64,000 bases of DNA from Nitrosopumilus sp. (GTDB lineage Archaea; Thermoproteota; Nitrososphaeria; Nitrososphaerales; Nitrosopumilaceae): the NCBI GenBank assembly GCA_965223425.1, contig OZ245003.1, positions 1,664,001 to 1,728,000 on the forward strand, written 5' to 3'. Shown here piece by piece: positions 1-64,000 of this stretch (the stretch's first letter is position 1; every line of letters starts with the position of its first letter). A program made the position numbers and the translations under genes. The notes under the pieces were generated by a model. It was not told the origin of the DNA. It worked only from the letters and a program-made list of their open reading frames with translations, and did not search any database.

Positions 1-2
1 CG

Positions 3-1889
3 CTTGCGGCACTGCTGTTTTTTGTCGGAATAGTCCTGGGAATATCCGGACATTTGGAGATGTTTGCAGCCCTAATAGTCTCCTCGCTTGTCGCGTACTT
101 TGCAGATGACGGCACGATCTCATCTGCAAGAAGGAGGATAAAATGGAGGCGCGGCGATGTTTTGTCCATGAAGATAAGGGAAAAGCATGTTCCGACATCA
201 GAGACATTTCTCAACGGACTTTTAAAATACGGGCTGTTCCGGAAAGTGTACGACTCTGTACGCGAGTCAGTCCACAATGCCGTAAGGGAGACGGGAGTCA
301 CTGCAAATCCCACAAAAACTGCAAGAAGCACGACGATAGCGCTGTTTGTGTCGTTTCCAATATCTATAATAATAGCAATTGCGGGAATAATCCTCAGTTT
401 TCCAGTCATCATTGCATTCTCGCCGGTCTTGCCGCTTGCAGTGTATGCATCCCCCAGAATAGCAATAAAGTTCCATGTAATGGAGCGCTCCTCCATATTT
501 GACGAGGAGCTTGCATATTTCTACTCGTATCTGCAGATTGTCCACACCGGAGGCACGATGATATATTCAAGCATCCTCTCACTTGTTGGCAAAAAGATAT
601 TCCCGGGGGTGGAGGCAGACGGCCTGATGCTGAAAAAATGGGTGGAATACGACGATTCAGTCCAGCTTGACGCGATAAACGAGATTGCAGAAAACCACTC
701 CCATCACGGATTTCAGGCTTTTCTGCGGCAGTATTACGGGATAGCAAAGTCAAGTGTGAGCAACCTGCCGTCATTTATCTCAGAGTCGGCGCAGTCGGAA
801 TTTCAGAAGATAATAGAGAAAGACGAGAAGCTAATCGGCAAGGCCGGAGGAGTATTCATCATGGGCGCAATGATGATGATTATGGCGCCAATACTGATGG
901 TACTGATGTCGTTTGTCGGAACAGATTCCTCCACCACGCACCTTATCACCATGGGACTGACGGCAATGCCGATAATGTACGCCGGAATGGTTCTGGTCAC
1001 TTTCAAAATGCGGCAGGACGGCACACTGTACGCAAAAAAGATAGTCTTTGCGATTGCGCCGGTGGCATTTGTGATGTGCTATGTGATTACACGGGACGCA
1101 CTCTCTTCAGTTGCAATCGCACTTGCCATTCCCTGCATTATTAACGGCAGATATGTCGCAGAACAGATAAGATACATCCGCTCGCTAAACGACCACTTTC
1201 CGGTGTTCATCCGGGACCTGATAGAGAGCAGAAAGGTCGATGCAAACTTTATCGTATCCATAAAAAAACTCTCCTCCCAGAAGAACCTGGACGGAAAATA
1301 CGGCGCATTTTCAAACGTGCTAAGGCAGATTCGGATGCGGCTTGAATACAACACAAACAGAAGCCGTCTCATATATGATGATACGGTAAGGTCGTGGCGG
1401 CTGCGGATGCTCATGTTTGTGTTTCAGACAATATTTGATGCCGGCGGCGGCTCAATTGACACGCTGGAGAAGATGCACTCATTTAGCGTATCAGTGAATT
1501 CCATAAAGAACAAGCTGTCCGACTCCATCATGATGTCCTCCCTGATGCTGTATGTCGCGCCTACGATGTTCTTTGTGGCACTAGTCGGGGTGTCCGTGTT
1601 TATGGGGTCGTTTTCTGCCTCGGTCCCCGAACTGCCTCCAGATCTGCGGGGCTCGTTGCTGGCGGCGGGAATGTTTGCAAAGCCGGACTTTTCATCAATG
1701 CTTGAGGCGATGCGTCCGGCATTTCTGATAATGTCGATATGTTCGGGGATAGTGATATCGCGCGTGGCATACATGTCGTTTTTTGCCACCATGCCGATTG
1801 GGATCTGCTGCATGGCGGCCTTTGTGGTTCTGACTGGATGGCACTTCTTCTTTGATCTGATGTCGGATTTGATAGGGTCGATTATTTGA
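3..1889 (+). CDS. Type II secretion/type IV pilus membrane platform protein (TadC/FlaJ-like, T2SS-F domains), 5'-truncated by window edge
   Basis: Frame is open from base 3. Two cytoplasmic domains ('DEELAYFYSYL', 'DHFPVFIRDLIE') each followed by TM helices, the usual FlaJ/TadC layout; lies next to pilin-like genes. Confidence 0.7.
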   Translation, partial: LAALLFFVGIVLGISGHLEMFAALIVSSLVAYFADDGTISSARRRIKWRRGDVLSMKIREKHVPTSETFLNGLLKYGLFRKVYDSVRESVHNAVRETGVTANPTKTARSTTIALFVSFPISIIIAIAGIILSFPVIIAFSPVLPLAVYASPRIAIKFHVMERSSIFDEELAYFYSYLQIVHTGGTMIYSSILSLVGKKIFPGVEADGLMLKKWVEYDDSVQLDAINEIAENHSHHGFQAFLRQYYGIAKSSVSNLPSFISESAQSEFQKIIEKDEKLIGKAGGVFIMGAMMMIMAPILMVLMSFVGTDSSTTHLITMGLTAMPIMYAGMVLVTFKMRQDGTLYAKKIVFAIAPVAFVMCYVITRDALSSVAIALAIPCIINGRYVAEQIRYIRSLNDHFPVFIRDLIESRKVDANFIVSIKKLSSQKNLDGKYGAFSNVLRQIRMRLEYNTNRSRLIYDDTVRSWRLRMLMFVFQTIFDAGGGSIDTLEKMHSFSVSVNSIKNKLSDSIMMSSLMLYVAPTMFFVALVGVSVFMGSFSASVPELPPDLRGSLLAAGMFAKPDFSSMLEAMRPAFLIMSICSGIVISRVAYMSFFATMPIGICCMAAFVVLTGWHFFFDLMSDLIGSII

Positions 1890-2110
1890 TTGGGGGGTTA
1901 GGGCAGGGACATCATAGATGCAGAATCAGACACCGAGAATCTCACAATATATTCTACGGCAGACTGCAGGATCTCATCTGAGAGGTTCGGCATGTCAAAT
2001 CCGGAGTGCAGCTGCAAGAACATCAAAAAGGTGTTTGGCATATAAAATCAGAAACCGAACAATAATAAATTTGTCTCATGTCTGGAGTTTCACGTGATCG
2101 ATCAATTGAG

Positions 2111-2350
2111 TCAAAGGATAACTACAAGTACCGACAGAAAAAAACCCATAATTTGCGGCTTGGGAAAAATATCAACTCCTATTTTGTATTTTCCAATAAC
2201 TGTGTCAAGAATGCAGTCCCATGAATCCAACACTGTTTTTTTGATGTATTTTTTGTTCAATGGATGTTTTTTGATCAGTAATTTCGTTTTTGATTCCCAC
2301 TGAGATTTGTTCAAACCTGCGTATGGAGAATCCATGTCGTGATTAAGCAA
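2111..2350 (-). pseudogene. N-terminal fragment of a ScaI-family-like restriction endonuclease
   Basis: 'SPYAGL..QWESKT..LIKKHPL...VLDSW..I....IG...IGVDIFPKPQIMGFFL' resembles the ScaI-family N-terminus as recalled. The ORF stops right after it; low-GC segment. Confidence 0.55.
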
Positions 2351-2485
2351 TATCGGTATATCTGTCTAGCTCTTGATGATTTCCATGGAAGTGGTCCTGT
2401 TCTATTGAGAATCAGATTGTTTTTTTGACTCAATACAAAATATACAGTCAATATCTATGAATATATCCGACTTTCAAAATCCAAC

Positions 2486-3139
2486 ATGTACAATATGGAC
2501 AAAGATGTAGAATCACATTTACCATCCCCAAAATGGATTGTAAAAGGAAGAAAAATTGAAATGCCAAGTGGATATATTGTGGCATTTGGCGGAAAACATG
2601 ACAAGAAAATAATCGTTACAGAACAAGGTTCTGATACACATGTCACATTTGCCATCAATCATCATGAATATGATTTACATATTAAAACATTCAAGGGAAG
2701 CAAAGATGAGTACAGGAAAATTTTTAAACTTCACCAGGATGTAGTCATGGACATAACTCGTGCAATTTTTAAAGAAAAAGAAAATCAAAAACTTTGGGAA
2801 TGTAGAGAAAGGCGGTCTTTTATAACAAGTAAAAAATATTTCATAGATTTTGACAGTCAGTCATATCCAGAGTTGAAGAAAATGGATACTGGCATTTTGG
2901 ACATATTTCCTGAAGAACTTAAAAAATATTCCATAAAATCAAAAACAATTATGCGTCAGAACTTCAGAGCCGCATCAGTACACAAATCAGACGGAGCATG
3001 TATTGAAATTATTTTTCCCACAAAAGATCATAACAAGGTAATAGTGACCAAACCAAATCTCATTGACTTGATTTTAGATACCCTCATTGGTATTAATCGG
3101 CTGAGGGAGATACTTTCTGAAAGTCTGACAGGCAAATAG
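2486..3139 (+). CDS. Hypothetical protein (AT-rich insertion)
   Basis: 217-aa ORF, markedly lower GC than flanks; no recognisable motif. Confidence 0.55.
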   Translation: MYNMDKDVESHLPSPKWIVKGRKIEMPSGYIVAFGGKHDKKIIVTEQGSDTHVTFAINHHEYDLHIKTFKGSKDEYRKIFKLHQDVVMDITRAIFKEKENQKLWECRERRSFITSKKYFIDFDSQSYPELKKMDTGILDIFPEELKKYSIKSKTIMRQNFRAASVHKSDGACIEIIFPTKDHNKVIVTKPNLIDLILDTLIGINRLREILSESLTGK

Positions 3140-3386
3140 TCTGTTATGACTGGATAGAGTATCTTGGCATTAGACTAATCCTACTCATCATCAAGTATTT
3201 TTTATAAATTCTGAAAAATGATTTTAAAAATACTATGACAAAATAATTGACAAAGTGTGAAGAAGATTATGTGTACGGCCAAAACAAATTAGAAACATCA
3301 TATTCTTACTTTCTGTTTGCAACTTCTTTTGAAGTTTAGAAAACACGAAATTTCCGCTTTAAATGTAAAACACATAGTCCACTTCA

Positions 3387-3842
3387 ATGAATATAACCAA
3401 GGAACAGATAATCTGGGTCGGACTCATTGTTGGAGTAGCATCCGTAGCCGGCGGACTGCTGGGAATGGGAGTGATCGGCGACGTGCAAAACCTGCAAATA
3501 GAGGGACCGTTTGAAATTACTTCTGCGGAATTGATCAAGGGATCCGGTGGTGTTGCCGTGGTCAGCATAAATATGAGAAACACAGGAGATGTGGGTTTGC
3601 AAATTCAGAGTCCGATAAAAGTGGATAATAATACTGCTACATTTTCTCCACGACCAGTAATCGCAGCAGGCAAGACTCTATCAGTGTCCTATAGCGTGCT
3701 TAATACGAGCGACTATAAACAAGGAGATTCATACCCGGTGATAGTTGAAGTGACTATAGATGACAATGGCGATGGAACTTACGCCAACGATGAAACTAAA
3801 TCCTCCGACTCTATTGGGGCATTTGTGACATCCGGATTCTAG
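3387..3842 (+). CDS. Type IV pilin-like protein
   Basis: N-terminal MNITKE + hydrophobic helix, then beta-rich domain with 'NMRNTGD' typical of archaeal pilins. Confidence 0.6.
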   Translation: MNITKEQIIWVGLIVGVASVAGGLLGMGVIGDVQNLQIEGPFEITSAELIKGSGGVAVVSINMRNTGDVGLQIQSPIKVDNNTATFSPRPVIAAGKTLSVSYSVLNTSDYKQGDSYPVIVEVTIDDNGDGTYANDETKSSDSIGAFVTSGF

Positions 3843-3920
3843 ACTGCCCACCATTTTTTAATTTTTTAGAAAGACATACGGTCAATTCCGCGTTTAAATT
3901 CAAAACACAAAGAAAAAACA

Positions 3921-4370
3921 ATGATAGTTACAAAGGAAATCTCAATTATAATTATAGCAGTATTGGCGGCCGGCGGTGCGGTGTTTTCCATATTGGGCGA
4001 GCAGTCAATATCCAGGATACAGACGCGTGACGGACTGGAGATAGTATCAGCTGAAATTAACGGCGACTATGCGGGAAACTACATTCTCAGCCTCACCGTA
4101 AAAAATAACGGCAGGGATGACATTACATTAGATAATTTGGAATTTAATTCACCGTTAGGTGATCTAGAGAGTCTAGAGCCTCACCCAGTACTGCAAGCGG
4201 GAAAGACCTGGTCGAATAACTACGATATTGGAAAACACGAATTTGTACGCGGAACATCACATCTTTTGACAGCGTCGGGCATGTCTGGAGGCAGTGCGGT
4301 AAATGATGTATTTCCAGTTGTTGTGATAAACAGTCCCCACCGCGTGGAATTGACAGAACCAACACCGTAA
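3921..4370 (+). CDS. Type IV pilin-like protein
   Basis: MIVTKE + hydrophobic helix; 'LTVKNNG', 'LQAGKT'; paralogous to 3387..3842. Confidence 0.6.
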   Translation: MIVTKEISIIIIAVLAAGGAVFSILGEQSISRIQTRDGLEIVSAEINGDYAGNYILSLTVKNNGRDDITLDNLEFNSPLGDLESLEPHPVLQAGKTWSNNYDIGKHEFVRGTSHLLTASGMSGGSAVNDVFPVVVINSPHRVELTEPTP

Positions 4371-4421
4371 CCGACTGCACCATAACCAATACCAGAACCG
4401 GAACCCATAGTTTCAATCGCA

Positions 4422-4682
4422 TTGTCGCCAGAATCGCCTGTTGCAAAGGGAACGAAGGCGACAGTGACTGCAACGTTCCACAACACGGGATCCGAACCGG
4501 AATCACGGGTTTCATTCGCGCCATACATCTCAGGAGGAGAGGATGGTTGTGGCGTTGTTCAGATATGGGAAAGAATAGAAGAGTTTGTAGATAACAAGGC
4601 AGTCAGAATGTTCACGGTAGACAGTACCTGCCCAGTAGGAGAATATGAAGTCGGTGTCGCCTTCAATTTCTCAGAGCATTAA
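4422..4682 (+). CDS. Small Ig-like beta-domain ORF (possibly detached fragment)
   Basis: 'VTATFHNTG...VDSTCPVGEYEV' Ig-like pattern; TTG start, preceded by Pro-rich coding-like sequence. Confidence 0.35.
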   Translation: MSPESPVAKGTKATVTATFHNTGSEPESRVSFAPYISGGEDGCGVVQIWERIEEFVDNKAVRMFTVDSTCPVGEYEVGVAFNFSEH

Positions 4683-4774
4683 AAGATCCAATTCACATTG
4701 CAGTACTTGAAGATTACGCCATGACGATATCCCCACTTCATGAAAATTCCGTTTTTAAGTAAACTCCCAACTAA

Positions 4775-7700
4775 ATGCCGATGATCAGACTTGCAATTGT
4801 TATGGCACTGGCGGCAGTGTCACTTTTCCCCTACGCATATGCGCAGGCAGAACCGCCTGAGGGGATGCCGGAATCCGCCCCACAAAACGACGGAATAACC
4901 CTGATACTTCCAAAAAACATCCTGCTTGGCGACCACAAATACTATGGAATGCTGATTCGCGAGGATGCGGACGGTCCACTGGTCGCAAGCCTGGTGTCCG
5001 ACTCTGATATTTTACAGGTCCCATCATCGGTGTTCATCACACACGGAAAAAACCACGGCCTATTCGAGGTGGTTCCGCACGGCGAAGGCAGCGTGGAGGT
5101 AACTGCAATAGCAGATGCAGACCTGTATTCGGCAAGAACCGAAATATCCTATCCTGCCAGCGACGACTATCGCATAATAATGGTGGTGCCAGAATCAGTC
5201 TCCACTCCGTCTGACGTAACGTTCCCCCTCTATCTGGTTGACAACTACGGGGATCCGGTAGAGGCAAAGGAGGACACCGGTGTGAAATTTGCCGTATCTG
5301 GAATGGATATGGTATCTGACAGTGCCGTCATTCCAGAGGGATCTGCCAGCATCTTTGTGAACGTCAAGGTGCACGGTAACGGGTCAATACTGGCATACAC
5401 GGGCGAGGCAGTGTCTGAAACATATGAGATATCCAGAACATCCACGTCGGCTGCCGTCCGAATCGGCGTGGCCCCGGAGGTGATCCTGGACAACTCGTTT
5501 GCATACCTCTTCATATGGATTGCAAACGAGGATGACACCCCCATCTCACCATACCTCCCGTTAAGTGCGACAATAAAGACATCAAATCCAAGGGTTGCGG
5601 GCTTTGACGGACTCTACAAAATTGACGGTACGGACTCGGCAAAGGCGCACATTACAGACGGGGGATTCCACATGCTGAAGCTGTACACGTATGAAAGGGG
5701 CGTCTCGACAATAACTGTCAGCATACCGGGGTATGGTGCCGCATCGCTTGATCTAAACGTGGGACCCTTACTGCTCGAGGAAGTGGTCCATGACAGTTTC
5801 ACACTTCCAAACGGAATTGTGCTGGAACCCAGTGACGAGGAGTTTTTGAAACTAATTATCAAACAGAGAAAATCCAACCTAATTGGCCATTCCACTGCCA
5901 GTGACATTATCGAGAGGTATGTTGCAAATATGACACTCCCGGGATACGACGAATCCACACAAATCACCATAGAAAACACCAGGGAAATTATCACTAGATA
6001 TGTTCTAGGCCAGGCAGAGTCGTTAGAACCGGCACAAATCACCTCCGATACTGCAAGCGGTGACGTGGAAGAGCACTGCACAATTTACGAGGGAACTGAT
6101 TTTGTCTCAACACCAAGACCGGCCGATGAAACGTTTCACGGAGGCAATCCGCCACTAAAACACCTGTGCGCATATGTCTACCCGGAGAAGACCACGTCTG
6201 AGGCATACCTCATCTGGTCGCTGTATGACTCGTATACCGAAGAGGAGACGGACACCGCCGGTACAGGGATCTTCTTCAACCCGATACACGACTCCAAGCT
6301 GGACTTTCTCATCTCTTCAGACGACTCTGTAAGCTATGCAAGAAAGCACACATTCCAGCCAGAGGGCAGATACACCCAGTCAAACGTAATGCCTATTTCA
6401 ACGAGCGTTATTGGCGAGCACACCCTGTCCATCACCTCCACTGATTTTTACACCATCGAGGCTTCGTTTGAGGCAGTGCCGCCTCCGCAGTACTCCTTTC
6501 TGATATCATCCCTGCCGTTCTCAAAGTCCGGCCAGACAGAGCCGCTATTCACGCTGTCTGTGACAGACGAGCGCGGCAGCATCATTGACCCGCACTATCT
6601 CTTTGGCGGAATGTCAGTCGACATGATATCTGACGATATAATATTTGAGAAGGACTCCATCACCATACAGAGACCGGTCACCATAATTTATGGCACCTCT
6701 GCCGTTACACAGCCCTCAATCACGCTAGTGTCAGACCAGAACATAAGCGGCGTACACAAGACCGACAAAAGCAACAGCCTCTCACTTTCAATTGATTCCC
6801 CCGTACGCGTCCATTCCGGGGAGCAGTTTCCATTGTACGCATACATTGTCGACTCCGATGAAAGGCCGATATCACTCCTTGACACCCCGATAGATTCCCA
6901 CTGCGGCACCGGTGACGGCATCCTGTTTTCGTGTGACAGGGATGCGGAGATGATCATCATCAAGGAATCAGTCGGAATCACGCATCACAGAATAGAGGTG
7001 TTTCATAATTCCCTTGATGACAGGCACATAGGTGTGGACTTTGGCGATACCTCCGATGTCGGGTTGTATGACAATCACCGCGTCAGAATAGTGACAGCAG
7101 ACGACATCAAATGGAAGGTGGAGACACTGATGAAGCACGAGATAGTCGGCGACGAGCTGATCCTCACCCCCGACAATACCGGAAAACAGACCGTGAACAT
7201 AGTGTTTACCAGTCCCGGATATGATACACATGTAGAGTCGCGCGAGATAGTGGTGCAGGACAAGATAAACCTGGAGATTGCCACCAGAACATCTGACGGC
7301 TCTGCATTTGCAGCCGATGTGGAGATAGTAAACATGGACGGTTCCACTCCGGTGACCACTCCGGACAACATATCCATACGGCGCGGGGAGACCACCGTAA
7401 CGTTTCACAATACCGTGCAGACCGAGCATGCCGGATACATACTGGACCACATAAAGTGGAATTCACAGATTATCCCGGGAAACGTGTTTTCCGGAGTGAT
7501 AATGCGTCCCGGCGAGATGACTGCCCACTACCACGAGGTCATAAACATCAAAGTCACAAACGGACTTGGGACCGGGGCGTATGACATTGGCCAGACTGTG
7601 ACAATACGTGCGCCTCCAAAGGACGTTGCGTCGTTCCTTATCCGCGATGTCTTGGACTACTGGACGGTCGCCCCGCAAAACCACAGGACGGACTCTGACG

Positions 7701-7882
7701 TGATCACGTTTGTTGCAGACTCGTCATTCTCCACCACGGCAGTATACAAGCAGGACTTTGCGGGACTGGTGTCAGTGGTTGTTGCAGTGTCAGCTGCGGT
7801 CGTCGCGTTCAGAAAGAAGGACGTGATACTTGATATGGTCAGGAAAAACAAGGACGGCGAGGAGGAGGCCCAGGAGGTATGA
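4775..7882 (+). CDS. Large secreted/surface protein with signal peptide and C-terminal TM anchor
   Basis: 1035 aa; signal peptide ending AYA; beta-rich body; C-terminal hydrophobic stretch followed by RKK. Confidence 0.75.
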   Translation: MPMIRLAIVMALAAVSLFPYAYAQAEPPEGMPESAPQNDGITLILPKNILLGDHKYYGMLIREDADGPLVASLVSDSDILQVPSSVFITHGKNHGLFEVVPHGEGSVEVTAIADADLYSARTEISYPASDDYRIIMVVPESVSTPSDVTFPLYLVDNYGDPVEAKEDTGVKFAVSGMDMVSDSAVIPEGSASIFVNVKVHGNGSILAYTGEAVSETYEISRTSTSAAVRIGVAPEVILDNSFAYLFIWIANEDDTPISPYLPLSATIKTSNPRVAGFDGLYKIDGTDSAKAHITDGGFHMLKLYTYERGVSTITVSIPGYGAASLDLNVGPLLLEEVVHDSFTLPNGIVLEPSDEEFLKLIIKQRKSNLIGHSTASDIIERYVANMTLPGYDESTQITIENTREIITRYVLGQAESLEPAQITSDTASGDVEEHCTIYEGTDFVSTPRPADETFHGGNPPLKHLCAYVYPEKTTSEAYLIWSLYDSYTEEETDTAGTGIFFNPIHDSKLDFLISSDDSVSYARKHTFQPEGRYTQSNVMPISTSVIGEHTLSITSTDFYTIEASFEAVPPPQYSFLISSLPFSKSGQTEPLFTLSVTDERGSIIDPHYLFGGMSVDMISDDIIFEKDSITIQRPVTIIYGTSAVTQPSITLVSDQNISGVHKTDKSNSLSLSIDSPVRVHSGEQFPLYAYIVDSDERPISLLDTPIDSHCGTGDGILFSCDRDAEMIIIKESVGITHHRIEVFHNSLDDRHIGVDFGDTSDVGLYDNHRVRIVTADDIKWKVETLMKHEIVGDELILTPDNTGKQTVNIVFTSPGYDTHVESREIVVQDKINLEIATRTSDGSAFAADVEIVNMDGSTPVTTPDNISIRRGETTVTFHNTVQTEHAGYILDHIKWNSQIIPGNVFSGVIMRPGEMTAHYHEVINIKVTNGLGTGAYDIGQTVTIRAPPKDVASFLIRDVLDYWTVAPQNHRTDSDVITFVADSSFSTTAVYKQDFAGLVSVVVAVSAAVVAFRKKDVILDMVRKNKDGEEEAQEV

Positions 7883-10800
7883 GTGGATTTCCGTGGTATT
7901 GTCGTGTGGGAATCATACTTTTGGTGGTGGCAGTTATGGTATCAGTAACACTTTCCAGCCCGGCAGAGGCCAGCCCGCGTCCATACAATCATGATTGTCG
8001 CCTCTCATTGGAAAAGAAGATATTTCCCGCATACTATGACGGACACATTAGGCAGAATCCCGACGGCACGTACTATCCCGGGGACGCCTTTTACTTTGTG
8101 TTTGCATATGCCATACAGAGGGAATGTGGTGGGCTCAGAATCGCTCTCACGCAGTACGCCGACGCAATGGTAGTCGAGCTGAACTATACTGACTACAAGC
8201 CGGAACTGATCACGCGGAGGTGGACTGACTTTGACTATCGAGACAGCGATGAGGATTTGGAGTTATTTGAGTTTCTATTTCCATCGACACCGCATTTGTT
8301 TGACGGTATGAGTGATGAGCGAAAGGAGAGAATACTTGAGAGGGGGAACCATTCGGGGAATATACCGGAGCAGATAGCAGAATACTGCAAGAGACATGTA
8401 GACTCTAGCTGGGCCGATAAATATGAAAAAAGGGTGGCCGGGTGCGTCTACGGTAGAGTGGAGATACGTGCGGAGGGAAACGCTGATTACTGCCGCGAGT
8501 TTGACTTTGAAAAGGTGAATCTGGACGGTGCGTACAAGTACTCATGGTTCTCAATAGATGGCCGTTCATATCCACAGTTAAAGAGAATCTCGATCCCAAT
8601 TGAGCATTTAAGCTCTGAAAACGTTTCAGATATCAGGATTTACCCACTTCGGGAAATATCCTACAGTGAGAGCCTAGACTCAAAGTCAAAAAGAGAACAT
8701 TACAATATATACCATACATACTTTACACTCTATGACGGAAGTAACTACAATTATCAGTTCCATGGTCGTCATGGAACTTATATCCCAGTCAATAAATACG
8801 CACCGCACCCGTTGCTGGACGCGACTAGCGTCAAGCTAAAGTCAAAGGCCCAGAACAATTTTTACTCCCTGTTTGATTTGGATGAAAGGCACGAGGAGGA
8901 GCTGTGCTATCCAAACCCATCAAAGATAGAGCTCAAAGTCTCAACAAGCAAGCAATACCACGCAAGGGACAAGTTCGGAGACGAGATACACAAGTTCAGA
9001 AGCATCACAAAAACAGGCACACTGACGCCTCCAATGGCAAACAAGATATTTGACGTGAAATTCAGGTATCCCACACTGCTTGACATTGACGCACTGCCGG
9101 CAAAGAACAATGACGGCACATACTATACCGACGACCCGGCAGCAGTAGTCAGGTATCCGGATTTGAAATGGGCCGAGCAGCGCTGGCCCCTGATATTGTT
9201 TGAGGAGGACTGGCTAAAGACATCAAAGCCCATAAGTAACCACTTCACACACAACTGCAATGCCACCGGCTGCGCGATAAACGTGACGTATGAGGACATT
9301 TACCACACCAACCCGCTAGAATACACAAACGGCCACGGGATCGACGTGTTTGCAATCCATGACGTAGAGAGGGAGCTGGGGAGAAACGTTCCGTCTTACC
9401 AGCTCACATCATGGAATCTCGGGGACAAGATGTATACGGACGCATCTGACGGAAACCTGCTGTTTGTCAGATATGACCCGCAAATATCAGATACCCACAC
9501 GTGGTCCGTATTCAGTGACGGCGGACTGACGTCCTTTGAGAACAGGCATTCCCTTGGAATCAGATACGACGGCTCAGTCGGAGGCGGGCCTGACGACCCC
9601 GGCGGGGCGATACACCCGGACAGAAGGATGAAGATAACAGACGTATACCACAACGTCACGATGTCAAACGGGTTTGAGACGATATACCCGCAGGAAGAGG
9701 GATACGGCTTTGAGATCTCGCGCGCAGACAACATACAGGACATGACAATACTGGATTCGGTGACTGAACAGATACCCGAATGGTTCTCCTTCTCCGGTGA
9801 AAAATACGAGGGCTCGCTCCTCATGAGCCCGCTTGACTCCAACAAAAACATGACCTTCTATGAGGCCGGATACTCCAGATTCCTTACAAGCTCGTCATTA
9901 CCAGAGGAGCGACTGACAAAGAACTTTATCGATGTGGACATACATGAGAGGATAACAAGCGAGGAATTTGCCGGACTAGACCACACCCATCTGACAAATG
10001 CCACGTACAACTACCCGTACGGCACTCTTTCAGTCCCACTCAACATCACGGCATACAAGATCCTCCTGATTGAGAACTCCATGGAACACTGCACGGATGA
10101 CTCCAAGTACATATGCGTCTCCAAGGACGTGACATCAGAGGAGATTGACCGTTCCACGAAAATAAAGAGCGTAACGTTCTCACCGTCAGACGACCAGGAG
10201 TTTATCACCACCAGCGAGTTTCTGCTAAACAACCACAGGACTGAAAACATTATAGAGCCGTTCACAGTAATGGTTTTCTCTGACCTGTACGACATGAACG
10301 TGCCGCAAGAAATCAACGAGTCCACCGTCCTGTTGCTGCTGAACAAGAGCGGCATACATTACGTGCTGGAACCGACAAATGAGGCACTTGACAGAGAAGT
10401 GTTCGCAATAGATAACGTGACTGGAGATGGGACCGTCAACACACGCACGTTTGGCATGGACTTTGCAGATTTTCTCAATGTGACCGAATCAGTCAGTGAT
10501 GACGACATAATGTACCAGCCGGTGAGGGAGTTTTTTTCCGCATACGAAATCCATGACGTAACAGTTGACGCGCAGCGCGAATCTGACACACGGAGCAACA
10601 CCGTTACAATGACGCAGTATGGCCAGTCGACTATTGAATACATCCTGAACATGTATCCCCTAAACCATCTGGAGGCGACAAGGGCCGTGAAATTTATCGG
10701 ATTCAACCCGTCACAATATTTCGGCCATGACTACGAGGTGCATATTGACGGGGCCCATGTCCCAAAGCAGGTCAGTGGCGACGTGTTTGCCAAATATAAT

Positions 10801-11058
10801 TCCAACGTCTGCAGCCACGGCCAGTGCATGGTAAGGCTGGATCATGACGATCCGATCGATGCCAAGCTCGTAAACATATGGGGCGGAATAGCCCAGGACG
10901 CCTCAGTTGATGCAATCATAATACCAAAATACGAGATGGACTGGGACCTGGCGGCAATGAGAATCATGTATATAGCTGCCGCACTGGTGGCGGTGTTTCT
11001 TCTCTATGTGTTTGTCAAAAGATTTGCAGGCTCCCTGTTCCCTAAAAAACGAGTTTAA
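7879..11058 (+). CDS. Large membrane-anchored surface protein
   Basis: 1059 aa; N-terminal signal/TM; two 'N.DGTYY..D' repeats; C-terminal TM + basic tail; ATGA overlap with upstream gene. Confidence 0.75.
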   Translation: MSGFPWYCRVGIILLVVAVMVSVTLSSPAEASPRPYNHDCRLSLEKKIFPAYYDGHIRQNPDGTYYPGDAFYFVFAYAIQRECGGLRIALTQYADAMVVELNYTDYKPELITRRWTDFDYRDSDEDLELFEFLFPSTPHLFDGMSDERKERILERGNHSGNIPEQIAEYCKRHVDSSWADKYEKRVAGCVYGRVEIRAEGNADYCREFDFEKVNLDGAYKYSWFSIDGRSYPQLKRISIPIEHLSSENVSDIRIYPLREISYSESLDSKSKREHYNIYHTYFTLYDGSNYNYQFHGRHGTYIPVNKYAPHPLLDATSVKLKSKAQNNFYSLFDLDERHEEELCYPNPSKIELKVSTSKQYHARDKFGDEIHKFRSITKTGTLTPPMANKIFDVKFRYPTLLDIDALPAKNNDGTYYTDDPAAVVRYPDLKWAEQRWPLILFEEDWLKTSKPISNHFTHNCNATGCAINVTYEDIYHTNPLEYTNGHGIDVFAIHDVERELGRNVPSYQLTSWNLGDKMYTDASDGNLLFVRYDPQISDTHTWSVFSDGGLTSFENRHSLGIRYDGSVGGGPDDPGGAIHPDRRMKITDVYHNVTMSNGFETIYPQEEGYGFEISRADNIQDMTILDSVTEQIPEWFSFSGEKYEGSLLMSPLDSNKNMTFYEAGYSRFLTSSSLPEERLTKNFIDVDIHERITSEEFAGLDHTHLTNATYNYPYGTLSVPLNITAYKILLIENSMEHCTDDSKYICVSKDVTSEEIDRSTKIKSVTFSPSDDQEFITTSEFLLNNHRTENIIEPFTVMVFSDLYDMNVPQEINESTVLLLLNKSGIHYVLEPTNEALDREVFAIDNVTGDGTVNTRTFGMDFADFLNVTESVSDDDIMYQPVREFFSAYEIHDVTVDAQRESDTRSNTVTMTQYGQSTIEYILNMYPLNHLEATRAVKFIGFNPSQYFGHDYEVHIDGAHVPKQVSGDVFAKYNSNVCSHGQCMVRLDHDDPIDAKLVNIWGGIAQDASVDAIIIPKYEMDWDLAAMRIMYIAAALVAVFLLYVFVKRFAGSLFPKKRV

Positions 11059-11081
11059 TTGGAATTGTGTACGAGTAGGCA

Positions 11082-11312
11082 ATGAAGCATCGTGACGCGT
11101 TTTTGAAGATATGCGACAAAATGGGAATGGAGCCCGACGAGATTGCAGGGGCAATACGCGTCCTTTCGGATTCGGGGTCGGTATATTTTGGCCCGTTTAA
11201 AATTACTCTACACTACTCAAAGCAGGAAGGAAAGAGGAGGCTCTACATGGTATCACTCCATGATCACGGCAGGCTGATAACCAAGGCCTTTGTGGACATA
11301 AAGGGATCATGA
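11082..11312 (+). CDS. Small hypothetical protein
   Basis: 76-aa ORF in operon; ATGA overlap with the next gene. Confidence 0.5.
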   Translation: MKHRDAFLKICDKMGMEPDEIAGAIRVLSDSGSVYFGPFKITLHYSKQEGKRRLYMVSLHDHGRLITKAFVDIKGS

Positions 11313-11740
11313 TTCTCACAAAGGAGATGATTATGGTTTTTGGGTTTGTCACAGTCATTGGCGGGGTGGCCATGGCACTCATTGTCTCTGATTTTCATGG
11401 GTCCGTAGGAGGAATTGTGCTGGATGTGCATGTCAATGCACATCTGGTAGTCGACAATGTGATAGTGCTGGACTATACCGTATACAACACCGGAACAACT
11501 GAAATATCCAGCGTTGATATAATTGTCAACTGCTTTGGGGGCGATGTGAAGGTTGGAAAACTGCGGCCGGGGGAATCCGTATCCGTATCTCCTGATGATA
11601 CTGAATATCTCAAACACGACCCTGCCAAATGTCCCGGTTTGCCGCCGTCAGGTGGCGATGCCATAATTGTAAAGTTTGAGGCAACGGACAGCCTTGGAAA
11701 CAGCGACGCATTTACAAAAAACGTCATTCTCAGGGGATGA
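11309..11740 (+). CDS. Type IV pilin-like protein
   Basis: MILTKE + hydrophobic helix; 'TVYNTGT', 'LRPGES'; third paralogue. Confidence 0.6.
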   Translation: MILTKEMIMVFGFVTVIGGVAMALIVSDFHGSVGGIVLDVHVNAHLVVDNVIVLDYTVYNTGTTEISSVDIIVNCFGGDVKVGKLRPGESVSVSPDDTEYLKHDPAKCPGLPPSGGDAIIVKFEATDSLGNSDAFTKNVILRG

Positions 11741-11979
11741 ACCTGATGGCATGACGGCCTGCAAATGCGGTTTGTTTATGGACATGGATATTGTCGCTGC
11801 CATGAACATATCACGCAAGCTGCCCCCCAGGTTTAGGGGCAGTAGAGGTGGCATATGTGAAGCGCAGTCCGGCACTTTTGAGCAGGCGATTACGGAATCC
11901 GGCACACCATTGGCAGTCCGAATAGCCGATATGTCAAAGTCAAGTTATAGGGGTCAACTCCCGATAACTTTACAGAACC
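11741..11979 (+). mobile_element. IS200/IS605-like remnant: TnpB C-terminal fragment and right end
   Basis: Translation 'CKCGLFMDMDIVAAMNI' matches the TnpB Zn-ribbon/RuvC-III 'C..CG...DRD.NAA.NI'. Last ~95 bp is repeated at 22026..22120, both ending at CAGAACC. Confidence 0.65.
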
Positions 11980-12050
11980 ACAAATAACATATCAAAAAGT
12001 GATTCCCTACACCGGCATAAATTAACCCCTTTAATACAAATCATCTCTGT

Positions 12051-13910
12051 ATGGTTGTGGCAAAGAGACAGATAAAAAAGGAGGAGATAAAGTCACTGGC
12101 GCTGCATCCACTGAACATCAGATATGCCTCAGAGGAGTCAGTCCATGGAACCACCGAGCTTGACTCGATACTGTACAAGTATTCCGATTTAATCAACTCC
12201 ATCTCAAGGCCGCTGACAATTGATGCCGTAAAGGACTATGAGACGCTGATGTTCAACAAGACCCCCCATTTGTGCAACTTTGACCGCGTGATATTCAACT
12301 CCTCTGAAAACCTAGAGCCCATGCTGCACTCAAACTCGATGGAATTTTATCCAGTAGAGACAAGAAAGTGGGAGGTCGAAAAGGAACTCTCAGACCACAT
12401 GGTGCTGGCGGGGGGAATGCACTGCAAGATGTACACCCTTACAAACATGCATGCCGAGCTGCCGCCCGGATGGATTTACGAGCCGTTTTCCAATTCCGAT
12501 TTTCTGAGAATATTCATCAAGCCCGTCCCAAAGGAAAGGCACCTAAAGACAATCAACTCACACAAGTCACTGCAGGCCACCAGGAGCTCGGCCGAAGACA
12601 TGGACCAAACTGACGACGTGGCGGCAATCAGGGAGCTTGTACTGAATGCAAAGACTGACAACCTGTTCTCAGTTATAATCAATGCGGGAATTCTGGGGAT
12701 TGATGCCGAATCCATGCAGGAGAAAATAAAGGAGTTTGAGGCCTCTGACAACAAAAACAGAACAGAGATGTACTCCATGAAGAACGTGCAGTCAAAGTTT
12801 CTGCGCGGACAGATGGGACAGAAGCACCTGATGGTCCGCAGCTCAATGCCCGCACTCATTCCGTTTGTAACATCGGAGATTTATGAGGACGGCGGATGTC
12901 TCCTGGGGCGCAACATGATTACCGGCAACCCGGTAAAGTGGGACATCAACCAGAGGATCAACAGGAATACAGTCCTGGCAGCAACGTCGGGTTCCGGCAA
13001 GACCACCCTTGCAATGATGATAATCCACGCGTTTGAGAAGATGTATCCGGACACCTTCATCTTCGTGATTGATCCCGAATCCGAGTACAGGGCCTTGTCT
13101 GACAACATGGGATTCCATTATTTGGACTATTCATCGGGAACAAAGCTCGGGTTTGACGTGTTCAAGATGGTGGCAGACCCCATCTCGGCGGTAGAGACGC
13201 TCTGCGATGTGCTGCAGGTGCCCTCACTTGATCGGACCCTGCCGTTCCAGGCGGCGGCCAGGATGTCGATCAGAAAGGAGGACAGGGACTTTTTCAAGTT
13301 TTATGATGAACTGGTAAAGCTGGAGGAGGGCTCCCATGGCGCCACGCCATCGCAGTATTTCTCAATTCTGGCCGAGCCGCCATTCAATACGCTGCTGCAG
13401 GGCAGGCCGCCAACTGACAACAAGATTGTACTCTCACTCAAAAACATAGGAAGTGCGGGAGGCGCGGTGCAGAGAATTATCACGCAGATTGCCCTGGCAT
13501 ACGCGATGGGAAAGTCGCTGATGATGCCCAAGATTGTGCCAAAGCTCTTCATGTTGGACGAGGTCTGGATGCTTCTCCAGCACGAATCCCTTGGAAACTA
13601 CATACAGAACCTCTCAAGGCGCGGAAGAAAATACAACATAAACATGATGATGGCATCGCAGAACATCGAGGACATGACAGAGAACCCGGCGGCAAGAAAC
13701 GTGCTGGTCAATTCGGACACGGTGATGTTTCTGAGGCAGTCTGAAACCACTCTAAAGTCCCTTGTCACGCATTTCGTGCTGTCTTCGGAGGCTGCAACTA
13801 CTCTGATGCGGCTGAAGGTGGGGCAGGCGATGATAAAATTCGGGAATAGCATGGTACCGGCAAACGTAATGCCCGACGAGGAGCAGCTCAAGCTCTTCAA
13901 GCCAAAGTGA
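12051..13910 (+). CDS. virB4: VirB4-like conjugative transfer ATPase
   Basis: Walker A ATSGSGKT, 'IDPESEY', Walker B MLDEVW, 'RRGRKYN', 'ASQNIED'. Confidence 0.8.
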   Translation: MVVAKRQIKKEEIKSLALHPLNIRYASEESVHGTTELDSILYKYSDLINSISRPLTIDAVKDYETLMFNKTPHLCNFDRVIFNSSENLEPMLHSNSMEFYPVETRKWEVEKELSDHMVLAGGMHCKMYTLTNMHAELPPGWIYEPFSNSDFLRIFIKPVPKERHLKTINSHKSLQATRSSAEDMDQTDDVAAIRELVLNAKTDNLFSVIINAGILGIDAESMQEKIKEFEASDNKNRTEMYSMKNVQSKFLRGQMGQKHLMVRSSMPALIPFVTSEIYEDGGCLLGRNMITGNPVKWDINQRINRNTVLAATSGSGKTTLAMMIIHAFEKMYPDTFIFVIDPESEYRALSDNMGFHYLDYSSGTKLGFDVFKMVADPISAVETLCDVLQVPSLDRTLPFQAAARMSIRKEDRDFFKFYDELVKLEEGSHGATPSQYFSILAEPPFNTLLQGRPPTDNKIVLSLKNIGSAGGAVQRIITQIALAYAMGKSLMMPKIVPKLFMLDEVWMLLQHESLGNYIQNLSRRGRKYNINMMMASQNIEDMTENPAARNVLVNSDTVMFLRQSETTLKSLVTHFVLSSEAATTLMRLKVGQAMIKFGNSMVPANVMPDEEQLKLFKPK

Positions 13911-16627
13911 TGACACCGGTCAGTAACGACTATTCCGTGATTGGGTACGTCGGGGACAATGCGGATTCGGGCAGGCCTGTGGGGAAGAAAACCGGCAACC
14001 GGCATTCCGGGACGGAATGCGCCGGGGAGAGGATGCTCTCCATTCCAAACAAAATCAGGCAGAACTTTGCAATTTTCGGGGAGATTGGTTCGGGCAAGTC
14101 CTCGATACTGCGGCTGCTGATACTCCAGGACATCCAGGCCGGGAGGGGGTTTCTCCTGGCTGAAAACCACAACGAGCTGTCAAGGGAGATACTCTCAATG
14201 ATTCCGCCCGACCAGTACCACAAAATCGTGTATGTTAATCTGACATCGCTGAGAAAATGGGACAAGACGATGCGCTTTAATCCGCTGCGGTGCGATGATC
14301 CGGTGGATTCTGGGATGGTGGCGCTGACATTCACCGAATGCATGGCAAGGGCGTTTTCTGACTCGTGGGGGGCGCGTGTCGAGACGTGCACCAGGAACGG
14401 CGCCCTTGCAACGATTGGCACGTCAAGCAATACCATCGGAGTCATGCTGAAGCTGCTCACTGACAAGGCCTACCGGGAGGCCTTTGTTCCGACCATACAG
14501 AACAAGCAGGCAAGGGACTTTTTTCTCCACGTGTACGACGAGCAGTATCCAAAGGAGGCAGGAGGTGTCGTCTTCAACAAGCTTAACAAAATGATGACAA
14601 TCCCGGAGATGGATGCGATGTTCAACACCAGCAAGTCGTCAATTGACTTTGCCAAAATAATCGATGAGGGAATGTACGTCATACTTGATTTTGGCGGAGG
14701 CCTCCCCGATGATATGGTACGGTTTCTCGGAAACGTCTTCATGCACCTGTTCTATACCACATACAGGAAGAGGGTCAAGGAGCCTGACGGCACCTACAGG
14801 CCGTTTAACCTGTATCTGGACGAGGTGCAGACGTTCTCGCCATCAATGATTCGTGAGCTGCTCAATACCGTGAGAAAATACGGCATCAAAATGACGGTGG
14901 CAACGCAGTCGGTATCTGCACTGGACAGGGACCTCTCCGACGAGATTGCCACGCTGTGCCGCGCAATTGCGTGCTTTAGGTGCGACGTAAAGACTGCCGC
15001 ACACCTCAAGGCCATACTTCCGTGTACCGTGGAGAAGCAGCAGGCACTGTCATGGCACGTCTTCTCGTTTTATTCCGGAGGGGATTCGCCAATAAAGGCA
15101 GTAGCCAGGACAAGACACCTGCAGGTAGCGCAGAGGTGGGAGCAGGCGGCAAGATCCAGCGTGGAGAGGCTTGGGGAGTTTGTCTCACTGGAGAAATACT
15201 ACAACCAGTCCGGAGGAAACGCCGAGGTGTTGCTGTCCCCGCTCGAGTTTGGAATACTGAACTACCTTCGCATGGAGAACAGGGACGTTTCACGGGACGA
15301 GATAACCAAGGTCATGACAAGAAGGTACAGGACTGATGCCAGAACAGTGGCTTCTGCGATAAATGACACGCTGATTGACTCGCACCATTTTGTCGAAAAG
15401 CACGACATACTCACCGATGACGGGGACAGCAACTTTGAGTCGAGGTACTCTGTCACGTCCACTGCAATCAAGATTGTATTCTCAAAGGCGGCCTCGGGCA
15501 GACGTGCGGGAGGGGACATGCACCTTGCAATGATATTCATGATTCAGGACGTGCAGATGAACCTCGGAAATTACTGCGTTGTGGACAGGGGGACTGGCGC
15601 TGCAAGGCATGCCGACCTGCTGATGTTTTCCCCAGAGAAGATAAGGGACGGCGAGGGAAATGAGATAGCATACCACCCTCACGAGTGGTCAAAGGATATA
15701 ATCGCAGTAGAGGTGGAGACTGCCCCTGGAAAGCACATGGAGCAGGTAGTCACAAACTACAAGAAAAACCACGAAATGGGATACTTTTTGCAGTTTGTAG
15801 TTTTTTCAGAAAGTGACAAGGAGAAGATAGTCAACGCGTTCAGACACGCAAAGATAGGCCAAAAGGAATACTCCATCACGGTCATGAACACGGGCATTCT
15901 GACCTCAGTGGATATGAACTCTGAATCAGTAAGGCAGTTCAGCCCGATACAGACATCGATATTTTCCATTCTGTTAAACGCCGGCGGAATGGCAGCAGAG
16001 CAGTACATCATTGACAACTCATGGAGACACGAGCCAAAACATATCATGGAAACCCTTGCCTCCATGGCAAAGAAGGGCGAGCTTGGGTCTGAGGAGAGGC
16101 AGATCCAGAACCCGTCCAATCCCGATGATCCGTCCGACAAAAAGACAGTAAGGATGTGGAAGCTGGCAGGATACTCTTCCTCTGCAAACAAGAAAAAAGA
16201 CGAAGAGAAAAGAGACGGCGTGGCACCAAAGCTGACAGAGGACACATTTTCCGTATCACGACCTGAGCCGATGGGGCTGTACAGCAGGGACCACTATGAT
16301 CCCGATCCTGGGAAAAAAGACAGGGGGACAGAAGAGGACTCGGAAGCGAAGGGAATGGTACGGCAGTCTGTGAGGGGGGCATGTCCACAGAAAGACAAGG
16401 ATACGGAACCGGAGAAGGCCACGGAACGGAATCATGATGACATCTACCGGGATCTTGATGAGAACATGCTGCTTGACATTTTCATCGCACACGACGTAAA
16501 CGACGAAAAAGAGGACATGCGGAGAATAAGGGAGGTGCTCAATGTGCGCGGGTTCTGCATCAAGCGGCGCGGCCACAACAACTTTTTTGTTGCAAAGATT
16601 CCAAAAAAGAAAAATTCCTCAAGGTGA
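13907..16627 (+). CDS. virD4: VirD4/TraD-like coupling ATPase with long C-terminal extension (possible wHTH + PD-(D/E)xK-like domain)
   Basis: GEIGSGKS, 'RFNPL', LYLDEVQ, 'RKYGIKMTVATQS'; extension carries 'HADLL...IAVEVET'. Confidence 0.75.
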   Translation: MMTPVSNDYSVIGYVGDNADSGRPVGKKTGNRHSGTECAGERMLSIPNKIRQNFAIFGEIGSGKSSILRLLILQDIQAGRGFLLAENHNELSREILSMIPPDQYHKIVYVNLTSLRKWDKTMRFNPLRCDDPVDSGMVALTFTECMARAFSDSWGARVETCTRNGALATIGTSSNTIGVMLKLLTDKAYREAFVPTIQNKQARDFFLHVYDEQYPKEAGGVVFNKLNKMMTIPEMDAMFNTSKSSIDFAKIIDEGMYVILDFGGGLPDDMVRFLGNVFMHLFYTTYRKRVKEPDGTYRPFNLYLDEVQTFSPSMIRELLNTVRKYGIKMTVATQSVSALDRDLSDEIATLCRAIACFRCDVKTAAHLKAILPCTVEKQQALSWHVFSFYSGGDSPIKAVARTRHLQVAQRWEQAARSSVERLGEFVSLEKYYNQSGGNAEVLLSPLEFGILNYLRMENRDVSRDEITKVMTRRYRTDARTVASAINDTLIDSHHFVEKHDILTDDGDSNFESRYSVTSTAIKIVFSKAASGRRAGGDMHLAMIFMIQDVQMNLGNYCVVDRGTGAARHADLLMFSPEKIRDGEGNEIAYHPHEWSKDIIAVEVETAPGKHMEQVVTNYKKNHEMGYFLQFVVFSESDKEKIVNAFRHAKIGQKEYSITVMNTGILTSVDMNSESVRQFSPIQTSIFSILLNAGGMAAEQYIIDNSWRHEPKHIMETLASMAKKGELGSEERQIQNPSNPDDPSDKKTVRMWKLAGYSSSANKKKDEEKRDGVAPKLTEDTFSVSRPEPMGLYSRDHYDPDPGKKDRGTEEDSEAKGMVRQSVRGACPQKDKDTEPEKATERNHDDIYRDLDENMLLDIFIAHDVNDEKEDMRRIREVLNVRGFCIKRRGHNNFFVAKIPKKKNSSR

Positions 16628-16745
16628 CCATTTCTCGCATATGTGCCGCCGGTCAGAAGATACGGCCGGGCGCAATTTGATTTGGGGAATATCCGTATTG
16701 AGTGGCAAATTTTCGCTTTAAATTCTAATTGTAACAGCAGATACA

Positions 16746-17120
16746 ATGATAGCAAAAAACAAGGGCGATGACATAAGCGATGCGTTTCGTGGACCTGTCG
16801 GATACTTTGCAATAGCGTTGATTGTGATTGGAGCTGCATCAGCATATGCAAATACATTAGGAGCGGGCGACGATACACCAACAGCACCAGACAAGCCCAT
16901 ATTTGGATTTATCACCAATGCCATTAATGAGTTCAGATACGTTCTTGACATTGTTGTTCCGGTGGTGATTATTGCCGGTGCGGTCATGATAGGACTTACG
17001 CTGAGACTTGACAGCACACACACAAACCAGAAAAGACTGCGATATCCATGTAAGTTGACGCTTTCACGTGCGGCACGCATGGCCAATTCACCAATATTAT
17101 TGATAAAGCGTCATTTTTGA
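16746..17120 (+). CDS. Small two-TM membrane protein (candidate T4SS pilin/membrane subunit)
   Basis: Two hydrophobic segments; directly downstream of virB4/virD4. Confidence 0.45.
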   Translation: MIAKNKGDDISDAFRGPVGYFAIALIVIGAASAYANTLGAGDDTPTAPDKPIFGFITNAINEFRYVLDIVVPVVIIAGAVMIGLTLRLDSTHTNQKRLRYPCKLTLSRAARMANSPILLIKRHF

Positions 17121-17512
17121 AATTGGCACTGATATCAATATTTTTTATCTCATTTTTGTCAGCAGTATATGCGGTATTTCTAGACGGAATGATGGAGGAA
17201 TACGGGGTTTTTGTGGCCCTGGGAATTTACGGCGCGGCCTTTGCGGCTGATTTTCTTTCCACCATATTCGCGCAGGACGCACAAAAGAGGGAAAAGAATC
17301 CCATCGCAAGATACATGTCAAAATTTGTCGGGTTTCGCACGTCACTTGTCCTGGTCGGGGCAGTCGGTCTCTCAATACAGATTGTGGCGTATCTTGTGAC
17401 AGGCAACATGATAGTCACATACCTTATGGCGGTACTGCACGCATATGCCGCCTTTTCAAATCTGTGGCATCAAAAATCCGCCTCAAATACAAAACATGTT
17501 GAAACATTGTGA
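17117..17512 (+). CDS. Membrane protein (DUF5658-like)
   Basis: Several TM segments; 'ADFLST...EKNPIA' motif. Confidence 0.5.
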   Translation: MKLALISIFFISFLSAVYAVFLDGMMEEYGVFVALGIYGAAFAADFLSTIFAQDAQKREKNPIARYMSKFVGFRTSLVLVGAVGLSIQIVAYLVTGNMIVTYLMAVLHAYAAFSNLWHQKSASNTKHVETL

Positions 17513-18018
17513 ACATGAACAAGATAAAAATTGTAAATGTCGTGGCAAAGGCGGTGATTGCGGGCCATGACAACAACACAATACTAAAGACCGTAAGAAA
17601 TGCAGAATACCGCCCGAACAATTTTCCCGCGATCGGAATAAAGACTGCAAAGGCAAAGATATGGCTGTACAATTCCGGGAAGGTGACATCGACTGGGACA
17701 AATTCCATGGATGAGGCACTTGTCAGCATAACTGACTTTGTGCATGAGATGGCGAGGCTTGGCATGTCAATCAAGATGATATCAGAGCCGAGGGTCGTGC
17801 TGGTCGTGGCCAACGTCTTTGTCTCAAAGAAGCTTGACATCATAAAGATGCGGCACATGGTAAAGTCGTCGCAGCCGAGGTTTACGTCGCGTACCGTGCA
17901 GTTTGGCGACGGAAAACATGCAAGAATCTATGACAACAACGCCGTGATTGCCAGTGCGTCCTCCATAGACGGGATCATTGAGATCGTAAAGAAGCTTGAA
18001 AAATACCAGATGGAATGA
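17509..18018 (+). CDS. tbp: TATA-box binding protein homologue (divergent)
   Basis: 'IKIVNVVA', 'AEYRPNNFPAI', 'LYNSGKVTSTGT' match TBP repeat 1; repeat 2 is degenerate. Confidence 0.8.
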   Translation: MNMNKIKIVNVVAKAVIAGHDNNTILKTVRNAEYRPNNFPAIGIKTAKAKIWLYNSGKVTSTGTNSMDEALVSITDFVHEMARLGMSIKMISEPRVVLVVANVFVSKKLDIIKMRHMVKSSQPRFTSRTVQFGDGKHARIYDNNAVIASASSIDGIIEIVKKLEKYQME

Positions 18019-18218
18019 GAATTTTACGGTTAAATACAAATCTGTTACGTGACTTTGTGCATATACCACGTACATGTCCCAAATGCGGTGGAGAGATGTA
18101 CTGTGCGTCTTATGTCGTTATAATTGCACTCCTTAGGGAGAGGAACTGGCATGTCTGCAAAAAGTGCGGGTTTGAGCAGAATGTTGAGAGGTTTAAGAAC
18201 ACGCTGTTTTGCAGGTGA
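18015..18218 (+). CDS. Small zinc-ribbon protein
   Basis: CPKCG ... CKKCG; ATGA overlap with tbp. Confidence 0.55.
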   Translation: MRILRLNTNLLRDFVHIPRTCPKCGGEMYCASYVVIIALLRERNWHVCKKCGFEQNVERFKNTLFCR

Positions 18219-18472
18219 TGTATGTTTTGAAAATAAAAAATCGTGTTACAATGCCGCACAGAAACCACAAAAGGAGGAATCCATAATGATATGACAAGGA
18301 CGATGCGAGGCGTCATGACCGATTGCATCTATGAAGAGGCGTCTGCAGAAATATTTTATGGCAGAAAAGACCCGTGCAAAATGCGCCCGCATGATGTGGT
18401 CAAAACGTCGGCAAGCAGAGAAAAAACAACGAAGAGCGAAAATTTCTTGACGAATCCTGAGAAAATGACAGG

Positions 18473-18944
18473 ATTTCCGTAACGAAAAAGTTACGGCCCC
18501 ATTGAAGCCTTTACGTGAATAGTGAATCTAAGGATGCCTGCTCATTTCCGTAACGAAAAAGTTACGGCCCCATTGAAGCCGCCGGAACGCACATCAAATC
18601 CATATTTCAGGAAAGAATTTCCGTAACGAAAAAGTTACGGCCCCATTGAAGCGACTTTACTAAAATCCAAAATAAGCGGAATGTAACGGATTTCCGTAAC
18701 GAAAAAGTTACGGCCCCATTGAAGCGTCATGATGATTTAGGATTAAAACCAGTGTAGAGTAATTTCCGTAACGAAAAAGTTACGGCCCCATTGAAGCAAA
18801 ATGCCGCTCAGGCATCTTGATCCGGCGGCCAAAAAATTTCCGTAACGAAAAAGTTACGGCCCCATTGAAGCCATCATAGGAACCCCAGGATCAGGCAAGA
18901 CTACACTGATTTCCGTAACGAAAAAGTTGCGGCCCCATTGAGGC
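18473..18944 (+). CRISPR. CRISPR array, 7 repeats / 6 spacers, type I-G-like repeat, no adjacent cas genes
   Basis: 36-bp repeat ATTTCCGTAACGAAAAAGTTACGGCCCCATTGAAGC at 18473, 18544, 18617, 18690, 18762, 18836 and 18909 (last degenerate). Spacers 35-38 bp; internal hairpin CCGTAAC/GTTACGG; leader on the left. Confidence 0.97.
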
Positions 18945-18990
18945 AAACGGCCCCGATATCTCTGTCAAATCCAGTCATCAAAAAACACAG

Positions 18991-19608
18991 ATGACAAAAT
19001 ATCTATTTATACCAAAAAATTCAGACAATCATGTGTTCGGCAAGAAAAAGGAAGGGAAGGACAAGGATCAAATTATAGACGAGAATGAATCCGAAAAAAT
19101 CAGGGACAGGCTTGATCCTGGCGAGAGCATAATAATGTCGGCAAGGCAGTCCCGCATAAGACCGGGAGGTGCGGCTGCCATAAATCCAAACACAATTTTC
19201 ATCACGGAAAAACGCGTGATAATCAGAAACCCGATACGCCTGGGATACGGCGAGCACATCGAGGAATACTATTACCACCAGATAACAAACGTGAGGCTGG
19301 AGAAGGGACTGTTCTCCTCATCGCTTGTGTTTGCAATTCCCGGACTGACGGAAATATCAAAGAGCGACCGCAAACTTGTTCCGTGGGGAAGGGACTCTGA
19401 GGGAGTTATAGATGCCATCCAAAAGGAGATTGCAGAAAAAATGTATGACTATATCAGGGAAAGAATCAAATCTGAAAAGAGTAAAAAGGACGGCCAATCG
19501 CAACAATACTCCGGCGACGAAGATCCAATAAAAATTCTCAAGGCAAGGTACGCACGAGGGGAAATCTCAAAGGACGAGTTTGAATCGATGAAAAAGGATT
19601 TGGAATAG
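18991..19608 (+). CDS. Bacterial-type PH domain protein with C-terminal SHOCT domain
   Basis: 'IFITEKRVII', 'ITNVRLEKGLF'; SHOCT 'ILKARYARGEISKDEFE'. Confidence 0.75.
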   Translation: MTKYLFIPKNSDNHVFGKKKEGKDKDQIIDENESEKIRDRLDPGESIIMSARQSRIRPGGAAAINPNTIFITEKRVIIRNPIRLGYGEHIEEYYYHQITNVRLEKGLFSSSLVFAIPGLTEISKSDRKLVPWGRDSEGVIDAIQKEIAEKMYDYIRERIKSEKSKKDGQSQQYSGDEDPIKILKARYARGEISKDEFESMKKDLE

Positions 19609-19741
19609 TCAGTCACGGTGTTTGGTGCAAAGGGACGGTCCAATCACTAGAATACATCATCCCATGTAGTAATAATTGATGTTATGATCTTCCCTCTTCT
19701 GCAAAAAACCCGTCTTTTATCCAACGTACATACGCGATTGC

Positions 19742-20179
19742 GTGAACGTTGAGATAGTTCCCGCAGGCGTAAAGGATGCGTGCGACTTTTACAGGCTGGA
19801 GGCCAAATGCTTTGGGATGGACGAGAATCCCGACACGCTGTACTTTTGGGTTCCGATACTAGAGCATCAACACTGCTACAAGGCAGTTTGTGGCGGTTCC
19901 CTGGTTGGCGGAATAGTGTCAATGCCGACACGCGACAAAAGATGGTACATCAACTCGCTGTTTGTCGATCCAATGTACAGAAGAAAAAAAATAGCAAGCG
20001 GGCTTTTGGGGAAGATAGTCGGCATTGCACGGTGCGACATCGTACTTGATGTCAAGACAGACAGGCCCCATCTTGTCGAATTCTACCAGGAGCGCGGGTT
20101 CAAAAAGGAAAAGACGTCAGTCGGGCACTATTACGACGGTTCCGACCGGTTCATAATGCAAAAAGCACACCCAAACTAG
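19742..20179 (+). CDS. GNAT-family N-acetyltransferase
   Basis: 'INSLFVDPMYRRKKIASGLL', 'FYQERGF'. Confidence 0.8.
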   Translation: MNVEIVPAGVKDACDFYRLEAKCFGMDENPDTLYFWVPILEHQHCYKAVCGGSLVGGIVSMPTRDKRWYINSLFVDPMYRRKKIASGLLGKIVGIARCDIVLDVKTDRPHLVEFYQERGFKKEKTSVGHYYDGSDRFIMQKAHPN

Positions 20180-20323
20180 CCATCTTGCCTGCATCTGTGT
20201 CTATCAGAGGCCGCATCCCATCCATAATGCCAAATTCAAAATCCACACAGGGACACGAATCCCAATTCAATGGAAACGGCGCATTCATCAGACAGCATGC
20301 CAAAATCAGGTTTATAACAAAAC

Positions 20324-20899
20324 ATGGCAGGCAGGTGCGTGTTTGGAAAAAAAGACAAGAACCAGATAATAGACGCAAAAGAGTCTGAAAAAATCAGAGA
20401 GAGGCTTGATTCTGATGAAACCATTGTAATGTCGGCAAGGCAGTCCAGGATAAAGCCCGGAGGCGCCGCCGCCGTAACTCCCAACACCATATTTGTGACA
20501 GAAAAGCGGGTAATAATCAGAAACCCGACACGTCTGGGGTTCGGAGAGAACATCGAGGAATACTATTTCCGCCAGATCACAAACATCAGGCTGGAGAAGG
20601 GCATATTCTCCTCGTCGATTGTGCTTGCAATTCCCGGACTGACTGAAATCTCAAAGTATGACAGAAAGCTCACCATGTGGGGCAGGGAATCCGAAGGGGT
20701 GATAGATGCCATACCAAAGGAGATTGCAGAAAAAATATATGATTATGTCAGAAGGAAGATCAATGAAGCCAAGGAGAAAAAGAACATTCCATCCAGTCAT
20801 TCGGCCGGGAACAGCCCCATGAGAATTCTCCAGTCAAGGTATGCGCGAGGAGAAATCTCAAAGGGCAAGTTTGAATCGATGAAAAAGGATTTGGAATAG
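20324..20899 (+). CDS. PH + SHOCT domain protein, paralogue of 18991..19608
   Basis: High similarity to the 18991 protein over its length. Confidence 0.75.
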   Translation: MAGRCVFGKKDKNQIIDAKESEKIRERLDSDETIVMSARQSRIKPGGAAAVTPNTIFVTEKRVIIRNPTRLGFGENIEEYYFRQITNIRLEKGIFSSSIVLAIPGLTEISKYDRKLTMWGRESEGVIDAIPKEIAEKIYDYVRRKINEAKEKKNIPSSHSAGNSPMRILQSRYARGEISKGKFESMKKDLE

Positions 20900-20909
20900 A
20901 GCAGTCAAA

Positions 20910-22016
20910 ATGTATCATACCATCAGAACAAGACGATATTGTCTTTGCGGGGCGCATGGAATGGCGATATGCCTCATTGGAGCAATTCTTCTGATGCCCG
21001 TCTCTGCTGATGCAAGGGCACAGTCGTGGTGGGACCACATATTTGAATTTCACCGGGACGGCATGATATCAACTGAGGAGCTGAGGACTGCAATGGAATA
21101 CGTGATGGATGTCAGAAACTTGTCGGCGCCCACACCGAAAACCGACAGCAAAAACATAATAACGTATTCTGTCGGAATGTGGCCGGCACTGACATACCCG
21201 GACATACCTGCAGGGGCCATGGAGGCGGCAATCACGACATGGGAGTATAACAATCCGGGCCTTTTGTTTGTCCAGTCAGATTATAATCCGGACATCCGCA
21301 TAGAATGGGATTTGTTCCTCTCAGAAGAGTATGCGGGACTGGCAACATGCACTGATTTTTCAGGTATTGGCTCAATTGACTGTACACTGGACATAGCGCT
21401 TGGTGACTATGACTGCACCGGAGAGTTTGTGCAAGGTGATGTGGATTTTATCACACATACAATAATGCATGAGGTTGGACACGCACTCGGTATCGGGCAT
21501 ACGTCTGATGAAACGCATCTGATGTTTGGACCAGACCCCACAGAGCCGTTTGACACAAAGGGATACCGCATACCTGACTCACTGGACGGAACGTATGTGG
21601 GCCAGGATGAGATTGATGGGGCCATAGATGATACCGGCCGTTCCATTGATAAATTATATGACGATATTCGGGAGATTAATGTCCCGATAGACGAATTGAA
21701 AGTGGAGCTTGACTTGATAAATGACAGACTCATTGCCGGCAAGGACAGAATCAGGGAACTGGAAATGAGGTATGAATTTTACGAGTCCGGAAATCTTTCA
21801 GAAAATCAATACAATCAGGCCATGAGAATCTATGATTTACTGAATATGGAGTATGAGGATCATAAAGTCCTGGTAAACCAGTATAATGAAATTGTCAGGG
21901 AGCAGACAGTTCATATTGATGAATCAAACATGCTTTCTGACGAGTACCAGGCCATGGCAGACAGGCAGTCAGTTCTTGTAGAGACATACAACTGCTATCC
22001 CAATGTGGGGGACTGA
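20910..22016 (+). CDS. Secreted matrixin/M10-like zinc metallopeptidase with coiled-coil tail
   Basis: HEVGHALGIGH + Met-turn 'LM'; signal peptide; heptad C-terminus. Confidence 0.8.
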   Translation: MYHTIRTRRYCLCGAHGMAICLIGAILLMPVSADARAQSWWDHIFEFHRDGMISTEELRTAMEYVMDVRNLSAPTPKTDSKNIITYSVGMWPALTYPDIPAGAMEAAITTWEYNNPGLLFVQSDYNPDIRIEWDLFLSEEYAGLATCTDFSGIGSIDCTLDIALGDYDCTGEFVQGDVDFITHTIMHEVGHALGIGHTSDETHLMFGPDPTEPFDTKGYRIPDSLDGTYVGQDEIDGAIDDTGRSIDKLYDDIREINVPIDELKVELDLINDRLIAGKDRIRELEMRYEFYESGNLSENQYNQAMRIYDLLNMEYEDHKVLVNQYNEIVREQTVHIDESNMLSDEYQAMADRQSVLVETYNCYPNVGD

Positions 22017-22025
22017 CATGCAGCC

Positions 22026-22120
22026 GGCGATGACGGAATCCGGCACACCATTGGCAGTCCGAACAGTCGATATGTCAAAGTCGAGTTATATGGGTTGACT
22101 CCCGATAACTTCACAGAACC
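22026..22120 (+). mobile_element. Second copy of IS200/IS605-like right end (no transposase)
   Basis: Close match to 11885..11979; similarity stops sharply after CAGAACC. Confidence 0.6.
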
Positions 22121-22835
22121 CGTAAGATAAATAAAAAGAAAAAATAAAATTAAAGAGAGGAGGGGATGATTCATGCCAAGGATATACTATTATTGCGAAA
22201 AACATTATGAGCATTTTGATGAGTGTAACATACGTCACATAAGAGAGCTGACAGACAACACGTGCGTATGCGAGTATAGAAGATGTACAATGCGTGGCAG
22301 GTGCATGATTCTTCTTCGTGTTGACTAGATTAGATTTTGATGCAACCAAACAACAAAAATACGAGTGCCTGTTAGAAGTACTGAACTAGAATGATCACAC
22401 AAAAAGATGAAAGTATTGTTGAAGATATTGTCTTTGATGATGGCGACAAAATAGAAATAGCATGTTCATATCCAGATGTGGAAACTGCCATAAAGGCATT
22501 ACACGCTTTTTTTATTGATTTCAAAAAACAACACACAAACCAAGGTTCTGTATAATCTTCGAGAGCTGAAATATGGATCTTCTCCGAATTGAAATTAGGC
22601 ATGTTGATTCAATGAGGCATTTTGAATTATTGTCCTCCATTTGTTATTTCTGTCTACTACAACACCAGCTAATTCGGCTGGTGTCTTCTTGCCAATCCCA
22701 CCATGATCCACATCTCATGTACCGACAACGTTACAGAACCTCATGATCACCAGCTTGATATTTGCCTAGATAGATCTGTTTTGTTTTCAGGCGTACCGCA
22801 CATCGAAAATTAATATGTAAGAAAAAGAATCAAAG

Positions 22836-22904
22836 AATGAGGGCTCAGAGGTCGTCTCACTCATCACAGAGTCAGAAGTCGTTGGTCTCATCATTGCCCT
22901 CATT
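22836..22904 (-). ncRNA. Box C/D sRNA
   Basis: Minus strand: AATGAGGGC-a-ATGATGA(C)-gaccaacgactt-CTGA(D')-ctct-GTGATGA(C')-gtgagacgacct-CTGA(D)-GCCCTCATT; 9-bp terminal stem, 12-nt guides. Confidence 0.88.
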
Positions 22905-22996
22905 TCTGTTTGATTCGTCTTATCCCTATATAGATATAAACCAAATATAAAACTATCTCTATTAAGGTATAAATTACAGTGCCGTAATTATAGATT

Positions 22997-23206
22997 ATGC
23001 CGATAACTACAAAGACGGTAAGTGGTGAAAGATACATCTACTTTTCACATTATAAGAATGGCAAAAAAAAGGAAACATATTGCGGACTAGCCTCAAAACC
23101 TGAATCAAAAAGAAAAGCAGTAGATCTCGAGATCATCAGTCTGAAAGAACAGCGAAAAACAATATTAGATAAGATTAGAAAATTGGAGGTACAAAGACAC
23201 TTATGA
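22997..23206 (+). CDS. Small basic putative DNA-binding protein
   Basis: 'TKTVSGERYIYFSHYKNGKKKETYCG' beta-sheet motif + coiled coil, common in archaeal MGEs. Confidence 0.55.
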   Translation: MPITTKTVSGERYIYFSHYKNGKKKETYCGLASKPESKRKAVDLEIISLKEQRKTILDKIRKLEVQRHL

Positions 23207-23239
23207 AGTTTGGATATAAGCCCAGTGGAAGCGGACATA

Positions 23240-23270
23240 AGCTTCCAATAGCTTCCAATAGCTTCCAATA
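23240..23270 (+). repeat. Tandem 10-bp repeat (AGCTTCCAAT x3)
   Basis: Directly visible just upstream of the RM gene. Confidence 0.85.
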
Positions 23271-23291
23271 TACTATTAATGGTGTTGCCCT

Positions 23292-26027
23292 CTGGTAGCA
23301 CCAGAGAATCTATCTCTGGAGGAGATCAAGACAAATGCCATAAATTTTTCAGAGAGATGGAAAAATGAAAAGAATGAAAAATCAGAGGCCCAGACCTTTG
23401 TTAATGAGTTCTTTGCAGTGTTTGGGTTAGATAGAAAGACAGTTGCAAGATTAGAAGAGCACCCAGATAATTCACCTGATTGGATGGATTGCTTTTGGAA
23501 GAGCAAATTAATAATTGAGATGAAAAGTCTTGGAGAAAATCTAGATAAGGCAATGGAGCAGGCACTCAGTTATTATGTACAACTGAAAAAAGATGAAGAG
23601 CCACGACACATACTGGTTTGTGATTTTGAACACTGGTATATTCGTGACAAAAAAGAAAACACAGATCACTTTTTCATACTATCTGAACTAGTTGATAATA
23701 TAGGGCTTTTTGGGTTTATGACAGACAGACCTAAGCTGATACGTGCAGATCCTGTAAACTTGCATGCATCAGAAACCTTAGGTAAAATCTTTAACATGTT
23801 AAAAGCAGCTAACTATGGGACTCATCATACAGAATACTTTTTGACAAGGCTTGTGTTCTGTCTGTTTGCTGATGACACTGGCATATTTGGTGATCATGGT
23901 AAATTTCAAGCCTACATTAAAGAATCTACCTTGGAGGATGGCTCTGATTTAGGCCGTTATCTCGCATACTTGTTTGGCGTACTAAACCAAGACAGAGACA
24001 CACGCTCCAAAACAATGGACTCTAAAACTCGTTCATTCCCATACATCAACGGTGCGTTGTTTGAAAAGCCAATAGAGTTTCCTGATTTTAATGGCAAGAT
24101 GAGAGAGTTATTAATTCAAGCAGGTGACTATGACTGGTCTAAAGTATCACCCGCAATTTTTGGCAACATGTTCCAGACCGTAATGGATCAGGATGCACGC
24201 CGTGAGATGGGGGCTCATTACACCAGTGAGGAAAACATACTCAATGTCATCAGACCGTTGTTTTTGGATAAACTAAATGAGGAATACGACGAGATAAACA
24301 GCATAGCTGATGATGCCAAAAAAGCCAGATTTGTAGAATTTCAAAACAAGCTTGCAAGCTTGACGTTTTTAGATCCTGCATGTGGCAGTGGAAATTTCCT
24401 AGTAATAGCATACAGGGAAATAAGAAGATTGGAGCACCGTGTGATTATGAAGATACATGGTTATGCGGGCAAAAGAACGGATACTGACGGATTATCAAAG
24501 GTAGATGTAAACCAATTTTATGGAATTGAGATAATAGAATTTTCCTCTCGTATTGCAGAGACATCGCTTTGGATGATGGATCATATTATGAATGTGGAAT
24601 TATCAAACAGATACGGATATAGATTTAGAAGGATACCAATTAAGAAAAAACCCAATATTGTATGGAAAGATGCATTGGAGTTTGACTGGAACGAACTTCT
24701 GCCAAGTGAGGAATGCTCTTACGTATTTGGGAATCCCCCGTTTGGCGGTTCAAAGACGATAACTAAAGAGCAGAGAGGGCAAGTACAGCGTATAGCGAAT
24801 ATTGAAAGAAGCGGTGGAACGTTGGACTATGTTACTGCATGGTTTTTTAAGGCATGTGAGTATATACCACACACCAAATGTCCTCAAATTGCATTTGTGT
24901 CCACTAACAGTATAACTCAAGGAGAACAGGTAGGGCAGCTGTGGCCCGCTATGTTTGAAAGGCATGGTGTGGAAATATCCTTTGCATATCAGTCATTCAA
25001 GTGGGAGTCAGAGGCAAGAGGCAGGGCACAGGTGACTGTAATTATAATAGGTCTTACAAGAAACGATGACAGGAAACGACTATTCCATTATGATGACAAT
25101 GGAAATCTCATTGAGATTAATCCTGAATGTATCTCCCCCTACCTAATTGAAACATCAAAGACACTTCCGATAGTAATGGAGACATCAAAACCACTCAACG
25201 GTTTCCAAAAAATGAAGATGGGTTCTAAACCCATAGATGGCGGAAATTACATTTTTACCAGTGATGAAAAGGAGAAATTTCTTGCAGAAGAGCCAAACGC
25301 AAAAGATTTTTTCAGACCGTATGTAAATGCGGATGAATTTCTGAATGGCAACATGAGATCAATCTTGGCATTGCATAATATTGAGCCACATGAGCTGAGA
25401 AGACTGCCGAGAGTTATGAAACGAGTTAACTTGGTGAGATTATTCAGAAAGAAAAGCATAGATAAAGGAACAAAAAAACTGGCGGATAATCCTACATCTT
25501 ACCATCTTAATGTGATACCTACGTCCACATTCCTGATTATACCACGTGTTACTTCTGAGAAACGTGAATATGTGCCAATAGGTTTTTTGGAGCCTCCTAT
25601 AATACCTAGTAGTGCCACTATGGTTATAGAGAATGCCTCTCTTGACATGTTCGGACTTTTGACTTCAAAAATGCACATGATATGGCTTAGAACAGTTGGT
25701 GGCAAGCTGAAATTTGATCTTAGGTATTCTAAAGGAATAGTATACAACACATTCCCAATTCCAACTGATTGGAGTGAAAAATCAAAAACTTTGTGGCCAT
25801 ACGCACAATCCATACTTGATGCCAGAAAGAGTCATCCCGAGTCCACATTGGCAGACCTCTATGATCCGACGGCAATGCCAACTGACCTGAAAAATGCACA
25901 TCAAAAACTGGACAAGGCTGTGGAGAAATTATACAGGAAAAAACCGTTTGAATCAGACAGTAAGAGGCAGGAGTTCCTGCTGGAAGAGTATCAAAAGATG
26001 ATAGATGATCATCAAACTACTTTATAG
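23292..26027 (+). CDS. MmeI-like type IIL restriction-modification enzyme (endonuclease + m6A MTase + TRD)
   Basis: 'MDCFWKSKLIIEMKS' PD-ExK; 'GAHYTS', 'LDPACGSGNF', 'GNPPF', 'TLADLYDP'. Frame is open upstream of 23418 with MmeI-like 'EKSEAQTFVNEFFAVFG', so the true start is uncertain. Confidence 0.88.
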   Translation: MVAPENLSLEEIKTNAINFSERWKNEKNEKSEAQTFVNEFFAVFGLDRKTVARLEEHPDNSPDWMDCFWKSKLIIEMKSLGENLDKAMEQALSYYVQLKKDEEPRHILVCDFEHWYIRDKKENTDHFFILSELVDNIGLFGFMTDRPKLIRADPVNLHASETLGKIFNMLKAANYGTHHTEYFLTRLVFCLFADDTGIFGDHGKFQAYIKESTLEDGSDLGRYLAYLFGVLNQDRDTRSKTMDSKTRSFPYINGALFEKPIEFPDFNGKMRELLIQAGDYDWSKVSPAIFGNMFQTVMDQDARREMGAHYTSEENILNVIRPLFLDKLNEEYDEINSIADDAKKARFVEFQNKLASLTFLDPACGSGNFLVIAYREIRRLEHRVIMKIHGYAGKRTDTDGLSKVDVNQFYGIEIIEFSSRIAETSLWMMDHIMNVELSNRYGYRFRRIPIKKKPNIVWKDALEFDWNELLPSEECSYVFGNPPFGGSKTITKEQRGQVQRIANIERSGGTLDYVTAWFFKACEYIPHTKCPQIAFVSTNSITQGEQVGQLWPAMFERHGVEISFAYQSFKWESEARGRAQVTVIIIGLTRNDDRKRLFHYDDNGNLIEINPECISPYLIETSKTLPIVMETSKPLNGFQKMKMGSKPIDGGNYIFTSDEKEKFLAEEPNAKDFFRPYVNADEFLNGNMRSILALHNIEPHELRRLPRVMKRVNLVRLFRKKSIDKGTKKLADNPTSYHLNVIPTSTFLIIPRVTSEKREYVPIGFLEPPIIPSSATMVIENASLDMFGLLTSKMHMIWLRTVGGKLKFDLRYSKGIVYNTFPIPTDWSEKSKTLWPYAQSILDARKSHPESTLADLYDPTAMPTDLKNAHQKLDKAVEKLYRKKPFESDSKRQEFLLEEYQKMIDDHQTTL

Positions 26028-26122
26028 ACACAATTTCTTGATTCAGAGAAGATCAGTATTTCATACCTATATCACTACAAGTTGACAGAACCAATCAAAG
26101 GAATCCTTAACTTGTATGACGT

Positions 26123-26362
26123 ATGAAACATGCTATGAATGACGATACTGCCGACTGCACAAGTGTTATTCTTATTTATGCTGGTATTTTTATGATGATG
26201 GCAGGAGCACTCGTTACAATCATCTGGATTGAGCTTGCCGTCGTAATTATGGTGGGAGGTGGCATACTATTAATGGCATCGGGGGTCATTGGGATGGCGT
26301 ATGGAGGCCTTGGATGGGAATATGTCCCAGAGGATGTGAGAAAAAGACAGACAGAGGACTGA
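26123..26362 (+). CDS. Small two-TM membrane protein
   Basis: 79 aa, two hydrophobic helices. Confidence 0.5.
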   Translation: MKHAMNDDTADCTSVILIYAGIFMMMAGALVTIIWIELAVVIMVGGGILLMASGVIGMAYGGLGWEYVPEDVRKRQTED

Positions 26363-26689
26363 TCAGATCACACAAATTCCCGAACCAGTCAAGTACATGG
26401 CAGGTATGACGGCATATTGTACGTAAGATACTGAAATATCCTGTTTTTATCCTATTTCCATATTTTTAGATGTGAGAACAAGAATGCAGACAAACTGCAA
26501 GTACTGTGGCGGTAGGAATTATTATCACCTTTATGAAGATTCGATGCCGCTTGATAGCAGGTCGTGGCTGTATTGCATGGACTGTGGATTTACGCGTCCC
26601 GCATGAGAACACGCGTACCCGGCGTTTCATGAGGTATGGGGTTCTCTAAAAACAATAATACTGTTCATATGCACCATTCAACATAAGCG

Positions 26690-27757
26690 ATGAACGATGC
26701 ATTCTGGATGGAACATATCAGGGGATGGATGCGGATGGAGCACAGACAGAGGCCGTGCCGCCTGGTATGTCTTGTGGAAGACGAGGGCGAATTTGACACA
26801 ATACGGACAATGGCCGAAGGGCTTGGAGTCGGCGCAGTATCCGTATATGACGACTCGTGGACAATGAATCCCACGTCACATGCAATTATAGTTGGAACAC
26901 ACGATGAACTGCTGTCGCGCTCACTGGATCGCGGGTACGGTGTAAAACCTGCCATGTGGCACATACAGTTTGGACTGTTAAATTCCGACTGTCTGTGGAC
27001 AATGAAATCCCCAAACCGTGTCTGGTGCGGTCTTGACTCGCTACATAAAAAATTGGGTGCATACAACATATTCTCTGATACAAAAGTGACTGATGCGGCA
27101 GACATTCCCATACGTGGCCTGTTTGACGTATCGGGTGGAACAGAAGACGACATCGAGGAATTTATGATGGGGTTCCCACACCATGAGACTGAACAGCATG
27201 AGAGGATGGTGCAGGGCACGAAATGGGTGACTCTTCCCAGGCATCTTTCGCAGACAGTTACGGCCGTACTGGATCTTGCAGTCAACAAGAGGTTTGAAGG
27301 AACGCTGCTGACTGCCGCCAGATATCATGATTATGGCAAGTCACATCCTCTTTTCCAGAAAATGCTTCTTGGTGGACTTGATCAAAATGAGAGAATGTCC
27401 AGGGCCGGAACAGTGTGGGCCAAGAGAAGGCCCAGAACCAGACTGGAATGTGCAGGTTACCGCCACGATCTGACAGGTGCGTGCGCCTTTGTCAGCACAA
27501 ATCCCGACATGTTGCTTGAGGGATATCTCATCATGTCACACCACGGCAGGTTTTATTTTTCAATTCCCAAAGTCAGTGACAGGCTGCCAAAAACGGATGT
27601 CGGCGGCGGCATTATTGTTGGCGACACCTCGTTTGAGATGACCCAGGACAAATGGGGCGCAATATTTGATCAGCTGTACAGAACACACGGGCCGTTCGTG
27701 CTGGCGTACCTTGAGGCGGTCCTGCGCGTGGCCGACATGAGGGCAAGTGATCTGTAG
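26690..27757 (+). CDS. cas3: Internally deleted type I-G Cas3-like protein (helicase remnant + C-terminal HD domain)
   Basis: 'IIVGTHDELLSRSLDRGYG...IQFGLLNSDCLW' (I-G Cas3 helicase segment); 'LPRHL', 'YHDYGK', 'GYRHD', 'SHHGR', 'LAYLEAVLRVADMRAS'. Walker A and DExH are absent. Confidence 0.7.
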   Translation: MNDAFWMEHIRGWMRMEHRQRPCRLVCLVEDEGEFDTIRTMAEGLGVGAVSVYDDSWTMNPTSHAIIVGTHDELLSRSLDRGYGVKPAMWHIQFGLLNSDCLWTMKSPNRVWCGLDSLHKKLGAYNIFSDTKVTDAADIPIRGLFDVSGGTEDDIEEFMMGFPHHETEQHERMVQGTKWVTLPRHLSQTVTAVLDLAVNKRFEGTLLTAARYHDYGKSHPLFQKMLLGGLDQNERMSRAGTVWAKRRPRTRLECAGYRHDLTGACAFVSTNPDMLLEGYLIMSHHGRFYFSIPKVSDRLPKTDVGGGIIVGDTSFEMTQDKWGAIFDQLYRTHGPFVLAYLEAVLRVADMRASDL

Positions 27758-27891
27758 TGTGTGGATGTCAGAAGGAATCAGACAAACTGCATGGTTACCA
27801 AGTATGGTTGCCAATCATGGCCGATGAAGGCGGAACATAATCTATATTCTGCCCCCACTTCAATTGAGACATGCCTGTTTGGCGTCCTATT

Positions 27892-28170
27892 CTAGAGAAA
27901 GTCCGGGTCGTCATCATCTGTCGGAATCTCCGACTTTTGGCCGCCTGTGTGATTGTTGTCTCTTTCTGTTTTTATTTTGTCATTTATTTCCGCAATCACA
28001 TCCAGGTCAAGGCGCTTTAGGATCATCTCTGCATTTTCTACAAGAAACCGGACATCGTTTAAAATGCCGTCAATCTTTCTCCTGGTCCTTAATTTCTGAA
28101 GCCTTAGTCTTCCAGGCGAAAAAGAGTCAGGTGAGACAATCGCCCGCTTTTGTTTGTCAGTTAGTGCCAT
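27892..28170 (-). CDS. Small protein coupled to ParM-like gene (candidate ParR-like adaptor)
   Basis: ATG at 28170 overlaps the end of the actin gene; basic N-terminus, acidic tail. Confidence 0.45.
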   Translation of the reverse strand: MALTDKQKRAIVSPDSFSPGRLRLQKLRTRRKIDGILNDVRFLVENAEMILKRLDLDVIAEINDKIKTERDNNHTGGQKSEIPTDDDDPDFL

Positions 28171-29015
28171 TTCTGCGCCTTTGTAAGCATCCCAAGCGCA
28201 TTTGAAAATACTGGGTCCCTTGCTATCTGGCACTTGTCGCGTATTGCCTCATTTTTTATCTCAGAGACAAGCTTTGGTATCAGTGCCCCGCCTCCGGCCA
28301 GAATCACAGGAAGTTCCGGAAAGTCAATGACTGTCTTTGTCAGGGAATCAGATATAGAGTCTGCAAGAAGCTTTCTGTACTGTGAGAGCTCCGGAGTGTC
28401 CTTTGCAAACAGGCTCTTCTCCTTGACGTATCCGGTCTTTGTGTCAGTTATTGCAGAGGTGATGTCTCCGACTCCGTGATCCAGTGTCAGGCCTGAGGCT
28501 ATCTTGCCATTGACTACTGCCATTATCTCAGTGGTTCCATGTCCGATGTGGCACACAATACCGTCCTCCAATCCCTGGTGGATGAGGGTGGCCCTTGCCT
28601 GGTATATGAGCCCAAAGAACTTTGGTCCAAGCGCCTTCATTACTGCCTCGCGAATCTTTTTGCTGTGGTCCCTTGCAGCATATGGGACTCCTGCAACGAT
28701 GACCATTTGTGCATACCTGCCAACGGCAGATGTCCTGGGGGTTCCGAGGATCTGGTCCATTGAGTATTTTATCAGGCTGATATAGTCCTCCATTATTGTT
28801 GGAATCCCGCGATATACGGGCCTCTTTAGTGTCATTGTTTTTATGGTTTCATATTTTGCAGCATCGTATCCGATGTGTGTCGTATCCTTGTTGTTTGACT
28901 CTAGCTCCAGGTGCCTGCCAGTGGCAATTAGTGACGGGAACTTTGTCAATCTGGTCGATGTTGCAATCTTTACAAAGCCGGTTCCAATGTCGAGTCCGGC
29001 AACATATTCACTCAT
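28161..29015 (-). CDS. ParM/StbA-like actin-fold ATPase
   Basis: Phosphate-1 'GLDIGTGFVK', phosphate-2 'HIGHGTTE', adenosine 'LAGGGA', 'SNALG'. Confidence 0.8.
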   Translation of the reverse strand: MSEYVAGLDIGTGFVKIATSTRLTKFPSLIATGRHLELESNNKDTTHIGYDAAKYETIKTMTLKRPVYRGIPTIMEDYISLIKYSMDQILGTPRTSAVGRYAQMVIVAGVPYAARDHSKKIREAVMKALGPKFFGLIYQARATLIHQGLEDGIVCHIGHGTTEIMAVVNGKIASGLTLDHGVGDITSAITDTKTGYVKEKSLFAKDTPELSQYRKLLADSISDSLTKTVIDFPELPVILAGGGALIPKLVSEIKNEAIRDKCQIARDPVFSNALGMLTKAQKWH

Positions 29016-29057
29016 TGAGATTGCCGTATCAGTTTTGAATTTAAGGCAGTTTTTGCC

Positions 29058-29291
29058 GTTTCAAAAAAGTGAAACGCCGTTTCACTTTTCCGACGGTTTT
29101 GAATTCGGGGTACTTTTTCCTGAAAAACGGAGATAAAAAAAGGTACTCAATACAACACACATATACAATATAAACAAACAACAAAAAACATCTAAAATAC
29201 AACAACGGCAATCGATAAGGAGAAATCCCAATTAATTATTCCAAATTTTACAAAGTGCGAAAAAATCGCGAATGTTTCACTTTTTTGAAAC
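29058..29291. promoter_or_regulatory. Inverted 18-bp operator-like sites and hairpin in AT-rich divergent intergenic region
   Basis: GTTTCAAAAAAGTGAAAC (29058-29075) and its exact reverse complement (29274-29291); hairpin AAAAGTGAAAC-GCC-GTTTCACTTTT (29065-29089). Confidence 0.55.
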
Positions 29292-29443
29292 GCTTTCTGG
29301 CCAGAATTTCACAGTATGTGATCGTAAATAATTAGAAAGAAAAAGAAAACAAAAAATTCAGAGCAACCAAAAAAATCAGACACCAATCCAAAATCATTTC
29401 AAAAAAATCATTACACCAAAACAGAATCAAGATAATAAAAAGA

Positions 29444-29507
29444 AGGGCCATGATGAGACTCCATTCATTCTGACATCAATATGATGACAGAGATCAGTCT
29501 GAGCCCT
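29444..29507 (+). ncRNA. Box C/D sRNA
   Basis: AGGGC-c-ATGATGA-gactccattcatt-CTGA-catcaat-ATGATGA-cagagatcagt-CTGA-GCCCT; all four boxes canonical. Confidence 0.88.
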
Positions 29508-29590
29508 CAAATTCAATCTAACTGACTTCAATAAAAATCAGACCATACCAAACCAACCACTCATTCCAAGAAAATCAAGATAATAAAAAA

Positions 29591-29653
29591 AGGGCGGTGA
29601 TGAGTTCCATTCATTCTGTCATCATTATGATGATAAACCCCCAGTCCTGGCCC
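29591..29653 (+). ncRNA. Box C/D sRNA, degenerate paralogue
   Basis: GGGC..GTGATGA-gttccattcatt-CTGT-catcatt-ATGATGA-...-GCCC; D/D' boxes mutated; shares upstream AATCAAGATAATAAAAA with the 29444 copy. Confidence 0.6.
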
Positions 29654-29696
29654 CCATTCCCCAGCAACACATACCAATTAAAACATTCAAAAAGAA

Positions 29697-29794
29697 AAAC
29701 ATCCTGATGAGCCCTTTTGGGCCAACTCCAATCAGAACATAACTGGTTTGGATGAGCCCTACTAGGGCGAAACTGCCATTGGCAGTCGATGTTT
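29697..29794 (+). ncRNA. Type I hammerhead ribozyme (extended stem II)
   Basis: P1 AAACATC/GATGTTT; CTGATGA; P2 GCCCT...AGGGC; GAAA; P3 CTGCC-ATT-GGCAG; GTC cleavage after 29787. Confidence 0.85.
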
Positions 29795-30136
29795 CGCAAA
29801 ATACTTTCGCGAGTATCTGGTGGCGAAAAGCTGCCAACAATCAGAAAGGGCACTAAAGAGTATGCCCTAAGAATATTCCTTCGAGGGGGATATGTTCTCC
29901 GTGATGGTTCACGATTGGTATGTTTGCCCACTTGTTATTGGGATCACAAACTAGACCGGCCATACATGGAATGGTTTGAAATAAGCCGAGACGGCACTCT
30001 AACATATTACAGACTAAAGGATTCTGTAAAGGCTGTTGCCGAGTGCAAGGTTGAATCAAATTATGGGTTCATACCAAAAGCCACATACCCTCGTGTCATG
30101 AAGGCCTGTCGGGCTCCATGCAACTCTGGTTGTTAA
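29789..30136 (+). CDS. Hypothetical protein starting 1 nt after hammerhead cut
   Basis: 115-aa ORF; first 12 codons shared with the 30327 ORF. Confidence 0.55.
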   Translation: MFRKILSRVSGGEKLPTIRKGTKEYALRIFLRGGYVLRDGSRLVCLPTCYWDHKLDRPYMEWFEISRDGTLTYYRLKDSVKAVAECKVESNYGFIPKATYPRVMKACRAPCNSGC

Positions 30137-30234
30137 CTGATAATTCCTCTCACGAGGAATATCTTCCCCTTTTTATTAAACTGTAAATTTACAGCATGCC
30201 AAACCGGCATTCCAATGAAAACTTTCAAAAAGAA

Positions 30235-30332
30235 AAACATCCTGATGAGCCCTTTTGGGCCAACTCCAATCAGAACATAACTGGTTTGGATGAGCCCTGC
30301 TAGGGCGAAACTGCCATTGGCAGTCGATGTTT
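30235..30332 (+). ncRNA. Type I hammerhead ribozyme (near-identical copy)
   Basis: Same as the 29697 copy apart from a loop change; cleavage after 30325. Confidence 0.85.
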
Positions 30333-30560
30333 CGCAAAATACTTTCGCGAGTATCTGGTGGCAAAAAGCCACAAACCAAAGAGTGTCCAGATAACATTGT
30401 CTGCATGGAAGACGAAAGAATCGGATACATCGAACGTGACGGTTCGCGGTTGGAACGTTATCCATGGAGATGTCAGCAGGAAGACTACGATAAAGGTTAT
30501 CCAGAACTGAAATGGGCCAACCTCCGGTTAGACAAAGCAGCTTGCAGAGAAGCAAGTTGA
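30327..30560 (+). CDS. Hypothetical protein starting 1 nt after hammerhead cut
   Basis: 77 aa; shares MFRKILSRVSGG and 'RDGSRL' with the 29789 protein. Confidence 0.5.
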   Translation: MFRKILSRVSGGKKPQTKECPDNIVCMEDERIGYIERDGSRLERYPWRCQQEDYDKGYPELKWANLRLDKAACREAS

Positions 30561-31134
30561 CTCAGAGTCTTCATACGTCTTTGGTTACTAACTGATAATT
30601 CCTCTCATGAGGAATATCTTCCCCTTTTTTATTAAACAGAAACTAATTTTACAGCATGCCAAACCGGCATCCATAAATCATTCTTGAAAATATAACATCA
30701 AATCAAACACGGCAATCGCACAGAGACATGCAGATGAGCTTTTTTATTATCATAATTTTATCAATTCAACATCATATTGGGCCAGTGTCCCAATTTACAA
30801 AGGCAAATTTCAGAAAATTTCACGCCATTGCTTCCTTATTATGATGAGCAAGAAAAAAACACCCTATTATCCGCGCATCAAGCGAGAATTTGAGCCCGAC
30901 CCGGAAGACAAGGAAATCTGGTAGGCGCTCATGCCCCTTTTTTTCTATAACATCCATTTGATTGTTTTATCATTATGTACATGCGTTCCGGCATGTCTTT
31001 ATGAAATTGTAATGATGACTGGCACGGGGCGTATGGAATCGCCTGAGTTTCGGACTGTGATGAAACAGTTTGAGCAAAGTCCACACGAGTGCCCACATTC
31101 AATTCATGAAACAGCGAAAGCTTGACCAAGAAAA

Positions 31135-31186
31135 CCATGCCGATGTGCTCTACTTGAGCGAAACAGCCCTTTGTGGCAGTCCATGG
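31135..31186 (+). ncRNA. Type I hammerhead ribozyme, variant core
   Basis: CCATG-CCGATGT-GCTC tactt GAGC-GAAA-CAGCC ctttgt GGCAG-TC-CATGG; core deviates (U4C, A9U); cut after 31181. Confidence 0.65.
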
Positions 31187-31596
31187 AAAGAACCATGACA
31201 AAGAAAGTCAAATTTCTTAAAAGGAGACTTGCCTGTTCCTTGCGTATAGAAAACATCTCTTATCGACTGATGTTTGATTGCGGTCCAATAGGAAGACCAT
31301 ATTCTGCAATCGTTTATCAGCTGATGTTTGATTGCGGTCCAATAGGAAGACCATATTCTATAATCGTGAGTCTAGTCAACAAGCTTCTCAGAAAAGAAAG
31401 ACTCTATCCTAACGACTACGACAGTCCGGATTTTCCTGCATGCTGCAGAAAAACGATTGTTGGGTTGGAAAATACCAGTAGTATTAAGGGCAGCGCATTT
31501 CCTCACAGATGCAAGACCTGCAATAGGGAGTGGCAATACTACTTTGGATATGTGTTGCATAGTAGCCTATTTGGAGAACAGCCAATATGGGACTGA
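31183..31596 (+). CDS. Cys-rich hypothetical protein with internal duplication
   Basis: In-frame ATG at 31183; LMFDCGPIGRPYS x2; CC...CxxC. Confidence 0.5.
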   Translation: MERTMTKKVKFLKRRLACSLRIENISYRLMFDCGPIGRPYSAIVYQLMFDCGPIGRPYSIIVSLVNKLLRKERLYPNDYDSPDFPACCRKTIVGLENTSSIKGSAFPHRCKTCNREWQYYFGYVLHSSLFGEQPIWD

Positions 31597-31728
31597 CCCC
31601 CACTCTTTTTTTCTAATCATATTTTCTTAATTTTAGACACACAACACCTGCAAATAATCAACACATACTTTTTGATTATTTCATTAATGCGGCAAGGCAT
31701 CACCTCTTGCTGTTTTGTAATTCCAACG

Positions 31729-31790
31729 GGGGCCATGATGAGACAGAACAGTTCCGACTCTGTGATGAGTGAGACGACATCCGAGTCCTC
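31729..31790 (+). ncRNA. Box C/D sRNA (paralogue of 22836..22904)
   Basis: ATGATGA-gacagaacagtt-CCGA-ctct-GTGATGA-gtgagacgacat-CCGA; terminal stem. Confidence 0.75.
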
Positions 31791-31867
31791 ATTGTCAGTA
31801 ACTGTATCATTGATTTTAACCTTGGTGCCACTCTGTACAGTCTTGCACCGCTTTGAAAAAATCCAAC

Positions 31868-31981
31868 GGGGGCGATGATGAATAAAATTATGGCCCAATC
31901 TCATGATGAGACACAACAGTTCCACTCCTGGAATCCACCTCCTCCTAGAAGGTTCTGTGACAGGCCGCTATCTGAGCCCCC
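31868..31981 (+). ncRNA. Extended/atypical box C/D-like sRNA
   Basis: GGGGGC stem, ATGATGA, second ATGATGA, long insert, terminal CTGA-GCCCCC. Confidence 0.55.
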
Positions 31982-32000
31982 ATCAATCATACAAATTAGA

Positions 32001-32053
32001 GTCATGCTGATGTGCTCCCAATGAGCGAAACTGCCATTATGGCAGTCCATGGC
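32001..32053 (+). ncRNA. Type I hammerhead ribozyme
   Basis: GTCATG-CTGATGT-GCTC ccaat GAGC-GAAA-CTGCC attat GGCAG-TC-CATGGC; cut after 32047; ATG at 32049. Confidence 0.8.
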
Positions 32054-32714
32054 AAAACAAATTCTCAAACAGATTGCAAAAGCAATCGCAATAACCGTGA
32101 TTGTAGTGATTACGGCATCCATTGTGTGGACATTTGTTGTTCCGATGCTGCCACTGAGCCAAGTGTCAGATATTGTAGAAGAGAATGTGAAAGAGCCGTT
32201 AGAGAAACTTGTTTCACAAACACCGCTTGCACCAGATGAGCAAGTCACAAATGGAACGCCAAAGAACAATGACGCCCCATCGTCATACGATGACATTGAC
32301 GACCCGCCATCGGACATAGTTACCTCATATGATCCACCAGACATGGATTTTCTGAACAGTGGCACTGTAACCAAAGTCATTGACGGCGACACGATTGATA
32401 TCGACAACATGCGATTCAGACTTGCTCTGATAGACACTCCTGAGAGAGGCGAGGCCGGATACAATGAGGCAAGGATGTTCCTGTTGAAGAACTGTCCCGT
32501 ACAGTCGTTGGCACTGTATGATATCGACGACAAACAGAAGACGGACAAGTACGGACGATACATAGGAAAGGTATGGTGTTATGGATATCCACCTGTCGTT
32601 CCTGAAAATTCCATGAACAGCAAACTTGTAAACGAGGGACATGCAGTGGTTGTCTCAACGTTTTGCAGGTCAAGCGAATATGGAAATGAGCAGTGGTTAG
32701 ACCCACACTGCTAG
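32049..32714 (+). CDS. Membrane-anchored thermonuclease (SNase family)
   Basis: 'VTKVIDGDTI', 'RLALIDTPE', 'DKYGR', 'NSKLVNEGHA'; N-terminal TM. Confidence 0.88.
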   Translation: MAKQILKQIAKAIAITVIVVITASIVWTFVVPMLPLSQVSDIVEENVKEPLEKLVSQTPLAPDEQVTNGTPKNNDAPSSYDDIDDPPSDIVTSYDPPDMDFLNSGTVTKVIDGDTIDIDNMRFRLALIDTPERGEAGYNEARMFLLKNCPVQSLALYDIDDKQKTDKYGRYIGKVWCYGYPPVVPENSMNSKLVNEGHAVVVSTFCRSSEYGNEQWLDPHC

Positions 32715-32868
32715 TATTGTTCTCTTTCACATACCATCCCCCCCCTTTTTTTCTAATCAAATTTTTTGTACGGACATCTGATTATTTTTTCGTGACCTGG
32801 CATGTCATCCCAAATCTTGCACCAGTATGTTCAAACATACCTGACAGGCAGGCAAGTGTGGGGATGAT

Positions 32869-32954
32869 GGTGAGTTTACCTAGCAAGGTAAGGTGTCCGA
32901 CTGATAATCGGAATGTCTGTCAGGACAGCGTGGGTTCGAATCCCACACTCACCG
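32869..32954 (+). tRNA. tRNA with GAU (Ile) anticodon on a class II, Ser-like body
   Basis: Acceptor GGTGAGT/ACTCACC + G73; D ACCT/AGGT; AC TCCGA-CTGATAA-TCGGA; long V-arm TGTCT/GGACA; T GTGGG-TTCGAAT-CCCAC. Confidence 0.88.
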
Positions 32955-33009
32955 TAATACTCCTGCATATTAAAACATTCAGGAGAGAAATTCAAAAAAG
33001 TGAACAAAA

Positions 33010-33393
33010 ATGGGAATGTATGATGAGGTCGTAGCGGCCATAACATGTCCCTGCTGCAAGAGAAGGTATCTGGATTATGGAATCCAAACAAAGAACTTTC
33101 GGTGCGTACTCTCCAAAATATTTGAAAATGACGACACGAGGAATATTGTGGAGGAAAGGAAATCGTTTGGAAACATAAGGAACGAGACGTTCAAATGTTT
33201 TACATTCTGTGTAATGTGTTCTGCGGGAATCAATATGACAGGAGTCATATCAGAATATGTGTTTCGTGGAGTCAAGGCGGACTCGTTTAATGAGAATATA
33301 AAAAGGTCCGGAACAGATGGAATTGCAATTGATCCCTCCATCATGACAGAAAATGGAAACCATGCAGCAGAAAACGGACTGCTAAAACCCTGA
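33010..33393 (+). CDS. Zinc-finger hypothetical protein (MGMYD...CPCC...QTK family)
   Basis: Two CxxC-type pairs; duplicated at 34146..34529. Confidence 0.65.
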   Translation: MGMYDEVVAAITCPCCKRRYLDYGIQTKNFRCVLSKIFENDDTRNIVEERKSFGNIRNETFKCFTFCVMCSAGINMTGVISEYVFRGVKADSFNENIKRSGTDGIAIDPSIMTENGNHAAENGLLKP

Positions 33394-33673
33394 TTATTTT
33401 TTCGTGACCTGGCATGTCATCCCAAATCTTGCACCAGTATGTTCAAACATACCTGACAGGCAGGCAAGTGTGGGGATGATGGTGAGTTTACCTAGCAAGG
33501 CCGGAACAGATGGAATTGCAATTGATCCCTCCATCATGACAGAAAATGGAAACCATGCAGCAGAAAACGGACTGCTAAAACCCTGATTATTTTTTCGTGA
33601 CCTGGCATGTCATCCCAAATCTTGCACCAGTATGTTCAAACATACCTGACAGGCAGGCAAGTGTGGGGATGAT

Positions 33674-33828
33674 GGTGAGTTTACCTAGCAAGGTGTCGCC
33701 CCGATGAGACGATTGCTTCTGAATTAACATCGCTGGTTCAAATCCCGCACTAACCTCCATTAGTTGTTTCGTTCAGTGTGCGAGCGTCTTAGAAGTGGAC
33801 ATCGTGGGTTCAAATCCCACACTCACCG
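33674..33828 (+). pseudogene. Degenerate GAU tRNA followed by a second tRNA 3' half
   Basis: Shortened D arm, mismatched stems, ends ACTAACC-TCCA at 33759; then a second T-arm + ACTCACCG ending 33828. Confidence 0.6.
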
Positions 33829-34002
33829 TTACAACCCTCAATATTAGACCATTAATGAGGTAAATTCAAAAGTGAAAACCATGCAGCAGAAAACGGACTG
33901 CTAAAACCCTGATTATTTTTTCGTGACCTGGCATGTCATCCCAAATCTTGCACCAGTATGTTCAAACATACCTGACAGGCAGGCAAGTGTGGGGATGATA
34001 AT

Positions 34003-34090
34003 GGTGAGTTTATCTAGTAAGGTAAGATGTCGCCCTGATGAGGCGATTGCTTCTGACGGAGCATCGTGGGTTCAAATCCCACACTCACCG
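34003..34090 (+). tRNA. Second intact GAU-anticodon, long-variable-arm tRNA
   Basis: D ATCT/AGAT; AC TCGCC-CTGATGA-GGCGA; V-arm TGCTTC/GGAGCA; G73; compensatory changes relative to the 32869 copy. Confidence 0.88.
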
Positions 34091-34145
34091 TAATACTCCT
34101 GCATATTAAAACATTCAGGAGAGAAATTCAAAAAAGTGAACAAAA

Positions 34146-34529
34146 ATGGGAATGTATGATGAGGTCGTAGCGACCATAACATGTCCCTGCTGCAAGAGAA
34201 GGTATCTGGATTATGGAATCCAAACAAAGAACTTTCGGTGCGTACTCTCCAAAATATTTGAAAATGACGACACGAGGAATATTGTGGAGGAGAGGAAATC
34301 GTTTGGAAACATAAGGAACGAGACGTTCAAATGTTTTACATTCTGTGTAATGTGTTCTGCGGGAATCAATATGACAGGAGTCATATCAGAATATGTGTTT
34401 CGTGGAGTCAAGGCGGACTCGTTTAATGAGAATATAAAAAGGCCCGGAACAGATGGAATTGCAATTGATCCCTCCATCATGACAGAAAATGGAAACCATG
34501 CAGCAGAAAACGGACTGCTAAAACCCTGA
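34146..34529 (+). CDS. Duplicate of 33010..33393
   Basis: Differs at 2 residues. Confidence 0.65.
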   Translation: MGMYDEVVATITCPCCKRRYLDYGIQTKNFRCVLSKIFENDDTRNIVEERKSFGNIRNETFKCFTFCVMCSAGINMTGVISEYVFRGVKADSFNENIKRPGTDGIAIDPSIMTENGNHAAENGLLKP

Positions 34530-34645
34530 TTATTTTTTTGTGACCTGGCAATCCTTCCAAACCCGCATCAGATGAGCAATCATCCTGACAGGCAGACGGG
34601 TGTGGGAATGGCGCGGTGTTTGAGACATCAAAGGTAAAACATACA

Positions 34646-34975
34646 ATGAATGCAAAAGGAGCCATAACACATCTGGTAAAAAGGCCGATGGGAGTCGTCT
34701 TTACAGGAATGCTGATTTTTGGGCTGTTCCTGATGATTGGAGGTGACTCGGGCGTACCGGAAATACTGAGAATATGGCCAGTCTACGGAGTGTTTATTAT
34801 TCCTGCCATAGTAGGAATAACTATGCTGCTACTTACTGCTGATGAGGTATCCAAGATACACGGACGTTTTGACTCAGTAGAGTCAAAGCTGGACAAGCTG
34901 GACAATATAGAGTCAAAGCTGGACAGCATAGAGTCAATTCTGAAAGAGATAGCGGGATATCTAAAACCAAAGTAG
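34646..34975 (+). CDS. Two-TM membrane protein with coiled-coil tail
   Basis: Likely ATG 34646; duplicated at 38259..38609 with variable heptad number. Confidence 0.6.
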   Translation: MNAKGAITHLVKRPMGVVFTGMLIFGLFLMIGGDSGVPEILRIWPVYGVFIIPAIVGITMLLLTADEVSKIHGRFDSVESKLDKLDNIESKLDSIESILKEIAGYLKPK

Positions 34976-35383
34976 CACACGGCAGTTCTCACACATTCAT
35001 TTTTTATCTGACCTGGCAATCCTTCCAAACCCCGTATCAGATGAGCAATCATCCTGACAGGCAGACGGGTGTGGGAAAGGCATCAGACATTTGCGATGTC
35101 CTAGATCAAAAATGAAAAACTATGAAGAAAATTTTGAAGAATGGTGTGCAGAATATGAAAACACAATGCACAGCAATGGTTCTGAAATTATGACCCGTAC
35201 GGACGGCGACATCGGAATCAAATACGTTGTCAGGAAAGACACCGACGGATGTGGCGCATACCTCATCTGGGAGTAATTACAACCTGAAAACACCAACTAT
35301 TTTTTCGTGACCTGGCATGTCATCCCAAATCTTGCACCAGTATGTTCAAACATACCTGACAGGCAGGCAAGTGTGGGGATGAT

Positions 35384-35538
35384 GGTGAGTTTACCTAGCA
35401 AGGTGTCGCCCCGATGAGACGATTGCTTCTGAATTAACATCGCTGGTTCAAATCCCGCACTAACCTCCATTAGTTGTTTCGTTCAGTGTGCGAGCGTCTT
35501 AGAAGTGGACATCGTGGGTTCAAATCCCACACTCACCG
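35384..35538 (+). pseudogene. Copy of the degenerate tRNA/half-tRNA unit
   Basis: Same sequence as 33674..33828. Confidence 0.6.
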
Positions 35539-35974
35539 TAATACTCCTGCATATTAAAACATTCAGGAGAAAAATTCAAAAAAAGTGATACAAAATGTTC
35601 GAAGAGGCAAAGTACAAACTCAAAAGAAGCGTCTACAAAAAGACAATTTGTAGAAACTGCAAAAGGGAACGATGGGAAGGGCACCCCGAACTCAACGAAT
35701 GTGATTGCTGTCAGATAGGTCTCTGATTTTTCTGCAATGCCTTGTTGAAAGGTTCCAAAACCATATTTTTTGTGACCTGGCAATCCTTCCAAACCCGTAT
35801 CTGATGAGCAATCATCCTGACAGGCAGACGGGTGTGGGAAAGGCAAAAATGCTTGCGGCATTTATGAAAAAATATGCAAGAAAAAGACACAACAATCAAA
35901 ATAAGAACCGGTCTGATTCGACGACAGCAAGTCATCTTTGTTGCAATGATGGCAGTCGGGCATTCCTGATTACC

Positions 35975-36304
35975 ATGAGCCAGCTAGTGGACCAAAGACT
36001 CCTAAGCGAGGGCATAGCCTTTTTTACCATTGGATTCGTAGGAATACTAATGTCCTGGACTACAATGGATATCGGAGCTGGCATCAAGGAGGCAATACAT
36101 GAGGTCGGCCAGCAAAATCAAAGGGCAATTGCCGAAAGCAATCAAAGATTTGACAAGACTCTAAACCGCATTGCCGAATCCCAAAAAGATATTGCCGAAT
36201 CCCAAAAAGATATTGCCAAGGTGTTAGACAATGTCACAAAATCTCAGGAACGCATGCACAAATCCCAAGACGACATCAAAGACACGATAAAAAACAAAGA
36301 CTAG
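35975..36304 (+). CDS. Single-TM coiled-coil protein
   Basis: ATG 35975; TM then heptads IAESQKD x2. Confidence 0.5.
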   Translation: MSQLVDQRLLSEGIAFFTIGFVGILMSWTTMDIGAGIKEAIHEVGQQNQRAIAESNQRFDKTLNRIAESQKDIAESQKDIAKVLDNVTKSQERMHKSQDDIKDTIKNKD

Positions 36305-36808
36305 GTTCTTCAAACATCCAAACATTTTTTCGTGACTGGGTCATACAGTCCAAACCCGTTTTACCTTTGGCGCAAGCCGCAGGCCGACCCAGCGGACGGG
36401 TGTGGGATATAATGAATTCTCATATGAGAATAAGCGTCCAGATGAAAGACGATACTTTCATAGCAATATAACGTCTGTTCTGGCACGTAACATCTGCCAG
36501 AAATACGACCAAACGACAAAGGTTTGGGAGTGATCCTGGTTGCTATAAAAACGATAGCAACATTCACAGAAATGCGACCAAACGACAAAAGCATGCAATG
36601 CCGACAGCACATGGCATCCTTTCCCAGTACGACACGGTATGTCAAATAACAGGCAGACTATGGATTATTGCGCTTGATGATAATCCACCATCCAGATATT
36701 TTTTAGCATAGCCGAGGCTATGGGCGGATGACGACATCAGCTGGGGATATGATGCCAGGCGCTTCAGACATCGTGCATGTGTTTTGTGAAAAAAAGGAGT
36801 GAAACCAA

Positions 36809-38119
36809 ATGGTTTTAAAAAATACAATCAATACAAGTACAAGTATTAAAAATGTACAAAATCAGTCAGTAGGCAAGAAAGGCAGGATCTCAAACAGGGA
36901 TCTCATAAGCATCAGCAGAAATCTGAGTGATCTTGCAAACGGATACATCACGTACAAAACGTACAGGGACGGACGTACCGGCTTCTTCCGTAACAGCACA
37001 ATGATAGCCGTCCTGGAAGAAGGAATGGTAACAACACTGTTTGGCGGTGAGCCAAGGCAGGCAAGCGTGGCATCATTGCTGGATGGCGCATCCCGCAACG
37101 AAGGCATCAAAAAAGAAATTGCACAATGTGCAAGATTTGCCGCAGACTACACCCCCGCAGACGAGGTGGATTCTGAGAAGGACAAGGCCCAGATGCACAG
37201 GGCAGACTCCAGAAGGCCGACAATCAAGGACCGACTCGTGCTGTACTTTGCCGGAATGTCAGATGCCAGCATCCCATGCATGGTGCACGGCAAGGACAAA
37301 TTCAAGATTCTTGTGCCACACAAAGGTACGACAAGAGTTTTTGAAATCAACCGGTCAGAATTCGGCGGAATATCAAAACTGGTAAGAATGGTGCTCAGAA
37401 GGAACCACCAAAAACGCAAATTCACGGCACCTACAGACGAGGTCAAGTTTGCAATAAGTGACGCCGCACGCCTCCCAACGAGAAGAAGCGCCACGTCACA
37501 TGTCACACAGGGCCGCGTGGAACTCTCCGTGATCAGCCCCAGAGAAGAGGTGATAGAGAAAACAACAACGGTACTGGCATCTCTGATAAAATGCGAGGGG
37601 TTTGAAAGAATCCTATCTGAGGAGACAGAGTCATACCAGGCAGAGGAAGTCATCTATGAAAGATTCGGACCAGAAAAACTGCCAACCATCCCGGTGTGGT
37701 TTCCTACCGATGTCACTGCCAACGCAAAAATGGCACACGGAATGGAACGCATCCACGGAACGGAACCTGTAAGAAAGGTATCAAAACACACCACCCGCAA
37801 ATTCTATGGCGCCAAAGAGTCTGAGCTTGAGGATATTGAAGCAAGCAAGAGACACACATATGAGCAAATCCACGCTGCAATGAAATACATAAGGGAGAAC
37901 GGATACTGTACTTGCAATGAGAAGTGCATGTGTGCCGATTTGCCATACGAGGAGAACACCCTGAACATCGCAGAGGTGGCAGACATCTGCTCAGGCATGA
38001 AGGTCGAAGATCTGAGTCTTCTCATGCAGACAATGAAAAGCTGCAATGTCTTGGGGCCAGAGTATTCAGTTGTCTGCTCTGCTGCCGCACGGCTCAGATC
38101 ACAGAACAGTGCGAAATAG
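36809..38119 (+). CDS. Hypothetical protein (436 aa)
   Basis: Long ORF preceded by SD-like AGGAGTGA; Cys cluster near the C-terminus. Confidence 0.7.
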   Translation: MVLKNTINTSTSIKNVQNQSVGKKGRISNRDLISISRNLSDLANGYITYKTYRDGRTGFFRNSTMIAVLEEGMVTTLFGGEPRQASVASLLDGASRNEGIKKEIAQCARFAADYTPADEVDSEKDKAQMHRADSRRPTIKDRLVLYFAGMSDASIPCMVHGKDKFKILVPHKGTTRVFEINRSEFGGISKLVRMVLRRNHQKRKFTAPTDEVKFAISDAARLPTRRSATSHVTQGRVELSVISPREEVIEKTTTVLASLIKCEGFERILSEETESYQAEEVIYERFGPEKLPTIPVWFPTDVTANAKMAHGMERIHGTEPVRKVSKHTTRKFYGAKESELEDIEASKRHTYEQIHAAMKYIRENGYCTCNEKCMCADLPYEENTLNIAEVADICSGMKVEDLSLLMQTMKSCNVLGPEYSVVCSAAARLRSQNSAK

Positions 38120-38258
38120 CACACGGCAGTTCTCACACATTCATTTTTTATCTGACCTGGCAATCCTTCCAAACCCCGTATCAGATGAGCAATCATCCTG
38201 ACAGGCAGACGGGTGTGGGAAAGGCGCGGTGTTTGAGACATCAAAGGTAAAACATACA

Positions 38259-38609
38259 ATGAATGCAAAGGGAGCCATAACACATCTGGTAAAAAGGCCG
38301 ATGGGAGTCGTCTTTACAGGAATGCTGATTTTTGGGCTGTTCCTGATGATTGGAGGTGACTCGGGCGTACCGGAAATACTGAGAATATGGCCAGTCTACG
38401 GAGTGTTTATTATTCCTGCCATAGTAGGAATAACTATGCTGCTACTTACTGCTGATGAGGTATCCAAGATACACGGACGTTTTGACTCAGTAGAGTCCAG
38501 TTTGGGTAGAATAGAGTCAAAGTTGGGTGGAATAGATACAAAGCTGGACAAGCTGGACAGCATAGAGTCAATCCTGAAAGAGATAGCGGGATATCTAAAA
38601 CCAAAGTAG
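38259..38609 (+). CDS. Duplicate of 34646..34975
   Basis: Identical N-terminal part, extra heptad. Confidence 0.6.
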   Translation: MNAKGAITHLVKRPMGVVFTGMLIFGLFLMIGGDSGVPEILRIWPVYGVFIIPAIVGITMLLLTADEVSKIHGRFDSVESSLGRIESKLGGIDTKLDKLDSIESILKEIAGYLKPK

Positions 38610-38939
38610 CACACGGCAGTTCTCACACATTCATTTTTTATCTGACCTGGCAATCCTTCCAAACCCCGTATCAGATGAGCAATCATCCTGACAGGCAGAC
38701 GGGTGTGGGAAAGGCGCGGTGTTTGAGACACCAGTTTTTTACTCAGAAAAATTTCACAAATAGCAAGAGTGCACAGTGCACACAATTTTGTCATGCAAGT
38801 GATGATCAAATACATTCATCTGAATGAAAAACATCTACGGAATTTTTTCCGTCAAAAACAAAAAACACCGTCTGGGACATGTTCCCGGAAAAAAACCAAA
38901 GAATGTTCTTTGGAATAATCAACAAAGGAGGTTGATAAA

Positions 38940-39365
38940 ATGAGCAAACAAGAAATAGAAAAACAAGAAAATACAAAGCATGAGAAAGTATCAGACTTTG
39001 AGGAAACTGGGCCAGACGAAGTATGTAAATTCTGTATGGAGAGACATCGGATGGGAGTATCAGACTTTGAGGAAAGCTGGGCCAGAGTGGACAAATTCAA
39101 AGAAAAGTTCGAAAGGGTGTTTCTTATAAAAATCTTTAAAGGCACACCAATAAGACCCGAAGAGGGCGCAGAGAGAGTTAATTTCGGGTATGATGTTGCA
39201 GTGGCATGTGCCAATGATGCAAAAATAAAAGAGATCGACAGACTGATTCTCGAAATGAGATTCCTAATTGAGAACTCTGAATTGCCAGGACATTTTCAAA
39301 GAGGGGTACGCAATGCACTTGATGAGTGCATAGACAGTCTGCCAAAAGTGCAGAGTTGTTTCTAA
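38940..39365 (+). CDS. Hypothetical protein
   Basis: ATG directly after the RBS element. Confidence 0.6.
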   Translation: MSKQEIEKQENTKHEKVSDFEETGPDEVCKFCMERHRMGVSDFEESWARVDKFKEKFERVFLIKIFKGTPIRPEEGAERVNFGYDVAVACANDAKIKEIDRLILEMRFLIENSELPGHFQRGVRNALDECIDSLPKVQSCF

Positions 39366-39574
39366 TGAAAAACATGCAAAATACATTCCGTAATAACATG
39401 TTTCTGTCTGTGCCACTTGCAGTGGGATTCACGACTCTCGGCCTTGGATACATCCCGCCACACTCAGAGATGCTCATCAACATTGGTTCGGCCTTTATTA
39501 TTGTGTCTGGTATAGAATCAACACGGCAAATGATTTCAGATGCAATGAAGGTAAGACGTGATAGGAAAAGATGA
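39365..39574 (+). CDS. Small membrane protein, paralogue of 63450..63824
   Basis: Shared 'LG.G..PPHSEM.I..G.AFII' motif. Confidence 0.5.
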   Translation: MKNMQNTFRNNMFLSVPLAVGFTTLGLGYIPPHSEMLINIGSAFIIVSGIESTRQMISDAMKVRRDRKR

Positions 39575-39797
39575 GCAAGAGACAGTCTCAAATGAAATGG
39601 AACCTATCCAAAAACAAAACCACTCAGAGATGATGAGTGTCACAAATAGCACAATCACCACGCCGGATAAGAATCTAGCATGGTAGCGCGCACCATCTAC
39701 TTTGACCAAAAGTTTGGGCGAAGTTGCGCCTGAATCAAATGACTGCTGGGAAACTTCCCGGACAATATTATACCAATCAACAAAGGAGGTTGATAAA

Positions 39798-40247
39798 ATG
39801 AGCAAACAAGAAATAGAAAAAGAGACAATAAGAAAGGTGCTCCACTACAGGTCACAAATGGAAGATGACGCAGACATGTGTTTGGGCACCAGCGACTCTT
39901 ACATGGAAAGCCTCGTAGACGACATCTTAGAGGCAATTCCCACAAACAACTACGAGCTTACCAGGCCCAGGCACTGTCCTGACTGCAAAAAGATTGTAAA
40001 GACCTACTGGGAACTGCTTTTCTGTGACAAAAATCCCAAAGGTGAAAATACTGTTGCAATGGGGGAAAGGCACGGAAACGTAAAGGACGGCACAATTAGA
40101 TGCGAGGACGGCTATTGCAATCCGCAGGAGTCGATCTGTGAGCCCTCAGAAATAAATCAGGTGTACGTTGATACCCACTCTGTCAACCAGAGATGTATGG
40201 AGTGCGACCAGTTCCTTGTTGTCAATTGGCGGATTGCCCCGCAATAA
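39798..40247 (+). CDS. Zinc-binding hypothetical protein
   Basis: ATG after the RBS element; CPDC, CMEC. Confidence 0.6.
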   Translation: MSKQEIEKETIRKVLHYRSQMEDDADMCLGTSDSYMESLVDDILEAIPTNNYELTRPRHCPDCKKIVKTYWELLFCDKNPKGENTVAMGERHGNVKDGTIRCEDGYCNPQESICEPSEINQVYVDTHSVNQRCMECDQFLVVNWRIAPQ

Positions 40248-40772
40248 CGTATTCTGTCAACCGGAGATGCAAGGAGTGCAACCGGTTCCTTTGAGTTCCA
40301 AAGAGAGAAATTCCATACCAGAAGACCTTCCTGAATTTCCGGAATTCACAGACATGCCGGAACCCGCCCCACTGCTCACCAAGAGCTGGGAGGACTTTTG
40401 GGAGTATGCAAGGGAGATAACGCAGAAAAAATGGAAGAGAGACCCTTCCAGAGAGGAGATCATAGGAATCTTTGAGTCGTGCAATGATATGGACTGTGAA
40501 AACGGCACCTACTGGAGTACGGTAAGCGAGGCAGTTCGCAGGTACTATGAGTAAGAACATGCCGGGTACGGATTCCTCGATTAATGCGCAGTCCATGACA
40601 CGCAGGCAGGAGGACGGACAATGAAGAATACGGCAAAAATCAAAAAGGAAATTCATGTTCTGCTTGATTTGATTGACAGCCTGGAGGATCCGTCATTGAC
40701 CAACATGAGACGGCACTATCTTATGTCACTTGCAATAAGACAGCATTCCAGGATGGGGAGGCTGATGAAAAA

Positions 40773-41243
40773 ATGAGTCCAAAAACCGCACCGGAAAACA
40801 ATGCCGGAAAATATACGTCAGCAATGAGCACTGCGTCTAAAATTGGCGCTTTGTACCGGCACCGCACATCATCAGAGTCTTCCAAGAACGATCCGTCCGC
40901 AAGGAGGTACGTGCTGAAAGTGTTCTCTAAAAAAGACATCCGGACGGCGCTGAGGACGGCAGAAATCCTAACAGACGGGGAGCTCATGTGGAGTATCGTG
41001 GAGAGCGGGACTGACGCAAATAATGGCAGTCCGAACATACCGTGGAGTGATGTCAAAAACATGACGGAACGGAAGCATGAGGATGTCAAGGACTTTGAGG
41101 AACTGGACATTGAAGAAAAAATCAAAATACTGGAGAAGGGAGCAAAGATACTGTTCTCAAAAAAAGAGATAGATCGCACATTTGAGATAATTGCGAGAAT
41201 TGCGGATCTGAAAATTTCAGGCCCAGTCAACAAAGGAGGTTGA
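40773..41243 (+). CDS. Hypothetical protein
   Basis: 156 aa, SD-like GGAGG upstream. Confidence 0.5.
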   Translation: MSPKTAPENNAGKYTSAMSTASKIGALYRHRTSSESSKNDPSARRYVLKVFSKKDIRTALRTAEILTDGELMWSIVESGTDANNGSPNIPWSDVKNMTERKHEDVKDFEELDIEEKIKILEKGAKILFSKKEIDRTFEIIARIADLKISGPVNKGG

Positions 41244-41248
41244 TAACT

Positions 41249-42037
41249 ATGGGAGAAGAAACACACACGCGACTTTCCGGCTCTGGGGAGTCCGGAACAA
41301 CAAGCATTCCAAAATACAATACAAGAACAGAAACCGTCATCCATGAGATGCTGGTGGAAAACACCGGCCGTATCCTGTGCGATTCCGGCGATGCCTATGG
41401 AAGATCATATCAGAAAAACCGGAAGGTGGGCGACTTTAGAAGGATACCCGACGTATTCCCGTCGCAGTATGCAGAAGGCGAGTTTGAAATGTGCAGGAGC
41501 CTGTTTGCATTTCTCAGCGACCAGCTGCACTATGACGAATCCATGAATGCGGAGTTTGAGAAATTCGACAGGAAGACCGACCCTGAAAACAAAATGGCAT
41601 GGCTTGAACTCGCAGAGGCGTTTGCAGAAAAAATGCAGGATGATGACGATATTGGAACAGTCAACACATACAACGAAGAGACATCCGCGCTTTCTGAAAT
41701 CATCCAGTACTGCACGTTCAGGAACGACGATGGAGAATACGTCATCCTTCAGATACACGGAGGCTGTGACGCACGCTACGGCTACACAAAACCGAGGGTC
41801 TTCTCAATCAATGAGATGGGCGGCCATGACGTCTTTGCCAGCAACATGAGAAGCATTGACGGCAGCTGTGAGTGTTGCGAATCCCGCACGTTTGACGGCG
41901 GACTGGAATGGGAAACGACGGCCAATGACGGCCAACATGTCGATGAGTCATTTCCAAGCGCATGGAATGCCGTCCTTTCACGCGACGGAAACTTTGTGGA
42001 ATGTGCCAGATGCCACAGCAGGGTTTCATTTTACTGA
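41249..42037 (+). CDS. Conserved MGE/phage hypothetical protein
   Basis: 'MLVENTG..LCDSGDAYGR', 'VNTYN', 'LQIHGGCDARYGYT.P.VF'; C-terminal Cys pairs. Confidence 0.65.
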   Translation: MGEETHTRLSGSGESGTTSIPKYNTRTETVIHEMLVENTGRILCDSGDAYGRSYQKNRKVGDFRRIPDVFPSQYAEGEFEMCRSLFAFLSDQLHYDESMNAEFEKFDRKTDPENKMAWLELAEAFAEKMQDDDDIGTVNTYNEETSALSEIIQYCTFRNDDGEYVILQIHGGCDARYGYTKPRVFSINEMGGHDVFASNMRSIDGSCECCESRTFDGGLEWETTANDGQHVDESFPSAWNAVLSRDGNFVECARCHSRVSFY

Positions 42038-42205
42038 CTGTGATGAAATTCAAAGAGGCAGTCGGCAAACTCCGTGATCAGTTGCGCAAGGCACTGTACA
42101 TGTCAGAGCAAATAGAGAAAAATGACTTTCCCGAACATGACACAATAGGTGTTACGGGAAAAAGGCACAAAGTCCGTGCCAGAATTCACAAAAAGAGGTG
42201 ATACT

Positions 42206-42628
42206 ATGGGACAAAAAACATATCCAAGACTTCCGGGCTATGACAAGCTCAGGAAGATAAGCAACAAAATACACTCTGTCCGCAAGGACGGGGAATACGA
42301 GCAGATAAGCCGGGCATATGACGAGATATTCTTTGATGAGAGTCCGAGCAGTACAAACCTTATCTCTGCTGCCGAACTGCTCCCATACTTCAAGAGTGAA
42401 AGGTATGCATACGGCAGCTTTCACATCCAGGCAGATAGGCTACAAGCACTTGCAATAAAGATGCAAAATTTCATCTGGAACAACCAGACTGACGTGCCAA
42501 AACTGAGAGAAGGCCTGAATGTGGCAGTCAAGGAGATAGACGATATGATAGAATACATCAAGGGCGAGTACCGCAAAAAGACAGGCAAGATCCGCAACAA
42601 CTGCAAGACATGCCCTGCAATGCCATAG
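42206..42628 (+). CDS. Hypothetical protein
   Basis: ATG after GAGGTGA. Confidence 0.55.
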   Translation: MGQKTYPRLPGYDKLRKISNKIHSVRKDGEYEQISRAYDEIFFDESPSSTNLISAAELLPYFKSERYAYGSFHIQADRLQALAIKMQNFIWNNQTDVPKLREGLNVAVKEIDDMIEYIKGEYRKKTGKIRNNCKTCPAMP

Positions 42629-42657
42629 AAAACTATTCCATTGGTGGTGAACAATTC

Positions 42658-43056
42658 ATGAATAACGTAGAATATGAAGTAAATGCGGAATACAGACTAG
42701 ATGAGTTCAGGAAGGCCTTTGAAAAATTTGTAAAAAACCCAAAGGTGTGCGGTACGGTGGATGAATTTCACGGATATGAAGAGTCGTTTTGTGGGCTCTG
42801 GGTGTCCGGCGAGGAAGGCAATGAAATGGGCGACGGAAAGCCTGCGTTTTGCTACGGCGCGCCAGACAGGTGGAGCACCATTTGTTTGAAAGGGAATGAA
42901 ATGGGCGACGGAAAGCCCGCGCTTTCCCACTCTGTGGACTTTCTTTACGAGTTTGGCATACACAAGGACATGCGTTCCTGGCTTGAGAAGCAGGGGTTCT
43001 ATGCACAATGGTTCGACGGCGGCACTGTAATGATATACGGCAGGGACGCACTGTGA
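42658..43056 (+). CDS. Hypothetical protein, paralogue of 60587..61057
   Basis: Shared 'TVDEF...G..VSGE.GN...AF.Y...W.D.GTV'. Confidence 0.6.
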   Translation: MNNVEYEVNAEYRLDEFRKAFEKFVKNPKVCGTVDEFHGYEESFCGLWVSGEEGNEMGDGKPAFCYGAPDRWSTICLKGNEMGDGKPALSHSVDFLYEFGIHKDMRSWLEKQGFYAQWFDGGTVMIYGRDAL

Positions 43057-43090
43057 TGGCAATCGTACCTTTCAGGGAGCGGTGTAAACA

Positions 43091-43710
43091 TTGACGTGTC
43101 CTGCCTGTAAACAGAACATGCTCAAGGCGGACACGTGCCTCTTCAAATACGAGGAGCTGAACGGCAAGTTATACGAAAGAACATGCGAGCCTGATAACGA
43201 AAGATGCGGCGACTGCGGCATACTGAAGAAAAGCGGCAGCGCACATCACCCGGGCTGTGACAAGGAATACTGTCCTGTATGCAGAATGCAGGCAATGGGA
43301 TGCGACTGCAAGAACGGTCCCATGTATGTGGAAAGACCGGACGGCGTGGAGGTTGTAAACCAATGAGCGGCCACGATGCGCCACCGGTAAAAAACTACTG
43401 CAGTGATTATGACACCATGTTTGTGGCAGAAGGTGTGGAGTGGATGGTGCGCACCAATGAGACGGAGCTTGGAGGATACATCCAGGTTGACCGTGTCCGC
43501 AATGATGTGGACGGCAGAAAATACACCTGCGAGGACGGGTTTTTCTGCTCCGGTGAGGAGGCCTACAACATTGCAAAAGATGCCGGACACGATGAGTATG
43601 ACTCCTGGGACGAAAAAAGGATATTTGACTGTCTTGATAGTTCCGGTGTTCTTGAGGGTTGTTGCGACCTTCCATTACTCATGTGGGCACAATGCAGCCT
43701 CACAGCCTGA
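43091..43710 (+). CDS. Two small overlapping ORFs (Cys-rich 43091..43366; hypothetical 43363..43710)
   Basis: 'RCGDCG....HHPGCD.E.CP.C' Zn motif; ATGA coupling. Confidence 0.5.
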
Positions 43711-44143
43711 AAGTTCGGAGGTTCCTGGCAGCTGATTACTGCCTGCGTTATTGCGGCATGAATCATCTCATGTAAGAAAGGTGGAAAAAATATGACAGTT
43801 CCAAAACAGATCAAGGAACCAAAGTCATTTTCCAAAACATGGATAAAAAACCCGAGAGCGCAGATGCGCAAACTTGTATCACAAATTGAGGAGGTGCATA
43901 TATGATGTTCATGACAGACAGGATTGCAAGGGGACTGCATGAAAGATTCAATGAGCAGATATGTATTCTGAAGGAAATTTCATCGACTCAGAAGGAGATT
44001 TCATCAACTCTCAAAAGCATAGATGGAAAAATCAAATAGCATCAATAACCAAAACCGCAGCATCGGCTGCCATGGAAATAGCTTATTTCCAGAACGCGAC
44101 ACAACCTGTTGCGACAACAAAGTCAACAAAGGAGGTTGATAGT

Positions 44144-44401
44144 ATGAGCCAGACAGAAGAAAATATTTGCGACCCAGAAAACTGCACCGACGGAGAAACA
44201 CATGAATTTGATTCAAAACTCTCCGTGGCAGTCTACAACAAAGAACCAGAAAACAAAAACCAGATAGAATTTTCCGATGACTATTCGGAAATAAACACGA
44301 TAGGACAGGTACTTGAAAAAAGATACACGTGTCTTAAATGTGGAAGGAAGATTCATGAGAGATTCAGATACGAGTCGTCGCGCTTTGCAGACGATGACTA
44401 G
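44144..44401 (+). CDS. Small Zn-ribbon-like protein
   Basis: ATG after the RBS element; CLKCG. Confidence 0.55.
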   Translation: MSQTEENICDPENCTDGETHEFDSKLSVAVYNKEPENKNQIEFSDDYSEINTIGQVLEKRYTCLKCGRKIHERFRYESSRFADDD

Positions 44402-44452
44402 AACAGCTTATTCCGATTTGGAATGAATTCAAAAACCAAGGGAGGTAACAAA

Positions 44453-45292
44453 ATGGCGCAAGAACAAATACAGAAGGAACGGACGACAATAATTGTAATG
44501 AATGGCGGCCAGGTCAAGTCATTTAGGAAAGCAGTACAGCTGATTAATAATCAGGTTGGCGGCGAACTGACTTTCAGAATAAGGGACGGATTTATCCATT
44601 TACAAAAAATGGATCCCGGCCATGTCTGCATGGTCGACTTTAGGTTCCGTCCATCACACATTCATGAAAGTCACAAGCAGTTTGGAATACATTCAAACGA
44701 CCTGTACCAGATAACCAGACACCTGAGGAATGATTCCGAGGTGGAAATGGCAATCAAAGATAAAACCATGACCATCTTTGTATATGACGGAAGCTTCGGT
44801 ATGGATGAGGCGGTGGAAATAGCCATCAAAGATGAAACCATGACCATCCCCGCATTTGATAAAGTGTCAAAAAGACACGTACTAAAAGTCAGTGAGGGCG
44901 ACATATGTGACTGCTTCCTGCCGTGTGTAAAGTACACACACCGGATAAACATGGCAAAAGAGCATGTCGGGGAGATAACATCAAAGCTGAAACAGTTTGA
45001 TTTTATGAAAATCAGAATTGAAGACCAGAACGTCACGTACGCGGCAAAAAACAGCATCAGGGATGTAAAATTGGAACTGTGTCACGAGATCGGGGAGTGT
45101 AATGGAATTATGGATTCAGAGTATGACATGAAATTCCTGCCACAGGCATTTAAAATTTGCACGCAGATCAGCGAGTGTGAGTTGTACATTGCCAGTGAAA
45201 GTCCGCTCAAACTTGCAGTCAAAAACGATGATCTGAGCATCGATTATTACCTGGCCCCACGGATTAAAGATTCGGGCAGTGCAACGGAATAA
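44453..45292 (+). CDS. pcn: PCNA (DNA sliding clamp) homologue, divergent
   Basis: 'LQKMDPGHVCMVDF', 'SEYDMKFL', 'SPLKL...IDYYLAPRI'. Confidence 0.8.
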   Translation: MAQEQIQKERTTIIVMNGGQVKSFRKAVQLINNQVGGELTFRIRDGFIHLQKMDPGHVCMVDFRFRPSHIHESHKQFGIHSNDLYQITRHLRNDSEVEMAIKDKTMTIFVYDGSFGMDEAVEIAIKDETMTIPAFDKVSKRHVLKVSEGDICDCFLPCVKYTHRINMAKEHVGEITSKLKQFDFMKIRIEDQNVTYAAKNSIRDVKLELCHEIGECNGIMDSEYDMKFLPQAFKICTQISECELYIASESPLKLAVKNDDLSIDYYLAPRIKDSGSATE

Positions 45293-45294
45293 AA

Positions 45295-47583
45295 ATGGAC
45301 AAACAAAAAATCTACAAGCCGACACTAATCTCTGAGAACGCACTGGATATTCCGAATCCCGGATATGCCGGCAAGATGCCCGATGGCACGCAGGACGGCT
45401 TTATCTCAACCAAGATAGAGGAGGACGTAACAATCCAGAGGATATCCCACGATCTGTACAAGCATGCGTCATCGGGATTCCGCGAACTGTTTGTCAATGA
45501 GGCAAGATTCTGCAGACATGCGCGCGACTGCCATGACGCAGACCCGGTCATAAACGTGAAAATAGGCAAGAACCGCGAGCTGATAATCGAGGGCCGTGAC
45601 TCCATGGGGATGTCATGGGAGACATTCAGCAACGTGTATACGGTACTTGGCAGGTCCACCAACTTTGACGGCCAGACGCCGGGACAGTTCGGCTTTGGCC
45701 GGGCGGCATACACATGTCTCTCCGAAATCATGATAATGGAGGTCCACTCGCGCGAGACCGGCGAAAAGTTTGCCGTGATGGGCAAAAACGGAGTGGGGTG
45801 GCAGACCGGACTTCCGACACCGGAAGACATGGACTTTTTCGGATGCAGAATAACCATGACATTGTACGATGACGTAGATATCAGGTCAATCATCAGAATG
45901 ATGAAAAACTGCTGCAAACTGAGCGGCGTCCGGGCCACGCTGGACACAAGGGACGCACTGGACATCATCGATTTTGGCTACGGGGATGACCAAAGTGCAT
46001 ACCGCGCATACGAACCAGGAACTCTTGAAGGCATGTATAACAAGTTGATTGATACTGAACGCTGCGATCACGTGCTAGACATCTCTGCCGAAGAAGGCGG
46101 AATAGAGATGATGATCGGATACCAAGTGCAAACATGGTCAGAGGAGAGGGGTCCTAAGCGTAGAATGATACACACGTATACTGAAAATAACGAATGCTAT
46201 CTTGCAGGCGTTCCAATTGGGGAGCTGAAAATCGACAGTAATGTGCATTCTCTGCTGGGTTCTGCAAATACAATTCTGGTCAACATCAAAGACGAGCGCA
46301 CGTACAGTCCCACCCCCGACAGGGAGAGGCTAAAGGACGATGCGGAGAAAAGGATATGCGACATAGTGGAGAACAGGATATGGTGCGAGATTAGGGACCG
46401 CTTTTCCGGCATCAAAACAGTCGATGACTATGTCAATCATCCCAACAGGGAATTCATTGACGGGGTTTTCAACAGCAGAGACGACCATTGGTCATTTATG
46501 ACTGAAAACCACATGGAACTGGGAAGGGCCATGGCAGTCACCCTAGTTGATGAAAACAAACGGCACATAAATCTTGAATACATCGCACCCGGCCGGAAGG
46601 AGCTGCTGATCACGGACAAAATGAGCAGGTCAAAGGTATCTGCTGCCAAAGAGTTCAGTCAGGCAGTGAAGGTGGTCAGGCCCCTTGATTATGAAAACAC
46701 CCATTCACTCTTTGAGAACCTGGGGGTGCGCACCCTTGATGACTATATCGCCAGCAACGGCATAACTGTCAAAATGATTGAGAGTGACGATGTACCGGAG
46801 CCGTTTGTAATCCATGAGACACATTATGGTTACTGGAATTCAGAAAACCATAATGTATTGTTCAAAAAATCAACCAGAAACACGACTGACTGCGACATGC
46901 CGGACAACGTCATCATAGCAAAGAAAAACTTTGGAATGCTGTGTGATTTGCTGAGAACAGTTGAAACAGAATACCGTGTAACAAAGTACAAAAAAACGGC
47001 AAAGGGCGGACTGCGTGAGGAAGAGTTCTTTGAGCGTGTGAGAAAATCGGCATATGCCACAAATGACGGGCCAATGGGCATAGATGACATATCCGAGACG
47101 GATAAAAAAATCGTCATGGTACCATACGAGCGTGAATCGCTTGCAAAATACATGCAGTCCGACAAGATTCTATACGTTGTCGGCAGCGATGACAAGCTCT
47201 TTGAGATGTCTGCGCATCTAAAGATGCACAAGAGGGAATTCCACATATCAGACACGAAATATAGATTCAGGGATTATAATAAAGAGATCATGTTTCCTGA
47301 GGAATATTTCAAACTGATAAAAGGGTATATTGCTCATGTCGATTCTTTCTCAGACCAGATCAAGATATGCTCGGCATACATACATGGATACCGCGCGATC
47401 AAAAACGAGGACGCAAGAAAGATGTTTCTGGGATTCGTGCTAGGTACAAAACACAACCATGACATCCGATACCCCGATGTATCACAAATGCTGGAAAGGG
47501 CGTTTCACATCGATGAGTCGCTGGAAAAGAAAACAAAGGAAAATGGACAAACAAAAAATCTACAAGCCGACACTAATCTCTGA
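45295..47583 (+). CDS. GHKL/HSP90-like ATPase domain protein (rIIA-like architecture)
   Basis: 'RELFVN', 'GRDSMGMS', 'LGRSTN', 'GQFGFG' Bergerat motifs; 'PTPDRERL'. Confidence 0.7.
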   Translation: MDKQKIYKPTLISENALDIPNPGYAGKMPDGTQDGFISTKIEEDVTIQRISHDLYKHASSGFRELFVNEARFCRHARDCHDADPVINVKIGKNRELIIEGRDSMGMSWETFSNVYTVLGRSTNFDGQTPGQFGFGRAAYTCLSEIMIMEVHSRETGEKFAVMGKNGVGWQTGLPTPEDMDFFGCRITMTLYDDVDIRSIIRMMKNCCKLSGVRATLDTRDALDIIDFGYGDDQSAYRAYEPGTLEGMYNKLIDTERCDHVLDISAEEGGIEMMIGYQVQTWSEERGPKRRMIHTYTENNECYLAGVPIGELKIDSNVHSLLGSANTILVNIKDERTYSPTPDRERLKDDAEKRICDIVENRIWCEIRDRFSGIKTVDDYVNHPNREFIDGVFNSRDDHWSFMTENHMELGRAMAVTLVDENKRHINLEYIAPGRKELLITDKMSRSKVSAAKEFSQAVKVVRPLDYENTHSLFENLGVRTLDDYIASNGITVKMIESDDVPEPFVIHETHYGYWNSENHNVLFKKSTRNTTDCDMPDNVIIAKKNFGMLCDLLRTVETEYRVTKYKKTAKGGLREEEFFERVRKSAYATNDGPMGIDDISETDKKIVMVPYERESLAKYMQSDKILYVVGSDDKLFEMSAHLKMHKREFHISDTKYRFRDYNKEIMFPEEYFKLIKGYIAHVDSFSDQIKICSAYIHGYRAIKNEDARKMFLGFVLGTKHNHDIRYPDVSQMLERAFHIDESLEKKTKENGQTKNLQADTNL

Positions 47584-49819
47584 GAACGCACTGGATATTC
47601 CGAATCCCGGATATGCCGGCAAGATGCCCGATGGCACGCAGGACGGCTTTATCTCAACCAAGATAGAGGAGGACGTAACAATCCAGAGGATATCCCACGA
47701 TCTGTACAAGCATGCGTCATCGGGATTCCGCGAACTGTTTGTCAATGAGGCAAGATTCTGCAGACATGCGCGCGACTGCCATGACGCAGACCCGGTCATA
47801 AACGTGAAAATAGGCAAGAACCGCGAGCTGATAATCGAGGGCCGTGACTCCATGGGGATGTCATGGGAGACATTCAGCAACGTGTATACGGTACTTGGCA
47901 GGTCCACCAACTTTGACGGCCAGACGCCGGGACAGTTCGGCTTTGGCCGGGCGGCATACACATGTCTCTCCGAAATCATGATAATGGAGGTCCACTCGCG
48001 CGAGACCGGCGAAAAGTTTGCCGTGATGGGCAAAAACGGAGTGGGGTGGCAGACCGGACTTCCGACACCGGAAGACATGGACTTTTTCGGATGCAGAATA
48101 ACCATGACATTGTACGATGACGTAGATATCAGGTCAATCATCAGAATGATGAAAAACTGCTGCAAACTGAGCGGCGTCCGGGCCACGCTGGACATAAGGG
48201 ACGCACTGGACATCACCGGTTTCAGCATCCATGAGCACGAAAGAAAGTACCTCACATACAAACCGGGAACTCTTGAAGGCATGTATTACGCGTCGACTTA
48301 CTGTGACGACGGCGAGCACCTGCTAAACATCTCTGCCGAAGAAGGCGGAATAGAGATGATGATCGGATACAAAACGAAAGAACGGTCAGAAGGAAGAGGC
48401 CCTAAACGCAGAAGTGTGTCCTCGTATATTGAAAATAACGAATGCTATCTTGCAGGCGTTCCAATTGACGAGCTGAAAATCGACAGTAATGTGCATTCTC
48501 TGCTGGGTTCTGCAAATACAATTCTGGTCAACATCAAAGACGAGCGCACGTACAGTCCCACCCCCGACAGGGAGAGGCTAAAGGACGATGCGGAGAAAAG
48601 GATATGCGACATAGTGGAGAACGCGATAGGGTGCGAGATTAGGGACCGCTTTTCCGGCATCAAAACAGTCAATGACTATGTCAACCATCCCGACAGGAAA
48701 TTCATTGACGGGATTTGCAACAACGAACTCAACTTTCGGTCAATTCTGACTGAGAACCTCATGGAACTGGGAAGGGTCCTGGCAGTCACCCTAGTTGATG
48801 AAAACAAACGGCACATAAATCTTGAAGACATCGCACCCGGCCGGAAGGAGCTGCTGATCACGGACAAAATGAGCAGGTCAAAGATATCTGCCGCCAAAGA
48901 GTTCAGTCCGGCAGTGAAGGTGGTCAGGCCCCTTGATTATGAAAACACCCGTTCACTCTTTGAGAACCTGGGGGTGCGCACCCTTGATGACTATATCGCC
49001 AGCAACGGCATAACTGTCAAAATGATTGAGAGTGACGATGCCGTGCGGCCGTTTGTAATCCATGAGACGTCCCACAGCGACGCGGACATTGGATGCGGCA
49101 GTGAGCAGTTCAGAAAAACAACCACAAACACGACTGACTGCGACATGCCGGACAACGTCATCATAGCAAATAAAAACTTTGGAATGCTGTGTGATTTGCT
49201 GCGGACATTCGACACCAAATACCGCGTAACAAAGTATAGAAAAACGGCAAAGGGCGGACTGCGTGAGGAAGAGTTCCTTGAGCGTGTGAGAAAATCGACA
49301 TATGCCACAAATGACGGGCCAATGGGCATAGATGACATATCCGAGACGGATAAAAAAATCGTCATGGTACCGTACGACAGGGAATCGCTTGCAAAATACA
49401 TTCCATCCGAGGAGATACTGTACGTTGTAGGCACCTACGACAAGCTCTTTGAGGTGTCGGCCCATCTGAATGTGAATGGGAGGAAATTTCACGTGTCAAT
49501 CATAAGATGCGGCTATGGCCTTAGGAGTGAGTCAACCATGTTCCCTGAGAAACACATCAAACTGATGGAGGAATGTCTGGTTTACGACACGGAATGGCGC
49601 GACCAGATCAAGATATGTTTGGCGTACATAGACGGCCACCACACGATCAAAAACGACAACATAAAAAAGATGTTTCTGGGATTCGTGTCAGGTTCAAAAC
49701 ACAACTACAACATACGATACCCCGATGTATCACAAATGCTGGAAAGGGCGCTTTGCATCGACGAAGAACTGCAGAACCAAACAAAGGAAAATGGCACACA
49801 CGTCACTGGCAATACTTGA
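47543..49819 (+). CDS. Tandem paralogue of the GHKL ATPase protein
   Basis: ATG 47543; ATPase domain essentially identical, later blocks divergent. Confidence 0.7.
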   Translation: MDKQKIYKPTLISENALDIPNPGYAGKMPDGTQDGFISTKIEEDVTIQRISHDLYKHASSGFRELFVNEARFCRHARDCHDADPVINVKIGKNRELIIEGRDSMGMSWETFSNVYTVLGRSTNFDGQTPGQFGFGRAAYTCLSEIMIMEVHSRETGEKFAVMGKNGVGWQTGLPTPEDMDFFGCRITMTLYDDVDIRSIIRMMKNCCKLSGVRATLDIRDALDITGFSIHEHERKYLTYKPGTLEGMYYASTYCDDGEHLLNISAEEGGIEMMIGYKTKERSEGRGPKRRSVSSYIENNECYLAGVPIDELKIDSNVHSLLGSANTILVNIKDERTYSPTPDRERLKDDAEKRICDIVENAIGCEIRDRFSGIKTVNDYVNHPDRKFIDGICNNELNFRSILTENLMELGRVLAVTLVDENKRHINLEDIAPGRKELLITDKMSRSKISAAKEFSPAVKVVRPLDYENTRSLFENLGVRTLDDYIASNGITVKMIESDDAVRPFVIHETSHSDADIGCGSEQFRKTTTNTTDCDMPDNVIIANKNFGMLCDLLRTFDTKYRVTKYRKTAKGGLREEEFLERVRKSTYATNDGPMGIDDISETDKKIVMVPYDRESLAKYIPSEEILYVVGTYDKLFEVSAHLNVNGRKFHVSIIRCGYGLRSESTMFPEKHIKLMEECLVYDTEWRDQIKICLAYIDGHHTIKNDNIKKMFLGFVSGSKHNYNIRYPDVSQMLERALCIDEELQNQTKENGTHVTGNT

Positions 49820-50570
49820 AGAGCGCCATAATCTGCTGATCATCCAGACCGGCAGCGGGAAGGTGGCAACAGTTCCAAGGTCGGAGTATATAGTCCTCAA
49901 GTTCAAGCACTACAACGGCAACAGGATATTTTACGACTTTGGCAAGGCAGTAGGAGAAGAAGAATGCAGTACTGCAAGAATAGCGGAGACATACGATGAC
50001 GGCATCTTTAACTGCTGGTACAAAAAACAGCACGTTCAGATATCTGACACAAAGTCCATAGCTCATGCAATCATGACAAAAAACAGGGACGAGTATGTCG
50101 ACATATTTGCGCGCTGGTACGGAATCCGGCAGCAGAAAGAGACAATTGACATGATTATCCGAAACTACACGGATCGTGTCAGCAATGTCAGCTCTGATAT
50201 GTATGTGATAGACGGCGTGTTTGCAGTTGGCTCAAGTGCTGCAGATTATTATTCAAAAAATCCAGCTGATATGTATGTGATAGACGGCGTGTTTGCAGTT
50301 GACAGTCACGGTGTCTCACATTACATGGAGGACAACAGGTGGAATTCCCTGTGTCTTGTTGCAAATTCGATCAGGGAGCCAAAAAATATCGAACTGCCGG
50401 GCATCGGACTTGTCGCGTTAAACGAGATAACGCAGACAATACTTGCAAAAATACTGTTTCTGCTGTACCCGAAAGAGGACACCGTGTTTTTGAACCAGAT
50501 CCCGCAGCACCTGAAGGATCATGTCAGAAAGACAATGGAGCAGAACAAAAAAACAGAGACTACTGCATGA
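49791..50570 (+). CDS. Hypothetical protein coupled to GHKL gene
   Basis: ATG 49791 overlaps the upstream gene; internal DMYVIDGVFAV duplication. Confidence 0.55.
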   Translation: MAHTSLAILEERHNLLIIQTGSGKVATVPRSEYIVLKFKHYNGNRIFYDFGKAVGEEECSTARIAETYDDGIFNCWYKKQHVQISDTKSIAHAIMTKNRDEYVDIFARWYGIRQQKETIDMIIRNYTDRVSNVSSDMYVIDGVFAVGSSAADYYSKNPADMYVIDGVFAVDSHGVSHYMEDNRWNSLCLVANSIREPKNIELPGIGLVALNEITQTILAKILFLLYPKEDTVFLNQIPQHLKDHVRKTMEQNKKTETTA

Positions 50571-50749
50571 GAGATGCAGTGTATAAGGCCAATACTGGCA
50601 CGGCCATCACATTCACGGCAGAAGCGCGTGATGGGGCCGTTGCCATGACGACAGGGATGTCGAATTTAGAAACCAACAAAGGAGGTTGATTGCATGGATA
50701 TGGAAAATGAATATCAAGAAAGACCCGAATGGGACTGGATACAGAGAAA

Positions 50750-51190
50750 ATGAGCAACGTAAACGTCAGGACATCACCGCCCTACGACCGGGCATGTGAG
50801 ATTCTGCAAAAGACAAACGACGGAGAAGAACTGTCAGGCAGTCATCTGAGGCTGGTAGAGATGATGGTCAATGGCAATGACATTACAGAGAAGATGGAGG
50901 TGGAGTTTGAAAAACTCTACGAGAACGTCAGAACTGGATATGTCAAGCCATGGCTGTTTGGAATACGGCACATGACTGCTGACCACGAGGGATACATCTA
51001 CTGGCGCGGCAGACAGGTGGAGCACTACTCCCATGATAGCTATAAGGGGATGCGCCAATCCGCAAAGGACCTGGAAAGAAGGGCCCTTATTCTGGAATCA
51101 AGGGGAATCAAGGTGACTTTTGGATCCCTTTTCATGGAATGGAACAACAAGTCCGGGCCATGTTCCAAACTGACGTGCCATAAGAAATGA
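50750..51190 (+). CDS. Hypothetical protein
   Basis: 'WLFGIRHMTADHEGYIYWRG.QVEHY'; coupled to a 19-aa ORF starting at 50694. Confidence 0.55.
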   Translation: MSNVNVRTSPPYDRACEILQKTNDGEELSGSHLRLVEMMVNGNDITEKMEVEFEKLYENVRTGYVKPWLFGIRHMTADHEGYIYWRGRQVEHYSHDSYKGMRQSAKDLERRALILESRGIKVTFGSLFMEWNNKSGPCSKLTCHKK

Positions 51191-51500
51191 CAAAGTGCAA
51201 AAAATGCAGTGAAGAGTTCAGCTGTGACAACCCACAGATGATCGAGGGCGTAGTCACCGAAAACATGTGTCTGTGTGCCGAATGTGGGACAGACATACTG
51301 AACAGGCAGTACGACATGGGACTGAGCGATACGTCAATGCAAATACTGTGTGATCCGCGTGAAATACTCGGTGATTTATAGATGACAAGCATGATCAGAC
51401 CGCTCAAACAGTCACCGGCAGAAAACACAAATCAGGAAGACGGCACCGTCTTCAACGCGGAAACAATTCCGCAAACAGATCAACAAAGGAGGTTGATAAA

Positions 51501-51767
51501 ATGAGACAGCAAACCAAACTAGAAAAACCAAAAACAAAAACACAGGATCCGGCAAACATCCCGGAAACTGCAAGAAAAATAGCGGCAATAGACCTTCTCG
51601 ACAGGCCGGACAAAGTACACATACAAAGGACGGCAGCTGCAATCGCAGTCAAATACGGAGATCAGGTATACATGGTGACATTACACCACATGGTACCGGA
51701 GACGGCACAGGTGCTGAGAACCAGTGACAATTCAATTGTCGGATTCTCGGCAGTTGCAGGCGGATAA
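51501..51767 (+). CDS. Hypothetical protein, duplicated at 59768..60034
   Basis: ATG after the RBS element; near-identical copy. Confidence 0.6.
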   Translation: MRQQTKLEKPKTKTQDPANIPETARKIAAIDLLDRPDKVHIQRTAAAIAVKYGDQVYMVTLHHMVPETAQVLRTSDNSIVGFSAVAGG

Positions 51768-51779
51768 ACCATCCACAAC

Positions 51780-52394
51780 ATGAAAGACAGTAACATACCC
51801 AAACTGGGGGAGACAGACGGCACGTCATTTGATGAGAAGATAATCCATCAGATGTGGTTTGAGCCGCAATCACATTTCTGGTGGCTCATAGCAGAGTACG
51901 ACCCGGAAGACGATATCGCGTTTGGATTCGCAAATCTCGACTCGGATATGAACGCCGAATGGGGACACATCCCCATTTCAGAGATAAGGGGAATTGGGGC
52001 AGTACAAGACGACAAATGGAAGCCGGTAAAGTTTCCGGAAGGAAAACAGATGGCAAAAAACCGCGCATCGGCCGCCTTTTCAAATTCGCAGAAAACCGGA
52101 AGTGGGTCGGATCTGGACGGCACAGAAAATGAAATACGCCGCCTGTTTTTTAGAATCATAGAACTGCAGAAGGAAAAAAGCATTTGCAAAGAATACCATG
52201 ACAGCACATCAGATGAGGAAGTGCTTGGAATTGCCATCAGCAACTATGTGGAATGGGACGGAGAGAGAATCTTCCAGATCGCAAAATCGGCATTTGAGGA
52301 CAGCAACTTTCGCCAGTTTAACTCCGAGTTTGAGGATTTGTGGAATGCAAATGTAGATGATGTACAAGCACACATCAAGAAGCGTGACAGTTAA
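51780..52394 (+). CDS. DUF2958-like protein
   Basis: 'WLIAEYDP....FGFANL.....AEWG.I'. Confidence 0.6.
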   Translation: MKDSNIPKLGETDGTSFDEKIIHQMWFEPQSHFWWLIAEYDPEDDIAFGFANLDSDMNAEWGHIPISEIRGIGAVQDDKWKPVKFPEGKQMAKNRASAAFSNSQKTGSGSDLDGTENEIRRLFFRIIELQKEKSICKEYHDSTSDEEVLGIAISNYVEWDGERIFQIAKSAFEDSNFRQFNSEFEDLWNANVDDVQAHIKKRDS

Positions 52395-52720
52395 CTCCGA
52401 GTTTGAGGATTTGCGGAATGCAAGGGGCCACTGCTGAGGCATGAGGGACTTTCACATAAACAAAAAGCTGGGATGCCTTCGCATCCGGATGGCCTACAGG
52501 CGCCACGGTGCGGCATTTGAGAAGCTCTTCAACTTCTCATTGCACATTGGCAAAAACGAGCTGTTCGTATCAAGGCACTCAAAATCCCGACTGCCGAGAA
52601 TAAAATGGAACGAGTTTCAGAAAAAATGACTCGGCAACCGACGGCATGGAATGACTCCATGCTGCAACAAATCAACAAAGGAGGTAGACATATCAGCGCA
52701 GAAAGGGGGGCGGCTAACTA

Positions 52721-52990
52721 ATGAAACAAAATCTTCAAACATACAAACAAGAGAAAACACTCCCTGAAATTTATGTCTGCATTATCTGTGGCAACGAGAA
52801 GATATGCTACGCCAAATCTAGTGACAAACGGGAGTTGCCAGTTCATCTAAAAACCCATTGTGAAAAATGTCAGGAAGTTACACAATTTGATTATCGACAC
52901 TGGATCGATAATACGCTTTTCTTGCTGACCGCAGAGGATGAGAAAAATAAAGGATCTGGCGAAACTCAAAATCCCGACTGCCGAGAATAA
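52721..52990 (+). CDS. Zn-finger hypothetical protein
   Basis: CIICG, CEKC. Confidence 0.45.
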   Translation: MKQNLQTYKQEKTLPEIYVCIICGNEKICYAKSSDKRELPVHLKTHCEKCQEVTQFDYRHWIDNTLFLLTAEDEKNKGSGETQNPDCRE

Positions 52991-53079
52991 AATGGAACGA
53001 GTTTCAGAAAAAATGACTCGGCAGCCAACGGCATGGAATGACTCCATGCTGCAACAAATCAACAAAGGAGGTTGATAAT

Positions 53080-53634
53080 ATGGAAGAAAAAGCAATAGAA
53101 ACAAGAATACACGAAGACAAAATACTTGAGATATACCAGGACGAGTTCCCGGAATCGCCAAGAGAATGTGACAACCTGGGAATCATGATATGCGGACACC
53201 AAAATTATGATCTTGGCGACGAGCAATATGACAAAGACACCTTCGATGGGAAGGTCTCGGCGGCAACAGAAAAACTCAACTTGCACCTGATGGACCACAG
53301 CGGGCTTTGGATGAGCACGGGACCATTTGCGATGGATCCGCAGGGATGGGATTCCGGAATAGTCGGCGTCATATACACCACCGAACAGAAAATCACAGAG
53401 ATGTTTGGGAATCGTAAAAGGCCATCAAAAGAAAAGATAGCCGGCATGCTGGAAGAAGAGGTGAAAATATACAACCAGTATCTGCAGGGAGATATATACT
53501 GCTATACGATCTCTGAAGTCAAGACATGCTCGCTTGGAGAAGAACACAAAGAAATCATCGACTCGTGCAGTGGGTTCTACAACGTTGATGACATCATAAG
53601 CGATGTCGGAGCAGAGAACTGGGAGTGCAAATAA
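53080..53634 (+). CDS. Conserved MGE/phage hypothetical protein
   Basis: 'ESPRE.DNLG', 'DHSGL', 'WDSG.VG.IY', 'EVKIYNQYL.G', 'DSCSGFY'. Confidence 0.65.
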   Translation: MEEKAIETRIHEDKILEIYQDEFPESPRECDNLGIMICGHQNYDLGDEQYDKDTFDGKVSAATEKLNLHLMDHSGLWMSTGPFAMDPQGWDSGIVGVIYTTEQKITEMFGNRKRPSKEKIAGMLEEEVKIYNQYLQGDIYCYTISEVKTCSLGEEHKEIIDSCSGFYNVDDIISDVGAENWECK

Positions 53635-54201
53635 ATGCCTAACTGGTGCTATATCACACTGGAAATTACAGGCCCGGAAAAGGAGATAGACTCCATAATG
53701 AGGTCAGGGCTCGACTTTGAGAAGATACTTCCGACTCCAAAAAAACTGATAGCCCACAACTCTGCTCTCAAGGAACTGTTCCTGAGACTTGTGGCAAAAA
53801 TTAGAGGCGACAAATGGTACATGGAGGTTGCCCACCTGACTGAATCCCAAATGGCGGCAAACCTGGCAGAATACGGTCACGAGTACTGGTACTCTTGGAG
53901 GATGGAGAACTGGGGGGTAAAATGGAACCCGAAAGACGGACACAATGACATCAAAAGGGTCTCCCCAGTAAAAATCGAGGCTGCTTTAATAACTTCATGG
54001 GGTGTTCCACTCAAAATCCTACAGCACATCAGCAGGTCCCACCCCAACACAGAAATACACATCACAGACTGCGAGGAGGAATCAGGCGAGTTTGTCGGCT
54101 CATTAAAGATCCTAAACGGTGAGGTAGTCGAGGACACAGTACACAAGCCTACAGAATGCGAGCTGAGAGAACGTAACATGCTGTGCGAGGAAGGGGACTG
54201 A
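53635..54201 (+). CDS. DUF1281/YubB-like ferredoxin-fold protein
   Basis: 'MPNWC...L.ITG', 'DFEKILPTP', 'WYSWRMENWGVKW'. Confidence 0.7.
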   Translation: MPNWCYITLEITGPEKEIDSIMRSGLDFEKILPTPKKLIAHNSALKELFLRLVAKIRGDKWYMEVAHLTESQMAANLAEYGHEYWYSWRMENWGVKWNPKDGHNDIKRVSPVKIEAALITSWGVPLKILQHISRSHPNTEIHITDCEEESGEFVGSLKILNGEVVEDTVHKPTECELRERNMLCEEGD

Positions 54202-54446
54202 TGTCCGAATTCACGCAGAAAAAGGCAAGAAATCTCATAGACACTGGAAGCATAGCCCGAATAGATGACTTTACGTTTCAGGCCAAGGCATCGACTACGG
54301 GAAAATCATACATCATAAGGAACGGGGCATGCGAGTGTCCGGGATACAGGTACCGGGACGACTGCTCCCACGTGCAGGCTGTACAGATTATGATGCGCAT
54401 AGATGAACTGGGCCTCTTGGAAAAAATAAAAAGAAAAAATGCGTAA
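54201..54446 (+). CDS. SWIM zinc-finger protein
   Basis: CxC...CxH ('CECPGYRYRDDCSH'). Confidence 0.7.
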   Translation: MSEFTQKKARNLIDTGSIARIDDFTFQAKASTTGKSYIIRNGACECPGYRYRDDCSHVQAVQIMMRIDELGLLEKIKRKNA

Positions 54447-54533
54447 AACACAGAGTATCAATTGTTTTGGTACACAAATACAAGCCGGAATTGTCTGGCT
54501 TTAAAAACAAAATCAACAAAGGAGGTTGATAAC

Positions 54534-54941
54534 ATGAAGAAATATTATGTGGAATGGCGCGACGACGACCAACAGGAAAACGATGTGGTGGAAGCTACAA
54601 CCGCCGACGAAGCAATGAAAAAAGTAACAGACGAAATGGACAAAAGAAAAGAGGACTGGACTATCAGAGAAACCGTGACAATTTTCGCGGATGAAGAAAA
54701 AACCAAGCAGTTGTTAACCAAAGAATACAACCGTGATCCTGACGAGCCAGCCTGCACAGATCCGGCGGGCCATGATTGGGAAGAATCCCAAGGCAGAACC
54801 GGTGTACCCAATTACGACACCATTGTAAGCTGGTGTGAGAAATGCAAACTCAATAAAAAGATAATTGGTGAGGAGATCCCCGACGGCTCAGCAGGCGACA
54901 TTTTTTATTCGTACGCAGAGGAGGAGGGTGAAAACCAATGA
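54534..54941 (+). CDS. Hypothetical protein
   Basis: ATG after the RBS element; acidic; C..H..CxxC. Confidence 0.55.
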   Translation: MKKYYVEWRDDDQQENDVVEATTADEAMKKVTDEMDKRKEDWTIRETVTIFADEEKTKQLLTKEYNRDPDEPACTDPAGHDWEESQGRTGVPNYDTIVSWCEKCKLNKKIIGEEIPDGSAGDIFYSYAEEEGENQ

Positions 54942-55393
54942 AATATTTTTCAGACGTAGGGCCAGCAATAGCCGAAATCAAAACACGGCTCCAAAAGGAA
55001 TCACATGCTGACATGGAATATTCCATAATGTATTATCCATTCGCAAAAGAAAAAAAACAATACTGTGTAAGTTTGGATTCAACATCATGCTCCGTTCCAC
55101 AAAACGAATATCTTAGCTTGGAAAGTCAGTATGATGATCCCACTCTAAATCATAGAGATTATGGGAAAACTGTATTCACCATAAATGCCGATACAATCAA
55201 AGCAAGATTGGCCTTCGATACAATCAAAGCAAGATTGGCCTTTGTTGGACAAATTACAATGACCGAATTCATGGAAGGGGAAATAGATTCCTGGTTTGAC
55301 GATTCCGTTACTGATGAAATAGATGAGAAAATTGCAGACGTAATGGCCGAAGTCGAACGCCTCAACAGCAGTATCAAAGAGGAGGATAACTAA
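54938..55393 (+). CDS. Acidic hypothetical protein, paralogue of 55699..56247
   Basis: Shared 'EIK.R...ESH..M.Y.I.YYPFA', 'QY.DP...H.DY', 'WFDD'. Confidence 0.6.
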   Translation: MKYFSDVGPAIAEIKTRLQKESHADMEYSIMYYPFAKEKKQYCVSLDSTSCSVPQNEYLSLESQYDDPTLNHRDYGKTVFTINADTIKARLAFDTIKARLAFVGQITMTEFMEGEIDSWFDDSVTDEIDEKIADVMAEVERLNSSIKEEDN

Positions 55394-55698
55394 TGTCCAA
55401 AAAACACATCTACATTACACCACGGCAAGAACACTGGGGCGACGACGTAACATCTGTAACGATGATTGCAGACGAAAAATGTACCAAGTGCCGCGGCGAT
55501 ATGGAAATGGAAGTGGATCCAGAGACAGGTCACGGCTCCGGTGGAGTTGTTGAAGCATGACTGTCACAGATCCGAACTGTAAAAAGACAAAAATCACAAA
55601 ATAAAAATGCGTAAAACACAGTGTCAATATTTTTGGCGCGCAAATAAAAAAGCCGGAATTTTCTGGCTTGGAAAATCAACAAAGGAGGTTGAGAACTA

Positions 55699-56247
55699 AT
55701 GTCAACAGAAAAACAAAAAGAAGAACAACACAAATTTGATGATTTTGACGATGCACTTTCTGAAATAAAATCCAGAATGTGTACAGAATCACATCAGGAG
55801 ATGCAGTATGAGATAACATACTATCCGTTTGCAGAAAAGAAGGAAAAGTACCGCGTCGACTTGGTTCCAAAATCAGGAGGAACGCCGGCAAACGAATATT
55901 TCGGACTTTGGAAGCAGTATGAAGATCCCATGATGGACCATACTGACTATGCACGAGTGGTATATCACACTGGTGCGGACATGTCTGAAACTCAAAACAA
56001 CCATGAGGCGTGTAAAATCTGCATGGAGAGTCATCACAGAGAAATTGATGATGAGGGAATCTCATACATCGATCACAAATACGACGATGATCACGACTTT
56101 GAGGGATCTGGAAAATTCCAGTCATATCTAGAAGATGAGGTTGACGGCTGGTTTGATGATGCTTCTGCCAAAGTCGACGAAGAAGTAGAATCAGTCGATG
56201 AAGAAGTCGAGAAATTTCAGAAACAAATCAACGGGGAAGACAACTAA
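55699..56247 (+). CDS. Acidic hypothetical protein
   Basis: Paralogue of 54938; follows the RBS element. Confidence 0.6.
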   Translation: MSTEKQKEEQHKFDDFDDALSEIKSRMCTESHQEMQYEITYYPFAEKKEKYRVDLVPKSGGTPANEYFGLWKQYEDPMMDHTDYARVVYHTGADMSETQNNHEACKICMESHHREIDDEGISYIDHKYDDDHDFEGSGKFQSYLEDEVDGWFDDASAKVDEEVESVDEEVEKFQKQINGEDN

Positions 56248-57196
56248 TGTCCGCAGAAAGCCAGGCCGACAGAACATATTATGACATCGTAGCAAGGTGC
56301 ACTAACTGCAAGGAGTACGAAATTTTCACACACGATGCCCCACTTGAGGTCGGCAGCAGTCTGGATATGTACCCATGCAGCTATTGCGGCGGAAATACAG
56401 ACGATATAATCGTAACAGAATGTGCGGCGGCTAACTTATGACCGACAAGAAAAAAATTGACAAAGCCCTGACCATTTTGGAAAAAGAGTTGGATGGTGAG
56501 GAGATAGGTGCAATAATACAGCGAACAGATTGCGGAACAGGTGAAAACCTGATCGACAAAATGAATTTTGAAGAATCCGACTCTGTTTTCAAAATCGCAC
56601 ACACACTACTTACAGAGTATAAACAAAACAAAGAAGAGTTAGACGCACATTTCAAAATGACTCGGGCAGAAATATCAGAGAATTTGGATGGGGAAGATGA
56701 AAAATGAGTCGGCTCCGCAAAGTCTGCAAGAGTATAAAAGATGTCCATGAAGACTGTGATTACGGATATATCTTCGGCCACCGCCGCTGCCACGAAGATG
56801 CCGACTCCGACATGGAGGATGCCGCAAATTGGGCAGAGCAGGTAATGGAGGCATACGACTAATGCCGGCAGAAAGCCAGATCAGATGCGCAACGCGCCCA
56901 CATACTGAGAAATGACCTGGACACGGAAGATAATCGGCGACGGCATTCCCGGTGTGATAACACCAGCTGAGATACGCAATGCCATTGGAAACTATGAGAT
57001 GGCGTTTTTCAGAAAAAATGGAAAATGGCGTCTCGGACCGAATGTCCTCTCATCATACAACGGCACTGAGGACTGCGGCATAGATCTGCTCCATGACACA
57101 GACGAATGTGATTTTTCAGAGGACTATACTGTCACTGATTATATCACCAGTGTCCTTGATGCACACGAAGATGCAGAAAGTGAACGGCTCCGTTGA
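56247..57196 (+). CDS. Run of small coupled hypothetical ORFs (56247..56441, 56438..56707, 56912..57196)
   Basis: Stop/start overlaps; the first has two CxxC. Confidence 0.45.
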
Positions 57197-57360
57197 ATGG
57201 AGCAGTGTCCACTTGACTACATCTACAATGACTTTGTGGCAGAGTCAAAGAAATGGAACGGCTCCGTTTAATGGAGCAGTGTCCACTTGACTACATCTAC
57301 AATGACTTTGTGGCAGAGTCAAAGAAATGGAACGGCTCCGTTTAATGGAGCAGTGTCCAC
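57182..57360 (+). repeat. 74-bp tandem repeat, ~2.4 copies
   Basis: Units start 57182, 57256, 57330; contain hairpins GCTCC/GGAGC and TGACTTTG/CAGAGTCA. Confidence 0.9.
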
Positions 57361-57396
57361 CTTTCTGAAAACAGATCAACAAAGGAGGTTGATAAC

Positions 57397-57735
57397 ATGA
57401 AAAATGAAAAAACAATATTGGAACGGACCGGGTCGAAAATGAATAAAGGCGATAAGCAGTACCACCTTTTTTCAGACCCCGGACACGGATGGCTCCGTGT
57501 CAAAAAATCAGAGATAGACTCGCTGGGAATAGCAGAGAAGATCTCAAAGTACAGCCACACAAGCAAGAGATGGAAGACAAAGTACGTGTTTCTTGAGGAG
57601 GACGACGACATGGAAGTGTTCATCGCGGCAAAGAAAAAACAGAATCCCGGCTGGGAGCTTGATGCCGTAGAACACACACTGCCGGAGAGGGAATCGATAA
57701 TCCGGAGCTTTGAGACATATGACCCAAAATTCTGA
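57397..57735 (+). CDS. Conserved MGE/phage hypothetical protein
   Basis: 'SDPGHGWL.V', 'ISKYS', 'LEEDDD'. Confidence 0.65.
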   Translation: MKNEKTILERTGSKMNKGDKQYHLFSDPGHGWLRVKKSEIDSLGIAEKISKYSHTSKRWKTKYVFLEEDDDMEVFIAAKKKQNPGWELDAVEHTLPERESIIRSFETYDPKF

Positions 57736-58561
57736 AAAGGCAACAATGCTTTTGCACAAAATTGCAGAACAATTCTCACAAAAGGAATTCCCAAGAGCGT
57801 GCGCAAAGACGTTCATAACCGTGCCGGACGGGAACATTCCGTCCTCATCATGGTCCCTTGGCAACAAGATACTCATGATGATGTCAGGAACGGCAGACGC
57901 AAGGGGATACAGGCAGTGGGAAAAGGTAGGCCGACACGTCAAGAAGGGCTCAAAGGCAATATACATACTTGTCCCAATGACCAAAAAAATCGAGGACAAA
58001 AAAACGGGCGAGGAGAGGGTCGCAATGATAGGGTTCAGAGGCGCGCCCGTATTCTGCTATGAGGATACCGAAGGCCAGCGTCTCAAAACATACGAGCCCC
58101 GGGTACTTCCGCCACTGTTTGATCTTGCAAAAAAGAACGGCATTGACGTGAGATACGCAAACTCAAAGAATGGGGAATACGGCTCCATCCAACTCCATAC
58201 CAAAAAAATAACGCTCAGTACAGAGTCTCATGACACGTTTCTGCACGAGCTGATGCACTGGTACGACGGCAAAAAATACAAGCTAAAGCCAAAGCAGGAT
58301 GCCGAACAGGAGATAGTGGCACAGCTTGGCGCATGCGTTCTGGCAGAGATGTACGGGTATGACGCACGGGAGTACACGTGGAACTATGTCTCCTCATACG
58401 CAGAAACCAAGTCGCCGCAGGAGATTGGACAGAGGTGCTTCAGAGTCCTTGGCCGCGTGCAGCAGGCAGTCAACGCAATACTGTATGATGCAGACGAATG
58501 GGTGAAGGAAGCGGAAAATCCGCGTTTAAAAGAAAACCGTCCAATAGAGGTTGAAAACTGA
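57719..58561 (+). CDS. ArdC-like antirestriction/ssDNA-binding protein with zincin HExxH domain
   Basis: 'WSLGN', 'ARGYRQWEKVGRHVKKGSKAIYIL.P', 'PVF....TEG', HELMH, 'EIVAQ'. Confidence 0.75.
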   Translation: MTQNSEKATMLLHKIAEQFSQKEFPRACAKTFITVPDGNIPSSSWSLGNKILMMMSGTADARGYRQWEKVGRHVKKGSKAIYILVPMTKKIEDKKTGEERVAMIGFRGAPVFCYEDTEGQRLKTYEPRVLPPLFDLAKKNGIDVRYANSKNGEYGSIQLHTKKITLSTESHDTFLHELMHWYDGKKYKLKPKQDAEQEIVAQLGACVLAEMYGYDAREYTWNYVSSYAETKSPQEIGQRCFRVLGRVQQAVNAILYDADEWVKEAENPRLKENRPIEVEN

Positions 58562-58935
58562 TGTCGCAAGACGGCTTTGAAACCATAAAAAAGATGAAGC
58601 TGAACCACCTGCCAAACGAGGCGGAACTGGTAATGCAGAGGCAGCGAAACTCGTACATACCAAAGGACAAGTTCCAGTTCGGGATACCGACCACGTTTGT
58701 CTCACCTGAGAACGGCGAGACTGTATGGAACTCCGGGCCATCAATCCAGCTCGAGCAGATACCGGAACTCATTGAGATGCTAAGGGATGTATACGAGAGA
58801 TATTCCGGAGACAAAGATCCCAAGGCGGCAAGGACATGTACGGTTAAGGATGTGTTCAGCTCGGTGAAAAACAAACTGGATAAAATCAATCCCAAGGCGG
58901 CAAGGACATGTACGTTTGCAGATGTTGCAGAATAG
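58561..58935 (+). CDS. Hypothetical protein
   Basis: Coupled to the ArdC-like gene. Confidence 0.45.
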   Translation: MSQDGFETIKKMKLNHLPNEAELVMQRQRNSYIPKDKFQFGIPTTFVSPENGETVWNSGPSIQLEQIPELIEMLRDVYERYSGDKDPKAARTCTVKDVFSSVKNKLDKINPKAARTCTFADVAE

Positions 58936-59172
58936 AAGCAATGATGCAAATCACTGCAGGCAACGATGTTACAGTATGGCGCGCTCGATAATTACAGATG
59001 CCATGACAAAACACCCCGCCAAGATAATACATGACGCGTGGAAAATCCTGGGAATCGCCCAGGATTCCATCCGCCTAAGAAGGCACAAAAGGGCACTCAA
59101 GAAGATAAGGCGGGAACTCGTGGGAATTCTTGACTCCTAACATTTTTTAGGATGCAGGGCGAGCAAAAGAAC

Positions 59173-59319
59173 ATGTCAAAGGCAAAACAGGTCACAGATG
59201 AGAACGATCTCCGGGCAAACGAAGAATACGCAATAGAGCAGTACGAATCAGGCGCAGACCGACCAAAGTCATTTAAAACTCCTGAAGAGTTAATAGCTGA
59301 TCTTCACGAACATAAATGA
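59173..59319 (+). CDS. Putative antitoxin (48 aa)
   Basis: MSKAKQ...KSFKTPEELIADLHEHK; ATGA overlap with the toxin. Confidence 0.55.
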   Translation: MSKAKQVTDENDLRANEEYAIEQYESGADRPKSFKTPEELIADLHEHK

Positions 59320-59591
59320 TTTTGTGGCATACGGAAATAACCAAACTCTTTGTGGTCAGTTACAAAAAACTTTCTTCGCGACTGCAAAAGCAAACAGATG
59401 AGGCCATACTTGCCATTGCAAAATCAGAATTCCCTGCCGATTTAGGAGTTCCAAAAAAAGGAAAGTATGGGGGATACTTTGCCTATGAGCTTGGACGGTC
59501 ATACCGATTAATCTACAAGGTTGTCAATCCACAAAAAATCATTTTGTTGGTTGTTGTAGGTGATCACAAGTCAGTATACGGCAATGACTGA
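59316..59591 (+). CDS. RelE/ParE-family toxin
   Basis: 'F..SYKKL', 'SYRLIY.V', 'VGDHKSVY'. Confidence 0.75.
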   Translation: MILWHTEITKLFVVSYKKLSSRLQKQTDEAILAIAKSEFPADLGVPKKGKYGGYFAYELGRSYRLIYKVVNPQKIILLVVVGDHKSVYGND

Positions 59592-59767
59592 TGCAGTCTT
59601 TACTGACTGTATTATCCAAACCAGTCTTATCTTGAAACGGAAGAACCAACTGAGTGGACGGATATTGACAAAACATATGACAGTTCTGAAAAATATTTTT
59701 CAGAAAATACGGATGCAGACACTGTCTGCAAGCAACAAAAAAACAAATCAACATGGAGGTTGATAAA

Positions 59768-60034
59768 ATGAGACAGCAAACCAAACTAGAAAAACCAAAA
59801 ACAAAAACACAGGATCCGGCAAACATCCCGGAAACTGCAAGAAAAATAGCGGCAGTAGATCTTCTCAGCGGAGCAGAAAAAGTCCACATACAAAGGACGG
59901 CAGCTGCAATCGCAGTCAAATGTGAGGGACAGGTATACATGGTGACATTGCATCATATGGTGCCAGAAACTGCACAGGTGCTGAGAACCAGTGACAATTC
60001 AATTGTCGGATTCTCCGCAGTTGCAGGCGGATAA
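59768..60034 (+). CDS. Duplicate of 51501..51767
   Basis: Near-identical protein. Confidence 0.6.
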   Translation: MRQQTKLEKPKTKTQDPANIPETARKIAAVDLLSGAEKVHIQRTAAAIAVKCEGQVYMVTLHHMVPETAQVLRTSDNSIVGFSAVAGG

Positions 60035-60049
60035 ACCATTCATAGCAGC

Positions 60050-60571
60050 ATGGAAAACAACGGAATACCCAAACTGGAAGAGACAGACTGCACACCTTAT
60101 GATGAGAAGACCATCCATCAAAGGTATACAAACAGGGACTCGTTTACCTGGCTTATGGCAGAGTATGACCCGGAGACTGAGACATACTTTGGATTTGCAA
60201 ACCTGAATTCAGATATTGATGCAGAATGGGGTTTGATACCAAAGTCGGATCTTGATGCATTCAGTGCGGTGTTGGATGCAGAATGGAGTCCTGCTCCGTT
60301 CTCAAAGGCGAAGATACTGAACCAGTCGATTCACTCTCCCCTGAGAAGGATGGAGATGACAGAGGACGGGAAGATAAAGATCATAAAGGAGAACGGGAAT
60401 GCCACGTACAACTACGGATTTGTTCCGCAGGGGTACTTTCAGGTCGGGTGCATGTTTATCAAGACTGACAGAAGGGCACTCAACTATGCAAAGAAGATGA
60501 ATCCGAACTTTGAGTATGCAATAGTTGAGCGGAAGGCCATGGCGGCATCTGCAAAAAGCAGTGCAAAATAG
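60050..60571 (+). CDS. DUF2958-like protein
   Basis: 'TWLMAEYDP....FGFANL....AEWGLI'; C-terminal domain differs from 51780. Confidence 0.6.
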   Translation: MENNGIPKLEETDCTPYDEKTIHQRYTNRDSFTWLMAEYDPETETYFGFANLNSDIDAEWGLIPKSDLDAFSAVLDAEWSPAPFSKAKILNQSIHSPLRRMEMTEDGKIKIIKENGNATYNYGFVPQGYFQVGCMFIKTDRRALNYAKKMNPNFEYAIVERKAMAASAKSSAK

Positions 60572-60586
60572 TACCGGCGTGAGACA

Positions 60587-61057
60587 ATGAGTGAGAAAAC
60601 AGAAGAGTTCGAGTCCTCCATGGGCTTTTTGCAGGACTGTTATTCAGCAGAGGGCGCAGATAAGCGGAAGTTAGAAGAGTTCATGGCCGCCTTTCGCAAA
60701 AGGTTCGAGGACCCGCAAATAGGAAGTACCGTGGACGAATTTTATGACCGCGAGGAGAAATGGAAGGGAATAACTGTCTCCGGGGAGGGCGGCAACACGA
60801 TTGACGGTGCTCCTGCCTTTGACTATTACGCCCCACAAGGCATGGGCATATATGACGGAAACGTCTTATTTGCCGCCCGCAGATGGCTGCTTGAGCACAA
60901 ATTTGAGGTGGAGTGGCATGATCCGGGAACGGTCTTTCTGATCAGGATCACAAAAAATGACGCCACAAGACAGCTTGCAGACATGGGGAACAGGCAGAGA
61001 AAGGCGCGCGAGAACAGTTCCCCGGAACGCATCGCCGAAGAGATCGGCATGTTCTGA
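60587..61057 (+). CDS. Hypothetical protein, paralogue of 42658..43056
   Basis: Shared motifs. Confidence 0.6.
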   Translation: MSEKTEEFESSMGFLQDCYSAEGADKRKLEEFMAAFRKRFEDPQIGSTVDEFYDREEKWKGITVSGEGGNTIDGAPAFDYYAPQGMGIYDGNVLFAARRWLLEHKFEVEWHDPGTVFLIRITKNDATRQLADMGNRQRKARENSSPERIAEEIGMF

Positions 61058-61093
61058 TCTCATGGAATGTAAAAAACAAAGGGATGAATTCAC

Positions 61094-63406
61094 ATGAGTA
61101 AAAAGAACAAAGTAATGGAACTGGAAAGAAGACTTTGGGAGATACACCAGAAAATTGAAGACCTCAACAAATTCAAGGACCGGCTTGAAGAGGAGATTGC
61201 AAAAGAGTTCTTTTCGGAATATACAGTAGAGAAGATACGACTGGACTGGAACAACGGGGGTTTTGATGAGCGTCTCACAATGATGGAAAAATGTCCGAGA
61301 TTTGAGAGAGCAATCAGGAACGTTGCGTATTCAGCAGGTCTAGAGTACGACGAATTGCGCAAAAAAATACTCGAGAATGAATGGATTCAGAACAGAAGCA
61401 TGGACATGGATGAAATATTCAGCCCATATTGCAGCCCAAAAAAATGACGGGTTGATAATCTGATGAAGAACAAATACGTGCGCGCACTGACGTGCGACAC
61501 AAACCAGTCAACAAAGGAGGTTGAGAACTAATGTCAGAAAAAGTACAGCAGGAAAAATGTCCCATAAAGGAGAAGCTACTGGATAAAATAGCATTTGGTC
61601 CAAACACGGAATATGCAGATGAATGGTATGAGCTAAGTGACGCAACACAGGAAAAAATTGCAGAATCAGACGAGGCCATAAAGCCGTACATCACGAATCA
61701 GAAGGAAATCGACGCTCATGAAAAGGACATGCAGGAAAAGCTGTCAGCACACCTGAGAATGTGTCAGAATGAAACCTGCAAAAAATCACTCAGGGCGAGA
61801 ACGGAGGGGGGGATTCAGTAACATGTCTCACTTTCTGAGAAATATACTTGATGCAATCTGGAACATCAGGGGAAAGGTGGAAAACGATAATCCACACAAG
61901 AACACCAGAGAAAGTAAGATGAGTGCAAGACATATCATTTATGAAATACCTGATGATGTTCTAGATGATATAATAAAAAACGGCAATCATAGGCCGTTAG
62001 ATGAGAATGCAAAGGAAAAACTGGTAGAGAATTTGCGAGAGAATGCATACTTGGGCGAATGTTTCAGAGAAGAACTTGAGAGTGCAATAGACTCGGAACT
62101 TTTTATATGTGAGATGGACCATGAGTAGGGTACAACAGCCGGGATTTTCCTGCCTTGAAAACAGAATCAGCAAAGGAGGTTGATAACATGGAAAAAGAAG
62201 CAATAGAAACAAGAATACACGAAGACAAAACAACGGCAGAATATTATGCAGAAATGCCGGAACTGCATCCTCACATGTGTAGTTGCGTGGAGTGCGACTG
62301 ATGAAATCAGAATCGGCACAACATGATAACTTTGTTGAAGGTGAAGATTGGAAAAATCCAAAAGGCGAGATTTGCCCTTCTTGCAAAACAAACAGGATGT
62401 ATACTGTAGAGTGCAGAAACAGTCTGTCCAGAAGGGACAACTCGACTTACATCTGTACTGACTGTGGTGACAAAGAAGCACTTGAAGATTTGGCACAAAC
62501 AGCACAGCACCCCGAGGTCGAAATCTAATGGGATGGTGGAATCTAAAACCAAGAGAACAATTAGATCCCTATCACTGTTTACAACTTGGAGTAAAAGACG
62601 ATCTTGGTGAGGTGTATTGTGACATTGGAGACATTGTCGAGTTTGATGTCCAGGACGGTTATGAAATCTCAGAAGCGGATTCCGAACATGTCTCTGGATT
62701 AGTTCGACGGGGATTCACTTCAGGAGAAATCAACGATTGGGATTGGAAATCCGAGCAAGAGTTGGAGGTCACAAACCAATGAAGAACGCATATACTCTTC
62801 GAGATAGAGACGACCAAGAATTATATGGTGTATTCAAGTCAGATTTGGATTTTGATGCCATACAAAAGATAATAGGCAAAACAGATGATGAATTTGCAAA
62901 AGAGGGGAACACTCTTTCCAAATCAGGTATCTTTTTTGACTTTCTTGGAGAAGAAGATCAAAACTATGAACAAATCAACTTTGAAGTGGTGTATATCTGA
63001 TGGAACTTGTAGAGGAACCAACACTTGAACAAGTGACAAAAAACAGATCAACAGAGGAGGCTGATTATTCTTGAAGACTAAAATAAGAATACTCACATCA
63101 AACGGACCCGGTGCTTTTGAGGGCGATATCAACAACTTCTTAGATAGGAAGGGAATTGACGCGATTCAGTCGATAGACTATTTCAGAACACCCCACTCTG
63201 CGTTTGCAGTGGCGATCAGATATTGGGAGCCGGCGATTGGAAAAAAGAGGACGGCACGATCAGGCGGAATGACAGATTCGGAACCTGGTGGAAAAAAATG
63301 CACAAACTGCAACGGCAGGGGATTCAACATGGAAGATACCGGCAGCAGAACATATGATGAGATCCCATGTAGTGACTGTGACGGAACAGGCAAGGAACCC
63401 CTGTGA
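61094..63406 (+). CDS. Run of small hypothetical ORFs (61094..61447, 61531..61821, ~61823..62128, 62283..62528, 62528..62782, ~62779..63000, 63071..63406)
   Basis: Co-oriented, several after the RBS element; the last has DnaJ-type CxxCxGxG pairs. Confidence 0.45.
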
Positions 63407-63449
63407 GGCCCGCCAAAAGTACGGCAATACAAACATTCCATAAAATGGC

Positions 63450-63824
63450 ATGCAAGATACAATCAGGGACAACACGTTTCTGTTTGCGATAGTTGCATTG
63501 GGATTCGTAATTCTCGGCTTTGGTCACTTCCCCCCGCACTCTGAGATGCCAATCGCGCTGGGAGCTGCCTTTATTATTGCCGGTGGCGCAGGGATCTACA
63601 TGATGCTTGCGACAAGGCAGGTGGCAAAAAAGCTACATGAGAGGTTCAACGAGCTGAACGATACCATAAAACAGAACCATTCGGAGACAACTGAAATTCT
63701 CAAGGAAATGGCATCGTCGCAAAAGCAGAACCATTTGGAAACAACAAAAATTCTTAGGGAGGGCCATTCAGAGATGATGGGCGTCCTAAACAGCATAAAC
63801 GACACGCTGGAGAAAAAGCTATAA
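63450..63824 (+). CDS. Two-TM membrane protein with coiled-coil tail
   Basis: TM pair; KQNH.ETT.IL repeats. Confidence 0.6.
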   Translation: MQDTIRDNTFLFAIVALGFVILGFGHFPPHSEMPIALGAAFIIAGGAGIYMMLATRQVAKKLHERFNELNDTIKQNHSETTEILKEMASSQKQNHLETTKILREGHSEMMGVLNSINDTLEKKL

Positions 63825-64000
63825 CAAGATATAATGCGCATCGGTATTATTTGGTGCGCAACATGCAGCTTGGAAAAATTTCCAAGACCGCAGAAGACAA
63901 ATCAACAAAGGAGGTTGATAAAATGAGAAAACCAGAAACAATCAAAAGATACGGTGAAACCGGATCACGGAAAATCAACTCACAACAAAAACCCGCATTT

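Follow-up and report, generated by a model that had tools for sequence, protein, structure and literature searches.

Background

Natural tRNAs that place the wrong amino acid at a codon are already known from bacteria and nematodes, and their purpose is an open question to which the archaeal family described here offers a testable answer. In yeast, according to the available text of PMC6125640, tRNA-Ser carrying a GAU or GAA anticodon is lethal, yields Ser substitutions and is rescued by the cognate tRNA, and the toxicity of mistranslating tRNA-Ser variants climbs as the BLOSUM score of the replaced residue to Ser drops; Asp, Pro and Arg anticodons on tRNA-Ser are toxic too, so that toxicity alone does not account for the hydrophobic bias described below. 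In Escherichia coli, allo-tRNA-Ser with Leu anticodons arrested growth and killed the cells (available text of PMC5389517). The nev-tRNAs of nematodes, by contrast, gave no detectable mistranslation in vivo in the experiments covered by the accessible part of PMC4300185, despite being mischarged in vitro; thus, mischarging need not mean mistranslation in the cell. SerRS and AlaRS ignore the anticodon (accessible portions of PMC9976931 for Ser and of PMC10543346); in archaea, Ser identity rests mainly on G73 and the variable arm and more weakly on G30:C40, and G73 also acts as a LeuRS antideterminant (PMC9976931, same portion). The literature searched, mostly open-access main texts and reviews among them, yielded no report of missense tRNAs in archaea that come with an antisense partner.

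Here we analyze a stretch of 64,000 nucleotides (hereafter, the window) from a Nitrosopumilus genome (2.64 Mb, two contigs) that encodes two Ser-type tRNA bodies with an Ile anticodon (Table 1). Comparison of these genes with their relatives leads us to lean, if modestly, towards the view that they encode serylated missense tRNAs that would poison translation, are borne by mobile DNA, and would stay silent until the element moves or its control fails.

Two serine-type tRNAs with an isoleucine anticodon

ARAGORN and Rfam RF00005, run over the whole window, agree on these two tRNA genes and no others (59.6 bits for copy 1 and 56.1 bits for copy 2), in line with the first-pass annotation, according to which two intact tRNAs combine G73 and an extended, paired variable arm with the anticodon GAT (32903-5 and 34037-9). 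Each has the features of a canonical tRNA gene, namely a full 7/5 cloverleaf with a 7-bp acceptor stem, a T loop and covarying stems, along with U33 and a purine at position 37 (A37 in copy 1, G37 in copy 2); the variable regions, of 17 and 19 nt, respectively, contain a paired stem of 5-6 bp. Public contigs give no alternative letters inside either tRNA; copy 2 (33970-34091) is covered with no differences in one run, possibly the source sample itself, and no piece bridges the array. At position 35957, all four runs have one extra base, a probable indel error of the assembly.

The host complement includes a normal tRNA-Ile(GAU) and four tRNA-Ser, to which the window copies are additional. Both copies resemble host tRNA-Ser in position 73 (G), in the D arm (a 4-bp stem and a 9-nt loop) and in the two bases left unpaired between the V stem and the T stem; together with the long paired variable arm of Ser geometry, G73 and the 4-bp D stem give them a body of the archaeal Ser type. 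They are not tRNA-Ile(GAU) proper, because the variable loop of the host tRNA-Ile(GAU) is only 5 nt long and its position 73 is A, nor are they of the archaeal tRNA-Leu or nev-tRNA type, because they lack the A73 and the three unpaired bases after the V stem that are found in host tRNA-Leu, as well as a 3-bp D stem with a long loop. In global alignments, the top canonical host match of both copies is a tRNA-Ser, with a narrow margin in copy 2, and the host tRNA-Ile ranks 15th and 33rd. Among the three options offered in the first-pass annotation, a missense tRNA that inserts Ser at AUC/AUU is thus the best supported, by Ser-type identity features; the likeness to allo-tRNAs, however, does not extend to structure, given that both copies are 7/5 and not 8/4 or 9/3.

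The GGTGAG/CTCACC acceptor pointed out in that annotation is present but differs from that of host tRNA-Ser, all of which have C2:G71 rather than the G2:C71 of the copies. Both copies further depart from host tRNA-Ser in U9 and A10:U25, and the pair 30:40 is G30:C40 in copy 1 and C30:G40 in copy 2. Given these differences at 2:71, 9, 10:25 and, in copy 2, 30:40, serylation may be weak; moreover, the anticodon arm of copy 1 is one base pair away from that of host tRNA-Ile(GAU), so that some charging with Ile is possible. The host encodes a single SerRS, with a bacterial-type N-terminal domain.

Alignment of the two copies reveals compensatory differences in one D-stem pair, three anticodon-stem pairs and the V stem, as previously claimed, and covariation across the family agrees: among 17 close family sequences (including 2 broken copies), 15 of the 26 pairs are altered on both sides, 93.4% of the cells pair compared to 34-46% in slid controls, and the covariation score is reached by none of 500 shuffles. 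Most of the divergence falls in the anticodon stem and the V arm. The two cassettes are nearly identical in the leader (91/94) and downstream (432/435) but share merely 23/39 positions in the tRNA middle. Copy 1 is 86% identical to a GAA-anticodon gene of another genome and copy 2 is 89-90% identical to insertion-sequence-borne GAU genes (L019 and L290), compared to 78% between the twins. Because each copy is closer to a foreign gene than to its twin, within flanks that are 97-99% identical, two old alleles were evidently recombined into one cassette. The copies are indeed diverged and intact, but they did not merely diverge in place, and the compensatory changes between them are older than the cassette duplication.

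Table 1. Coordinates of the tRNA genes and associated features; positions without a prefix refer to the window.
Feature	Coordinates	Strand	Method or remark
Copy 1: Ser-type tRNA body, anticodon GAU	32869..32954	+	ARAGORN, Rfam RF00005, comparison with host tRNAs
Copy 2: Ser-type tRNA body, anticodon GAU	34003..34090	+	ARAGORN, Rfam RF00005, comparison with host tRNAs
Leader element before copy 1	32781..32868	+	Covarying stems and pseudoknot; repeat search
Leader element before copy 2	33912..34002	+	Repeat of copy 1 leader
127-aa Cys-rich ORF after copy 1	33010..33393	+	No Pfam family
127-aa ORF after copy 2, near-identical to the first	34146..34529	+	Sequence comparison
Cassette with an internal deletion that joins the leader and the initial 20 nt of the tRNA to the end of the 127-aa ORF	33390..33582	+	
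Degenerate tRNA copy scoring 24.8 bits, with C33, disrupted pairs and a deletion in the D loop	33674..33756	+	
Remnant of another family tRNA: 3' part with T arm and acceptor strand	33797..33828	+	
Second copy of degenerate tRNA plus 3' remnant	35384..35538	+	
Integrated conjugative element: ATPase (VirB4/TraG-like) and coupling protein (VirD4-like)	12051..16627	+	
Element-encoded TATA-binding protein (TBP) paralogue	17509..18018	+	27% identical to host TBP
Actin-like (ParM-type) protein	28161..29015	-	
Co-oriented small ORFs with repeated strong Shine-Dalgarno leader	38900..64000	+	Including ArdC-N, DUF2958, ParE-like toxin
Ala-body mismatched tRNAs, own genome	C1:129092, 769461, 1454123, 1629481		G3:U70; anticodons Leu GAG, CAG, AAG or Phe GAA
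Ser-body mismatched tRNAs, own genome	C1:1117192, 1573168		Phe GAA
Cluster of ten Ser-body missense tRNAs in genome G456 (7 Phe, 2 Ile, 1 Leu; one degraded)	C2:170000-230000 (L287-L289)		

A family of mismatched tRNAs in archaea

The same genome carries six more mismatched tRNAs, eight in total with the window copies. Among 106 same-genus genomes, a search pattern with NWN anticodons returned 66 rows in 27 genomes; after removal of three false rows (2 genomes), relatives are present in 25 of these genomes, and 61 of the 63 real matches have Ile, Leu or Phe anticodons (by hand count, GAA 34, UAU 9, GAU 8, CAG 5 and UAA 5, in addition to AUC 1 and CUU 1). The 16 NSS anticodons yielded two real matches (Pro and Arg), one false row having been dropped, and a narrow pattern detected Ala bodies with NAN anticodons in 3 of the 106 genomes. 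In Methanoperedenaceae, where 11 of 53 genomes matched, all 12 anticodons are again of the Ile/Leu/Phe class (GAU 6, GAA 4, AAG 2). A strict GAU pattern hit 12 loci in a species-level genome collection, 10 of them tRNA-like (in Nitrosopumilus, five Methanoperedenaceae, two Woesearchaeota and one bacterial record), matched 4 of 401 genomes of the order, one falsely, and had no match in a viral contig collection. The matches L016/L023 and L026 are false and were dropped. A scripted count of the gathered loci gives 88 distinct family genes, 82 of which have Ile, Leu or Phe anticodons, in a set that is enriched by the search patterns used and has NGU, NCA and NCU anticodons outside them. Because related genomes are not independent draws, family counts and p-values overstate the case; the hydrophobic-anticodon bias nevertheless repeats on two bodies (Ser and Ala) and in three archaeal lineages.

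The closest kin of the window copies have GAU, UAU, GAA or CAG anticodons. Anticodons of the homologues thus do vary, yet not freely, staying almost wholly within Ile/Leu/Phe, which suggests that selection acts on the anticodon class and not, as the retention of GAT had been taken to mean, on GAU itself. U33 and a purine at position 37 are kept in 78 of 78 Ser-body family genes; in 4 of 10 Ala-body members, position 33 is C, a change that could damp decoding.

At L021:2983-3153, the 5' part of a Ser/Phe tRNA is fused to the 3' part of a Ser/Ile tRNA, and an Ala/Phe tRNA lies 800 nt away, so that mismatched tRNAs cluster. A metagenome scan, in which 80 of 121 loci were examined and which was swamped by canonical tRNA-Ser(UGA) through a register slip, is not a survey; it contains at least the family-like genes L136-L138 as well as true 8/4 allo-tRNAs. 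Metagenomic long-arm G73 tRNAs with an Asn (GUU) anticodon were also seen (L080, L091, L095, L104, L112, L114, L118, L131, L135, L143, L148, L149 and L152), several of them within phage-like tRNA clusters.

Antisense partners

Many family tRNAs are preceded by a partial tRNA copy on the same strand that, when read from the opposite strand, is antisense to the V arm, D loop or anticodon arm of the tRNA itself. At least 12 contiguous paired bases on the opposite strand upstream are found in 30 of the 88 family genes (31 raw matches less one produced by the broken copy in the window; L275 is marginal) compared to 0 of 65 other tRNAs, and the antisense is followed by a T-run of at least 5 in 24 of the 30, compared to 15 of the 65. 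A TATA-like box about 25 nt before the antisense gene was seen by eye. Isolated mismatches between antisense and tRNA are mostly G-U-compatible (24, against 6 others). Local alignment reached z >=4.3 for 14 of the 25 genes first tested (one from the broken copy in the window) and for 1 of 40 canonical tRNAs, the latter being a tRNA pair. An antisense-like copy of the D and anticodon arms accompanies 3 of the 4 Ala-body genes of the window's own genome by the 12-base test and 4 of 4 by local alignment, and in three further family genes the complement lies on the same strand, within an upstream hairpin. The modules of Methanoperedens are set among varied housekeeping genes without a protein partner, as small selfish modules are. 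Judging from this arrangement, the family tRNA with its antisense gene has the anatomy of an RNA-RNA toxin-antitoxin pair. No antisense was seen at over half of the family genes (about 55 of the 88), and the window copies have neither a cis antisense gene nor a TATA box where one would normally lie.

An antisense gene of its own fits a toxin better than it fits deliberate, non-lethal mistranslation, the first alternative that has to be considered. Under that alternative, Ser would be inserted at AUC/AUU at a low, regulated level for stress tolerance or proteome diversification, or in a burst after conjugative entry that would spoil the new defense proteins of the recipient. The Ser-identity evidence applies to it equally, natural mistranslators have been described in the form of tRNA-ProX (available text of PMC11415595), the window copies head a leading-region-like tract with ArdC-N, and many copies coexist per genome (8 here and 10 in 60 kb of G456). 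The C33 of some Ala-body members, if it damps decoding, would also fit, but the Ser-body genes, with U33 and purine 37 throughout, are undamped, and the anticodons are among the most damaging swaps, the mild ones (Thr, Ala, Gly and Cys) being rare or unseen in the anticodons searched (NGU and NCA lie outside). All considered, we find non-lethal mistranslation improbable.

Mobile-element context

A transposase or integrase gene neighbors 24-26 of 66 family loci (a raw count without a matched control). The nearest kin of the window copies are located between a divergent small gene, which we take from its look to be AbrB-like (a Pfam search gave no match), and an IS6/IS240-like transposase gene. 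Among 30 such insertion sequences, the slot holds no tRNA in 24, a tRNA in 5 and a C/D-box-like RNA in 1-2. Because most of these elements lack a tRNA, the AbrB-like gene appears to be the transposon's own regulator rather than a dedicated antitoxin, a role that we rejected for it, with the tRNA as cargo under the transposase promoter. The G456 tRNAs (Table 1) are spread over 60 kb among restriction-modification, Panacea and MazE genes, in a genome that is 11% contaminated by marker count; most share a promoter motif and a terminator (plain promoters), and no antisense or other visible antidote was found at the ten copies.

C/D-box-like small RNAs occupy the same insertion-sequence slot at C1 near 794050, 2025250, 648350 and 1832600, and also in L328. 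Their best predicted targets are the tRNA-Asp anticodon (two RNAs, with the same guide in L328), C36 of tRNA-Ala(UGC) and a 23S rRNA site, of which only the 23S match beat all 40 shuffles; these RNAs are possible guide-RNA toxins. In L329 and L333, the slot is occupied by another hairpin RNA.

The conjugative element in the window also encodes an MmeI-type restriction enzyme; its oriT was not located in the window, and neither element ends nor att sites were found. The element also contains a CRISPR mini-array (18466-18952), in which a repeat of about 36 nt occurs seven times at a period of 71-74 and each spacer is unique, and an HD-domain gene (26690-27757) has a weak Cas3-HD match. The region 38900..64000 seems to resemble a plasmid leading region, a type of region that is rich in anti-defense genes (available text of PMC13478746). 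About a dozen genes of this region, a PCNA-like gene among them, have TCAACAAAGGAGGTTGA ahead of the start codon.

The array of cassettes runs in the order leader, tRNA and 127-aa ORF; deleted cassette; degenerate tRNA and 3' remnant; leader, tRNA and ORF; second degenerate copy. The leader, a structured element of about 85 nt with covarying stems and a two-class pseudoknot, has 10 matches in the window (32781-38718) and 16 in the whole genome, in front of intact tRNAs, broken copies and ORFs. It forms clusters, ahead of ORFs, in 20 of 106 same-genus genomes (including loci L296-L324), and has no Rfam match; wobble counts did not tell which strand folds. The leading region may use it as a promoter or as a 5' RNA element, and a ribozyme, a riboswitch and a single-strand promoter are candidate roles. 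The TBP paralogue of the element might serve TATA-less leaders.

A leader segment picked post hoc pairs over 11-12 bp with the V arm of copy 1, as in 1-5 of 500 shuffles, and has no such match to copy 2; whole-molecule duplex prediction and cofolding gave no pairing between leader and tRNA. We rejected the leader as an antitoxin because this segment is kept in dozens of tRNA-less leaders, where it builds the pseudoknot; the match to copy 1 is probably a coincidence.

The tRNA is absent from all 28 other leader loci examined, which, along with the three broken or deleted cassettes next to the two intact ones, raises the alternative that the window copies are passengers, captured from the family, silent behind the leader, decaying, and either functionless now or non-translational in role. 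The lack of an antisense gene and of a TATA box at the window copies points the same way, as does the fact that the compensatory changes predate the duplication. Against it stand the two different intact alleles placed in one cassette, neither with any broken pair, and the covariation across the whole family, and no attachment-site repeat involving the window tRNAs was found. This alternative, too, we consider unlikely.

The defense and anti-defense genes in which the surroundings are rich are also compatible with a decoy, as the first-pass annotation had proposed, or with a nuclease-resistant substitute; uncharged or charged with Ile, the tRNAs would protect the element against host anticodon nucleases. 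The near identity of the copy 1 anticodon arm to that of host tRNA-Ile and the focus of divergence on the anticodon stem and V arm would suit such a role. A substitute, however, needs the cognate amino acid, whereas the bodies are of the two kinds, Ser and Ala (G3:U70), with synthetases that are blind to the anticodon; a protective tRNA would have no use for an antisense partner; and the viral collection contained no match to the GAU pattern. The decoy is therefore disfavored, as is the non-translational option of the same annotation, and we regard it as highly unlikely.

Genetic code and codon usage

AUU and AUC together make up 5.4% of host codons. In 271 protein pairs between the host and a same-genus genome, ATT/ATC face Ile in 84% of the columns and Ser in 17 of 5527 (0.3%), and 63 protein pairs with a genome of another family agree. 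In 55 element-region ORFs with homologues, Ser is faced by ATY in 17 of 538 columns, by ATA in 4 of 427 and by Val codons in 11 of 324, and Ile is conserved equally at ATY and ATA. The canonical tRNA-Ile(GAU) is kept in the window's own genome, in 5 of 5 Methanoperedens-type carriers and in 4 of 4 same-genus carriers tested; it was not found in the one 0.6-Mb partial Woesearchaeota genome tested. A changed code in the host or the element (AUC/AUU read as Ser), or an assembly artefact, is largely refuted and scarcely credible: the slight excess of Ser at ATY over ATA and at least one nearby assembly indel error (position 35957) are the only points in its favor, as against standard host columns, a retained tRNA-Ile, Val codons that face Ser as often as ATY does, and near-identical genes in other genomes. 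The AUU+AUC share is 4.3-4.5% in the element, compared to 5.5-7% in core bins, and is similar in other islands; we therefore rejected immunity of the element through avoidance of the target codons, the depletion being weak and not specific to the element.

Proposed mode of action

If the window genes indeed encode serylated missense tRNAs, RNase P and the CCA enzyme would mature the transcript, and the host SerRS, blind to the anticodon, would load it with serine. The seryl-tRNA would then compete with tRNA-Ile(GAU) at AUC/AUU, and serine would enter hydrophobic cores, giving misfolded proteins and a stop of growth. A short antisense RNA, transcribed divergently, would in many family members pair with the V arm, D loop or anticodon arm and neutralize the tRNA; such an RNA-only toxin-antitoxin pair would serve maintenance of the element or abortive defense. 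In the antisense-free subfamily of the window, silence would most likely be transcriptional, given that the kin lie behind an IS6-like transposase promoter that is presumably repressed, and that the window copies follow the repeated leader of the conjugative element. Silencing by the element's own promoters would tie expression to mobilization or to entry into a new cell, and the repeated broken copies fit counter-selection when control slips.

More broadly, archaea may carry a widespread, protein-free class of toxin-antitoxin systems in which a working tRNA serves as the toxin by placing Ser or Ala where hydrophobic residues belong, and the antitoxin is an antisense RNA encoded by a partly duplicated tRNA gene. 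Such tRNAs, and C/D guide RNAs directed at anticodons, would also be carried as anti-translation weapons by insertion sequences and conjugative elements, behind inducible promoters of these elements, and the window copies would have been recruited for expression at transfer. We hold this general proposition to be evenly balanced between true and false. Three features point to mistranslation as a poison: which anticodons are used, the presence of cognate antisense genes and the location in mobile DNA. If correct, the proposition would add a new toxin chemistry to RNA-only toxin-antitoxin systems, explain a class of tRNA genes to which annotation pipelines assign the wrong amino acid, counsel caution against reading such tRNAs as code changes, and provide small natural tRNA/antisense pairs for switchable mistranslation.

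Comparison with known systems

The tRNA-ProX of actinomycetes is served by a dedicated synthetase; the archaeal family appears to rely on the host SerRS or AlaRS. Like the archaeal family, tRNA-ProX species are natural dual-identity mistranslators, but they are bacterial and combine a Pro body with Ala, Asn or Thr anticodons, unlike the Ser and Ala bodies of the archaeal tRNAs (PMC11415595, available text). The nematode nev-tRNAs are long-arm tRNAs of the 7/5 type with an Ile(UAU) or Gly anticodon that are mischarged in vitro; they are Leu-derived, eukaryotic and directed to rare codons, whereas the window copies are of the G73 Ser type, have an anticodon for common codons and lie in mobile DNA (accessible parts of PMC3333845 and PMC4300185). 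The yeast tS-I(GAU) and tS-F(GAA) have the same combinations of body and anticodon and are lethal via Ser misincorporation, but are synthetic and built on a yeast scaffold (PMC6125640, available text).

Bacterial allo-tRNAs, as described in the available text of PMC5389517, share with the archaeal family the Ser or Ala type of body with non-cognate anticodons; they insert Ser, kill E. coli on induction and often occur near toxin-antitoxin genes and transposons, a likeness in setting. They differ in having 8/4 or 9/3 rather than canonical 7/5 structures and in covering 35 codons (Ile UAU, Arg and Asp are the commonest; Phe occurs once), compared to almost only Ile, Leu and Phe in the archaeal family. 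Many members of the archaeal family also have a putative cognate antisense RNA, of a kind that this text does not describe for allo-tRNAs.

Type VIII toxin-antitoxin systems (SdsR-type and CreTA) combine an RNA toxin that hits translation with an RNA antitoxin or transcriptional silencing; the RNA toxins covered by the available text of PMC12737573 block tRNAs or inhibit mRNA targets, and none is a charged miscoding tRNA. No CreTA-like Cascade guide was seen at the present tRNA loci. CreTA is archaeal; the type VIII gene layout, with a cognate antisense gene beside the RNA toxin, is not that of the window copies but is that of the wider family.
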